From NCBI GenBank assembly GCA_030265395.1, contig JARFYF010000112.1:68280482-68344481 (forward strand): DNA of 64,000 nucleotides. Reading direction: 5' to 3'. A program made the position numbers and the translations under genes. Source of the DNA: Rhina ancylostomus (lineage: Eukaryota). This document shows, piece after piece, positions 1 through 64,000 of this stretch (the stretch's first letter is position 1; the number at the start of each line of letters is the position of its first letter). The notes under the pieces are model-generated. The model did not search any database, had not been told where the DNA came from, and saw nothing but the letters and a program-made list of their open reading frames with translations.

Positions 1-879
1 CCCTGGACACCAGATTTTCATTTTTATACTGTCTCTCTTGAAGTCTTGGGGTTATCTCTTCTAACTTTCCTTTTCTGGATTGTCTCCAAACTTCTCAGTT
101 TTGTGTTCTGAGGCCAGGTAGCTCCCATAGCATCTATGGCAAGGTCTCCAACCTTTTGCATCCACATGACTTACAGCCATCTCAACTTGTGCACTCACAC
201 AACCTGATGGTTTCCTCTGAACTCACTTGGTGTCCACATGATGCTGCAGAAAAGATCTCACTGCCATTCCCATCACTGTGGACTTGTTCCCTACTGCACC
301 TCGAAATCTTGCCCTGAGTGAAACTTTCTCAGATTCTTAAACTTTATTTCCAGACTGATGGCTATTCTACATGCTTCCATGAATGCTAAGTCCTCTATAT
401 TAATTAGTTTCACCTGAATTCTCTCATTTACCATTTGGCACACTAATTGATCCTATAATGCCCAATCCATAAAGGGCTAGAAATTCCATTTTTTGTCATT
501 GTCTTCAGTCTGCCCAGATATTCATCAATTGTTTTGCCTGGTCTCTGCTTGCACATGTCAAACTTGTCGCTCTCAAAAATTCTGACATCAATTTAAAATG
601 TCTCTGCAAGGTTTTTGTTATGGGATGCATGAGAAGACTTACCATCAAATCTATGGTCCTACAAACAACAACAATAATTGCAATCCTACTCCAGTGTATA
701 GCTGTATTTCTCTGTTCAGCACCCTTTCCCAGGACACCAATGCTTGCATGTCAGCATTCAGGATGCAGGGCAATAGCTGAGGCCACTTGTATTTCTGAAG
801 CTCATGGGCCTGCCTGCCATTGACACACTGTATGAAGGGCTACAACACATGAATATACTCATGTTGAATAGCAAAAACA

Positions 880-2760
880 ACATACAATAGTTATGCAACC
901 TCACAAGCAACGAATCATATTAAAATTCTGCAATGCTCCTACATCTAACGGTGGATGGCTATAGACAATTATACAATCAACAGGAGGAAGGTTCCAAGAA
1001 CATCCCTATCCTTAACAATTACAGGATCCAGTACTTAAGTGATAAAGACAAGGTTGAAGTATTCAAAAACATCTTCAGCCAGAAGTGCTGAGTGGACGAT
1101 CCATCTGGGCTTCATATTAGAGATCTCCACCATCATAGAAGCCAATGCAATTTATTTCACATGATATCAAGAAATGGTTGAGAGCTCTTGACACAACAAA
1201 GGATATGAGACCAGACAACATCTCAGCTATAATATTGAAGACCTGAGCTCCAGATGTAGCTGGACATCTGGCCAAGATGTTCCAGTACATTTACAACACT
1301 GACATTTACCCAGCTGTGTGGAAAGTTGCTTTGGTATATTCTGTTCACAAAAAAAGCATGACAAATCCAATCCCATTAATTATCACTTACTTAGCCGACA
1401 CTCAATCTTTAACAAAGTGTCATTCTGTGTTTTACCTTGTANNNNNNNNNNNNNNNNNNNNNNNNNNNNNNNNNNNNNNNNNNNNNNNNNNNNNNNNNNN
1501 NNNNNNNNNNNNNNNNNNNNNNNNNNNNNNNNNNNNNNNNNAACAAAGTGTCATTCTGTGTTTTACCTTGTACTGTCTTGATGCACTGTGAAATGAATTG
1601 ATCTGTATGAACAGTATGCACGACAAGTTTTTTACTGTACCTCGGTACATGTGACAATATTTATTTTTCCAATATTTCAAGTCCAATGATTGTCCTATCA
1701 TGTGGCGCTTTCTCACAAATAAGCTTTATACTTGTGCCAAGTATGGGTTTGCCAGGAACACTTGACTACAATGATTGGATTTATAACTTGTATAAAGGAA
1801 GATGAATGTGGTTGATGGAAGTCAATCACCCCAGCCCAGGATCTCTCATTGCAGGAGTCCTAGACCAAATTACCTTAAACCACTTCAATGACCTTTCTTC
1901 CATCATAGGATCAGAAGTGGGGATATTCAGTAATGATTGCACAATGTTTAATTCCATTCACAATTCCTTGGCAAATGAAGCTATCCATGTCTGCATATGG
2001 CAAGCCCTAGACAATATGCAGGCATTAGTAGATAAGTGGCAAGAATCATTAACACCACAACATTGCCAGATAATGGCCATCTCCAAACAAGAGAGGTTCA
2101 ACCACCAACCCTTGACATTCCATGGTTTGAACAACATTATCAATATCTTGGGGGTTGGGGTGGGGCATCATTGATCAAAATCACATGTGGACCAGCACAC
2201 ATATGTAAAAAAAGACCTAAAACATTTCTCTCCCCACAGCCTAACCTGCTGAGTATTTCCAGCATTTTCTGTTATTATTTTAGGTTCCTACCACCAGCAT
2301 TTTTTTAAATTTTCAGCCACATAAATATCTTGGCCATAAGAGCAAGTCAGAGGCTAGGTATAATGTTGTGAGCGACTCAACGTCTGACCTAGCAAAGTAC
2401 ATCTGTAATGTACAAGTCAGGGGTCTGATGAGACTATCTCCACATCTGGCTGAGTGCAGTTCTAACAACAGACAAGAAGGTGATACTGTCCAGACAAAAC
2501 AGCCAGTTTGATGGGTATTCCATTCCCCACAATAAGTATTCAGTACCTTCATCACCAGCATGCATTGGCTATGGTGTGTGCCATCTGCAAAATGCAATGC
2601 AGTTACTCAGCTGGGTGACTTAACAGTGTGTCCCAAACTTGCAACCTCTACCATCAAGAACAAGGGCTTCAGACTCATAGGAACACCATCTCTACAGGTT
2701 CCCTTCCAAGCTGCACATTCTTGGGCATTAATTTGAGAGACTAAACCCCAGAACAAAATA
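880..2760 (+). mobile_element. Decayed CR1/L2-group non-LTR retrotransposon (reverse transcriptase remnant) with nested insertions
   Basis: Broken translations IKKWLRALDTTKDMRPDNISAIILKT*APDVAGHLAKMFQYIYNTDIYPAVWKVALV and NDLSSIIGSEVGIFSNDCTMF...DNMQALVDKWQ (degenerate FADD motif) match LINE RT. There are many stops and frameshifts. Confidence 0.8.
1411..1665 (+). mobile_element. 3' tail of the Rex/Babar-like LINE nested in the older LINE (spans a gap)
   Basis: ...tttactgtacctcggtacatgtgacaata is the reverse complement of the 3' end of the element at 55787-57297. Confidence 0.7.
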
Positions 2761-2883
2761 AGTTTGCAGTTTTTGTCAATGATCTGCAATTTTTTATCAG
2801 GTGCAACATAACTAATACAGAGGAAAGTTCTCAACATGACACCCAACCAATATCCCTTAATCCTACATTATTTCTTACTGAAC

Positions 2884-3060
2884 TTGGTAATTGGTAATTG
2901 GTTTATTTTTGCGCATGTACGGAGATAAAATGAAAAGCTTTCCATCTGGACAGATTATTCCAAATATAAGTACATTCAGGTATTACAAAGGGAAAAGCAA
3001 TAACAGAATACAGAATATGGTGTTAACAGTACTTAGAAGTACATTCACAGCATGCTGACT
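2884..3060 (-). mobile_element. 3' tail of the Rex/Babar-like LINE
   Basis: Begins with the (TTGGTAA)n tail, then ...acaaagggaaaagcaataacagaatacagaatat, similar to 55800-55950. Confidence 0.7.
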
Positions 3061-4989
3061 CCAAGTGAAGTGGTACTTGACCTTCAAGGCAGGATAGTCA
3101 TTTTTTAAACCACTGATTATTGCACATGGATTTTGGAGGTAATTGGAGACCATACAATCAAAAAGCAAGATTCTATAATCCATTTTAGTACAGAAAATGT
3201 CAAGCTTTCATGTTATCCTTTCCATTACCTCTTCAAAAACATATTGTTAAAATATTCATCTTTTGAACATTTCGCAGGCATAGAGAGCTACAAAGACTGC
3301 TCTCTGATGGATCAAAATCTACCAGGCAGGTTTCAGCCTTTTCCAAGCTTCTAGAATAGTAAACTAAAAAAGCTGAGGTCCAAATCTGCTGGAGTCAGTT
3401 TAATACATGGAATTAATAGGAGGTTTTCAGGCCGGACCAAAGAAGCTTATGGACCACTTTGGCCCACAGGCTTTGTTTTTAACATTTTTGGCATTTGTGA
3501 CTGTATCTAATATTGACAGACAACAAAAAGGGCTTTTCTGACAAACACATAATAATGGCAAATGTGCGTGTGATACTGATTACCAGCTTTGGCAGCAGGA
3601 AGACTAAACTTTTCTTTTCAAATAGCTTGTATTGAGAACTCAGCTGATTAACATAATATAGCCTTGCAATAGTGATTTTGTATAATTTGGGTTTGAGATA
3701 ATGCCAAGTGAAGGGATCGTGTTGGATGTGAATGAGAGTTGGTCAAAAGTATAGTCTAGCTCTCATTCCTCTTTTAACTGTCAGTCTCAGTAAAATTTTC
3801 TAGTTTGTCTCCTGCAAAGCCTCCCGTAAAACATAAGAGATGTGGAGAAGAAAAGATCATTCAACCCATTGAAGCTTTTGCTCTCCCACATTAACTTTAT
3901 CATCACAGCATCTAATTGTAATTTGAATAAGTCCAAAGGTTTATTAATTCTATATTCTTTTCTTTTGAACATTATTCTTATGCTTTTATTACTCTTCATG
4001 TTAAAATGCATTTTTAGTTCTGGAACTTGCTACAAAATTCTGTTCCTTTATTTCGGTTTACATCATTTGTCTGACTCTTTTGGTGCATTTAATGTGATAA
4101 CTTTGATTTACCTTAGTTATAATAAAGTTATAATATAAATCTGACAGGATATTCTTGATCTAAATGCTAGTCCTGCAGCTAATCAAAGTGATACAGCATA
4201 TATACATAAATGCCAAGCCATAGGATTGATTAATCTAGTTTTTTAATTGCCAAATAATACATAAAAGGCAAGTTAGATCATGTTAGCAATTATTTCTGGG
4301 TGAAATTGGGTGAAGTTGGACTGGGCACTTACTTGCACAATTTACATCAAATCAACTTATATTTTTCCAATATCAAATGCACATCACCCATTCCTAATTA
4401 TTACAACAAAGGCTGTACCTTTGAGCTTCAATTTATGATTAGAATCAAAAAAGCACACAATTCTGACTTTCCCATTAGTGGGTCTCCATTCTGACCGACG
4501 TATCGATCCATATATCTGCTTGACTCGTATCCCATTGGTCAAAATATCCTTATTTTTCTTTTCTCTATCATTATTTGCAGCCTTTTAATCTTATGCACAT
4601 CATTGCATCATGGTACGATTTCAGCCTCAGTGGTCACTCCTGAGGTTATTCACAGCACAGGACAATGTGGCAATGAAATATGTGTGGTTGGTCACGCACT
4701 GACTACTGCCATGTCCCTCATCCCTGCACTTTTGCTCACCTTAATGGCAGCTTGCCTNNNNNNNNNNNNNNNNNNNNNNNNNNNNNNNNNNNNNNNNNNN
4801 NNNNNNNNNNNNNNNNNNNNNNNNNNNNNNNNNNNNNNNNNNNNNNNNNNNNNNNNNCTTTTGCTCACCTTACTGGCAGCTTGCCTGTGGTTTCTGTGGG
4901 AATGGGTCAAAAGAATGTAAAAAATAGAAGCAGGAAAATACAATCCACCACTGGTGTTTTGTCTGCCATTTAAGGAATCATAGCTGAAG

Positions 4990-6430
4990 CCAGCAGTAAA
5001 CTGGTATCCCCTGATTCCCTTGATAACTAAAAAATTATCAGTGTCTGTCTTAAATATATGTGATGATGAGCCTTCCCAGCACTCTTGGGTAGAGAATTTC
5101 AAAATGTCATTATTCTCTGGGTAAAGAAATTTCTCCTCAAATCTGTCCTGATTGTCTAAGATCTTATTTTGAGACAGTTACCTCTGATTCTAGACACTGT
5201 AGTGTTCTGAAAGAATATTAATTTCCTTTGTGTTTGTACCTTAAGTTCTTGTAGTAAAGTCTCTCCCTACCCTTCTGCTTCCTCCAATGTTTAGAACCTG
5301 AGCACTGCTTTATTCATGGAACCACCAATGTGTCCATGTTTCACTAAATTCAAACCAGATGATAGACTTCAACTTCCATGGATTCATGGAATCATTGAAA
5401 TTTACTGCATGAAAGTAGACTATTCTGTATATCACACCCTAGCCAAAAATGGAAATACTTGCATTACTCCTATTTCCCAGCTCTCAGTCTGTGGTCTTGT
5501 AGGCTATGTCTCATCCAGATTCTTTCTAAATGTGATGAAGGTTTTTGTTTCCACAACTTTTCAGTCAGTGAGTTCCAGACCCTCACTACACTTTGGGATT
5601 TTTTTTTCTCTCAGTTCCCTTGTAAACCTTCTAATTAAAATAAATCTATGTGCCCTTGTTAGTTTGCCAAGGGAAACAGAACCCTCTTGTTCACCCTATT
5701 CTCTACTTTTGTACAATCCAATTAAAACTCTCCTCGGTCACTTTTGATCCAAAGAAAATAACCCCAGCTGAGTCAATCTCTGCACCTAACCATTATTCTC
5801 TGGACTGGACAACATCCTTACAAATTTCCTCTACACCCCTTTTAGATATGGACTGTCTAATTTTTTTATATATTTATTCCAGTATGACCTCTTTGTTTTT
5901 ATATACCATGCAACTAACCCACTACCAGGTCCCACTACTTTTAAGGGTCCATGTGCATATACTGTTATTCCTGTCTTCCTCTACATTTCTTAGTATACTA
6001 CCATTTATTGTATATTCCTTTTGAGGTTTGTTAGCACAAATACATTACCTCACACTCACTAGATTTAATTCTGTTTTCCACTTTTTGTCCACCGAATCAA
6101 TTCATTGATATCTTTTTCCAAACTTTAACTTTACTCTTGATTATTTTGTTATTATTGGCAAACCTCTTAATTATGAGCCCTACATCTATGTGCAGTCATT
6201 AATATATATCATGAAAAGCAAAGAGCCTAGTACTGAGTCCTGCAAATTGCCATTGCTCACAACCCTCCAATAACTAAAATTCTCGTTGTCCATCCCCTAT
6301 TACCGTTTATTTTCTCCCCCCAATCCAACTTTATTTTGGATGCTTTGGACTTCTACTTTCCTGATCAATCTGCCTTGTGGGACTTTATCAAATGCCTTGC
6401 TGAAATCCATGGCGATAATGTTAAACTAGA
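4990..6430 (-). mobile_element. Old CR1-like LINE fragments
   Basis: Reverse-strand similarity to the CR1 copies at 51780-53420 and 59100-61230, e.g. gaaatttctcctc and actttatcaaatgccttgctgaaatccat (DFSKAFDKV motif on the minus strand). Confidence 0.6.
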
Positions 6431-6619
6431 CTTTTATACTCTCACTACCATACAAGGGTCCACTAATAGCACCTCCCAGGACTGCAAACACTAACATCAC
6501 AAAGGATGAAGGCACCAGGCACATGGTTTCTCTCCAGTTAAAACATCATCTTGATGTGAAAATATAATGTCATTCTTTTATCACTATGAGATCTGAATCC
6601 TGGAATTCTGTAACTTGCC

Positions 6620-7310
6620 CTTTTCCACTGCCGTGGTGAGGCAAGATGCAAACCAGAAGAATGACACTTGATATTCCACTTGGGTACCCTACAACCCAAT
6701 GGTGTTAAGATTGAATTTTCCAGTTTCAGGTAACCCACACCCCCTGTGTTCCTTTCCCACTCCTACTGGTTCACCCAGGTTCATTTTCCCTTTGTTAACC
6801 TTTTCATTTCTTCCCTTCTCCCCCTTACTGAGAGTCCTTACTCTCCCCCACCTGAGCACACATACACNNNNNNNNNNTTTCTTCCCCCTTGTTGTACCCT
6901 TACTAGACCATCTCCCATCTGATTCCATTTATCACCTCCCCCATCTGGTTCCACTTATCACTGTCCAGGATCTCTCTTCCCCTCCCCTCACTTGGCTCTA
7001 TCTGTCCAGTTCTTTTTCTTTATTTGTTTCCATCTATCTCCCACCAGCCTTTTCTCAAAGCTCCCCCTATGCATCCTCCACCAGGCTCCATCTGCCCATC
7101 ATCTCCCACATCACCTAGTTCCACCCATCACCCCTCCCTCTCACCTCTTTATACTGGATATCTTCCCTCAACATTCTCAGTCTGATGCAGGGTCTTGACC
7201 CAAAATGTCAACCATTCCTTTGCCTCCAGAGATGCTACTTGACTCACTAAGTTCCTCAAGCAGTTTGTTTTTTTTTCTGTCCAGATTCCAGGATCTGCAG
7301 TCTCTAGTCT
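6620..7310 (+). mobile_element. Penelope-like element 3' end: endonuclease C-terminus, CT-rich spacer and pLTR with a degenerate hammerhead motif
   Basis: 6626-6733 translates HCRGEARCKPEE*HLIFHLGTLQPNGVKIEFSSFR*, resembling the C-terminus of the PLE GIY-YIG domain (E..LI..L.TL.P.G.N). 7178-7215 reads CAGT-CTGATGC-A-GGGTC-TT-GACCC-AAAAT-GTC-AACCA. Confidence 0.75.
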
Positions 7311-8869
7311 CTCCAAATAATTGCTGTATCCTTTTGGTCCTTGTTGCTTCATTAATCATCATTCAGATAAGATTCTCCTTTAATAAACTGTGCTAGATAA
7401 ACACTGCTAATTTGAACTATACCTCAGAATTTTTTCCAACAATTTTCTCACTATCAATGTTAAACAATTGGACCTCTAGTTACTTGGTCCATCCCCTTCA
7501 TTTTTTGTTAAACAAGTGTGTGATATTAGCAGTCTTTCAAACCTTCAAACCAACTCTGCAGCCAAAGAGGATTGGAAAATGGTTGGAAAATGATCTTCCA
7601 CTGTTATTTCTTTTGAGACCTGGGGTACATTTTCTCCAGGCCATGTGATTTACCACATTTATGAATGATGGACTGGTGTATTCTCCCTGTTTATCACTTC
7701 CTATACTTAATATGCTTTTTCTTTAATTTCAGCTTCTGTATAATACCCATTTTCTGTGAAGGCAGACCCTAGAACTCTACACATGAATGTTGTCTCCATA
7801 CATGGACCATTCCAATAGATCTTCATCTTCCCTTTATTATCCTCTTTTCAATCAAGTATTTATATATAAAAAAAGCATTTTAATGGTTTTCTTTTTTTAA
7901 TCAGCCAAAATTTGTTTGATTCACCCATTAATCTTTGGATGTTCCCTTCTAGTTTCACTCCCTGCACCAAAAATACTCCTCCAGCTTATCTACAGTGTTA
8001 TGTTTCTGGTATTTGGCATAAGCATTTTTGTTGCCTTTTTCTTCCGTGTATGTTCTATGGCACCCATGGAAATGCATTGTTATCAGTGCAATACGATGAT
8101 GAATTATTACTCTTTTATTAACTCTAAGAATCCATTTAAAAGTTATTGTTTCAAAAATAGCATGGTTTGGCATGTTCTGGGCATGTCCAGTTTTGCTATC
8201 TATAATAAAGAAAAATTATTTATTGATTTGAAACAGTTTTGTAATCATGTAACAGGTCTGAAAGAAGAGAAATTGATTTAGGAGAACAACAAAACAAGGC
8301 AAAACTTTGATTATAATGTCGTATGGCCAGTGGGTCCAATGACTGTGTTCTGCGGCAATTGGCAGACATTGCAAATATAGATGAGAGCAAAAGGAATGTC
8401 TGAGACAAAGCAAAGGGAATGTTAAGCAACAGAGCACAATATCAGGGTGGTAAAGGTGATGTTCAACAAGAAGCAATAGATGTTAGGGTGTGGTTCTGAA
8501 GCTCTTGCTGGCAACCAACATGGCCTCACTCTGAGCCATGTAAAATATTAAGCTGTAGCCACTTCCCTGTTCCCAAAGCTTCCAGTCACTTATTTAAAAT
8601 ATTCCTGCCCACACCTGTTTCTAAACCAAAGTCTCCAATACACCCTGAGCACAACCCTGCTTTATTGATTCCCATTCTCAAACTGTCTCCTAATCCAATA
8701 AATCTAAAGTACTCTTGGTTCCAGTTTCACCCTCCCCATTCAAATGTGACACAAGTTGATTCTGCAGCCCAAAAATTAATCTTTTAAAAATATTCTTGTA
8801 TCAGCCATTAATTTTAAGAATATTTGCTAATTCTAATTAATTAAGACATTTTATACAACTGATATCATC

Positions 8870-9275
8870 TGCGGGTTAGTTGCAGCCCTCTTGCCTCATT
8901 GTCAGAAGCTGTGTTTTCAGGCTCCACTCCAGGCACTTGCGCACATTTAACCACTGAGAGATTTCTGCATTGTTGGAGGTGCAACATTTCTCATGAGATA
9001 TTAAACAAATACCTCATTTGCCTCTCAAGCAGTTGCAAAACAAAATCCAACAGCACTGTTTGAGGTTAAGGGAATTGTCCCAATATCATGACCAATATTA
9101 CTACACAAAAAAACAGGTGAACTGGCTGATTCCTTCATTTCTGTTTGTGAGACTTTGTTCCCTGCAAAACGGCTGCTGTGCTCTCTGCATTACTGAAGGG
9201 GCCCAGCTTCACATTATTCATTAGATGTGAAGCTCTTTGGCCATGAAGGATGGCACAAAAATGCAAGTTGTTGCT
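8870..9275 (+). mobile_element. Deu-domain SINE (SacSINE1/AmnSINE-like), old copy
   Basis: tRNA-like head, then ctgcattgttggaggtgcaacatttctcatgagatattaaac...gaccaatatt, matching my recollection of the Deu core. The tail ends in aaatgcaagttgttg. A reverse-oriented relative lies at 24550-24880. Confidence 0.65.
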
Positions 9276-12239
9276 ATTGACAGTTGTTTAAAGTGTGAGC
9301 ATCCTGCCCTTTGGTTTCTGGCTCTTTCAGTGAGGACCATGCCACCGCTGCTTTCAGTTCTCCCCCATTCCAACAGCTTTAACTAGGGCCTAAAAATGGT
9401 CTATGTTTGCTAGCCTTAAATACACACTGGAATTTTAGTGCCCCCCCCTTCCAGTTCTATTCACTTCAAAGGAAGGGAATATTAGAAGATGGGTATAAAG
9501 GACAGTTGATGGTGACCAATATCAAATTTCTACCCCTAGCAGTTTGTCACTTGAGTAGTTAGATTGTGACACCTATGTCTCCCAGATTGTAAGGAATTCC
9601 TTTCCTATATCAATCTGCAATACCACCCTTGATTCACCTTTTGTTTCTCTTGGTAATTACTGTGCTTCACAAAAGGTTGCTCAGAAATGGCTGCCAAGTC
9701 CAACAGCTGAAGAAAGAAGTGGGTTTTCCTTCTGAACAACAGTTTAAAAATAATTGGAATCATCTTTTTTTTGTAATTATTACATTCATAGCTGAGCTAA
9801 GCAAATAAAGCAGCCTGGGAAGCTGTAACAGGCTCAATCTTCCTCACAGCAGGTAGTTAAAAGTTCAGGTACTAATGAGTAAATGATAAAAACTAAAACA
9901 ATACTTCAAAAATAAAAGAATGGAACAGATTTTGGTTTTACTTAAGTTTGATTTTCACAAAATTGCATGCTGTACATTGGTTTACTGAATGACCATGTCA
10001 AAAATAAATGATGCGAAGATTAGCACCATAAAAGTGCTTGACACAAAGGAAGTTATCTGTTTGACAGATGTCATTTGTTGAGTTGCAAATTCCAATCATG
10101 GTTGGATCAACATGGGGTGGAAGGGAAAATGAAAGGGGAGTCACCCTTGGTATGATGCTGCATGTTCTGGTGTCTGGTTACATAGAAGATTAGCAAAGCC
10201 TGATGTGTGCCATGGGGAGAGGGAAGAGAGGGGGAAGGTAAAAGTCAACAACTGTGTTGGAAAAATAAAGCTGTTCAATGAAGTGGCCTTTAGAGCCCAT
10301 TTTCTAAAATCTGTTACTGAAGATGAGGCGTGGTGTTCACACTCCAGTAAACTGCCTATTTTTAATCTGGAAGACCTGTGTTCAAATCGTGGTGTTGAGT
10401 AGCATTTGCTATTAGATTTGCTGAAGAGAACCAGCTTGACTGATCTCAGCATGATGTCTCCACAAGCCTAAACCAGTGAGCAAGAGGCAGAGAGAGAGAT
10501 AGAGAGAGTTCTGTCCTGCACCATTCAAAATGCTTCCTGGTTAGCTGTTCTGACAGGAGTGAAAATAATCACAGGCAAAATCTTTACTATCAAATATAAA
10601 AATGTTAAAATTTTATATCAGTACAGATCCTTTCCTTGAAGATTTTGAAGGTAAACCCAGCGAAGTTCTTGAAGATATTAAAAGACCAAGTTACTGTTAA
10701 TTCTGCTTGGTAATCTCAGTAATAAATATCAGTGTTTATTAATTTAAGAGCACAGATTTAACAGTTACTGTGTGGAAACCGTCAATATAAAGCCAATGTT
10801 AAGAATTCTAGCCCTGAAATATTAGCTGTTCTTTATTGCTTCTGAAGAGCACAAGGTGCTGCTGATTTTAAGTTAGATACTACAGTACTGGCGAAAATCT
10901 ATTAATGACTTGGGTCGTTTGCATGCTTCTTTTAGAAAAGGCACCATTTCTAATGGTGTGTTGTTTCCTTCGTGCAGAAATTCTGCTGCAGTCCCCAAAG
11001 TCCCCAGGCAGTGGCAGCCACCCAGATTCTAGTGAAAACCCTGCAGTCTAATGTAAAAGCTGTTGCAGAGTTACTTCAGTTAAGGGTGCCTAGGCATCTG
11101 CACTAAGCAGTTCCAATGGATTCAGTGCTGTCAAATGAATATTCGTAGCAGCAGATTCCTGTCACAGTGACATTCTTTTGCTGAACTAAATTTACAAGTT
11201 GAATGGAATTCTTCGTAAATGACCGACGATTCCAGGTTCACACCTATCATGCATTTACCTGTTCTCTTCAATGCAGTATTGCATTCTCCGGTTTATTTCC
11301 ATTTGACGGTTATAATTGCTAAATCAGTGGCGCACTGGTGTTTCCAAGTAGAAAGTAGAGATGTACTGTATTTAAAGTATTTTGTTTGCAAACATTTTCC
11401 GACTTTGTGGAACACGAAGCGTGATAGGAAACTTAAGTAAGGTACAGCACCATACTGAAATTGATTTTATATCAATGTTCGAACAGCACGACTTCATTAA
11501 TTGAATATTCTATAACCTTGCTTAGGTTGTTCCCGTTCACTATAACATGTGGCACAGTTTACTTGAAAGCAAGGCAAACCCTTCTAAACAATAAACGAAT
11601 ATTACTTCAATATATCCAAAGTATTTAATACTTAAATGGGGCTAGAGTAATAAGATTTTCCAAGATAAATTCAGGGTTAAAAAAAAAGACTAAGATTTCT
11701 TCTCAACGAGCGTATGCTTTCTGATGACACTTGAGCTTCCTCTCTCAATTTATTGCTAAGGTGTTGGATTGATATACAATATGTAGCTTAGCAGTGCATA
11801 GAAAAAAAGTGCCCTCCTAAAACCGATTGGCTTCTTAATAATCTCATACATATACTGCTACCTCGGTCTCATTCCTAAAATTAACCCAATTCTAAATGTT
11901 ATGTAAGGACCTGTAACCTCTGCGTTACTGAAAACACAGGAGATATGTAACGCGAATGGACAGATATTAAATCAGGGAGCGGGATAAAAAACCGTCAGTC
12001 ACCATTCACCTTTTTCCTTGTTCTTTTCTTTATTCTGGAGTGTGGCGAAATGCTGTGTATTTACAGTACTTCTGCTCCTGTTTGAAATATCCAGTGTTCA
12101 CAACATTTTTGATAACTTATTTTTCTGAAGGTGGCCTTTCATCTTAGCAGATAAAGGCAGCACGATGTCACATCAATTTTCACCGGAAAGTATCTAGAAA
12201 AACTCCCAAAGAAAATAAAAATTCCAAGATTAAATTTGG

Positions 12240-12698
12240 TGGATAGCAGCTGCGCAGGAAACCAAACAGCACGCAGGTTAATGACTTCCCCACCAAACAT
12301 GCAGGAAATCCGGCACTACGAGGGTTAATGACTTCCACCTCAAACTTGGCAGGATCCCAACCCTCAAAGTGTTTGTTTGACTGTTTCGTTATAATAACCT
12401 TTGGATTGTCATAGAGGACAGGCCGCCAGTTTTACAATTGCACTGTTCACAGTTTGGGGTGGAGCAGAGACAAGCTGGCCCCTCCCGCACGACCTACGGA
12501 GTGCTGAGGTATGAGACGTGAGCCACATGATCAGCTGAGCTCTTATCCATTTAAGACAGAGCAACCCACAAAGACTCCCAGCTACCGAGAACTGAACAGC
12601 CATTCAGCAAGCACTGAAGCACGCACACGCCTCCTTTCGCAGCGACTGACCACACTATAGCAACTGCAAGTTCATACTGAAGATACAGAGGAAAGAAT
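12240..12698 (+). promoter_or_regulatory. APLN proximal promoter and 5' UTR
   Basis: CpG is locally enriched relative to the flanks. Motifs: GC-box-like CCCCTCCCGC (12479-12488), ACGTG (12516-12520), E-boxes CACATG (12524-12529) and CAGCTG (12532-12537), GATA site CTTATC (12542-12547), TATA-like TTTAAGA (12550-12556). A duplicated ETS-containing module lies at 12254-12354. Confidence 0.7.
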
Positions 12699-12765
12699 AT
12701 GAACGTCAAGTTCCACACACTCGTCCTCTTGGTCCTCTTTGTCTCTCTGACCCTTGTATCTGGAG
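12699..12765 (+). CDS. APLN: Apelin precursor, coding exon 1 (signal peptide MNVKFHTLVLLVLFVSLTLVSG + 1 nt)
   Basis: ATG at 12699 starts 22 codons of a typical hydrophobic signal peptide, then GGAG|gtaatt donor (phase 1). The 22-aa length matches the human APLN signal peptide (MNLRLCVQALLLLWLSLTAVCG). It splices in frame to the exon at 23509. There is no upstream ATG in the ~120 nt before it. Confidence 0.93.
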
Positions 12766-14779
12766 GTAATTTTTTTTGAACTTTTACGTATTAAATCTCT
12801 CCTGGAAGAAGCTGGGGTAAAGTTGATCAGGGACACTGTCGATAAAGGCAATTTACTGGAGAAACACCTGTTAGTGATTATGAGTGGAAGACAATTTAAA
12901 ATATTAAGTACAGTTATTGAAAATAGAAGTAAGATATAACGGGATTCGACCAATAACGTTTAACTTTTAAATCAACATTGTCTTTGATGCACAGAAACTC
13001 TGCGTGCAAATCCAAAGCTTCCCTGAAAAATGCATGTCAGAATATAGAAATGATGCTCTGTATGTACCTTGTGCATATTCCTGTTACTGGGTTACATTAA
13101 TACTTCAAAGATTATAAAATGATTGTACATCATGTTGATTGATGGAGTGATACTTAAACCATAGACTTCATTGAGCTGTTTATCTGCATCAGGCTGTGGG
13201 AGCTGCCTCGTGGAAGAACGGTGACTGTTCAATTTAATTTAAAAACGTGATTTTTTTTTTGTTAATAATTTCATAAATAAGAAAACATTGTTATTTAAAC
13301 CAATTACAACTGATGCCATATTTTAATATTTTCCTTTGTCATTGCTTTATTTTTATGTTAAACCTTTTTTAAGCCATGTTTACTCTGTGGAGGAAAAAGA
13401 ACTTGCTTATTTTTTGGTTCCATTCAGTAAACCCTGACATTCCCTGGCTGTGGAATGGAGCACTGCACGAGATTGCTTCTGAGTGATATGTCAACATTTT
13501 GCTCTTGTTTCAAATATAATACTACAATATTGAAAAATGCCTAGTATACAAAAGCAATTCTTGTATTGAAGTTGTATCAAGGCAAAAACAAAACATAATT
13601 TTTTAAAATCTGTGTTTATTCATTAGGATATTATAATAAAAAGAAATGGCTTGAGAGGAGACAGCTCCTAATAACAGTACTAACATAATGACACAAATGC
13701 TTTTGGTGCTGAAGTTTCAACGGTTCTGTGTGGCTCAATGAGTGCTAGACTGCCTTTCAGAGGGTATCAATACCAAACCCAGCTTCAACCTACACTCTTG
13801 GTTCACCAGCCTCTGTGGTTATTCCAGCCTTTCTCAGCTGTGCTGCCAGTTGAATTATTTTCATTGGCACAGGCATTGATAAATGCCAGCAGCTCCAAAT
13901 GGAATCGTAACATTTTCTAGCTTAAATGCTGGTAAGTCCAGGGTCTGCAAGCAAAGGAAGTTGTCAATACACCGTGTTGCTGAACCATGGACAACTTCTG
14001 AGATTAGTAGTCGGGGAATTGACCCTCAGACCTTGTCACAGAATCCAAGATGTTGTGGAGCTCAATGTGGATTGTAAAACTGGTTATAAAAAGGAAAGTA
14101 AATTATTTTCTTGAATTGTTTAGTTCAATATTTTAAATTATTTGTCCTTTTTGATAAGATTACTTGTCCATTTGTAAAAGTTTTTAATGTATCTAAATGT
14201 TAGAGACATTAAATACTATTAAACATTTCCTGAAAGCAATGAGTGCTTTCAGGGCTGGTGGTGAGGCATAGGCAGCTGTCAGGGTCTGACAGTGTGGTTT
14301 CTGTGCACTGTTGGAGGCCTTGTCACTACTCAGGCCACACTTCTGGAGACTAGGATGCTTGAAGTCAGCAAGAAAGACTCTCTCTGCATGTAGTCCAGGT
14401 AAGCGTGGGTGTGGGGAGACTGTGGGTGATGATTTCAGATGGCGTGCCTAGGCCACAAAATTCTGCCCAAACTAAAACAAGCCTCTTGTTATGGTTGGCA
14501 TTGGAGGAGTTTTGGTGCTCTTGCTGAATGTTAAGTGTGTAGAGTTAATATTTCATTCTTGGGATGGATCAGATTGGGCAGTTTGGATTCTGATTTCTGG
14601 GCTTTAATGAATGTTTTCCATCACAGTTCCTCATGAGGATCAGAGTAGGAGTCTAAAGCCAAACACGGCCAATTCAGAACATTACTATAGATCAAAAGCA
14701 CCTCAAATCAGATTAGTTTAGACACAAATAGTACCCATGTTTGTTATAAGTGATTGGATCACAAATCCACTCGGTGAAA

Positions 14780-14960
14780 AACCTGCAGATTTTGGAAATC
14801 TGAAATAAAAATGGGGCATTCTGGAAATAAAGTTGGGCTGCATTTATGGAGAGTAAAACAGTTAATGTTTTAGATTGACAGTTTGTCAACATGAAACATT
14901 AAATTTGTATCTCTTTCCACATATGGTACCCAACCTGTTAAGTACTTAATATTCTGCTTT
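14780..14960. mobile_element. Old Penelope-pLTR-derived foldback element in APLN intron 1
   Basis: ctgcagattttggaaatctgaaataaaa...tatggagag..acagttaatgtttt on the left is mirrored by gaaacattaa..tctttccacatatg..acctgttaagta on the right. Same family as 61968-62157. Confidence 0.5.
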
Positions 14961-17628
14961 CACTCAAGTTATCCTCCTATCATCAATCCATATTAATTTG
15001 ATGAGAACAGGTTAATTCTTCACATTCCATTGCTATAAACTTGAGTAATATCAAATAATGCTACTTGCTTCCATTGCAAGTTAATATAAATTCTTATAAC
15101 TAATTTAAAATCAAAAGCCAAGACTACTGGATAGGATTTGATCAAGCTGAAATTTCTGCTCACTTGTGCTACATGTATTGTTTATGAGGAGTGCAATGTG
15201 CAGAGGACTCTCATCTAAACCATTAAGACTTTGCTGCACTCTCACCAGTCCATTGTTGAATGCACCTGTGGCTTCTTGATGGATTGTGCAATAACTCTTG
15301 AAACATTTTTTTGTCTTTTTCTCCTCTCCCCCTCCATTGCTCGCACTGGGCGTGCTGGCAATCGTTCTCGATACCTCATGCAAGTGGCTATTAATATGCC
15401 AATCCAAACTGACCCATTGAACGGCTCATTTGTGGCACCATTCAGAGCCCAATTGCTTGCTTAAAGAAAATCTGTACACCAGCAGGAGTCGCCAAAGAGC
15501 AATCGTAATCCCAGTGTAATCTGCTGTCTTGTATCTTGATCAGAGGTACCAAAGCCAAATACATCAACAGCTTCCAATTTGTAGGAGACCAGCATAAACT
15601 TGGAATAAACCCTGAAACCTTCTTGATTTGTGTGCTCTCATCACTTTGGATTGTTAATTTCATTGCTGAAACCCTTGTAAAAGTTGTAGCTTGTACAATT
15701 TATGATCACAATTGATCTGTTTCAATTAAAGCTTGTCTCTTTCCCGTTTTGCTTTATTCTTTGATTTCATTATATAAAAGGAAATGAGTTTTCCCAATTA
15801 GTGATTTTTTGGGGGGGGGGTGGCCAAGGGAGAGCCATAGTTTTTTTTGAAAGCTACTAGGTGAGAATGAAAGAGTACCAGGTAAGGCATGGAGATTAGA
15901 TTGTTTGAGCTGATAAATGATCAGTAAAGAAATGTACTGATCTCTGAATAGGGCAGACACATTCATGAAGATTCAAAGTGTTGTGTGAAATATTAAGATC
16001 ACCTGCTATCAAATTTCCTTGGAAAGCTATTTAAATGGCTGCACCCTTAAGAGTCACCATCCAGCTTCCCCACCCACCTGTACTCGGCGAAGTTACAGGG
16101 TGAAATTCAAGGGCTCCTTTAAAAGGTGTAGAAAGCAATGCTTAATTTTATAAAGCCAAAGCTTCCCTTAACTGGATCCAAAAATGCATTCCTTTACTCC
16201 TTGCACTGCTGGGGAGATTTGTACTCATCTCTGGAACCCTCCACTGCTGTTCCAGCAGGTTTGTGTCAGAAAAGATATTCCAAATACAAGATGGTTAGAT
16301 TTGCCTCAGGATCTTCATTGGGAGAAAAACCTGATTTGAATATGTTTGAGGCTCCTGGATATCCAAAGGGTTGAGGGTCATATCTAGGGACACTACTTGG
16401 TTTTAACTTGCATCTTGCCAAGTTCCAGCTATAACTACACTTGCCTGTGTCTTTGTGAATAACAATTTGGTAATGAGGAACTAATTGAACCTGTAATTAT
16501 TACGGCTACTGGCTTCCAACTTGGTTGATATAACTCAACTGCTGTAGTAAAGGCACCAAATGCCATGAATCCATAGATTACACAATCAACTGAGGAACAC
16601 CTGAATATCAAGAATCCAAAAATGATTCATTGTGTGGGAACCAGTGAGTAGATTTGTGCATCTAGGTGAATTAAATAGTTCCTGCTTGGCTGATCGAGAT
16701 GATCTATTTTCCGTATAATCTTAAACTATTCATGTAACTTATTAATAGTTTAATTTGTGCTACACTTAAATCAGAAGTGCAGATGACATCATTGATGTCA
16801 AGTGTAGATGACCTGATGCATCCTTCCAGTTGTACATTGTTTAGTCTCTGGCCCTATGTCCTAGTTATTTGCAGATATGTTTGCATTTCAATTTCTAAAA
16901 ATGAAGATGACTTTTCAGGGAATACTGAGAAGTACTCTGAATTGCAGCAATATTTTTCATTTGTGTTCAACAAGGCTTAACATTTGTTTTATAACTTTGT
17001 TTCACCTTAAATGTGGCATGTTTTGACTTTTAATATCCTCAGAGGATCTTGCTTATGTTATTCATATCCTTTACAAGAACTCGCTAATTATAGGAAGCAG
17101 TTCATTAGGTCTAAACATTGAACCTGTGGGTGTGGTTTGGTACCACAGTTGTAGAGTGAGGATCATTCATTTATTTCTAGATCCTTTTTTAAACAAGGAG
17201 TGCATGCAGTTTGTGCAGTCAATGATAATGGGTTAACTACAAAAGATAGTCTTTGCAATTACGATTTTAACAGGCCTTATCATGCTGGTACCAGCCAAAT
17301 CAAACACTAGGATTTATTGATCAAAGTTTGAATGTCAGAAGCACTGTATATGGAAACTAAAGTAGGGTAGTAGCATGTCCCAATGGCTTAATGTTTATAC
17401 AGGGAGTAACTTAGCCATGTAGTTTAGTCTTTAGGTTGTTGCTAGAATGGGGCCAGGAGGTGAAAACTTGCCAATTTCTAGTTGTGTTTGTGGGGTTTAT
17501 TTAAGGATGGGATTAGTTTTTAGTAATTATGGCCCTTGAAATGAAATAGGCTGCAAATAATACACAGGGTTAAATGAGCTGGAATCTACCATCAGATTCT
17601 ATTGTTTAAGAACATTTAGTCAATGCAG

Positions 17629-17891
17629 TGTTACGTTCCAGCAACAAAAGAAACACACCGAGACATGTATAAATGTTAAAAACTACTTTATTAATAACTA
17701 CTTATGATAATAAGNNNNNNNNNNNNNNNNNNNNNNNNNNNNNNNNNNNNNNNNNNNNNNNNNNNNNNNNNNNNNNNNNNNNNNNNNNNNNNNNNNNNNN
17801 NNNNNNNNNNNNNNTTTATCTTCTGTTGACGTAAGCACACCACACACACAATCTTAAAGGAACCTCACTAATTGTAACCTAGTCCGTAACA
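17629..17891 (-). mobile_element. Probable solo LTR (Gypsy-like) in APLN intron 1; the middle is an N gap
   Basis: The termini TGTTACG...CGTAACA form a perfect 7-bp inverted repeat with TG...CA ends. The 4-bp TSD GCAG lies at 17625-17628 and 17892-17895. AATAAA is on the minus strand (actttatt). Confidence 0.8.
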
Positions 17892-19699
17892 GCAGTGAAA
17901 ATCGTATTTTGGATAACTGGATTCCAAAAGTGCAGATAAAACATGCAGGAGCGTAACAAAACCAAAGTTCTTAAACTCAAAGGTTAGATTCAACATCCAT
18001 TTCTCAAGTTATGTGAACACTGGTGGTGGAAAAAATTGAGTGCATTGAAATAGTGCAACTGGAGGGAGTGAGTTAAAAGCAATGTCGTATCCTGAAGAAG
18101 GACTCTGTGAACAGTGCCGGGGCTGAACTTGTAGTGTGATATCTTTGATTCTTAATTCTCACTGCTTGTCTGCTGAATGTGGATGGGATATAGTAGCTGG
18201 AGGCAACAGGCCAGGCCAAAGGAATGGTCACTGGCATTTGGGTAATCATGAAGAGGTTTTGCAGAGGCCTTGTGTTTGAGAAGGTGTAGAACCTGGGACA
18301 GCTGTGGCTTAAAATTGGTGGCATCTAGAGCACTATACCTGGACATACCTGGCATTTCAAGGGAAGTGGAATTGGAATAAATTTGCCTGTTTGTCTAGCC
18401 TCTGATCCTCTTACTTGCATCTGGTAGGAAAAGAACAAGGGTTTCTTCTCAGACTGTTAGCTAAAATATCAGCCAGGGTCTGATGAATGATTAGACCCTG
18501 ATCTACATAATTAAGGAGCAATGCTGACTTTACTGTGCTGTAATGGTTATTTAGAACAAAGAACATCTTACTCACATTCTCAAAGTGTAGAATAAAATAG
18601 AAAGGGATGTGGGTAGTTGAAGCTCTAGGACAATCTTAAGTCCCTAATGGGCTTGTTTCTGCAAAGTGCTTGGGGTTAAAATTGCTTTTCTATGTTTTGC
18701 AGTTTGGATCCAATCAATTTTAAATTTACATTTCCATTCTGAATGGAGGGGGCTACATACTGGCTACTGAATCTCCAAGGAGGAGGGAATCTGATTGTGA
18801 ATGGTCAGAAGGGATGGGAGGGCTGTTGCCTGTTCATATGGAGTAAAGTATTCCAAAACAAAATCAGAATATCTACATGAGCTGAATGCAATGCAGGTTT
18901 ACTTAATTTCACAGTATGCTTTTCTTTGAGATACCGGACAAAAACAATTTTTTTTTTCCTCATGGAATTTGATTACCAAATGACCAGTCAGCTCTTCCTT
19001 CCACAACTGGGCTCACTAATTTAAGACTGGAGAAATGGTTATATTAAGCTGCACTAAACACGTGGATCTGTCAGCGAGATGATGTGGTAGGGGAGAGGGG
19101 TGTTAGTTTCTGTATAAAGATGGGATTGATTGGCCCTCAAATATCAATAGATGCTTGGGGGGGGGCATGCAATTGATAAGACTTGCTTGTCAGTAGAATG
19201 ACCCAAACATGGGAAAGTGTCCTTTTGAGAAAGGAAAAGTACACATTTTGGCACTGCTCTTTCAGAAGTGATTTCTGTCAGGTAGCAACTAAACAGAAAT
19301 GTCCTATGATGTTTTATTGATGAATATTCTGACTTACAATTAGTGAAATGAATAAAACTGAACTAGCTATAAATAATAATTAATTTATAATCTTGTTCTT
19401 ATGCAGACACGTAGCTGCATTCCTCCAAGAATTATGCACATATTTGAAGCAATTCCCCTGCAGAAGTAGTTCACTCTATTTTCAGGTTTTTTAAAGATGA
19501 TGATCCACTGATGGATTAACAATGCTCATAACTGGAATTATGTGTAGTTATTTTCTGCCAGCCTAGAAAAGGGATGGGATCATTTCTCAAAGGAATTGGC
19601 CACCTTTTTCCACAGCACCTGAGCCTACAAGGAAGTTCTGCTCCATACTCTGAATGTAGTTGTCTAGGGGATCACGTTAGGTGGTTTAAGACATGGGGA

Positions 19700-20090
19700 T
19701 AGCCATAGTATCATAGATTTGCAAAACAGACCATTTGATCTATTCTGGTCAAGAAAGAACTACACAGCCCAACCCCACTTTCCAGCACTTAGTCCACAGC
19801 TCTTCAAGGATGTATCTAGGATCTTTATAGGCATCCTGAGGGTGCCTGTCTCTACCACACTTTCAAGAATTGATTTTCCAGACCCCTAACTTCCTCTAGG
19901 TAGTTTTATTTTCCTTGTGTTCCCTCTGATCCTTCCACCTTAACTTTGATTTTTTTTTCTCCCTTGATTTTTGACCCCTCTGCTAAAGGCATTCTTTCCT
20001 ATTATTCTAACTCTGGTCTTCAATTTTGTACAGTAATTGTTGACCCTCAATCTCCTCCGTTCCAAAATGGACAACACCAGCATATTCAAT
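19700..20090 (-). mobile_element. Old CR1-like LINE 3' fragment
   Basis: tcatagatttgcaaaacagaccattt..., ccccacttttccagcact and ttccagacccctaac resemble the reverse of the CR1 3' ends elsewhere in the window. Confidence 0.5.
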
Positions 20091-20092
20091 CT

Positions 20093-20510
20093 TTTGGTTT
20101 GGTAAATTGGTTTATTCTTGTCACATGTATCAAGGTACAATGGAAAAACTTCATTGCATTGCCACCTATACAGATCACTTCATCACATCAATACATCACA
20201 GTAGTACAAGGGAAATAATACAATGCAGAATATTATGTTGTAGTGCAGGTAGCCAATAAGGTGCAAGGCCATTATTGAGGTCAAGAGTCCATCTTATTAT
20301 ACAAGAGGACCTTTTTAATAGTCTAACTGTGGGATAGATTGCTCTTGAGCCTGGTGGTATGTGCTTTCAGGCTTTTGTATCTTTTCCCTGACGGGACGTA
20401 GGAGAAGAGAGAATGTCTGGGGTGGGAGTAGTCTTTGATTATGTTGGCTGCTTTACCAAGGTATTGAAAACTATAGGCAGTCTGTGAAGGGGAGGCTAGT
20501 TTTCGTAGCT
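20093..20510 (-). mobile_element. Rex/Babar-like LINE 3' fragment in APLN intron 1
   Basis: Colinear with 55790-56240 (ggtaaattggtttattcttgtcacatgta...cttgagcctggtggtatgtgctttcaggcttttgtatctt...tttgattatgttggctgctttacc). Confidence 0.85.
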
Positions 20511-23508
20511 ACAGATTTCCAGTCCAGGCAACATTTGAAGTGATTTCTGTTTTTATGTGTGGCTATTTTGCTTAACAGAACCACAACATGGTTAGTCTCA
20601 ATATTAAAATAGAAGGACAATGAGAAGTCAAAGGGTATTGGAGCAATGCTTTTGAGATAAGTGATCTGGCCTCTTTTACAAGGGCAAAAGAGGTAGTAAA
20701 CATCAATGAATTGATATTGGGGAAATCTTCAAACAAAAATTAAATATTTCCAAGGGAAAATGCTAATAGCATTGAAGAGCTCCATGGATAACTGAACAGA
20801 AAACTGAAATGTAAGATTTAGTTAAGACTAGTAATCCAAACATGTAAGAAGTAGCAGATACTGAGATGTTGGACTGCTGCAGACTGCATGTGCTCTTTTG
20901 CCTACTTAGTGCCCTCCAGACGTGCAATGCATAAGAAACTGGAATTAAAATCATAGATTTTACAATCTGGGCACAAGTCCCCAATCTTCATGGAAATGGC
21001 AATGCCAAGCACAAATGTTATGCCATTGTAGGCTTAGAATTTGTATTTTAAAGTAAAACTGTGACCACTTAGAAATATATAGATTTAAAGGCAATAAACT
21101 GATTTGCTGTTGACAAGTTTGTTTGGCAAATCTGAGAGATTTTTTAGGTATGACTGACTAGGTTGACACAGGTATTGCAAAGTAAATAGATTTTCAAATA
21201 GTCACTTGACCAGGATGGGTAAGAAGACAATTGAAATTTCTCCACTCTCAATGCTTCATGAAATGTGAGTGGAAGCTTATCAGTTTGATAGCTTCTATCC
21301 ATTTAAGGCAAGGATATTGCAAATATCAGACATCAGAACATAGTGACTCTGAGCAGATATTCATTGGTTTCTCATTGCATTGCAACAAACAGTAACTGTA
21401 GCCCACTAATTTTTGCTGACCTTATCCCTTTTTAATGCACCAAATGGTAGGCTTCCAAATGATGTACTGACTAATTCTTCCTTTTCCATAACACAACCAC
21501 ATTTGTTATTAGTATGTGTTCTGTTTGTTCCTCATGATATGAAGGAGAAAAGGCTTATGGAATTTAAATTTACAAGGAAATCATTAACAGCAATTAGATG
21601 TAGGACATTTCAGTGCAGGAGTTATTATGGTTAGATATAGTTTTAAACATTATCAGTTTTGGGACCCACTCTTTGTATCATGAACACTTGAGAGCATTTT
21701 CCCTTAAGGTGCATCAGTTGCCATATTGGATGTCGATGACTTCCTGGTGTAAAGGCGCCCAACTGAAACTAGTGTTGGGTCTCCTTTCCCTATCCCCACC
21801 AACCACCTGAACTGACAGTGATGGGTGTATGTATAGAACCATGAAACTGATAAATGTTGCTCAAAAGTGATCAAACATTTTAATAGCTTTATTTCTGGAG
21901 TGTCAATTGACAATATTGAGTTGAAAGTAAGATGGGACTCATAGCAAATGTGGGCTCGTAGCAAATGGAATTGNNNNNNNNNNNNNNNNNNNNNNNNNNN
22001 NNNNNNNNNNNNNNNNNNNNNNNNNNNNNNNNNNNNNNNNNNNNNNNNNNNNNNNNNNNNNNNNNNNNNNNNNAACCATAGCAAACAAAGTCAACTTGCT
22101 TAGAAAGCTAAATCATTTTAAAGAGAAGAGGAAATGGAATACAACTGAAATTAGTTATTTCTTCATAAAGGGTAAATAAGCCAGAAATTGGAGTGAATAG
22201 GGGATAGTTGAATTCAGATTTTATGCACAAGATCATTCAGTCATTGACAGCAAAATGGTCACCAGAGTTGATTGACAGGAGAACTCTGGCTGTACTGGGG
22301 GCATGCTTTTGGACCAGCTGTGTTGGAGTCATCAGAAATGGCTGGATACCAACCAGCAAGCTGAATCAGGGCATGCAATTGGTGACTGCAGCTCAAGTAT
22401 TTAGGGTAGATTTAGCCCAAAGTCTGACTGCAACCTGGCTAAGGGCTACATTATTCATGATCAGTACAAGTGACAAGTTCAGAATAACAAGCCTATGTAA
22501 AGCTAATATTGGAATTTGTAGCAGACACAATGGGTGCTTGGTACAGATTTTTACTATTTTATACACTTAAAGTAAATCTCACGCTTGGACCCAGAGTGTA
22601 TTAAATGTGACAGGTAGGCATGACATCAAATTTAATGTGAGATGTGTTTTAATATGGAGAGTAGGCTGAAGCAAGCACAAAGTCTTACCTGGGCAGGTGT
22701 CAACCTGAAATTGGGGGAACGATCATCCCTGACTGAGCAAGATATTAATTTTTAGACATTGTTTATAAAATTAGAAGGCAAACAGCAAGGTTTTCTATCT
22801 TAGCATGAATATTAATGTTTAATAGGGAGCAGTCAGATGGTTGTTGCAAAGAACAGTACTCAACAGAAAATAAATATTTAATGTCAACTGGGAAATTAAC
22901 ACCTAATAAGAAGATTACTGCTATTGTATAGATGAGACAAATATTCTTCTTGCATGGAAAACAAACTTTTTGTGCCTTATTTAACAAATTCATAAATTAG
23001 TTTAGAAAAATCTCATTTCAACAAAACAGTTCATTATAACTGAACATTCATTTTACTCCCAGCAGTAATGAGACAAACCTTCTGATGTGAAATGTAAATG
23101 ATTTGGCTGGAGGCTGCTGGCATCAGTGGAAGTGCAGCTTTCCAGTCGCTGTTCACTACTTGTTTTTGTGTGAAGAATTATTACTCGAATGTAGCCTGAC
23201 TCTGGTTTTAAAAAGCCTGTGGTTTGCAAATAATTTTTTTTATAAAAGGTTCTACCAAATGCTATATTGTGTTGCCAAAAATTGGTTAATAATCAATTTC
23301 AAAAATTTCAATTGTTGCTAAGATTTATTTGCTTTTGCATGTTTACTTGAACAGCATTATAACCTCACTGTGACCTTCACTAGCCAGTCATTATCCCAAA
23401 CATATTCCGGCTGTTACAGTTTGCATGAATTTATTCCGATCTTGCACACTTCCAATTTGGCATGTCTTCACTCTCAACCATGACTAATCTTGCTTATTCC
23501 ATTCCCAG

Positions 23509-23669
23509 GGCCCATTGCCATCCTGTCAGAAGGATCAGCACTGGATGAGAGCAGCATTAGGACTTATGTACAAAAAGCAGGCAGAAGGCCCAATCAGAGA
23601 CATCTTCCATTGAAGAAATACAGGAGGCTGAGACCCCGGCTCTCTCACAAAGGACCCATGCCCTTCTGA
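23509..23669 (+). CDS. APLN: Apelin precursor, coding exon 2: (G)PIAILSEGSALDESSIRTYVQKAGRRPNQRHLPLKKYRRLRPRLSHKGPMPF*
   Basis: Branch-point consensus TGACTAAT at 23481-23488, pyrimidine tract and acceptor ttcccag|GG. The translation ends in the invariant apelin-12 RPRLSHKGPMPF, with TGA at 23667-23669. The exon ends at 23674 with donor CAG|gtaagg. Total CDS is 228 nt = 75 aa + stop. Confidence 0.98.
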
Positions 23670-24549
23670 GCCAGGTAAGGGAAGATACAATTTTATGAGC
23701 TTCATTTAATTATTTATTAATTGATCAATTCATTTTTGCAAGACTCGGTAAACGGTCATTATGTTAATCCTTTGCCACAGGTCCTGTGTATCTTGGATTA
23801 TTACCTTTAGTGACCACACTGCTCTTTGTATGGTTGCAGTGCAATAACTAGAGGTGTGAGTGATCCTTTACACAGTGAAGTCCCATATCTGTTGTTTTGG
23901 GGGGGGGGGGGGCAGGTTGAGGTGAAGGAGTATGAAATGCAGGTCTACAAATATTTGCAATTTCACACAATAGGGCTGAAATGATAAAATACAAATGCTA
24001 TACATATTAGAATGCATTGTATGAGAGTTGTATTGCCTATTACTGGAGGTTAATCTAATAGTAACTGTCTAAAATGTTGCATAAGATGTCCACAGTTGCT
24101 GCCCCATTGTGTGCACTGCACTATATTGCATAGAATAACTAGAGGAAAAAACTGAATTAAATGTTCTATACCCTATTTTGTATTGTCTTTCTTCCAACCA
24201 TAACTTTGAAAACATTGTCCCAATCTCTGGAATACTTAATTGATTTTATATTTGAAAGATAAACATGAGGGCAGCTAAATCTTTATTCAGTGAATCCAAA
24301 TTCCAGTATGAAGAGTTTGTTACTAGTTGGGAGTTAGCATGGCCTGCCATGCATTAAAGCTACTATAGATTTAACTGCAATATCTCACATTCCTTTCCCT
24401 GATAAATCACAAAAGGCTGATGCTATTCTAAACCCTTAGCCCTGACTGAGGAAAGTTCATTTTGTTGAAAAATTTAAATTGGTGTTTTTTTTTCTCCCCC
24501 AGTAAGTATTCTTAGTGTGTTTCCTTCTGTTAATTGAACAGTACAGAGA

Positions 24550-24880
24550 CTTGGAATTATTTAGTGCCTTTCATAACTTGGAACATTCCAAAGTGCTTTG
24601 CAGGCATTGAATGCTGTTGTAAAGTAGGAAATGGGGAAAACCAATTTGTGCACAACAGTGTGCTAATGAGAAAATCATTATTTCTGGGTGTTGGTTGAGG
24701 AATAAACATTGGCCAGAACAAAGATAATTCCCATATTTTTCTTTAAAGTAGTGCCATGGGATCTATAACCTATCAAAGCAGGCAGGTCCTTGATTTAATG
24801 CCTCATTCATAGGCAGCACCCACATCAGTCCAGAACTCCCTTAGTATTAGACTGAGACATCAGCCTATATTTTTCTCCTA
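24550..24880 (-). mobile_element. Deu-domain SINE in APLN intron 2
   Basis: gttggttgaggaataaacattggccagaaca...tagtgccatgggatct...tttaatgcctcattc..aggcagcacc...actcccttagta is the reverse complement of the Deu core. Confidence 0.7.
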
Positions 24881-24929
24881 ATTTTAATCTAGACAAGTGT
24901 GAAATAATACATTTTGGGAAGTCAAATAT

Positions 24930-25340
24930 TAACATGACATGCCCAGTAAATGGCAGGGACAATTCAATGTCAGTGGTGATGTACAGAGCTTTAAATGTAA
25001 CTTCATTGCTCCATGAAAATGGCAATACGGGTGGATAGTGAAGAAGGCATTTGGCATGTTTGCCTTCATAGGGTGAAGCACTGAGCATAATTGGGCTATC
25101 ATGTTACAGTTGTACAAATTAGTCAGACTGCACTTGGGCTATTGTGTACAATTCTGGTTGCCACACTTCAGGTAGGATATGGTGGCATTGGAAAGAGTGC
25201 AAAGGAGATTCCCTAGGATGTTGCCTGGATTGGAGGGCTCTCATTATAAGGAGAGACTGGATAGGGTGGGTTTATTCTCACTGGAATGTTAGAGACTGAG
25301 GGGTGACCTTGTGGCAGTTTACAATATTGAGGTAAAAGCA
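24930..25340 (+). mobile_element. CR1 (HER1-like) LINE ORF2 C-terminal fragment
   Basis: Decayed KKAFGMFAFI...LQLYK.LVRLHLGYCVQFWLPHFR*DMVALERVQRRFPRMLPGLEG, a typical CR1 ORF2 C-terminus. Confidence 0.85.
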
Positions 25341-25375
25341 CAGAAACGCAAGGAAAAGGCTTTCTGTGCCTTCTA

Positions 25376-25980
25376 TAATCCATAGAAAAGTACAGCACAG
25401 AAATGGGCCCCTGCAGACCACCTTATCCATGCTGACTGTGATGCCTATCTAGGTTAATTGTATTTGCTCACTTTAGGCCCCTATCCCAATAATCCTTCCC
25501 TATCCAAATACCTGTCCAAATGTGTTTTTAAACATCGTAATAATTATGTCTCCATTACCTCCTGGCATCTCATTCCAAATATCCACCATCCTTTGTGGGT
25601 GGGGGGGGGGTGGGAAACTTAACAGATTGCCTTTTGTCCTCTCATTTCTCCCCTCTCACTTTAAATATCCTGTCCTCTAGTTCTAAACTCTCCTGCTCTG
25701 GGAAAACTTTACTATTTGTCNNNNNNNNNNNNNNNNNNNNNNNNNNTAATCTTGTAAATGTAGATAAGGTCACCCCCTCACCCTCTTATGTTCCAGTGAG
25801 AATAAGCATACCCTATCCAGTCTTCCCTTCGTAACTATTGGCCTCTATTCCAGGCAACATCCTGGCAAATCTCTTCTGCACTCTTTATTCCCAATACATC
25901 TTTCCTATAGTATGGCGACCAGAACTGTACACAATACCTTCTGTGGTCTAACCAATTCTTTCTACGATGACAACATGACA
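25376..25980 (-). mobile_element. CR1-like LINE 3' fragment, opposite in orientation to the adjacent copy
   Basis: catagaaaagtacagcacagaaatgggccc... is the reversed 3' UTR. caggcaacatcctggcaaatctcttctgcact and ggcgaccagaactgtacacaatac are the reversed VQRRF.RMLP and YCVQFWSP motifs. Confidence 0.8.
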
Positions 25981-26255
25981 TTTTCAGTAAGGCCTTGACT
26001 AATCCTGTACTTTAATTCCACTTTCCTGCCAGATGTTTATTCCCTCTTATTCCTTTTGGTAACTAGAAATTTATCAATATCAGTGCTGAATTAGAGAATT
26101 TGAGGGGACTTGGGGGGAAAAATGGGCAAAAGGCAGGTAAATGGTGCTGAGCTAAAGATTGGCTGATTTCAGCTGAATTATAGACCAGTCACTTCATCTA
26201 ATTCAACTTGGGTACTGCTCATGTTTAGTAATTCTGTGTTTTTTTTTCCTCTCAG

Positions 26256-27930
26256 GCCATTGACTTCACTTTGGATGTGTAATCATTCAGGAAGTGGCCC
26301 TTTAATACTCTGTCACCATTCTTCATGTGTGATTACGAATAGTGAATACTAGCAGTTTATTTTCCACTTGGACAAAGTGGAGGATTTGATTATCTAAACA
26401 ACTTTGGTTTAAAAAAAAATTGGAAATCCCAGGTTCCTAATGATCCATTTCTATCTTTAACCTCCTTGCTTTCATGGCTATCCTGCCTGAGCTCTGCTAA
26501 TTCAGAAGTAAAGATTGACTGTGCCTCAATGCACAGGAGAACACTTTTGAGAATTGACCCCTAAGATTTCCTTGCATAGCTGCTCTGGTTGATTCACAGT
26601 GACTATAAATGTCATGTTAATGCCACCTGACCTGGTCTCTGCCAGTTGTATCTAGTTTAATCAAAACCTTTCTGGACTTGGCTTTAAATGGATAGGAAAT
26701 CCAAGCCTTTTAACCTAGAACAATATATTCCCTATGCAGGCATATATTTTAAAGATTGGGAAAATATTCTAGAGTTAATTAGATATTTCTTTAAATGTTA
26801 ATTCAATTCCTTTCTTCTGCAAAGATACAAATATTTCCAGATCTAATCCATTTAAGTTAATATATTACAGATGTTATCCAACTGAAAGCAAAGTAGCCAA
26901 TATGCTAGATATCAATGAAAGACAAAAGTTAGTCCTTTAGTCTTCAGAGTATTAAGCATATGGTGCCTAACTTGGTTTTCTTAAAGTTGCATAGACTATT
27001 GTTTGCCAAGTGTACATAGTGATTTCAATGATACTGAGCTTAAAAACGTTCTAATCCAAAGAAGTTGGAGATAATGGACTACTTGGTGGTAACCAGATTT
27101 ATCACTACAATTCCCCAGAGTGGCGTCTTATTAGAATTAATGTAGAGACATGGGGATCTCTTTTCTGAGTAAGTGATTCCAATTTAATTTTTAAATATTA
27201 AAAATTAATGCCATGTCAAATAAATCAAATTCCATTAATATTCAGTGACTTCAAAGAATAGTGAGAATTGTAGTTCTGTTATTTGGGTTTAATATAATTT
27301 TGATATAAAATAACTCTTATGACTTGATCCAGAATTTTGCTCTTGCTGATTCTTTTTCTCCTGCAATATCATTCTTTAACTTCAATGTTATGTGTGTGTG
27401 GTGGGGGGGGGGGGGGGGGTGGTTTGAGGAAAAGCTGGTGTTGTGATACCAACTCCCATCTCCAGTTCTGGAAGGAATGAGCCAATCATGCAGACCCACT
27501 TGGTTCACTAGATCAGATTTTAGTGAGGTTCTAACATGCAGCATTGCAAGAAAAACACAAAATAGAAGCACCACATCTCCTTTCTGGGGAAAGGCACATA
27601 TGACAATTATTTTTTTTCAAATGCCAGATTGGTAAATAATTACATGGAATGGTAAACTGATACAGAAAGAGAATATGAACATCATATTGCTTTGGAAGTA
27701 AACAACCAGAATACTTGAAACAACCCTTAATGTATGTGTATTAAAAATTCTAATGGGATACCAATAATATGTACAAAGCCCACAGGAAATCTATAGTATT
27801 TTCTGTTTGAATTTCTTTGAACATCAAAAGATGAGAATGTGGTGAAGTTTTTCAGCACTACTTTATACAAACTTAGTTGTCATAAGGCTCTCCATAAACT
27901 AAGCACTGAATAAATTGCATTGCCCTTTTT
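26256..27930 (+). other. APLN: Probable APLN exon 3 (non-coding 3' UTR); 3' end uncertain
   Basis: The donor 5 nt after the stop codon needs a downstream exon. A strong acceptor (tgtgtttttttttcctctcag|G) ends at 26255. The following ~1.7 kb has no recognisable transposon. AATAAA occurs at 27219-27224 and at 27909-27914, the latter followed by a T-rich tract. Mammalian APLN also has a non-coding third exon. Confidence 0.6.
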
Positions 27931-30900
27931 TGTTGATGCATGGAAAAGACACTCTTTATTACTCCCCTCAGAGGTGAGGTATGCTTTTATCATTTTTTTC
28001 TATATTTATATTTACGCAAGATATCTTCTATGGTTGCCAGTTTTCTCTTGTGTGCATAGTGGAAAAGGCGAATCTGCACACAAATCACATTTCCTTTCAC
28101 AGGAATCCTAATCTGACATGTCATACCAAAGGTAGTAAATCAAGGCTCACATTTACACTTCTTGCCTCCTTTTGTAAAGTAGAAAAAGCCATAAGCACTT
28201 AAATATGAAATATTATGGAAAAAGTGATTAGGCAAGGGAAAGTAATGAAGTTAGAGATGCACTGCAAGATATTGCAGCATGGAACTAGTCCATTTTGGCT
28301 CATCAAAGCCACACCAGTGTCATCTTCACATGAACCATCTAGTATTTCCTTACTTTCTTGTGTGAACCGCATGCCTTTTTAATATTCCACTCTTTTTCAT
28401 TTCTGACTTGCTTTCCCCATTGATATTTTGTTTCTTTCTCCTTAATGAATTCCTGATTGCTTGTGTAGCTGTATTTGTATAGTAATTTGTGTAGCTGTAA
28501 TAGTATTTGTATCTCTTCAGAAGAAAGGAATCTAATTCTCCTCTTATTTATAAACACTTTCATTTTCTGTTTTGAACAAGTAAGGCTACAAACCTCTTGA
28601 GGCTGTTATTGCCAGGTGAGGCCACTTTTAATCAACATCATCAGCTTTATTTATAGCCTGAAGTTTTCAGCAGAACACCTTTTTGTTAGCTGCTTTTTAT
28701 GAAGATTGAGCCACAGTAGTAGTTTCCTCATAATTCTGAAAGTAAACATCTTTACCTTACTGGATTTGATTGTACCTTCATAAATATTCTGAAATTGCAT
28801 AGCATCACTGAGTTGAAGTATTTGTGAAGCAAAAGCTGGCACACAAGCCTATGTCTATAAGTGATACGGGGCAAATCTCCAGACAAGGGAAAAGCATTAC
28901 AATCACAATCCTGTAATAATTGTGTATCATTGCAAAATATTACTCGCACTTTGTAGGTAAATTCAAATTGTATTTGAAACTTCGGGATAGGTTACAAAGA
29001 TTGTGGTTGGTTGTGATCTGAGAGTTTCTGACCCATCTTTTATTTTGGATCACTTTATTTTCTCTGCACTCCTCCTGCTTCTGGCAAACACCAATGACAC
29101 CATCTTTATTCACTAATGGGTGTCTTCCTTCCTTTGGCAAGAAGAATTTGTAAAGATTTCCCTTAAAAAAAATATAATTACACAATTCCTCATGGTCAGG
29201 CTCAAATGCAGGTTTATTGCTCATACTTAAAGGCAGTAACTTTAATGTAATAAATTCATACTACTTGGTTTCCTGCAGGCCAATCTTGGCTTCCATTGTT
29301 ACTGGACTTCTGACTGCCCTGTGAGCTCTTATACTGAAAACTGCAATCATTTCAAATTATCCCTCCTTGTCCCATTGCAGACCATCATATGAAATTTGTG
29401 CAATGAAACAAGACTCCTTCTGATTGAGCTTTGATTTAGCAACGATCCTGGTGCTATCCTATTTAACATCTATTTCAAAGGACAGGAGACATTAAAGCAT
29501 GTTCTAAAAGATACCTCTGTGAGCCTTTTTAGTCCCCAGCATTGCATCCAAGGAAGCATCACTTATTTTGACTCCATTTCCATTAGTGCTTTTTATCTCC
29601 ACAGCAACTATAATTATATCAATCTTCATGCTTGGTCTTTGATTCCCACACTTGTTGGTTGGGTTGGATCACCAGAAATGATGTGAAACTGCAATTGGCT
29701 GACTTAAATATTGACAGACGTACTGCACTTGGTTTCCTATGTGTTCCAGATCCATGCCACCCTAGCCCCCTGCCATGCCATCAGCATGACTGGAAATTAA
29801 ATCCAGTCCATGAAGTCTGAAAACTTTACAGAATTGTTCAGTGATTTTTTTTTTCTCACTAGGCTCAAGGGCTCTTTTTTTAAAAATTTTATCCTTCCCC
29901 AGGTGCTCAAAAAATCTACCTCCCCCAAAACACATGGTAATTAAAATAATGCTTGACACCATCTAATCATTACTACTTTATCTAGCACCTCCTTTATTTC
30001 CCATCTTTGCTGTTGCCCTGCACTGTTGGCTTGGCTAGTCACCAAACCTCCCAATATGGCAATTGGGAGTTTTCCAGAAAGGAAATAGCACAAATGCTGA
30101 GAATACCACCTGGAATGGAGGTATAGCTCAGCCAAAGTTTAATTTAGTTCATTACTGTCTAACTGTTCAGATATTTTGAATGTTTAATGGATTCTTTCAG
30201 CTCCATCACAGCTTCCAACATTCTGACTTCCCAGTAAACTGTGTGGCTTTTGAATTGAAAGATTTTCTGATATGCAGCCAATACCTTTTGGACTCTGGGA
30301 ACATTCTGCAATTAATCCCCTCTAAGTTGATAGTAATCATATGCTGTTGGATTTGGTTTTGAGGGCTGAAAGATTTGGCTGATGCTCTTTTAGCAAGATG
30401 ACTTGTATTCTTGGTTTAGTCTGCTGAGAATCAATGTTAAACTATCATGCCTACCATCNNNNNNNNNNNNNNNCTGCTACAAATGGAGGAACTTTGATTG
30501 GGTGGGGACATCAAATGCCTGATCAATGACACCATCCTACCCTGCATGTGTATTTGCAGCACTGGGTAGTTGAGTGCCATTTGAAGGAGATAAAAGGCAG
30601 GCAGGGTCTTCAGTAATGGACATAAATTGCAGCTCCCACAGTATGTTTGGGAGATCAGTTTAAAATTTGTACTGCCTGAGCTTTCCAGACATGCAGACAT
30701 TTGGCAGTGATGGGGAGAAGGGAGCTGCTGAGCCCACAGTGCTTGCCTGTCTAGGCAGGAAGAAAGTCCACTCAATCCAACCACTTGTGAAACCTTCAGC
30801 CTCTCCTATACCCAGTTGTTGCACTCAGCCATTCTCTTACCTTATTAATGCATGCATTAATGTTTAACATTAAGAGGCCAAAGTAATAATTGCCTTGCTG

Positions 30901-32829
30901 TTTCACCAGTAGAGCAGTGGAAGGTTTTAATGTATATTTTCTTTCAGCGTGTATGTACTTTAATACACCATTAAACATTGAGTTTTAAATTCAGGTATTC
31001 AATTTTTAAGAAAAATCAAAGGAGATTTTGTAATAAATGACAAACTGGAACAGTGCTTAAATGTTTAAGGAAAATAGTGAAACAATGATTCCAAATTTTT
31101 CATTTGCAAAAACACAATCTGAATAGAAAATGCTGAAAACATTCAGCAGGTCAGGCAACAGCATTTTTTTTTTGGGGGGGGGGTGGNNNNNNNNNNNNNN
31201 NNNNNNNNNNNNNNNNNNNNNNNNNNNNNNNNNNNNNNNNNNNNNNNNNNNNNNNNNNNNNNNNNNNNNNNNNNNNNNNNNNNNNNNNNNNNNNNNNNNN
31301 NNNNNNNNNNNNNNNNNNNNNNNNNNNNNNNNNNNNNNNNNNNNNNNNNNNNNNNNNNNNNNNNNNNNNNNNNNNNNNNNNNNNNNTATGTTAAAGTGCC
31401 AACATCTGTTGTTGGGGGGGGGGGAGGGGGGAAAGGAAAGAATCTGTTTGGAACCTACAGGATGAATGACTAAGTCAGAAATATTGCTGGGAAGATCAGC
31501 ATGATTGTTCCCATCCACTTGAACAAGCCTTTTTTTAAAAAATGTTTAGCAGAGTTAGAAGATATAGGCCTTTTTATTTTTAAAGAGCCTTAATATTCCA
31601 ATATTCAAATTTTGATAAATTGTTAATATCTACTTCTGTCATACACTACATTGTTGTACAACTTCAAATTCCATTCATATAGATTATTTACGTTAATTTT
31701 GAGGTATTCTGTGAATTTGCTATACACTAAGAGAACATGTAAAAAGGCATTGGAGGTGTACATTTTATGGAATTAAGGACCTTGTTAGATCACTGGAATG
31801 TGTATCTGTACATGCACATGCAATTAAAACTGATAAGGACAATAGCTCAATACATAAATGGACTTCGGTAAATGACTGTTAAGCACGTATTTTTAAAAAA
31901 AAACCTGAATGTCAAAGAGCCTGGACTTTGGGAGCAATCCAAGTGAGGTGCTCTAGTTTTTCAGATATAGTCATTTTGGCACAGATATATAACGCTTCTC
32001 TGACAAGGCTAAACCCATTTCAGATTTAGAGAGCCTGTCCAACACTTGCTGTGTGACAGGTAATTGCCCATTATTAGATCAACAGCAGGCCAACTCTGAA
32101 TTGGCACTGTTCCAGCTTGGTTTGCTATAGTGAAGAATTATTTCTCATTAATCCATCACAAAGTTTGTTCGTTTTTATTTGTATGTCCAAAAAAATGGAG
32201 AAACTTAAATTAATGTGACTTTTTACTTAGCTGCCAAGGCTCTGTATATATTCATTGGGTAATACTGAATCAAACACAAATCAGAATGACATACTTTCCA
32301 CACTTATGGAAAATAAATGCTTCCAGATCCATGGCTAGGAGGGATATGCTTCAAACAACACGTCTCCAGCTCTGGCAACTTGTTAACAGAATGATTCACA
32401 AACAGCTGTGCTGTCCATCATTCTTTCTTTTCTGTGAGGGCATTTTGAAAAGGCCGAACTGTCCTGTGTAATAGGAGCCTGTGAAAGCCATTTGTACCCC
32501 TCTCTCTCTTTCTCACAAACACATCCAACTCTGTAGAGCCCGGTTGCTTCAAGTCATTTTTCATTGGCATCCCCTTTATCTAATTCTTTTAGATCATCCT
32601 GACAACCTATCTGAACAGATATTACATTGTGCTGATTTAGCTGCTCCCCTATGGAGCAACAAATAGGGCACAGCTATTATCTTTACCTTAAACATCTGAG
32701 GTAAGGAAAGAGGGAAAGAAAATAACCAGGTTTCTTGTTCTTAATCTTTATGGAGTAAAGGAACAAATTTGGGTAGGGTTACAATTTAAGCTTGTTAAGC
32801 AACCTACTGACATTTATTTTCTGTGCTTG

Positions 32830-32997
32830 TGTTGCGTACCAGCAACAACAGAAACACACTGAGACATATGTGTTTAAAAACTACTTTATTAATAACTACT
32901 TACGATAATAAGTAAAATAAAAGTAAAAATGTTAAACCCCAAACATTAACTCCCAAAACTAACTAAACTTGTCGTGTGTGTGTGGCAAATTCCCAGA
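32830..32997 (-). mobile_element. Second copy of the LTR family, truncated by a gap
   Basis: TGTTGCGTACCAGCAACAACAGAAACACACTGAGACAT...aaaactactttattaataactactta is nearly identical to 17629-17714. Confidence 0.75.
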
Positions 32998-35590
32998 NNN
33001 NNNNNNNNNNNNNNNNNNNNNNNNNNNNNNNNNNNNNNNNNNNNNNNNNNNNNAACAGAGCAATATTATGTCATCAAATCCGTTCCTCTAAAATGTTATT
33101 GTAGGGGGATCTACATCATGTGAAAATATTGGATAAATAGACTCCAAATGTCTTCAAATTTAAGCGAAGAATCAACAGTACCACTACTAATTTTTTCCAA
33201 GTTTAAACATGATATAGTTTGAGAGAACCATTGTAAGGTAGTAGGGGGTATTGGATCCTTCCATTTAAGCAAAATGGATCATTTTACCATTAATGTAACA
33301 AAGGCAATCATACTGTTAGCGGAACTCAATCATTGGTAATCCAAAAATTGCAGTAATAGGGTGAGGTTGTAAATCAATCTTCAATACATTTGGAAAAAAT
33401 ATTTTTAACATTATTTCAAATGAGAACAGGACCAAGTTGATCCATTGTTGTACTTGCAATTCATGGTTTACAAGTTTCACATTTGACATGCAACTGCTTG
33501 TACTGTCACTCACTCATATTCCAAACACTGTGTGACTTGCTTGCTTTGTGACAATGTGGTCGAGATTGGTGGGTGGGTTGCTGTTTTTAAACGCACACTG
33601 CTTTTTTAAAAAAAACTATGATCTCTGCACATAAAATTCTCAATAGCTAATAATAACAAACTCAAGCTACTTGAAAGACATTTCTGTTTTATAATGGTTC
33701 ACTTGTACCTGATTATTATAAAATTTGAAAACAACAGGCTATTTCTATTGAGCACTTTGGCGGCAAGCAGCTTCAATAATGGAACCAAAAATATTAGCTT
33801 TGTGTCTAGCTTTGATCGTTTTTTTTTCCCCCTAAACTTTATCGCTGCAGCTTTTTTTTTGATATCTTCAGTATTCAGTTCCTCTTTTTCAAAAGCTATG
33901 TTTTCACTTTCAATGCAGCAAATCTGCCCAGAACAGACCAGATCTGCTGGTAGATAAGCCTGTAACTGGGCTATTCCCAAGTGTAGGCTGAAGTGCAGCC
34001 TTCCACTCAGTGGGCAGATTTCCCAGCCTGCTGTGGGACACCTGTTCTAATGCTGGGAAATCTGCCCACTGTGCCTGCACAGGGTTAGATCTTATGCAAG
34101 TACAGAAGTCCCATTAAAATGAATGGGAGAAATTGGCAGCCGCTGACAGAAAGGTAAGTAGTGCTTTTTAGCAGACAGGAAATATGGACTTAATTGCTGA
34201 TTGTTGTTTAATAGCTGGAGTTGCTATCAGCACTGCTCTCCATGCACAAAGATGGCCATCTCATGTGGCTTGGACAGTGATCAAACTCAAGGGTATCAAT
34301 GCCAGCTATCATAATGTGTCCAGAACTAAACAAATTGTCCAAATCAAAGATCAACAACTGCCAGCTGCCAATTTGGCAAAATCAACAAATGAACTGGCCC
34401 CTTTAAAAGAATTTTGATCATTGATGCATTCCTCAGATGTGTTCCAACTGTTGTAAAAATAGCAAAGAATGTGTTTTAAAAAAAGTTATATTATATCCAT
34501 TTGACAAATCTTGAGGTAAATCATCCAGTGTGAACTTTTTTTAAAATCCTGATGAACATTGAAGCAGAAATTAGAGGAAACTATAATTGCCACTNNNNNN
34601 NNNNNNCCAACTGAGGAACAAATCAAATCTGGGTAGAGTCATGGAAGTCTCTTCACTTATGCAAGAATTAGATCATTGTTCTTTCACTTTGTTATCTGTA
34701 TTCTTAGTTAGGTTTACATTGAGTTCCTAATAGTTTATAATGTAGGCTGTAAAGTGGGACAATGGAATAATTCAGCAGGATAAATGCCACTTTCGTACAA
34801 AGTACTGTGTAAAAAAAAATCAGCTGCAGAACACTATCGAAAATAAACTTTGCAGATATTTTCCAGATTACTTAATCACCAACAAAGTTTAAAAAAAATT
34901 GGATTTAGTTTCCCATCTTTTAAACAGTTATTTAAGTAAGATATTGTAGGGAACATAACAAACAGGTCTGAGGGTTCTAAACCACTTGATTGAATTAATT
35001 GCCTGGCAAGATACCAAATTAGATGTCAATGTTTTAAGGACTTGTTTTCCCACCTATTTTGATATCTTACTGTAAAACTTGTTATCATACAGATGCTTTC
35101 AATTTTTTCCCTCTTTTTCTCCTGGCATAATCATTACTGGCAGCTGATTCCCAAATTGATCGTCGATCTTTGACTAGTAGGAGGGAGGCCTGATCCAGAT
35201 TGCTAGACAACTTTAATTTTTATAGGCAGCACTTTTACCTGGCAAGCAGACTGAGAGTTTGGTTTAACTTGCTAAGTTTAACAGTCAGGATCAGCACAGG
35301 CAGGCCTGAATCTTCAATGTGTCTGTTTGGATGAGAGTCAAGAATCTGACTGCTAAATTTGCCAGAACAAAAACTGATTTTACTTAATGGAAGATTTGGT
35401 GATATACTTTGACTCAATCTTAAACTGTTAGCAGTTCTTTCATGTTAACTGTTCTGCTTCAGAAAGTGTTGACAACTTTCAGAATAACTAAGTTTGTATA
35501 TTGCCAATTATCGAGACTATTCAGCGAGGCATCCCTTTGCCTACATGTAGATCAGTCTAAAAGGCAATGGGGTATCTATCCTTGAACATA

Positions 35591-35839
35591 CCGGCAGTCC
35601 CCGCCTTATGAACGCCCGATTTACGAACATCCATACTTACGGGCCTTCGTGGGTCTCTGGGCCAAGTGCACATGTGCAGCCGGGGAACCCCCAGCCCAAG
35701 TGCGCATGTGCGGCTGGGGCCCAGCGTGGTCGCAACCCCTGGGCCTAGTGTGCATGCTCAGACACTTCCAAGTTGTGCACAAAATCTGGTTACGAACAGT
35801 CTCTAAAACAGAACTCGTTCATAACCCGGGGACTTTCTG
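35591..35839. mobile_element. Tc1/mariner-superfamily (Tigger/pogo-like) MITE
   Basis: TA on both flanks (35589-35590, 35840-35841). The ~24-bp TIRs are CCGGCAGTCCCCGCCTTATGAACG on the left and CAGAAAGTCCCCGGGTTATGAACG (reverse complement) on the right. The GC-rich interior has repeated AAGTGCRCATGTGCRGC units. Confidence 0.85.
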
Positions 35840-38800
35840 TACTATTATTTATACTTTAATATGAAAGTCTATTTTTCACCTGTTAGTACTACAGGCATAG
35901 TGTGGTAGGTTTTAATCTTCCTGATTAGGAGGTAACTTGGCACAGATGATTCTTCATCAAACTCCTCAGTTGAGATTAATGGGATAAAACCTGGCAGATT
36001 CAATGCAAGGGTAGGAAATTTACTGCCTTGTGAAGATCAAAATCTGCCTTAACTTTTATTGTCAAAAAGATGTTATAATCAGAACTTTAAACCTTCTGCC
36101 CTTCCCTTGCTTTCTCCTTTTTTTTTTCAGATTTCAGCAGTACAAGTTACTGTATCTATCATTGACCCAAGGATGTACATCCTTTTTATCATCAATTTAA
36201 ATTTACATTCGTCAAAAAGATGCTTTGCAGCTTTATCTGACTGAGTCAATAGGGAATGTTGTATGTAGGCACACCCAGAACTCCAAACATTGATGTTGAT
36301 AGGGTCATGTTACATGGTGGCTGCTCGGAAGTGTACAGCATGGTTTTATGGCCAGGGGGTTAGCTGATAACAAACAGAGCCCAAGATATTCCTCTGTATA
36401 TGGAACAACTTTGCACTTTCAAAAAGACCTTTATCAGAAACTTAGTTGCTAATCTGATTGGGTACTTGCATGATAGCAGGTTCCTTTTGAATCCTCTTAG
36501 CATATGTTTAAGCATAGAAGCTCCCAGATGTGTGTTAGAGTATCAAATGGCATTTGAAATTCTCTCTCTGAAAATTGTGTTTGTATGTGTGACCTACAAA
36601 TGGCAGCGGCAAATTGTGCAGAAGCAGGATTTTGCAATATGTTAGGCATGTTTCAGGTAATTTAAACAGGGGCTGATTTACCTGGTCTGTAGCCATGAAG
36701 TTCAGTATATGAACCCTCTTGCAGGCAAGTCCACTGTTAAGATCTCAAATCACCTGGCATTGATATCATTTCCTTCCTGCAATCACATCTCATTCCTCAG
36801 TGCAGGTCTCCTTTTTGTTCCTCATCACTGCTGATTGTATCCATGACCTTCCATCCCAACAATTTATTGTGAACTCTGTCTCTCCCCAATCAAGTATGAA
36901 CATCTTCCCTACCCCCCCCCAACCCCCCCCCTCCCACATACTCAACTGGATTCTTGCAGTTTCCCTGTGATGTCCTTTCACTATGACCATCTTTCTAACA
37001 CCTCTTTGAATTCGTACACTAATGCCACAGTAGCAGAGGGGTGGCCTTTGTGTGCACAAAGTTTGCAAGGTTGATATTGTTCAGTCCCTTTTGCTTTGTG
37101 CACAATAGAGTACTGTGCCTTGGTGCCCAGACATAAACCACACACTGTTCCATTGCACATTGTTGGATTAATGTATCTTTTGAGGTACAGAACAATTTCT
37201 AGCCCCAGACATTAGGCTAGTGTGCAAGAGGAGGAACAGCTATGTGGTTGGCACTGTGTGAAAGTTTGCATTTAAAGCCACGAAAGAGAAATTCCTTTAC
37301 TCAGTGGTTAGAGGCTAGAACACACTATCTGGAGACTTTGGAGTTTCACCTGAGATTTGAGTAATTCTGGGCTTATATATTTGCTTATATATAGTCCTTT
37401 CAAGCAAGTTGGAATCCTATTTTGGGTCTTGGGGTGACCTTACCTGTAAAGATTCTGGTGCTACCACATGCGATGGTGAGGAGGATAGTGCGCAACTACA
37501 AACCAGTTCTTAAAGATACTTTCCATACATACACTATGCTGGAGAAATAAGGCTCAAATGGACCATAAATGTCAATGTATACTCTGTCAGATAGGAAATG
37601 CAACTCAGCATGGGGAGACAAGAAGTAAAAGAAATAATTTTCAATGGGGAACTATAGTTTTGTTTCCTTGATGGATGAGATGGTATTGGGTTTAAAAAAA
37701 AAAGATGGCTTTCATATAGATAATATTGCAATCTCAGGGCAAAGTGTACACATTTGTGTTCATAACATTAAAGCCAAAAGCACAATTTGTAAAATCTACC
37801 CTGAGGTCACACAATAAAAATGGATAATAAAGGCCATTTGACTCACCTTAATTCATAACGAATGGAAAAAACATATGGAGCCTACTGATCTCTTCATTCA
37901 AATTCTCAACAAGTGCTCCTAGCAAACAACGCGGTGCATTGAATTTAGAATTATAACATTTACCCAGTTGCTTTACTGACTAGACTTTTTCCTTTATCAT
38001 ACAAGATGCATCTTTAGTTAACATAAAGTCAATCTTCGGTTCTAATTTTCTACTTTATTGAAAAATAAAAAATCTATGTTCTTCAAAATTAAAGATTTTT
38101 CAATGTGAAGTGGTTTGAATACAAAGCTATGTTAATCAGCAACCTTAAATAGCCCCTGGTTGTGTGGGGGACAAGAAAACTGGGGGAAGTTCATTGGCAT
38201 GAGAAAGAGAATAGTTTTACAGGGGAATAAGTGGGCAAATAGGACTGATGGGAATGCTCTAAGATTTGGAATGGACTTGATGGGCCAAATGAACTCTTCC
38301 CAAATCATGTGAAATGAGTTGTCACATTCAGTATATAAAAACATAAAGTGGGGAAAGAATGAAAAATGAGAAGTGTCTTGTTTTGTACATTCATTTGCTA
38401 TTGCAATGTAATTGGTATCCTTCAGTTCATTAAACATTTTATTTTCCTTTTGTCTTTTTTCCAGGAACACCTTTAATTCTCTCTCCTTTGAAGCTCATCT
38501 CTACCTTTTTGAAACCTCAAGGGAACCCAGGACATCCCTAGAAGTGAAGCACCCAAGCCTCACCATAGCATCATATCCATTTACAAGCATCTTAGTGTCT
38601 GCAATGAAAGGCGAAGGAACAAGCCCTCGTTCACATAGCTGACCTGTGACCTTGTCAGACACTTTGCACTGTGCAACATGTGATTTGAGGATCTGTCCAT
38701 GTCGATTTTTATCTTAACACAACACAGTTGTCTCCTTTGGGAGAACTCAACTATCTCAGGGTGTTTAACAAAAGAAAACATGCAAAAATCTGTGCTGATT

Positions 38801-40949
38801 CTTGTGTATTAAATTTGGAAAATGTGTTATTGTTCTGTAGGGCCAAGGAAGATTCTAATTCTTCATAAGATATTCTGTAAATACTTTAATTTTTTTGTTA
38901 CTAAATTATAAATATATGCTTGGCTCTTTGGAGCACTGCTTTTCTCTTGTAGCTTGAGGCGTTAAAATGTTCAGTCTTATAAAGATAGTGTTGTGCAAAT
39001 TAATCTGTATTGTAAAAAAAAGCATAGAAATAATTATTAAAATAAAATGCTTCACTTTATTATATTAAAGAGTTGTGCTGCTAATATATTGTCAATGAAG
39101 AGGCTCCCAAATTCTGTGAAAATAAAACAAGAATATAATTATTTAAGAAAAACAAGAGCCTCAGTGCCTGATTGCATGTATCTGACTTTTTCTTAATATA
39201 TTAAAAAAACTTTCCCTCAATAGTTAGATATGCTCACCTTTAAACATATTCCAAAGGCTTTGAACTTCACCCAGCATTGAGAAAAACTGCTGCTAAATGT
39301 TGGCAAGAGTTCAGGGATTTTTAAAGTAGGTATATGCATGGAGCAGTGAATCACAAATTGCATACAGATCAGGTTGCCAGTTTCCATTAGCTTATGCCTG
39401 TTAATCACTGTCAGAGGTCATAGTGAAAGAAGAAAATCTTCATCCCCTTCTGCTTGGACTACCGCTAATCAGAGTTCACCAAGGCAAAAGAACGGTGACC
39501 TAGAAATTCAATTGCATAGCACATGGTTTCTAAGTGCGATGCAATTGATTATGCATCATGTAACTTTAAAATGCATGCTTTCATGTGCATAACATGTTTA
39601 TGCACAGAGCTCTGAAAGCATTGACAATTTTGCTCAGACTGAACATTACCATGAGCATGGAAGCAGTTTCTCATCATTCTCCATGGTTGAAAGAGAGGAC
39701 AAATAAATGCTAAGCTTCCAACAATGCCCATTGCCCAAAAGTGATAATGAATAGTGCCACTGTTTACATGTTGCTATTCCCTTACTACTGAATTCCCCTC
39801 TCTGAACAAACCAGCAAAGCTGGAAATGCAATTCAAAATACCAAGTGTATTTATGCTTGCATTCAAGAATAAAACCATTTTGTGTCTGTCCGCCACATTG
39901 TTGTTGTTCTGCTACAGTGGGTGCAGCCAGGCTAGTTGATGGTTCCTCACTTGAAGTGGAGAGGTAACAGGTGGCTGTGATAACTGTCTATCAGTACTTT
40001 GGGGCCTAGTTGGCTTGGTTTCAGACTACACTATCCTGCCATGAATGGCAGCTGATAGGCAACTGCAAGGGAACCATTGGAATACTGGTGGGACCTGAAT
40101 GTTGTCATCCCAAGAGAGGCCAGCAGATTCACATGGAGCTACTGCCACTTGTCAGGGTAGAGCATCAGCTGACCTCACAGCCTGCTGGTGGTTGGATCAT
40201 TGGAATTCCAAGGCAAGCTTTCAGGCAGGCCAGATAAATGTCCAAGTCAGTCCACCTGTGGGCTGCCTGACAGGTATGGTGACCTGAGAATTCAGGGTAA
40301 AATATGCAGCCACAGCCTTTAGCGAGCAGGCATATGTCTTCCTAGATGCAGTCAACTTGTGGCTGGTGATTCAACAGGTGTGGATTTTGTTTCTAAAACA
40401 CTTTCTGTTGCATGTGAAGTGCTCTAAACAATTATCAGAATCAGTGGTGAGCTGTTTTCTTAGTGTTCTGACTCCTAAAACTCTTGCAGCCTGGGCTTGT
40501 ATGAGTGGTGCTTCTTGCCTGGTGCAATATTGCAGTCACAGTGAGGAGAGAGAGACAGGGAAAAGGGTCACACTTGAAACATCCCACTTGTGTAAAGCAG
40601 AATAGTTTGCAGAACGACATGGAGATGAAACATGATGAGGAGGATTGGGTATGAGCAAACTATCCCCTTCAAGAATCTCCGGCTGTGTGCTAGCCACGCC
40701 TTTGTTAGCCTTCTGTCCAAATAACTGCGGCCATGGGCACAGCTGAGACCCTCTCTAGTCTGCTGGTTCAGTCTTACTTTGCAAGCTTCCTTTTGTTGCA
40801 AGGGAGAGAGAAGAGTGTTTGCATATTTCAAAGGGCATGTATGATATTTCTACAATGACTAAGTAGTTGGAAGTGTGTGAATGAGTGTTGGAGTGGTGCT
40901 ATTTCAGTGTGAATGTGGACATGTCGGCAGAGGTGATTTGTTGCCTTTT

Positions 40950-41140
40950 CACTGGCCTTGTTCTTGTGGCACTGGGACTGAGTTCTCAGGACTTCACTAT
41001 AAGACATTTATCTCCAATAGCTGTTTCTTCCTGCTTGCACATCATTTCTGCCATTGGGAACTTCCCTGAAAGTGCTTACCTTTTTCACCAAGCTTTCCAG
41101 GTCTGCTTCGGTGAAATGGTTGCCCAATCTCTGGCGTGGC
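40950..41140 (-). pseudogene. Decayed Myb/SANT-like (trihelix, Harbinger ORF1-type) domain
   Basis: One frame reads RQRLGNHFTEADLESLVKKVSTFREV...SYWR*MSYSEVLRTQSQCHKNK. This fits the F(S/T)..(E/D)L..LV..V...W......RT..QC.K pattern of Harbinger Myb/SANT proteins and contains an in-frame stop. Confidence 0.6.
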
Positions 41141-42252
41141 TGCTCAGAGCTCTCCGCATGGTGCACAACTAGCAGATGGATTCCAGTGGTCTTCTTCTTT
41201 GAGGCATTAGGATTGATATCAGTCAATGCAAGATAGTTACAGCAACCGTGCATGACTTCGGAATCACTTATGTTATTATTATGTTAATAGGTAAAACATA
41301 ACAATTGGTAACAGCAAAGCATACAAATGTTTGAAAGAAGTGCAAACGTGAAAATCCACACACACTCAAAGAAAAGGGCATGTGTTCCTAGACAGCACCA
41401 TTTTAATTCTAGCCCATCAAATTTCATGACAAAGCCACAGTTCAGTCCACAATGTAGGCATCAGGGAAAGACAAGAAAGCATACACTGCTGGGCTGAACT
41501 TCATCCCAAATTACAGTGAGCACAATTCCTCACTTCACACAAAATATCTAGCAAAGAAGCAAGAACAATAGGAAAAGAAAGAAGTCAGGGGTGGGTAGCA
41601 AAAGTAAGTTAGGAGTCCCCTGGAAAGAAGCAATGGCATAGGAACATGGAATACCACAGAGGAAGATTAATGAGAATTGTTAGTGCTTCCAAGGAAGTTA
41701 TGGTTTTTTAAAAACCTTATTATTTTAAACACATTACTTTTGCAGCTATTCATTTAGCTGGATCAGATATATAACTGCTGGTAAAATAACTTCAATGGCA
41801 TGATTAAAGAAAACTACAGCTTTTCCATTGGTTGCCTTCCTGAGGGTTCTATGAAATCTTTATTAGGATCCGTATTTCTTCACATTGGTGTGGTTCAATT
41901 GTTTATATGACAGGATGGGAATAAAGAGATAAAAATTAAACAGAGCTCAGAAAAGTAGACTCCAGAGAGCTAAGGTGAGTAACCTAAAGTTGAGGCCTCA
42001 TTCTACAGCACTAAAGGCCTGAAAGCAGTAGGAGAAAAGCTCAATGATCTCACCCATGTCACAATGACCTGCCATTACTCGAGTGCACCAATTATGTGTG
42101 ATACATATCTGATGTATTTGATCCCTTCACATTGCCTTATGATTCTTTCAGACTTTAGTATGAATACTCATAAAGCTTTGATGTGGTCTTTAAATTCTTA
42201 TTCTCCCTCTGGAAATATATCTTCATTCATCTCCTTAGGTGGATTCAATGTA

Positions 42253-42555
42253 TAAGACAAGATAAGGTTTCTTTATTAGTCACATGTACATCAAAACACA
42301 CAGTGAAATGCATCTTTGCCTAGAATGCTTTGGGGGCAGCCCAAAAGTGTCGCCATGCTTCCGGCGGCAAATATAGCATGTCCACAACTTCCTAACCCAT
42401 ATGTCTTTTGGAATGTGGGAGGAAACCGGAGCACCCAGAGGAAACCCATGCAGTCACAGGGAGAACAAACAAATTCCTTACAGACAATGGCCAGAATTGA
42501 ACCTGGGTTGGTGGCACTGTAATAGCATTACACTAACCACTGCACAAACTGTGCC
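42253..42555 (-). mobile_element. tRNA-derived V-SINE (HE1-like head and V-domain), near full length
   Basis: On the minus strand: A-box-like TGTGCAGTGGTT, B-box GGTTCAATTCT, V-domain-like GTTCTCCCTGTGACTGCATGGGTTTCCTCTGGGTGCTCCGGTTTCCTCCCACA, and tail ...GTACATGTGACTAATAAAGAAACCTTATCTTGTCTTA. Confidence 0.85.
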
Positions 42556-44949
42556 TACCACTAAAAAGTTAACTCCCAGCTAGTCTCCCTGTCATACATT
42601 ATTCCCACACCATGGGAGGGAGGTTGAAAATGGGGAAGTAAGAAGCAGGGAAGCCATCAGTTGAGGGTTTCAGATGGGAGAAATAATTCAGCATGGAAAA
42701 CGGCATCTCAGTTTTCATTTTACCTACTTCTTACCTGTGGAAACTCTGCTACTGTTCAGAAAATATGCAGCAATGATAAAGCAGTATTTTGAAGCTTGTA
42801 CAATCTTTCTTAAAACACTACCATTGTTACAAGATGCACAAGTATGATAATTCTGCTTCTGTGAAGTATAATTTTTTTTGGGGGGGGGTGTGGAGGAGCT
42901 CAAGGGCCAAATACCAAATTGCATATACCACCAAAGGTCAAGAGGTTCAGATTGATGACAGGTTAAATTAAATGGTAAAGGGCAAGTGATTCAACCTGTG
43001 GATTTAAGGGAGGAAAGTAACCAATAAAAGTAGTTTCAGACTTGGATGAAGTGAGTCCAAATCCAACAGAAAATGGGGGGATCCTGAATTTATAAAACCT
43101 TACAGATTATTTGAATGACTGCTGAGAGTTGAACTACTGAGAAATGGTTCAAGGTGGATTTCATGCTGTTTTTTGAAAGTCAGAATATTATATTTCCTCA
43201 AGACAAATGAAATGGGAAATCAGCCAATATCTTTCCAACCAATGGGTATTGAAGTTATTGGCTCTATTTCCCAAAAAAGACAGTGAAGCTAGCCCAATAA
43301 ATAAGATATGTTTCTGCAAAAAGAAAGCAGTTAGGTTTGGCTGATGGACTGCTAAAACAATGTCCTTAAAATGCCTTTGTTCAATGACCACAGCAATATC
43401 ATTAAATTCAAGCAACAAGAGTGACAGACAGATTAGAAAACAGAGATTACCAATTAGAATATGAAATATTACTTGGATCCAGTTTAGGAATGCAAGCAGC
43501 TTCGAAGGGCCAAATGATTTTCTCCCCTACTCCTACTTCTTATATTCTTAGATGCTGGAAAAAGCTTTCTTGGAGCAGTTCAAGATGTTACTTATGACAT
43601 TAATGCTATTGGTTGCATAGTAATCATTTTATACTCACTGTTGAGCAATGTAAGGAATAATACAGCAGCTGCTTTAATGATCAGCATTATAGCATCCATA
43701 ATCTGCAGCTCACCTTTAAATATTCACTGGTTATTGATTCATATAGTTGTGTTAGTGTGGTGCAGCAATGCTAATGTTCACATGATACACTAATGTTGTT
43801 ACTGTGGTGACTTCATGTACAAGTAGCAGGATCTGTACTTGCCTGCTCAGGTAATTAGAGATTGCAATAACAGAGACTTTAGTTAGAGTTCCAGATGGAG
43901 AAGCCATTAACAAAGATGCAAGTACTACAGAAAGTGTTTAGCAGTTTCTGGCCTTAGTGACCCAGGTCTATCAGTAACAAGAAATATAACGTATTTAACT
44001 TGATATTACCTGTCCTTCATTTCTCAGAACTTTACAATTGAATTGCTTATGTACTGCTCAGTCAATAATATGGTTGTCCAGAATTTGCTTTAATTAGAAA
44101 AATAACAAAGTTGGGTGTTCAACATGATAAAATCTTTAGCGAGTCTTGTGGAGATACTTCCCACATCTGGCACAGTTTCAGTAGCAGAGAGCTAAACAGC
44201 CTAATTTAGTGATTTAATTTAGCATATTTTTGGTTTCATAGTAAACTTTAATTTTGTTCAAGTAAAATAGTGCTGCCTTTTTGTGATTAAAACATAGATT
44301 TGCAATGCAAGACTCAATGTAGTATATAGTTTACTGACTCCAAATTCACACAAGCTTTTACAGGAGTGACAGTGTCAAATTTCCAGATACTTATGTTTCC
44401 GCAAAGACTATTACATAGCTCCTGTAATTACTCTCAGACACGATCTAGAGATAATGCTTAATTTAGGTTTTCAAATACATTGAAAAAAAAGTCAGGAAAT
44501 ACATTTGTTTAAATAACTTTTGCTTAAAAGTACATTGCCTGGTACAGCCACTTTAGTATTGTGTAATTGAAAATTGATAATTAACCATGCATTAAGTGAC
44601 AAATGTGTAGCTTGGGAAATTAGGCCCTGCACTCTCTGCTGCAAAGTGCACTGGCACACGTCAGACATTTGATGCGTAGAACACACACAGAGTAGTCATT
44701 CCTTGTACAATGCCATTCACTGCATCTGTGAAACTTAAAGGGATACTCACGCAATTAGTTTTCACCACTATGGTCTGCTGCAGAATTTTTAGGAGGGCTG
44801 TCTGATTCAGTGGTCTTTTGCTATTTGCAGTGACATTGGGTGACGTGCCCTGCCACTTATCTGGATCTCATCTTTGGTCTCTATGTGGTAATCCCACTGA
44901 GTGTTCTACACAAGACGCAGCTACGGATTAGCAACAGAGCCAGGGCAAG

Positions 44950-45820
44950 AACCAAAGGAGAAGGGGAAGAAGGACCCATGTCCAAAGACTCTATCTTTTG
45001 CTCTCTGAGGAGCAATGTATACGGAAGCTAACTCTTCATAATCATTGGAGACAGAGATCTGCAACCTTCTGCCACACACCCATGCCTGGATTGTTCTGTC
45101 TATGGAGGTCAAGGTCACCATCACCCTGAACTTCTTGGGCTTCAGATCATTCCCGACAGTGGCAACTGATCTATGCCACATTTCTGTTTCCTATAGACTG
45201 CTACATTAGGGAAATTTCAATTCAAGAAAGAGTCTTTATTTACTTTTCCTCTGGGAGACATAATGAAGCTGAGCATTCATGCAGATTTGTCAGAAATGAT
45301 TTGCAGAAAAGATTTATGAGGATGTTGCCAGGATTGGAGGGCCTGAGGTATAGAGAGAGGTTGGCCAGGATAGTTCTTTATTCCTTGTAATGTAGGAGAA
45401 TGAGGGGCAACCTTATTGAAGTGTTTTAAATTCTGAGAGGCATAGATAGGGTAACAGTCTTTATCCCAGAGTAGGGAAGTCCAAAGCTAGGGGGCATAGG
45501 TTTGGGGTCAGAGGGGAAAGATTTAAAAGGGACCTGAAGGGCAACTTTTTCTATGCAGAGGGTGGTGGGTATATGGAATAAGCTGCCAGAGGGAGTTGCT
45601 GAGACAGGTACAATAGTATCATTTAAGCAGTACTTGGATAGGTACGTGGAGGCATGGGGCTTAGAGGAATATGGGCCGAACATAGGAAATTGGGTGGGCA
45701 CTGTGGTTGGCATGGACTGGTTGGGCTGAAGGGCCTGTATAAGTCCTGTTTTGCTCTATGACTCTAATTGCCAGCTTCCTGATGGTTCAGGCAGTCATAG
45801 ACTGCTTTCACCTAGCTTTC
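44950..45820 (+). pseudogene. Fossil PIF/Harbinger (HARBI1-like) transposase, interrupted by a CR1 insertion
   Basis: Fragments in the expected order: RRRGRRTHVQRLY (from 44956), LSEEQCIRKL (45001-45030), TEICNLL...VLSMEVKVTITLNFLGFRSFPTVATDLCHIS (45051-45185), CYIRE (45199-45213). After the CR1 comes IASFLMVQAVIDCFHLA (45767-45817), equivalent to AGFP.V.GAIDCTHV with the first catalytic Asp. Confidence 0.8.
45302..45766 (+). mobile_element. CR1 (HER1-like) LINE 3' end
   Basis: QKRFMRMLPGLEGLRYRERL..., then F.QRVVGIWNKLP. The 3' UTR gggctgaagggcctgt ends in a (CTCTATGA)n tail. Confidence 0.9.
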
Positions 45821-46403
45821 ACTGAATGCACAACTTGTCGTCAACCACGAGAAGAAATGTAACAGGTGTGGAAAACATCTTCCACAATAATTTAAGTTTC
45901 CCACCTCCATCTTAATTATCTTTATTTACAAATTGACTTTTCTCATTGGGATTTATTCAAGCCTAATAATCAGTTTCAAAGCGGTAACACAAATAAATGG
46001 CTGTTTTCAGATTTCCCACAGCTGAAGCAATAATTAGTGGAATTCACTTTTCTCAAATGTGTTAAAATAAACCTTCCTCACTAAAAACAGTTGCAACTCA
46101 TAAAAGCAGTTATCAAAGATTCCTTATCAATATCATATTCAAAATAATAATCATGCTTTAACTAACTGCTCCACAGCATTTGATTACTTGGATTTTGATA
46201 CATTTAGAGATACATAGTTCTCTCCAACTTAAAGGTAAAGTTTCATCATAAAATTTTTTTGGATATTGGCTTACTCATGTAATTAAGTAACAAGTGGTGT
46301 TCTGGTGATTTTAAAAGTGTGCAAATGGTACAGTTCAAGATGAAAAACATTATGATGCTGGAGGAACTCAGCAGACCAGGCAGCATCTGAGGAGAAAAGC
46401 AGT

Positions 46404-46441
46404 CAGTCAACGTATTGAGTCAGGACTCTTCTTCAGAACTG
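46404..46441 (-). ncRNA. Degenerate minimal type-I hammerhead ribozyme motif (mirror copy)
   Basis: The minus strand reads CAGTT-CTGAAGA-A-GAGTC-CT-GACTC-AATAC-GTT-GACTG. Confidence 0.55.
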
Positions 46442-46633
46442 AAGATAGGAAAAGGGGAAGCCCAATACATAGGAGGGAAAAGCAGAGTAGTGATTGATGG
46501 ACAAAAGTGGGGAGGTGGGGTAGGCACAACCTTCCTATCAACACTTTGTGCCCACCCCGCCTCCCTTCTTTTGTCCATCAATCACTACTCTGCTTTTCCC
46601 TCCTATATATTGGGCTTCCCCTTTTCCTATCTT

Positions 46634-46671
46634 CAGTTCTGAAGAAGGGTCCTGACCCAAAATGCTGACTG
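46634..46671 (+). ncRNA. Degenerate minimal type-I hammerhead ribozyme motif
   Basis: CAGTT-CTGAAGA-A-GGGTC-CT-GACCC-AAAAT-GCT-GACTG: stem I (CAGTY/GACTG), CUGANGA core and stem II are present. GAAAC and the NUH site are mutated. Confidence 0.55.
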
Positions 46672-49054
46672 CCTGCTTTGCTCCACAGATGCTGCCTGGT
46701 CTGCTGAGTTCCTCCAACATCATAGCGTTTTTCATCTAGATATTCCAGCATCTACAGTCCCTTGTTTTTCTGGTATAGTTCGAGGAGCAGTGGGAGCGGT
46801 CTAGCGTCTAGTCGAAGCTTTATTCATTTTTTTGTACAATAGTTTGCAGTTTATATTTAGGACCATTGATAATATGGACCAATTTGACACCTTGTTTAGT
46901 GCATTTTACATTAAATTAATAGTGCTGCAATCAGACAGACTGCAAAATGCATCAAATGCTGTTTAGCTTCTTACAGAGAAATAAAACAAGCTTAATATTA
47001 CAGCCTACAGGATGTTATGCTGCCTGAATAGAATGGACTGTCTTCATAGACACTCCAGAGTACCTGCACAAATGCACCATGTCTATAATTATCATTAGTT
47101 ACAAAAGATAAGGGCAGAACTGAATATGGTGCAACTGATAATGAATGTAATAGTAGAATGGCTGCAGATTCCCAAGCAATCTACCCGACCCTGCATTTCT
47201 GCTAACCCCAATGGTATCCTGGCTTAAACTCATTCACGTGACATCCTTCCATTACTCCCCTGGAAAATATCCAAACTGTGGGATCTCTGTATCATTAGAA
47301 TTTAACTTAAGTGACTTCAAGAAAAGAACAGAAAAATAGAGAAAAATCCTTCATTAATTTCAAAATTGTACTCTACATCCCTTATGCCAATTTAAATTTT
47401 GAAAGCTTTTGCTGAGCACTATGAGCTTGTACAACAAATTCTCATAAGCAATTTTTCAACAGTGAAAATGGTTACATCAGTGTTTAGTCCATTTCATCAC
47501 ATCCAATATATCCACTGACCTATATATTTTAATGAGCTATATGGGTGTACTAGGTGGATGTTACAGCAGGGAACCAATGATCCTCTCAGTGGCGGGCTCC
47601 TACTGCAAATTTTAAAAGTGCCCATAGGCCGGGATCTCAGGCACTACTGAATGAGCATTGCACTTTTCTGCTCGGGATCATGATATAGTCAGCGTGAAGG
47701 GCTGGAAGAGGGGAGCTTAGTTGGGAGATGGGCATCAGCTGGAGGATGGGTGTTGAGTCAGTAAGGAAGGTTACTGATGGGATAGGGGTTTGGGGAGAGG
47801 TCTTAATGCAGAAATTGGGGCCTGAAAGCAAAATTGATGGACATTGGGAGGTTGCGGCAGAGTTGGGGGAGGTGTGGCAGAAAGCTGAAAATGATAACTT
47901 ACAGGAGTCCTAATCTGGCCTGTTGTCCTTGGAGTCTTTTCTGGAACAGCTATATCAAAGTTCCTCTATACTTCTTCAAAACGAGCATTGGCAAGGAAGT
48001 GGTGTAACCCCCTGTGCAACTGACACAGAAATCACACCAGGAGTCCAAGGGAAGAGCTCAGTAATGTGTCCAAAGAACTGCAAAAGCAGTGTGGAAATAA
48101 TTTTAATGACATTTCATTCCAGGTTAAGTCAATTCTTATTCGTAGAAGAATACAGTGTTATGTGGATGAATTTCTGGTCTACTGTTTTAGATCAAAATGT
48201 CTGAGTATGTTTACATGATTATTGGTCACTCTCCTAAAGCATTACTTACTCACAGAAGTAAAATCTAGTAGATTTTGATGAATTCAGTAGTCTTATCCTG
48301 ACAGTTACTTACACAATAATGGAATGCAACCAACTTACTAAACATTAGACAACATTAAAGTAGCAACAACAGAAGTGACAATTAAGAAACATATGTCATG
48401 AGAAAAGCAGCTTCAAGGCTGTAGGACAATTTATAAGATACACTACAGTGAATTAGGAACTCAAATGCAGTTTCGAGATTTTGGGATGTAGGCTATAATT
48501 AATTCCTGCAAGATGGTCATGATTAGATATTAAATATTCCAGATTATAATGCCTTTAGATAGAACAGAGAAAGTGGAATGGGGTGAAGGGAGGCTTTATT
48601 GATTATATACACTATTGCAACCTTAGTAAGAGAGCATGTAGGAAGGAGAAGCAATCAGTGAAGAAACATACTTAAAACTGATGAATAAGATAGTTCTTAA
48701 CTGTAAATGGGACATCTGAAGGCCCTGTTATCATTACTGAAGTAGCTGCATTACTTTATTCAGAGATTGCAAATAAAGTAAAAATATTTTAGTTGGAGAC
48801 TTTAATTTTCAGAAAAGTTGAGGGGGTACCTCAAGTAAAAATCATATTGAATTTCCTGAACACCATACAAGAGCAGAACCAATGAGAACACAGACCATAT
48901 AGAATGTAGTAATGTGTAGTGAGCCAGATTTAATTAATAATCTATAGTAAGGAAAATAAATCTAGAGGTTTTCATAATATGTATTCCTCAAAATAAAAGT
49001 TGATGTTATTGTGACTTTTCAGGTTTTTGAAAGAAGTTGATGGTTTAGATAGGG

Positions 49055-49260
49055 AATCATAAAACAATACAGCACAAAACAGGCCCTTCTGCCCACCATG
49101 TTATGCCGCCCTTCAAACTAAGACTATCTAACCCCTTCCTCCCACATATCCCTCTCTCTTAAATTCCTCCATGTGCTTATCTAACAATCTCTTGAACTGG
49201 TCCAATGTATCAGCCTTCACCACCACCCCAGGCAGCACATTCCATGCAGCATGGGAACTT
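49055..49260 (-). mobile_element. CR1-like LINE 3' end
   Basis: Minus-strand peptide AAWNVLPGVVVKADTLDQFKRLLDKHME, with the reversed 3' UTR aacaatacagcacaaaacaggcccttc. Confidence 0.85.
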
Positions 49261-49389
49261 TTCCATTTGTNNNNNNNNNNNNNNNNNNNNNNNNNNNNNN
49301 NNNNNNNNNNNNNNNNNNNNNNNNNNNNNNNNNNNNNNNNNNNNNNNNNNNNNNNNNNNNNNNNNNNNNNTTCATCGTCTATAAGGTAC

Positions 49390-49815
49390 ATGTTAGTAAT
49401 GAATATTCTCCACTTGTCTGAATGTCTGCAACTTCAACAATGCTCAAGAAGGTCAATGCCAGGACAAAGCAGATTCGAACCCCAACCACCACCCTAAACG
49501 TCCACTTGCCGATCACTGGCGCGCAGTGACTTCCCTGTCACTCATCTACAAAATGCACTTCAGTTATGCATCAAGGCTACTCAGACAGCACCTCCCAAAC
49601 CAGTGACCACAGAAAGAGAGAATGGTAGCAAACGTGGGAACACCAACATGTGCAGGCTTCCCTCCAAGTCACACACCACCCTGACCTGGAAGTATATCAC
49701 TGTTCCTTCATCAGTGCTGAGACTAAATTCTGGAACTCGCTACCAAATAGAATTGTGGGAGTAGCTTCACCAGAAACCAATGGCAGTTCAGTATGAATCA
49801 ACACTTTCTCAAGGG
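49390..49815 (+). mobile_element. 3' part of the same old LINE family as 880-2760
   Basis: Shared blocks: tctccac.t.tctg, catct.caaaatgca, ggaacacca...gcagg.t.ccctccaag (compare 2430-2720 and 6470-6610). Confidence 0.65.
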
Positions 49816-51289
49816 ATCCTCCAAATGAATAGATAAAAGTGACAGAAATATGATCATATAAAGCATTAAATATTATGAATAAATATATCATTGTTGTCAA
49901 TGTTACAAAAGGTTATTGTTAACTTTTGATCCGATTATGGATGGTGCAGGGAGTGGAATGGAAGGGGAGTATCTCTGGTTATATTATATGGAATGCCCTC
50001 TTTACTCAAACTCAGTCTCTGGAAAATTACTCCCATAGTTCCAGAACTGTCTGGTTATCAATCACCATTACATGAGACAGTGGATTTGACTGAGGATGAC
50101 CCAAAGTTGATATGAAAGCAAGTAGCAGTTAATTATCTGAGACTGCTCAATAGTTCAGCATGACTTTAAAAATGAAAGTAATTATACTGAGAGCCACAGC
50201 TTCAACAACAGAGATAGAAGCAATCTTTTACTGTGGTGTTTTACTAGGTATTGTCAATTGTTAAAGCTCTCTTATAAAGTGAAAAACTCTTATCACTGTA
50301 TAAGCACTGCAAATAGATCAAGAGGGGAAGCAGGAATTAACTCTATAGGGTAGATAACTCTTCAATCCTTGTAATCAAAACCAAATCGCTACATGTTTAT
50401 TGGATAAATTCTGAAACTGTGAGATATATTATGCCTAAAGATAAACACAAAGGTCTGACTGTTATTTTTATACTTGGATACATTTGGAGTTATAAATATA
50501 CATATGCAAACTTTCAACTAAATGACTGTTTTCAGAAACCTAATCTTTCACAGGGTTATGAATGTGCAAAAAAATTACCATAATAGGGCTCTAGATCAGA
50601 CTGTGGCAAGAAGTGGTCTGTTTTCAATTACACTGATTGACTGGGTGATGGATGCATGGGATTTGCCAAGTGCCACAATCAATTGTGCATTGGGGTCACA
50701 TCCCTATAAAAATCAGTCAGTCAGTTTTTCCTACAATGCAACTCCATTTCTCCTCTATTCCCCCCCCCCCCCACCCCACCGTTTCATTTGGAATTGTGGA
50801 GCAGTTTTTAACATTAGTTAAAAGTAACTTTTCTTTGATAAAATGAAAGTTTGGAAATTTCACTGCACTGGAAGGAAATAATGGCGGTGGAAAAATGACT
50901 GCGATGGCAGAGCTCCATTTTCAAGCACTGTATTTTGATGTGGTGGAATAACAACTAAAATAGTTAAAATAAAAGATTACTAGCTGAACCATATGAAAAT
51001 TAGCATACGGTCAATAAGATTAGAGAGTTGACTGTGAGGCTTAAATATCAATGGAAGAAAGAGTTTTCAATTCATGGGACAATTGGCATCTGGACCGTAG
51101 AAAGAGGAAGCTGTTCTGCTGGAATGGACTTCACTTGAATCAGGCTAGGACTGATGGCTTAGTGAATTGGATGAATAATTTGGGCTTGTAGGCATGGCCT
51201 TAAACTAAATAGTGGGAGAGTTCAGGCAAGAAACAATTTAGAAAGTTGAAGAAAAAGCAGAAGACGACAGTGAAGGGAAGCAAAATGTT

Positions 51290-51692
51290 TTCCCTCATTC
51301 CTGTGGCCCCCTCACCCCTTCTCTTTCCTCTCCCCTGCCCTTATGACCTGCCCATCCATTCCCCATCTCCTTCCCTTTATTCCATGTTCTACTGTACTCT
51401 CCTACCAGATTCTTTCTTCTTCAGCTCTTTGCCGCTTCTATGTATCACCTCTCAGCTTCTTGCATCACTCCCTTNNNNNNNNNNNNNNNNNNNNNNNNNN
51501 NNNNNNNNNNNNNNNNNNNNNNNNNNNNNNNNNNNNNNNNNNNNNNNNNNNNNNNNNNNNNNNNNNNATTCTGGCCTCTGCCCTGTTCCTTTCCGGTCCT
51601 GATGAAGGGTCTCGACCCAAAACACCAACTGTTTATTTCCCTCTATTGATGCTACCTGACCTGCTGAGTTCCTGCAGCATTTTGTGTGTGCT
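51290..51692 (+). mobile_element. Penelope-like 3'/pLTR fragment with a hammerhead motif at 51594-51631
   Basis: CT-rich spacer, then CGGTC-CTGATGA-A-GGGTC-TC-GACCC-AAAAC-ACC-AACTG, then gatgctacctgacctgctgagttcctgcagcattttg, which is shared with the 7.2 kb and 46.7 kb copies. Confidence 0.8.
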
Positions 51693-51779
51693 GAACCAGA
51701 GTGTGTAAGGAAGGGACAGAGCATACACATATAAGAATACATCTCCAAATTGAGTCAGAATGGGGAAGAATGTTAAAAA

Positions 51780-53480
51780 GACAAAACTGAAGGCACTTTA
51801 TCAGAATATATACAACATTCTAAACAACATGGAAGAATTGATAGTATAACTAGAAATAGCTATGCATAATCTAATAGACATTTCAGAGATGGAGTTGTAA
51901 AGTGACCAAGGTTGGGAATAAAATATTCCAGGATGTTTAACTGTTGGAAGAGATAGGCAAAATGGAAAAGAAGGAAGTGTAGTCCTGAAAATAAAGGATA
52001 GAATAAAAACAGCAGAGAGAAAAGATCTAGGCTTGGAAATCAAGCAGGAAAATCAGTTTGAATGAAGCTAAGTAACAGATGGAGGCAGCAAAATTGGTGG
52101 GAGTTGTCTATAAGCCATCACACAAGAGCAGTAAAAATCTGTAAGGTAAATATGCATGTAACAAGATGGTACAGTAATCATGGTGGACTTCAATTGATAT
52201 ATAGATTGAGAAAATAAAATTAGTAGTAATACTATGGAGAACAATTACATAGACTATACACAAAATGGTTTTCTTGATCCATGTGTCTAGGAAACCATTT
52301 TGCATTTAATCTATGTAGGAACCAGCTAAGGTATTGTAAAATGAGAAATGGCAAGTTAATATCTTGAAGATAAGGAGCCTTAGAGAAAATAATTATAGGA
52401 TTGGTCAGATTCAACATTGTCTTATGAGAGGAAAATCATGTTTGAGTTTTCTGAAGTTGTAAACAGCAGAATAGATCATTGTGACCAATGAACGTGGTGC
52501 TTTGGGACTTTGAGAAGACCTTTGATAAGGTGCCACACAAAGGCCTGTAAACAAAATTGGAGTTCATGGGAGTGAGCATAATATACTGGTATAGATTGAG
52601 GACTTGTTAACAGAAGAAAACTGGGAGTAGGAATAATTTTTTTGTGGAGGATTTGGAGTTTGCAAGTAGTGGCATGCTACTACTTGTAAACTCCAGCTGG
52701 TCAAAACCTAAATCAATAACTTTGATGAAGAGATAAAATGTTCTAGGTTGTTTATGAATAAGATAGCAGAACTTTGAGGAGGATGCAGAGAGGCCTCGAG
52801 GGAATATGGACAAGTAAGTGAATGGGCAAGGAGATGGCAGCTGAAAAATAATTTGGTAAAATATGAAATCATCCTCTTCTGTAGAAAAACAAGCAAAGTA
52901 GTGTATTTTTAAGTGGTGACTGAAAAAAAAATTGATTTGGCAAGCAATTAAGAAGGCAAGCCTTTAGTCTTCTTTGCAAGAAGTTTTCAGAATAATGATA
53001 TTTCAATTATATAGAGCTCTGGTGAGACTACATCTGGAACAGTGTGTGCAGATCTAGTCAGCCTACCTGAGGAAGGATACATTTCTGATAGAGGGGCTAC
53101 AACAAAAGATTACCAGATTGATGCCTGTGAATGGGCAGGGTTTGTAATATGAGGAAATATTAAGCAGACTGGGGCTACACACTCTTGAGTTTATTAGAGC
53201 AAAAGGTAATGTCCTTGAAACTCACAAAATTCCTAAGGAACTCAACAACAAGATAGATGTAGGAATGATATTTTCTCTGGTTAGAATACCTTGAACCAGG
53301 TCAAATTCAGGACTGAGATGAGAAGAAATTCCTTCAACAATAGAGTAGTGAATCCTTGGAATTTTCTACCCAAGAGAGCTGTGGATGTTCTGTTGCTGAA
53401 GGGCCTCAGTTTTAAACCCCTTTCCGTCTTCTACTCCTTGGATAGAAACTGGATTGGTGCAGTGAAAATGGAACTAAAGG
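51780..53480 (+). mobile_element. Old CR1 LINE spanning endonuclease, RT and C-terminal remnants
   Basis: Decayed motifs IAISE..L (endonuclease), IMVDFN, DFEKTFDKVPH and LVRLHLEQCVQI, plus RRNSFNNRVVNPWNFLPKRAV (ORF 53291-53485). Confidence 0.8.
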
Positions 53481-55059
53481 CCTAAGCAGGTGAAAAAAAA
53501 TAGGCATTGAAAGAAATTGTTTGAAATCCTTCTTCAGCAATGAGCAAGTTAAAATAATTTTTAAAACAGTTATCGAAAGAGTTCTCAATTCTGTTTCTTG
53601 CATATGTATTGCGAATGGTTTCCTTCCAAAATGGGTGCAATGTAGGTATGGGGTCCATTGTGGCTGCCCAGTGGTATAAAAGGGTGGCCTAACCTAGTAT
53701 AAGCAAGCGTCCAGCTCATAGCGAGTTAGAAAGGTCAGTATTGGATGGTATAGTAAAGACATATGCATGGGAGTGAGTGCATGGTGTGAAAGCTGCTTAG
53801 GATGCAAGTACATGAAAGATGCACTCTGTTAGAACATGAATGTCAGATGTGTACTAGCAACTGCTTATGAATTGCATTGCCTGACAGGAAACCCCTGCCC
53901 CATTTTAGTGAAAAGAAAAGCCGAGCAAAATAGATGGTCAATCAGTTTACCACCCAAGTGGTGAAGGTGATAATTGATAATTAACACCCCCTACTCCCCC
54001 TCGCCACCAAGAGATATTACCCTCCACAATTGTTCCAGTCTTAAGACAGTGTGAAGTTGGTGTTTAAAATATTCACAGGGTTTTTGACAACACTTTTGTA
54101 GTTCCCATGTTATCACTGGACTATTAACACACATTTACTCCATATATTGTGAAATGGCTACATAACTAAAATGCTTTTACTTATATTTTTAAACTTTTCA
54201 AACAAAATTTCCAATATGTGAGATACCAGCTGCTTTTAATTCAGCTCAATTTCAGGATGATACACAAAACAGACACCCTGGCTCTCCAGTAGTGAGACTA
54301 TCATAAAAACAATTGGTTTTGAAGAATAATGGTTTCCTTAAAAGCAGATTGTAAGTGACTGAAACATCTCTTTACAGGCAGTGGTTTACAGCAGATAAAG
54401 TGTTAAAGTGTTATCTGCTGTGGTTTACAGCAGATAACTGACCGAGAAACCTGTGTCTGCAATTTGTTCTCATTAAAGACTGTAGTTTAGCTTATTAAAG
54501 CACCAGTTAGTGTAAACACTTACGAATAATATTTACTGAAAGATAACTTTTACTGAAAGATACCAACAATATCTTGAGAGACAGCAGGGGGACTTCTATT
54601 TGANNNNNNNNNNNNNNNNNNNNNNNNNNNNNNNNNNNNNNNNNNNNNNNNNNNNNNNNNNNNNNNNNNNNNNNNNNNNNNNNNNNNNNNNNNNNNNNNN
54701 NNNAGGGGGACTTCTATTTGAAAAATATAAGATGTCAACAATCATTTCACCCTTTACTTTCTCAATAATTCGTGAGGAAATTTGCCTTCCTGTGCTTTGG
54801 AGGTAACAACAATAACATAACTTTCATTTATATAGAACGTTAATCTTATAAACCATACCCAGGTACTTCAATTGAATGTTGTCTGAGCTACATAAACAGC
54901 TGTTACTTCATGGGTAGGATTTAAATAGCAATACAAAAGTGGAAAGGGAAGTACAGAGCTAGGGATGTTTAGGGAATACTTCAGAGTCAGGACCTTGGCA
55001 GCTGAAGATATGGCTGCATATAATGGAGTTGTTAGAATTGGTAAAGTGCAAGACAAACA

Positions 55060-55520
55060 TAGGAAAATGAGTCAGCCATTTGGCCCCTCAAACTTGTTCT
55101 GCAATTCAATATGGGCTGTGACCTAACACCATACACCTATCTGTATCCCTTAATTATTTTAGATAACAAAAATCTTTACCTCAAACTTAATTGATCTGGC
55201 ATCAATTGGCAATTTGCATTGGGCTGTTTCAAACGTTTCCTTTTGTATGTGGAAATGTTGCTTAACTGTGCTGTTGAAACATCTGACTAAGTTTCAGACT
55301 TTATATACTTCTGTCCAGAAGTCATTTCTTTCTAACCACATCAGTTCCCTTAACATATTGAAAACTTCAGTCCAATTACTTCTTACAATGCCTTTTAAAT
55401 TCCAGGAAATACAACCCAAGTTTGTGTAATCACAGCCCATAATTTAACTCTTATAATCCAGGTTTCATTTTTCTGAGTTTATATACACTCGCCCCAAGAA
55501 CAGAACACCTTATTCAAATA
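55060..55520 (-). mobile_element. Old CR1-like 3' fragment
   Basis: cataggaaaatgagtcagccatttggcccctcaaacttgttctgcaattcaat is the reversed 3' UTR typical of this family. Confidence 0.55.
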
Positions 55521-55786
55521 TAAGTTGGAGTCAGTCTTACCCAGAACTTTGGCAGTTTTTTTGTATCAGTCCCTCTCAAACATCATAGCAGGATCACAAT
55601 TAGTTAAGTGCTCAGACTCCATGAGGCTGTTGACTAAATCCACAGAAGTTACTCCAATTTCTTGTAAACTTGGAGCAAGATTATTGAAACTCTAGAGAAA
55701 ATGCAGTTATTTAAAAATAATAAAGTAAATCTATTCCCTATAGGGTTCTACCAGGTTCTCACTAAACTTACAGAAAGATATCAAAT

Positions 55787-57297
55787 TGGTGAATTGGTAA
55801 ATTGGTTTATTATTGTCACATGTACCAAGGTACAGTGAAAAACTTTGTTTTACATGCCATTCATACAGGTCATTTCATCCCATCAGTACATTGAGGTAGT
55901 ACAAGGGAAAAGCAATAACAGAATGCAGAGTAGAGTATTAGTTACAGAGAAAGTGCTGTGCAGGCAGACAATAAGGTGCAAGGCCATGACAAGGTAGATT
56001 GTGAGGTCAAAGGTCCATCTTATCGTACAAGGGGACCATTCAATAGTCTTATAACAGCTGGATAGAAGCTTTCCTTGAGCCTGGTGGTATACGCTTTCGG
56101 GTTTTTGTATCTTTTTCCCAATGGGAGGGGGGAGAAGAGAGAATTTCCAGGGTGGGTGGGGTTTTTGATTACGTTGGCTGCTTTACTAAGGTGGCGAGAA
56201 ATTTAGACAGAGTCAATGGAGGAGAGGCTGGTTTTCATGATCTGCTGAGCTGTGTCCACAACTCTCTGCAGTTTCTTACGGTCCCAGGCAGAGCAGTTGT
56301 TATACCAAGCTGTGATGCATCTGGATAGGTTGCTTTCAATGGTGCATCTATAAAAATTAGTGAGGGTCAATGGGGACATGCTGAATTTCTTTAGCCTACT
56401 GTGGAAGTAAAGGCACTGGTGCACTTTTTTGGCTATGGCGTCTGCGTGGTTGGACCAGGACAGGTTATCGGAGATGTTCAATCCTAGGATCTTGAAGCCC
56501 TCAACCTCAGCACCATTGATGTAAACAGGAGCATGTGTGCCACCCTACCCGCACCTCCTTCCTGAAGTCAAGGACCAGCTCTTTTGTTTTGCTGATCTTG
56601 AGGGAAAGGTTGTTGTCATGACACCTTGCAACTAGGCTCTTTACCTCCTTCCTGTACTCTGACTCATCATTATCTGAGATTCGGCCCACTACAGTGGTGT
56701 CATCCGCAAACTTGTAGATAGAGTTAGAGCAGAATCTGGCCACGCAGACTTGAGTGTATAGGGAGTAAAGTAGGGGGCTGAAGGTGCAGCCTTGTGGGGC
56801 ACCAGCACTGAGGATAATCACAGCAGAGGTATTGCTGCCTATCCTTACTGATTGCGGTCTGTTGGTCAGGAAGTCAAGGATTCAGTTGCAAAGGGAGATG
56901 TTGAGTCCCAGGTCTAGAATTTTGCTTGGAATTATGGTATTGAAGATGGAGCTGTAGTCAATAAATTATAGTCTTCCATAGATGTCTTTACTATCCAGAT
57001 GCTCGAGAGATAGGGCCAGGGAGATGGCATCTGCTGTGGACCTATTTCGGTGATAGATGAATTGTAGTGGGTCGAGGTTGTCGATGAGGTTGGAGTTAAT
57101 GTGTGCCAATGACCTGCCTCTCAAAGCATTTCATGATAGTGGATGTCAGAGCCACCGGGCAGGAGTAATTAAGACACGTTACTTTACTTTTCTTTGGTAG
57201 GGAGAGGTTAAAAATGTCTGCAAACACCCCTGCCACCTGACCTGTGCAGGATCTAAGGACACATCTGGGGACTTGATCCGGGCCAGATGCTTTCCAG
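55787..57297 (-). mobile_element. 5'-truncated Rex1/Babar-like LINE with a well-preserved RT region
   Basis: Minus-strand ORFs: [16 protein letters not shown]...[26 protein letters not shown]...IYKFADDTTVVGRIS...KTKELVLDFRK, and LTNFYRCTIES. The 3' tail is (ACCAATTY)n. A possible TSD ATCAAAT lies at 55780-55786 and 57298-57304. Confidence 0.92.
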
Positions 57298-59099
57298 ATC
57301 AAATGTTTACTAAATGAAATTCAGGATCAATTATTCCAAATATTTGTTTACAACTATTGTTTCTCAACCCAAAATCACCTAGTGAATCTGCATCTGAGAC
57401 TCTCATCCTGGCTAACCTCTTACCTTCCACACTTTTAAACTTGAAGCTCTGGTGACTATTTCACAACTTGCATTAGCTCACATTCACCCATTATTCTGTG
57501 GAAAATCCATCTCTTTGACCACGTCACTCCTAATATCTTCTTCAACTCTGAGTTGTTTGGATTTTTTTCCTGTTATAGGCACTAAATAAATGCAATCCAT
57601 TGTAAGAAATGGATGATATACTTGGAACATAGCAAATTTCATGCACAAGTGGACAGACATTGCACACATGTGTACTGATATTCAAATGGCTAAACAGCAA
57701 ACTTAATGGTCGCTGAAGTATTTTATAACCTAACTTTTCTGTAGGCATTGGTATGATCCTCCAGGGTCCACAAACAGAATCTGACCCTCAGTAGTTCTTC
57801 CCACCTAACCCCCAGCCCCTAATGCTGTATATCTCTTCCCCCCAACTGTTGAGCTACCTCAGAGCACCAGTTTGACACCAGCATAAAAACAAGACTTGGG
57901 TCATAAAATGGCTGGGACTCACAGTGTTAACAATGCGTGGTTTGGGTCAGACCTCCTATTGTGATTCTTAAATTAAATCAGCTCTCATGAACTGAAGGGC
58001 TTTCTCTTGTTATTCAAACTTCTGTGGTTGTAGTGAGACTTCATATCATGAGGTAAAGTTTAGTTCAACCTTTAAGCAAAAGCAATGATGATGAAGTACT
58101 AAAATCTTGTCACAACTGAATAGCCAACATACAATCTCCACAGCATGAGGTTTAGTGGAGCAGTATATGTCATAAATTTCTACACCTCCCATAATTTGTT
58201 GTCCAGGTAATTCTATATAAATGTCCCAGAGGCAATGAAAGTGCTAGTTTCTCAGTGGATCCGAACAATAATGAACCATTTACTGCAATAAATCATATGC
58301 TCTAATGATACTGTGCATTAATTTGTGCTTGAAAGCAAGCTCCACTCTGTAATCAGGCAGCATCACCAGTCTATAAAGCTGGATGTGATTATCTTTTGAC
58401 GAGTTGCTCATAATGAATCACCAGACACAGGTGCACAATGAATGTGAGTTATTGATTCACACTGAAACTGCAGGTCTGAGCAGCAGAAAAAAAACACAAA
58501 TGTAAGGTTTATTTTCTAATCACATTCATCAAATAAACAGGTGGAACCCAGGCAGACATCATTAAAACATTAGGGAGATACATCAGTTTAGATTCTTCCT
58601 AATTTATATATCACATATATTTATGCTGGTGTAATCAAAACAGAACTAAGTAGGTCCCATCTGAAATATTTATATTATTTAAGTCAAGAATGGGGAGCAT
58701 CATGCCAACACATGTCCAATGTCTCACAATTCTGCCTTCTTGAGCAATGAATAATAACCATGACTGTTGGAATGGAGTAAGGCCACTATGTTTTTAACTT
58801 TGATTATTATTTCAGATCTACTTTAGTGCAATGCAAAAGATTAATTCATCATTTAATGGTTAAGGGACCTTTTAAGGAAGATGCTCATTATGTGTGAGAA
58901 AATTATTTGGTCAACTATAAATCAACTGCAAATCTAAAGGAAGCAGGCTAAAAGATGCAAGTTGGCTATGGTAGATTGAAAAACCACATTAAAATACATG
59001 ACAGTAAATCTGAAAGGGATAACATTTAAGAATTTATCGAGGTTACAGTCAATATATATCCATGTATGACACAATACTCAACCTGTAAAGTGGTCTAGT

Positions 59100-61230
59100 C
59101 TAGGATAAGAGAAGTTAAAGATAGAAAAGGCAGCAAACAGGATTAAGAAAGGAGAATCACGAAATTGAGAAGGAAAGAGAAAGTAGAATACAAGAGCAAC
59201 ATGGATTCCTTACAAACTGAGACAGGAAACATTATACTTTGGAGAGAGGAAGGGAATAGGAATTAAACAAATAATTTATGACTACCTTCACAGAAGGAGA
59301 CACAGGAAGGCTCCCAGAAATAATGGAGAATAACAGATCAAGAGTGAAGGAGGGACCGAAAGAAATTAGCACTAGTTAAAAAATAGTACTGGAGAACTAA
59401 AAGGAACAGAAGGCCAGTAAATCTGGTGAGATGCATCTCAATCTTTTGAAAGACGTGATGATGGAGATCTGAGCTTGGGTTGTTCTCCCTAGAGCACTGG
59501 AGGCTAAAGGGAGACCTGATAGAGGCTTTTAAAATTATAAGAGGCATAGACAGAATTTTTTCCCCAGCATAGAAATGTCAATCTCAATCAAGGTTTGAGG
59601 GAGGAAGACTTTGAAGGCAACATGAGGGGCACGTTTATTTTAAGCAGAGAGTGGTGGGTGCCTGGAATAGGTTACCAGGAAGTAGTGGAAGCAGGCAGTT
59701 TGGTGGAGTTTAAGAGGCTTCTAGATAGACACACAAATATGAAGGGAATGGAGGGATATGGAGAAACACAGGAGGAGGACATATAGTATAAATTGGCATC
59801 AAGATTGGCACAACATCGTGGGTTGAATGGCCTGTCCTATGCTGTACTATTCTACGTTCTGCAATAACACACTGGGTGTCATCTTCCTTCATTCCATAAA
59901 TTTGACAGATACAGAAGGTAGAAAATGTAATGTTATTACCTAAGAAAGGGGGAAGAAAATAAATGGATCAGTTAGGGTGACATCAGAAGTAAGGAAAATG
60001 CTGGAATCCATTACTAAAGAAATGACAAGGATTTGGAAAACAATAATAGGATGGGCAGAATAAACATGAATTTATGAAAGGGAAAGCCAGTATGACAAAT
60101 CTTTTGGAATTTTTTGAGTTTGTAGTGAACAGAAAAGGCAATGGGACAGCAGAGGATGCAGTGTTTCTGAACTTTCAGAAGGCCTTCAATAAAAATACCA
60201 CACAGGTTATTAAAAAAATTGGAACACATGGAATTGCAGGCAATATACTGGCATTGACTAAGAACAGGTTAACAGACAGAAAAAAGAGAGTGGGGATAAT
60301 AAGTAATTTTTGGTTGTGAGGCTGTGACTTGTGGAGTGCTGCAGGGATCAATGCTAGGGTGTCAGGGGACTAACTATCATATATCCATGCTACCGATGAT
60401 GCAAAGATAGGTGATATTTTGGATTGCGGGGAGGAGGCAAAAGCTTTGGAGGTGAGACAATCTAAGTTAATGAAATATAACATGGAAAAATGTGAGGTCA
60501 TCCATTTTGATAGACAAATGGAAAAATTAAGTATTTTCTAAACAATGAAAGATGACATTAGTATTGAGTAACATCTGGTTCTCTTTGTACATTCTTCGCT
60601 GGGAGTTACATGTACATACAGTAAGCAATTAATAAGTTGGCTGTTACCATAAAAGGGCTTAAGTATGAGAGTAAAGACATCTTAATATAATTGTATGGGG
60701 CCCTAGTGAGAACATATTTGGAATATTGTGTACAAGTCTTGTCTCCCCACCCAAGGACATCCTAGAATATACAAGGATACACTGAAGGCTCACCAGTTTG
60801 ATTCCTGGGATAGGGGTTTTGTCCTATGAGGCAAAATTTAAGCAGATCTGGTTCTAAACTCTCTAGAATTTAGAAGAATGGGAGATTATCTGATTGAAAT
60901 ATCCACATTTTTAAAAAAAAAGATAGAGCTCGAAAGGGTTGTTGCAGAGGATCTCCTTAGCTGGGATGTCACGAAGTAGAGTACAGTCTCAAAGAAAGGA
61001 GCTGGCCACTGAGGACCGAGATAAGAAGGAAATTCTTCATCCAGGGGAGAGAGAATCTTTAGAATCCTCTACCCAAAAGGACATTTAAATCCTAGATTGA
61101 TTATTGTTATCAAGGAAATCAAGGAATGTGATGTTAGTGCAAGAGAGTGGCACCAAGGGTAATAATTAGCCATGATCTTATAGCATAGGGAGCATAGGGA
61201 AGGGGCTGCATGGCTACTCTTCCTGCTCTG
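59100..61230 (+). mobile_element. Old CR1 LINE with a younger CR1 3' end nested at about 59470-59860
   Basis: ORF 60074-60319 reads FMKGKASMTNLLEFFE...DAVFLNFQKAFNK, followed by GVLQGSMLG and LVRTYLEYCVQV. The nested copy has RLKGDLIEAFKIIRGID and ends ctgtactattctacgttct. Confidence 0.85.
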
Positions 61231-61967
61231 TCCTAGCTGATCCTTTCATTTGAGTAGAAAATCTACAGTCACTTCAGAATTGGACAAAGAACAGTTTCTA
61301 CTAGAAATCAAGGAAGGAATTCTATTCCCCTCAATTCATTAAAGTGATGTTCATTGATGTTGAAGCTATCACTTCTTGCAACCGCGATGAGATCAAATAT
61401 GCCAGCAACTTTCAGAAGTTGTAACAACCAAAACCTAGCAAATCCTATCCACTCCCTCCTTTAAAGCCTGCAGCTCCCTTAAAGTACGGGCAATATTTGG
61501 ATTTTTTGTCAAGAGCTCCAAACGTGCTCCTCAACCCAAGCTGGGCTTGTGCCTGTAAATTTCAAAACAACCCAACAGGAATATCAGGATGAGTAACTAG
61601 ACCCCACATGCAATACATGTGCCATGCTCATGTCATTCTCAATCAGCACCTGGCAGGAACATGAGGTCAACTATTTCCAATAACAACCTTGGTGGAAATG
61701 AATTCATTTATCATAAATCTTTACTTTTCATAACACTAACAAAAAAAATGACGTAACATGGTATCCTCTGAGAGTGGACAAGGAAGTTCCTAGATTGAGA
61801 TTTGCAATGCTATAGTGGATTATTTATTTTATTTCTATTGATACTCAGCTGCTTCATTCAACTTTCAGACAGATATTCATATTAACAATCAGAACTGGCA
61901 TAAGCAATTAGTTTGACATGAGTAATTAGGAAGTGGTAACTGAGCATTTAGGAAATAATGAAAGGTA

Positions 61968-62157
61968 AAAGTCTGCAGATGCTGAAAACCTGAAATAAAA
62001 GCAGAAAGTGCTGGAAACACCCAGTTAGACAGGCAGCATCTATGGAAAGAGAAATAGTTAATGTTTCAGATCCAAGAGCTTTCATTACAATGTTCCCTTT
62101 AAGTTCTGAGATATGATCTCCAACTTGAACCATTAACTGTACCTCTCTGCACAGATG
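61968..62157. mobile_element. Old Penelope-pLTR-derived partial foldback
   Basis: ctgcagatgctgaaaacctgaaataaaagcagaaagtgctggaaac...ggcagcatctatggaaagagaaatagttaatgtttcag is followed by the mirrored tgaaccattaactgtacctctctgcacagatg. Confidence 0.6.
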
Positions 62158-64000
62158 GGAAAGGAAGGGAGGTGAAATTGTCCCTGTTGACTCTTCCATG
62201 AGTTTCCTGGCCCCATCCCTTTCAGTGTACAGGCCAACATTATTTGCTTGAGGAAGGTCAAGTATTTCATGGGCAATGTAAAGGAATGGGGACTTGATGC
62301 AAGAGGTTTCAGTTCCTATTTTACTGTTATACTTTTATGGTGCTACTATTTGCTGCAAACTTTAGGAGGAGCAATGCAAGTGAGAGGCCATTATGGTGTA
62401 GTTAATGAATGACTCAGTTTGTATTTAATTCAGGAATGCAAACTTGCTTCAAACTTAAAGACTGAACATTTTGTTTTCTTTACAGACTCTGCATTCCCTG
62501 TTACAGGATGTTCCAGCCAGTTCACTGACCATACAGAAAACCCCTATTGTACATCAATGTTAGCTGGAAGTTTGAAGTTACATGTGTACATCTTCCAGGT
62601 AAGAATCAGTTAATTGTTAAAAAAAAGTTACAATAAATAATCCCAATTTAAAAAAAATGTTTTTGGAATCAACACAAAACCTTGTCAGGGTTGTTTACTG
62701 AACAGGTGAAAATATTAGAATGCGACAGATGTCATTGCCCAACTGCAAAGTATACTTGGTGCGAGTCAATTTTATTTCTTTATTTAAAGAAATGGTGCCA
62801 AAATAAGAAATGAGTTATAGCCAGGCAACAGATGTGAAATTAACCAATCCATCAACTTGATCTCCATGAAGTGTTTACATTGAAAACAATGTAAGGGCTT
62901 ACAGTACTGGTCACGGATACACAAACTCTGGAGAAATAGTGCGAACACTGTTGGCGATGTTTCTTTGGTGTTTCCATGTAACTTTGTCAAAGTTAAAGTG
63001 GACAATCCCTATAATTCAACCCATATGTACTTAAATCCTGGGTGAAGCTTAAAACACAACTTTCTGACATAGACTTGAGAAATTCACCAGTTCAACCAAA
63101 CAGATGCTTAAAATTAAATTGGGTCCATGTACCAGAGCGATAGATGTAAAAATATTCACACATGTTTATTTTACCACCATAATCANNNNNNNNNNNNNNN
63201 NNNNNNNNNNNNNNNNNNNNNNNNNNNNNNNNNNNNNNNNNNNNNNNNNNNNNNNNNNNNNNNNNNNNNNNNNNNNNNNNNNNNNNNNNNNNNNNNNNNN
63301 NNNNNNNNNNNNNNNNNNNNNNNNNNNNNNNNNNNNNNNNNNNNNNNNNNNNNNNNNNNNNNNNNNNNNNNNNNNNNNNNNNNNNNNNNNNNNNNNNNNN
63401 NNNNNNNNNNNNNNNNNNNNNNNNNNNNNNNNNNNNNNNNNNNNNNNNNNNNNNNNNNNNNNTCACACATGTTTATTTTACCACCATAATCAATTTTATT
63501 AAGACAGTAATATATTATGATTACATGAAAAATCTTTATTATACATCAGAAATTATATAACCCAACATCTGTTGGGGGAAGCATTAAGTGACAAAGTGAC
63601 AGATTTGCATCTTTTAGTTGGACAAGTCTATAAGCAATCAGAGTAACTCAATTGCTATGCCAAGTGTTCCTGGAGTTGGAGAGCAAATTGATACTTGGGA
63701 AGTGAGTAAATGGCTGGGTACTTGGACAGGAAAGCCACCTTGTTTTTCTACAGCATTGTAAATTCCACTAGGGAACCACTTGTCCCACCCATCAAAGAGG
63801 AGATTTACATTAGTTCAGTTTCCCTAAATGATCCATTGTTTGTGCCTTTAAAAAGTCCTGCAGACTCCTTTTGCTGTCTTTTCAGAAGTCCCAAAGTTTT
63901 TCTGGCCAACCGATCAATCAATCTAATCCAGTAAACAAACTGCGAGGAGCAGATTGAAGCCCTGCAAGCCCTCACCAACTACCAATTCACTTTTCCCATT

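Follow-up and report, generated by a model that had tools for sequence, protein, structure and literature searches.

Among the closest described systems to the locus studied here are the apelin genes of human and chicken. In the portions of the sources available to us, human APLN is described as a three-exon gene whose coding sequence lies on exons 1 and 2 and whose 3′ UTR is divided between exons 2 and 3 (PMC8645901), and the 77-residue human preproapelin corresponds to a proapelin of 55 residues (PMC13197934), a difference of 22 that agrees with the 22-residue human signal peptide quoted in an earlier note on this DNA. The chicken gene, according to the available part of its description, also has three exons, the last one non-coding, and its 78-residue apelin carries two dibasic sites before the 13-mer and has no pyroglutamyl form (PMC6315173). 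For mammalian proapelin, the accessible passages report that furin (PCSK3) releases apelin-13, that ACE2 trims the last Phe and that neprilysin cuts within the RPRL motif (PMC8645901, PMC13197934). In non-mammals, apelin receptors signal through Gi and ERK, and their second ligand, known as Elabela, Apela or Toddler, is made from a 54-residue precursor with two conserved cysteines (PMC6315173, available in part).

Information on cartilaginous fishes is scarcer in these sources. A review of apelin in fish, as far as its accessible text goes, covers studies in teleosts only (PMC5126056), and the available portions of PMC8750556 and PMC5499810 contain nothing on shark apelin. No paper devoted to chondrichthyan apelin was found in the literature searched, most subscription journals lying outside its coverage. 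Here we describe a locus within a 64-kb window, the whole stretch of DNA that was analysed, that is very probably an apelin (APLN) gene, with two coding exons whose predicted splicing gives a hormone precursor of 75 residues. As in human preproapelin, the predicted leader comprises 22 residues and the coding sequence is placed on exons 1 and 2, with a 3′ UTR that may likewise be split; the full precursor is 75 residues long against 77 in human.

Gene model and probable downstream exon

The coding part of exon 1 (12699..12765, plus strand) starts with the ATG at 12699 and extends over 67 nt, that is, 22 codons plus one nucleotide (phase 1), covering the predicted 22-residue signal peptide and the first base of Gly23. 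Its donor, GAG/GTAATT, follows directly after 12765, at 12766. Exon 2 (23509..23674, plus strand, 166 nt) opens after a pyrimidine tract and CAG (..CCCAG/) and encodes the proapelin, including the dibasic pairs and the apelin-13 core; a TGA stop at 23667–23669 is followed by 5 nt of 3′ UTR. Exon 1 joined to exon 2 at these sites gives an open frame of 75 amino acids, and this translation is identical to the one given in the earlier note, whose model of two coding exons joined by a phase-1 GT-AG intron was thereby reproduced. The predicted GT-AG intron 1 (12766..23508, plus strand), with a branch-point-like CTAAT at 23484, measures 10,743 nt as assembled, in line with the distance of 10.7 kb first proposed for the two exons; however, it contains two 100-N gaps (17715–17814 and 21974–22073), so that the intron length is approximate and the linkage of the exons depends on the scaffolding.

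Splice sites were scored with rough frequency matrices. On this scale, the acceptor at 23509 is the top-scoring AG within 12800–23600, and the donor of exon 1 is moderate, among the top 1.7% of GT sites. [quoted passage not shown] A single-exon reading was ruled out, as no ATG precedes the final Met-Pro-Phe in the apelin frame of exon 2. Since exon 1 without splicing gives only 26 residues and the exon 2 frame offers no ATG before its last three residues, an ORF track would miss both exons, in keeping with the earlier description of the gene as hidden from it.

The description of this gene as complete applies to its coding sequence but not to the transcript, because a third, non-coding exon is likely to lie beyond 23674. 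A strong splice donor, GTAAGG (23675..23680, plus strand; context CAG/GTAAGG), stands 5 nt past the stop as the predicted start of intron 2; when the 3285 GT sites of the plus strand are ranked with the rough matrix, it belongs to the top 0.06%. Such a donor just past the stop, together with the non-coding exon 3 of human and chicken, makes a further exon likely. Its position is a guess: the tentative exon 3 (3′ UTR; drawn as 26256..29254, plus strand) is made to start at the acceptor that scores highest in the next 6 kb, with a value of 10.0 that is the third best among all downstream AGs; a rival acceptor lies at 24503. AATAAA words, any of which might mark its end, occur at 27219, 27909 and 29249, and no strong donor is found within 500 nt after 26256. 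Within predicted intron 2, two decayed LINE 3′-end fragments, which we take to be CR1-like from their translation, lie in opposite orientation at 25020–25320 (plus) and 25760–25970 (minus); their arms are 78–84% complementary and could pair in the pre-mRNA.

Identity of the exons

Exon 2 encodes an apelin. Its 52-residue peptide matches the Pfam Apelin family (PF15360) with 57.3 bits against a cut-off of 27 (E = 2.2e-15) over profile positions 2–55 of 55. When the frame is taken from 23484 to 23666, residues 9–61 match profile positions 1–55, and position 1 corresponds to the Gly codon that the intron interrupts, which indicates that exon 2 begins where proapelin begins. A word-indexed protein search with exon 2 returned one match from one candidate, the apelin of C. 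milii (UniRef A0A4W3HLR3, 73%), and an exhaustive search gave ten matches at E ≤ 0.001, comprising C. milii, seven full-length proteins (50–54%) and two partial matches in long proteins. The ungapped alignment with C. milii contains 38 identical residues out of 52, distributed as 18/18 at the C-terminal end and 20/34 in the part before it. The C-terminal 12 residues, including the RPRL motif, are intact, with the terminal Phe directly before the stop. They are the same as in human, as the earlier note had stated, the comparison being with apelin-17 as printed in the available part of PMC8645901 and not with the full precursor; 15 of the 17 residues agree, the differences from the mammalian peptide being Tyr for Phe at position 2 of apelin-17 and Leu for Gln at position 1 of apelin-13.

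The assignment as an APLN orthologue is supported by the Pfam match, the C. milii homologue and an exon layout like that of human and chicken. Its further attribution to chondrichthyans agrees with the closeness to C. milii (73%, versus 50–54% for the seven other full-length matches) and with the Leu1 that the two have in common, a comparison that involves one named sequence. As the protein is nearest to this holocephalan yet differs from it by 27%, the gene probably comes from an elasmobranch, a shark or ray. The word-indexed search returned no elasmobranch apelin entry; given that it returned no bony-vertebrate apelin either, the missing entry is weak evidence. A repeat of the protein search with an alignment brought nothing further, none of 12 candidates was retained in a protein search for longer forms, a PDB sequence search covering chains of at least 20 residues gave two chance matches and no apelin, and Rfam gave no match at the gathering score. 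Elabela, as partially described in PMC6315173, resembles the apelin reported here in its short secreted precursor, its dibasic processing and its receptor family, and its three exons would correspond to the layout predicted here. An identity as Elabela/Apela was nevertheless ruled out by the length of 75 residues, the lack of Cys in exon 2 and a Pfam result naming Apelin only.

The C. milii entry (72 aa) has the KK and RR pairs and Leu1 in common with the present precursor, and it differs in lacking the R48-R49 pair. Its homology begins exactly at the exon 2 boundary, its model has no start Met, and its residues 1–20 are not alignable to exon 1. Judging from the sequence, these first 20 residues appear to be a mis-predicted first exon, and with neither a Met nor a similar N-terminus the model cannot confirm exon 1. 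It does illustrate the earlier remark that genes for short peptides are easily missed by annotation.

The 22-residue signal peptide that exon 1 is predicted to encode was judged by hydropathy. The exon's peak hydropathy of 3.36 ranks first among 194 ATG..GT phase-1 candidates (46–112 nt, positions 1–23400), of which it is the only one that combines a hydrophobic core with a fair donor, and it is also the sole candidate passing among 502 of any phase. The same filter, whose thresholds were fixed after the candidate had been seen, passed 0 of 223 candidates downstream, 0 of 382 on the minus strand and 1 of 60 local shuffles. The leader has one basic residue in its first six and no acidic residue, and no ATG occurs within 12528–12698, upstream of the chosen start. 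A 74-residue apelin homologue, the one examined among the seven full-length matches, has a leader of equal length with a similar hydropathy peak (3.3 vs 3.4). BLASTP of the 22-residue exon 1 peptide against this homologue gave no alignment, and a global alignment of the two leaders gave weak similarity, with a score reached by 1.65% of 2000 shuffles.

The region around exon 1 is enriched in CpG (11001..13000, 11–13 CpG per 500 nt vs 0–6 in the bins on either side and 2.9 on average over the window). A rise in CpG is expected at a promoter, and this stretch is likely to represent the promoter and first-exon region. Some 350 nt before the start codon, two head-to-tail 47-nt copies (12254..12347, plus strand) are identical at 35 of 47 positions and share an identical 14-nt core that occurs in the window only at 12276 and 12323. 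Both units contain GGAA words, presumably ETS-like, and the pair is a candidate for a duplicated cis-regulatory element. HIF-type RCGTG words are present at 12516, 13002 and 13245; with 41 in the window overall, they are too frequent for a hypoxia element near exon 1 to be claimed. The human APLN hypoxia element is located in intron 1, according to the available part of PMC13434150.

Three alternative readings of the locus need to be weighed against this evidence. Exon 2 could be a true apelin exon and 12699–12765 a chance look-alike, the real first coding exon being hidden by one of the assembly gaps or located beyond the window. The missing significant alignment between the exon 1 peptide and the homologue would be compatible with this, as would the two 100-N gaps in the intron, the only moderate donor and the different N-terminus of the C. 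milii model. That N-terminus, however, without a Met, looks like a prediction artefact, and 12699–12765 is unique among the 502 candidates, agrees in phase and length with what a 22-residue leader would require and falls within the CpG peak; we consider a different first exon quite improbable. A second reading takes the locus for a silent or decaying apelin copy, a pseudogene or paralogue and not the working orthologue, for which one could point to the lack of a neighbouring gene within the window. Against it, the frame and splice sites are intact, CpG has been kept at exon 1, and conservation is piled up in the active C-terminus (18/18 vs 20/34 upstream), as under purifying selection, which leaves a silent copy extremely improbable. 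A third reading assigns the apelin to a vertebrate that is no cartilaginous fish, in favour of which it can be said that the searches returned one named homologue; the closeness to C. milii (73%, versus 50–54% for the seven other full-length matches) and the shared Leu1, where Gln or Pro is reported elsewhere, make it quite improbable. The reading that we retain is an apelin gene whose first coding exon is predicted at 12699–12765.

Predicted processing and the Leu1 variant

The pathway proposed for this precursor is drawn from mammalian and chicken apelin. The hydrophobic leader of 22 residues encoded by exon 1 would direct the precursor to the secretory route. It would be removed by cleavage after Gly22, where Val and Gly fit the −3/−1 rule, leaving a proapelin of 53 residues. 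Basic pairs are found in the precursor at R48-R49, K58-K59 and R61-R62. Furin-type convertases would be expected to cut at the latter two to generate apelin-17, apelin-16 and apelin-13 forms, and the R48-R49 pair may be without function. The cleavage sites of furin/PCSK3, ACE2 and neprilysin in mammalian apelin are all present here. The mature peptides would act on an apelin receptor, which is a Gi-coupled GPCR, and would probably be inactivated by the proteases ACE2 and neprilysin.

Position 1 of apelin-13 is Leu in the predicted peptide, as it is in C. milii. The same position is Gln in mammals (PMC8645901), and Pro has been reported for chicken and other non-mammals (PMC6315173), both sources being available in part. 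With Leu at this position, no pyroglutamyl form is expected; this is also the situation in chicken, where, as here, two dibasic sites precede the 13-mer. We found no description of [Leu1]apelin-13 in the literature searched. A broader proposal, to which we would give an even chance, is that cartilaginous fishes possess their own [Leu1]apelin-13 as a third state beside the mammalian Gln/pyroGlu and the non-mammalian Pro, that this locus supplies the real signal-peptide exon absent from the elephant shark model, and that cleavage at the additional Arg-Arg pair could yield a 26-residue apelin specific to the lineage.

UniRef already contains a chondrichthyan apelin (A0A4W3HLR3), and the present gene is an ordinary conserved orthologue. 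Knowledge of the apelin system is unchanged by it: the family and its layout are on record already, as is a member from chondrichthyans. Its value is modest and lies in annotation, with one small sequence variant (Leu1) in addition: it contributes the entire precursor of a cartilaginous-fish apelin and points to a likely error in the public C. milii model. It also opens apelin to experiments in sharks and rays with primers, synthetic peptides and receptor assays, the physiology of blood vessels and of water balance being examples.

Surroundings in the window

Among 412 stop-to-stop frames of at least 50 residues compared with Pfam, three scored above the cut-off, namely the apelin and two LINE-type reverse transcriptase pieces, and six weak matches fell below it; no other host gene, including OCRL and XPNPEP2, appears among these frames. 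The reverse transcriptase belongs to a broken LINE (56206–56881, minus strand) with Pfam RVT_1 and ALKBH8_N above the cut-off, and the adjoining DNA at 55781–56210 has a related copy at 20086–20480, inside intron 1. The GC content of the window is about 32–45%, and repeats are scattered throughout.

At the gaps 1442–1541, 54604–54703 and 63186–63462, the two flanks share exact repeats of 31, 18 and 30 nt, respectively, which points to contig ends that overlap, as in a short-read assembly; neither of the gaps within intron 1 has such repeated flanks. A CpG-rich element of 249 nt at 35591–35839 has 23-nt terminal inverted repeats (18/23 matching) with TA on both flanks, and we assume it to be a miniature transposon of the Tc1/mariner type. 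At 46335–46740, a 195-nt inverted repeat is 91% complementary, with 16 nt between its arms, and its repeat family is also represented at 7179, 31131, 51596 and 62009.

Follow-up and report, generated by a model that had tools for sequence, protein, structure and literature searches.

Background

Inverted, 5'-truncated copies with a tail of 30-40 bp on one side only have been described for Penelope-like elements (PLEs) in parts of PMC8557442 and PMC3846280, and TSDs of 8-10 bp flanking inverted pLTRs are described in part of the latter. Self-priming is proposed as the origin of the inverted structures in part of PMC3846280, and extension of both strands has been shown in vitro in PMC11167929, where the main text uses the word "inverted" only for a reagent. 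According to parts of PMC11167929, both strands are nicked and extended in vitro, the tail is the interval between two RT start sites, and insertion does not need the ribozyme. The traits of the minimal PLE hammerheads, which occur as opposite-strand pairs 100-700 bp apart, are set out in part of PMC4209133 (Cervera and de la Pena 2014). These motifs came from a descriptor search and not from Rfam. Non-LTR retrozymes, which are non-coding, carry a type-I hammerhead and are derived from or moved by PLEs, have been reported in one chondrichthyan genome (PMC7229834; bioRxiv 10.64898/2026.07.22.740005).

Structure of the insertion

An analysis of the window, which is the whole stretch of 64,000 nucleotides, identified a pair of inverted arms at 46335-46529 and 46546-46740. 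These are 195 nt long and 91% complementary, with 16 nt between them, in good agreement with the 192 bp arms and 16 nt middle of the original prediction. The arms differ from each other at 17 positions, 11 of which are transitions, and there are no gaps. When trimmed of the 4 nt that overlap the left direct repeat, 191 nt with 16 differences remain. The hairpin has a predicted fold of -342.5 kcal/mol (z = -33), and none of 100 shuffled sequences folded as well. The features are read as follows.

46326-46338, plus strand: left copy of the likely TSD, matching 46771-46783 at 11 of 13 positions
46339-46770: the unit between the direct repeats, 432 bp, asymmetric
46339-46529, minus strand (element sense): left arm, a probable 5'-truncated PLE 3' end (pLTR piece), tailless, its 3' end abutting the left TSD
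46530-46770, plus strand (element sense): right arm, a probable 5'-truncated PLE 3' end with tail, its 3' end abutting the right TSD
46530-46545, plus strand: the 16 nt "spacer", from contig alignments the upstream continuation of the right arm and no separate part
46737-46770, plus strand: 34 nt 3' tail, on the right arm only, recognised from the family sequence
46771-46783, plus strand: right copy of the likely TSD; contig 15 of run X4 bridges arm, TSD and flank

It is highly probable that this unit consists of two 5'-truncated 3' ends of a repeat, placed head to head between a likely 13 bp target duplication, with both hammerhead copies lacking core bases and predicted to be inactive. The repeat is very abundant and is likely to be a shark and ray Penelope-like retrotransposon of the Neptune type. 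An inverted truncated copy, a one-sided tail and a TSD are the published hallmarks of PLEs.

Both mismatches in the direct repeat are transitions, and the 13-mers lie flush with both 3' ends of the element, as a TSD would, which agrees with the earlier view of this repeat. With both ends known to within 5 nt, 10 of 5000 random trials produced an equal match; with looser ends, 18 of 500 did. One likely TSD encloses the whole unit, and its insertion as a single event, as had been proposed, is upheld. The abundance of the family and the looser-boundary trials would favour two unrelated events, either an inverted duplication made during local DNA repair or the arrival of another copy alongside, the direct repeat being due to chance. 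Given the flush position of the 13-mers, an asymmetry that is exactly the tail, and arms that are 91% alike as against 69-74% to other copies in the window, such a history is very improbable.

The left arm is tailless. In loose read ends at 46338, family sequence extends about 30 nt further. Behind 46741, the loose-end consensus is the tail sequence in all four runs. The tail is also present in the 7.3 kb, 14.8 kb and 62 kb relatives and absent from the 51.6 kb relative. At the inner end, the alignments of contigs 3 and 4 of run X1 begin at 46534 and enter the right arm, and contig 10 of run X4 tracks the left arm and ends at 46529. The "400-bp foldback element" first described has its foldback arms, but it measures 432 bp and is asymmetric, the 16 nt middle and the tail being sequence of the right arm only.

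The insertion is old and fixed, because divergence between the arms (16/191) resembles that of the flanks from species label D (46/725; Fisher p=0.33) and because X4 contig 15 joins arm and flank. In the reads, it is common to at least two species labels.

Relatives in the window and the link to PLE proteins

Six further pieces of the family are found in the window. Most are single, and pieces of different lengths share the 3' end. Three are described here.

6602-7316, plus strand: single-copy relative with the remnant of a GIY-YIG ORF C-terminus (6614-6733, one in-frame stop), a CT-rich 3' region, a decayed hammerhead and the tail; 69% identical to the right arm over 134 nt
14772-14975 (right boundary approximate), no strand assigned: a related PLE family's head-to-head pair, the second in the window and the older of the two, whose junction has a short palindrome, from nhmmer and self-alignment
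51290-51690 (left boundary approximate), plus strand: single-copy relative with a CUGAUGA core, tailless and partly N-masked; 73.5% identical to the right arm over 102 nt

For the 14.8 kb pair, nhmmer matched the minus strand at 14772-14894, a copy that is in the model, and the plus strand at 14876-14947 (E=3.4e-4), which is outside it; the self-alignment score was 47 against a maximum of 44 in 200 shuffles. A candidate head-to-head pair at 62 kb was rejected, with a score of 36 below the shuffled maximum of 56. There is no tandem array of the unit in the window, the two short arrays present being unrelated.

The relative at 6602-7316 ties the repeat to the end of a PLE ORF. Its 39-codon remnant (6614-6730) has 13 protein matches at E<=0.001, 12 of which share a motif; the top match, P0002, is a repeat artefact and was dropped. 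Among nine matches looked up, six were labelled and all six are from a skate, ray or shark. A second search, seeded by one match, gave 6 proteins among 14 candidates. One protein, P0015, has a GIY-YIG domain above the cut-off and an RVT_1 match below it (E=9e-5). Over 39 aa it shares 49% identity with the remnant, and in a tblastn search it matches 6614-6745 (E=2e-8). Another, P0017, continues beyond the ORF end, and 11 of its 16 C-terminal residues agree with the translated 51.6 kb hammerhead, which connects this hammerhead with an RT/GIY-YIG element. Searched by itself, the remnant had no Pfam match and no word-index homologue, a search of viral contigs with P0015 found no locus, and no solved structure was found for P0017.

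A CX4CxxC linker is present in four of five relatives' proteins checked, the fifth lacking the last C. In the Neptune clade a CX2-5CxxC linker lies between RT and EN, and Nematis shares it. Placement in the Neptune clade seems likely by the linker motif of the relatives, rather than by a tree. The arms share with Neptune-clade EN+ PLEs, as these are described in part, the 5'-truncated copies, the head-to-head inverted copy, a one-sided tail (34 nt here against 30-40 bp), a short TSD and a hammerhead near the 3' end, and the relatives here carry RT, linker and GIY-YIG. They differ in that the insertion is too short for an ORF or a tandem copy, and in the likely TSD of 13 bp, as opposed to 8-10 bp in the rotifer cases in part of PMC3846280. 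The absence of an ORF from the unit had been noted before. The RT/GIY-YIG link is made via relatives that share only 69-74% identity, over 100-135 nt, and the subfamily to which the arm belongs could therefore be non-autonomous.

The hammerhead motifs

Each arm contains one motif, recognised earlier, and here confirmed, as a minimal type-I hammerhead of the PLE type.

46404-46441, minus strand: left decayed minimal type-I hammerhead, with G12A and A14U; an A-U pair replaces G-C in stem II
46634-46671, plus strand: right decayed minimal type-I hammerhead, with G12A, C15.2U and U16.1C

Both arms retain CUGANGA, the extra base, the G10.1-C11.1 pair, and helices I and II. The G12-A13-A14-A15.1 run is broken in both by G12A and in the left arm also by A14U. 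The cleavage triplet U16.1-H17 is kept in the left arm (GUU) and lost in the right (GCU). The cores are AAAAU-GCU on the right, where C15.2U and U16.1C together remove GUH, and AAUAC-GUU on the left. The original prediction had (G)AAAC-GUH in each arm, whereas AAAC-GUH is found in neither; it was correct that the G of GAAA is lost, G12 being missing from both. Since conserved core bases are lost, both copies are predicted to be inactive, and what had been called probable is now very probable. There are more core lesions than first stated. The T at 46665 is carried by 5387 of 5694 and by 5708 of 6046 reads of run X21.

The hammerhead is decayed in all copies in the window. G12A is common to the four closest of these, so that the source copy could already have been without G12. 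From stem II to stem I, 7 of the 8 CpG sites of the family motif are changed in the two arms, and the CpG o/e of the window is 0.16.

Searches with Rfam gave no hammerhead at the gathering score in the window and none among the 36, 3 and 1 weak matches at E<=10. A pattern for the intact core had no matches in the viral, genome and metagenome collections or in the window. With two further short patterns there were no viral loci, 3 in the genome collection and 4 in the metagenome collection, but all seven match only around the pattern (22-53 nt) and are attributed to chance.

In common with the metazoan PLE hammerheads in part of PMC4209133, the motifs here have CUGANGA, an extra base between A9 and G10.1, the G10.1-C11.1 pair, a 5 bp helix I, palindromic 15.2/16.2, no loop 3, and an arrangement as opposite-strand pairs 100-700 bp apart. 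They differ in having a helix II of 4-5 bp instead of 7-8 and in the core bases that they have lost. No mention of sharks was found in the portions of the text and supplement of PMC4209133 searched.

As isolated 38-mers, the motifs form helices I and II in the MFE structure, whereas the flanked 53-mers do not. In a read-through transcript the predicted pairing probability of stem II is 0, since the long hairpin outcompetes it, and even an intact hammerhead would be unable to fold. It had been suggested that a transcript would be a long dsRNA containing a hammerhead. The first part stands as a prediction, in that a hairpin of about 190 bp, with no sign of a function, would form in whatever is transcribed across the locus; the hammerhead fold does not.

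The stem II change and host function

Stem II is GGGTC/GACCC in the right arm and GAGTC/GACTC in the left, a real two-sided change (46648/46657 versus 46427/46418), as originally noted. Under neutral decay, its chance is 1.5-3%, and the compensatory change is weak evidence. It sits in a copy whose core is dead, and selection on such a core is not what it can reflect. This low chance, and the presence of the insertion in at least two species labels, would be the case for a hairpin RNA or ribozyme co-opted and selected by the host, with the compensatory change as the mark of selection. Co-option is nonetheless extremely improbable. Core bases are missing in both arms, and the 38 nt motif has five differences, denser than the arm mean. 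The miRNA-family matches in Rfam all fall far below the gathering score and are hairpin artefacts, and places with A>G/T>C are alike in RNA (12/20) and DNA (11/17) runs. In the RNA run X22 (18% of one run, from another species label), depth on the flanks is zero. The 7135 reads on the arms in this run are from both strands, 95% of them continue into other sequence, and there is no pile-up of read ends; they are family-level read-through, uninformative on this locus or on cleavage. One sigma-70-like site was disregarded, this being animal DNA.

Family abundance and junctions

Depth on 46692-46735 is about 19,300 in the raw DNA run X21, as against 0-2.6 on the flanks, and 89% of the aligned reads of this run continue into other sequence. 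This read depth suggests tens of thousands of family copies, as an order of magnitude. The loose-end consensus has GAAAC-GUC as the family core in three of four runs and GAAAC-GUC-A in the fourth; it is intact for the stem II 3' strand, GAAAC, GUC and the stem I 3' strand. The reads behind it do not align upstream of 46681, so that it represents sister subfamilies, and in these related copies the GAAAC-GUH core sought in the original prediction is present.

The junction 46529/46530 is spanned by none of the 16 contig pieces listed out of about 46,000. Head-to-head junctions at other points account for 12 of the 15 joints listed out of 196. They are asymmetric by tens of bases. On its shorter side a joint is supported by 20-51 letters, for the most part within assembled contigs. 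Depth in the inner bins of the left arm is about 270 compared to about 7,600 in the mirror bin.

These data bear on the suggestion of a distinct non-autonomous, retrozyme-like foldback family, in which PLE enzymes would copy the whole palindrome as a unit. The single TSD and lack of an ORF are in keeping with it, and PLE enzymes work in trans on pLTR-bearing sequence (part of PMC3846280). Such a family is, however, improbable in the face of the junction and depth results, by which the junction is provisionally unique among the pieces listed, and of a predicted hairpin that prevents the hammerhead from folding. The arm is also found alone in the window, once downstream of a GIY-YIG ORF end, and no tandem array is present. 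The non-LTR retrozymes (PMC7229834; bioRxiv 10.64898/2026.07.22.740005) are likewise non-coding with a type-I hammerhead and a PLE connection, but they consist of tandem units in head-to-tail order, each with its own intact ribozyme, and make circular RNA, where here there is one head-to-head pair with dead cores.

The unit also resembles another class of element in outline. MITEs and foldback DNA transposons have long inverted arms, no ORF and a flanking direct repeat. The unit differs from these in its asymmetric ends, its variable junctions, and the occurrence of its arms singly and downstream of a retroelement ORF.

Insertion mechanism

For an inverted PLE insertion, the GIY-YIG domain of the element would nick both strands 13 bp apart, and the RT would prime cDNA from each nick on element RNA. 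One side would start at the outer start site, keeping the tail, and the other at the inner site, leaving none. Both cDNAs would stop after about 200-240 nt and be joined at their ends, and repair would fill in the duplication. The hammerhead would be a pLTR passenger, subject to later neutral decay, mostly at CpG sites. We lean, by a little, towards priming from both nicks as the source of the second arm.

Comparison can be made with the Anolis PAc element in part of PMC11167929. There too the two 3' ends are one tail apart; in this insertion they lie 70 and 104 nt beyond the position of cleavage, where the RT starts of PAc lie about 85-92 nt beyond it (the difference between 111-118 and 26, the figures given in the paper). 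An ATG within the CUGAUGA frame of the family would also resemble an ORF start at stem II. PAc differs in being of the Poseidon clade, not Neptune, and the target here is not evidently ATT-centred; this case is known from sequence alone.

A substantial possibility, though one that we would not bet on, is that the first cDNA folded over a 16 nt loop and was copied back, both arms then coming from one RNA molecule. Self-priming, a related process, has been proposed for rotifer PLEs, and junction palindromes are taken as self-priming in part of PMC3846280. Snap-back copying better explains arms that end just 16 nt apart, a coincidence for two independent cDNAs. The older 14.8 kb pair does have a short junction palindrome, and at three places both arms depart alike from the majority of reads (46587/46488, 46638/46437 and, by mirror position, 46578/46497). 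On the other hand, a palindromic centre is absent from this junction, other junctions are asymmetric by tens of bases, and an extra step is needed for the left arm to end at the tail boundary and lie flush against the TSD.

If priming from both nicks is correct, it is conceivable, but doubtful, that the locus preserves, as a fossil, the work of a dimeric PLE enzyme that primed both nicks on two different RNA molecules, the A-U pair in the left stem II being inherited from a second source copy with its ribozyme under selection.

Significance

The locus itself is of little weight, being one decayed copy among what read depth suggests to be tens of thousands, in a known class of element. Where shark and ray DNA has a long hairpin with a pair of opposed hammerhead-like motifs, this should be seen as routine PLE debris. 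A literature search did not find inverted Neptune-type Penelope insertions in sharks, and the family may already be listed in the supplements of PMC4209133 or bioRxiv 10.64898/2026.07.22.740005. The locus is a clean example of an inverted copy, one-sided tail and TSD within 432 bp, and the abundance of the family makes the question of how PLEs form inverted insertions a countable one. If the reading with two templates is true, tens of thousands of shark and ray pairs would allow arms from different templates to be counted, and the choice between both-nick priming and self-priming to be decided from genomes alone.

Structure of the insertion

The 432 bp unit at 46339-46770 is a decayed, very short head-to-head insertion of a Penelope-like element (PLE), real and ordinary. 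The inverted repeat of the original prediction is present, with 195 nt arms (46335-46529 and 46546-46740) that are 91% complementary and 16 nt apart, and no other pair among the window's 25 longest (of 89) is both long and near-perfect. Between the arms there are 17 differences, 11 of them transitions, with no gaps. The flanking direct repeat also stands: the 13-mer at 46326-46338 returns at 46771-46783, two transitions apart, with 432 bp between the copies. Random trials produced a match this good 10 times in 5000 when the ends were fixed to within ±5 nt and 18 times in 500 when they were loose.

Four public sequencing runs with three coded species labels (X1, X4, X21 and X22, of which X21 is raw DNA and X22 RNA) were aligned to 45900-47200 at 85% likeness. 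The right-arm sequence 46741-46770, missing from the left arm, was recovered in loose ends behind 46741 in all four runs and, in two of them, also in those in front of 46338, so the right arm extends 34 nt past the mirror of the left-arm end. The 3' end of each arm is flush with one 13-mer copy. Two X1 contigs align from 46534 directly into the right arm and one X4 contig runs along the left arm, ending at 46529; the 16 nt once regarded as a separate spacer are therefore more of the right arm. The unit is asymmetric, its arms lying head to head with both 3' ends outward.

46339-46529, minus strand: left arm
46530-46770, plus strand: right arm

Relationship to Penelope-like elements

A profile built from six window pieces has nine matches in the window, those six plus 2214-2302, 31121-31165 and 14876-14947.

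PLE-related features elsewhere in the window
6602-7316: 5'-truncated PLE copy, about 700 bp, with a GIY-YIG C-terminus remnant, decayed hammerhead and tail
14772-14975: a second and older pair in head-to-head arrangement, from a related PLE family; its junction has a short palindrome and its minus-strand copy the tail
61961-62098, 2214-2302, 31121-31165: related PLE 3'-end pieces from the profile search of the window; the 31.1-kb piece adjoins an N-masked stretch

The copy at 7177-7308 shares 69% identity with the right arm across 134 nt, and upstream of it are a CT-rich stretch and a 39-codon remnant (6614-6733) with one stop. This remnant has 13 protein matches at E<=0.001, one of which was dropped as a repeat artefact; six of the nine looked up carry labels, all being skate, ray or shark gene models, which points to an elasmobranch host. 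A second search from one match found six longer proteins among 14 candidates. Pfam GIY-YIG is matched by four of the six (two above the cut-off), and P0015 also matches RVT_1, below the cut-off; the remnant and the final part of P0015 share 49% identity (tblastn E=2e-8). A CX4CxxC motif precedes GIY-YIG in four of five proteins checked. Such a linker is described for Neptune and Nematis PLEs (PMC8557442); it is shared by these relatives' proteins, not read in the unit itself. P0017, another protein match, extends beyond the end of the ORF; of its final 16 residues, 11 agree with the hammerhead of the 51.6-kb copy in translation, an independent tie of this hammerhead to an RT/GIY-YIG element. 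These similarities mark the repeat as a PLE 3' end; the link to the subfamily of the arm itself is indirect.

Five predicted host proteins (P0003, P0005, P0008, P0010 and P0016), including neuromedin-U receptor, VKOR-like, ATP synthase c and LINE pieces, include an exon that is the end of this PLE ORF, probably a contamination of gene models in the annotation of sharks and rays.

Origin, recurrence and age

PLEs are described with an inverted 5'-truncated copy, a 30-40 bp tail on one end and 8-10 bp target site duplications (PMC8557442, PMC3846280); pLTR anatomy is treated in PMC8969392. Minimal hammerheads are reported with an extra base, G10.1-C11.1 and palindromic 15.2/16.2, in opposite-strand pairs 100-700 bp apart, their activity low and dimer-dependent (PMC4209133). 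According to PMC11167929, both strands are nicked and extended, the tail is bounded by two RT start sites, and insertion proceeds without ribozyme activity. These features suggest that priming would have occurred from both nicks, one at each RT start site, and that the truncated cDNAs would then have been joined. A close rival is that snap-back of one cDNA made the second arm, which explains the 16 nt offset better than both-nick priming does. The earlier reading as a retrozyme-like family is not supported, since tandem arrangement defines non-LTR retrozymes (PMC7229834; bioRxiv 10.64898/2026.07.22.740005) and the unit is not tandem.

Of 15 joints shown (of 196), 12 connect left-arm with right-arm sequence at different points (46366-46406 to 46632-46740); all 12 are of low depth, and their shorter side spans 20-51 letters. 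The 46529/46530 junction is in none of 16 pieces listed (of about 46,000). With the 14.8-kb pair, whose self-alignment scarcely exceeds that of shuffled sequence (its piece not used in the model has nhmmer E=3.4e-4), this indicates that the head-to-head geometry recurs and that this junction apparently does not.

Contig 15 of X4 runs from the right arm (44 nt) through the 13-mer into flank, differing at 18 of 253 positions, and another species label therefore shares the insertion; X1 was left out of this count as its flank match is exact and it may be the source species. Divergence between the arms (16/191) does not differ from that of the flank to X4 (46/725; p=0.33), and the arms can thus have been identical at insertion.

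State of the hammerheads

A relaxed scan of both strands of the window found three hammerhead sites: the left arm, the right arm and the 51.6-kb copy. The proposed Rfam check gave no hammerhead match. Both arms retain helix I (5 bp, one G-U), CUGAAGA, the extra A and helix II, as predicted; the catalytic 3' half, predicted as AAAC-GUH with a lost G, is more damaged, reading AAAAU-GCU in the right arm and AAUAC-GUU in the left. A 16 nt near-palindrome over helix I and the CUGAAGA box (approximately 46627-46642 and 46430-46445) folds locally into a competing hairpin in each arm.

In X21, X22 and X4 the loose-end consensus in front of 46681 preserves stem II, GAAAC, GUC and stem I; in X1 it carries one change. 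The reads behind it come from sister subfamilies that do not align to the arm upstream. The GCU of the right arm is private, T standing at 46665 in about 95% of X21 reads. Across helix II to helix I, the motif of the family contains four CpG sites, eight over both arms; seven of these are changed, one of them the site of G12, and window CpG o/e is 0.16. G12A is also found in the 7.2-kb and 51.6-kb copies, and given that it is always in the same direction, the source copy may already have been without G12.

The paired helix-II change between the arms is as originally described. It was picked out post hoc. A two-sided Watson-Crick change in one of 10 helix pairs arises in 1.5% of trials with 17 differences scattered randomly and in 3.1% given 5 differences inside the motif. 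Because the core is gone and the folding model gives helix II, whichever strand is taken, a pairing probability of 0 within the full hairpin, the change cannot reflect selection on the unit's copy. Chance, hairpin-templated repair or inheritance from a second source RNA may account for it.

Expression, copy number and other repeats

Family reads occur on both strands in RNA run X22, with no reads on the flanks and no pile-up of read ends, and its A>G/T>C place counts are similar to those of the DNA run. The reads speak for the family as a whole, not for transcription or editing of this locus.

Other repeats in the window (N total 1289)
56203-56881, minus strand: reverse transcriptase remnant of LINE type, in two frames (RVT_1 E=3.5e-10; ALKBH8_N E=4.7e-8)
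25140-25328, 25748-25936: opposite-orientation repeat copies, 76% identical, about 420 bp apart; relatives at 45319-45422 and near 60.7 kb
17628-17714, 32829-32912: repeat starts, 86% identical, each running into an N-masked stretch
52246-52317: small inverted repeat, 32 nt arms, 81%, 8 nt apart

The 3' part of the LINE-type remnant (55794-56236) is 74% like 20099-20504.

The hammerhead of this elasmobranch family was not found named in the literature searched, repeat libraries and some supplements being outside the search. The arm is a dispersed repeat with high copy number: in X21, 46692-46735 is covered to a depth of about 19,300 versus 0-2.6 on the flanks, and 89% of aligned X21 reads continue into unrelated sequence. 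If a depth near 1 on the flanks represents a single copy, the family would number about 10^4 copies or more.
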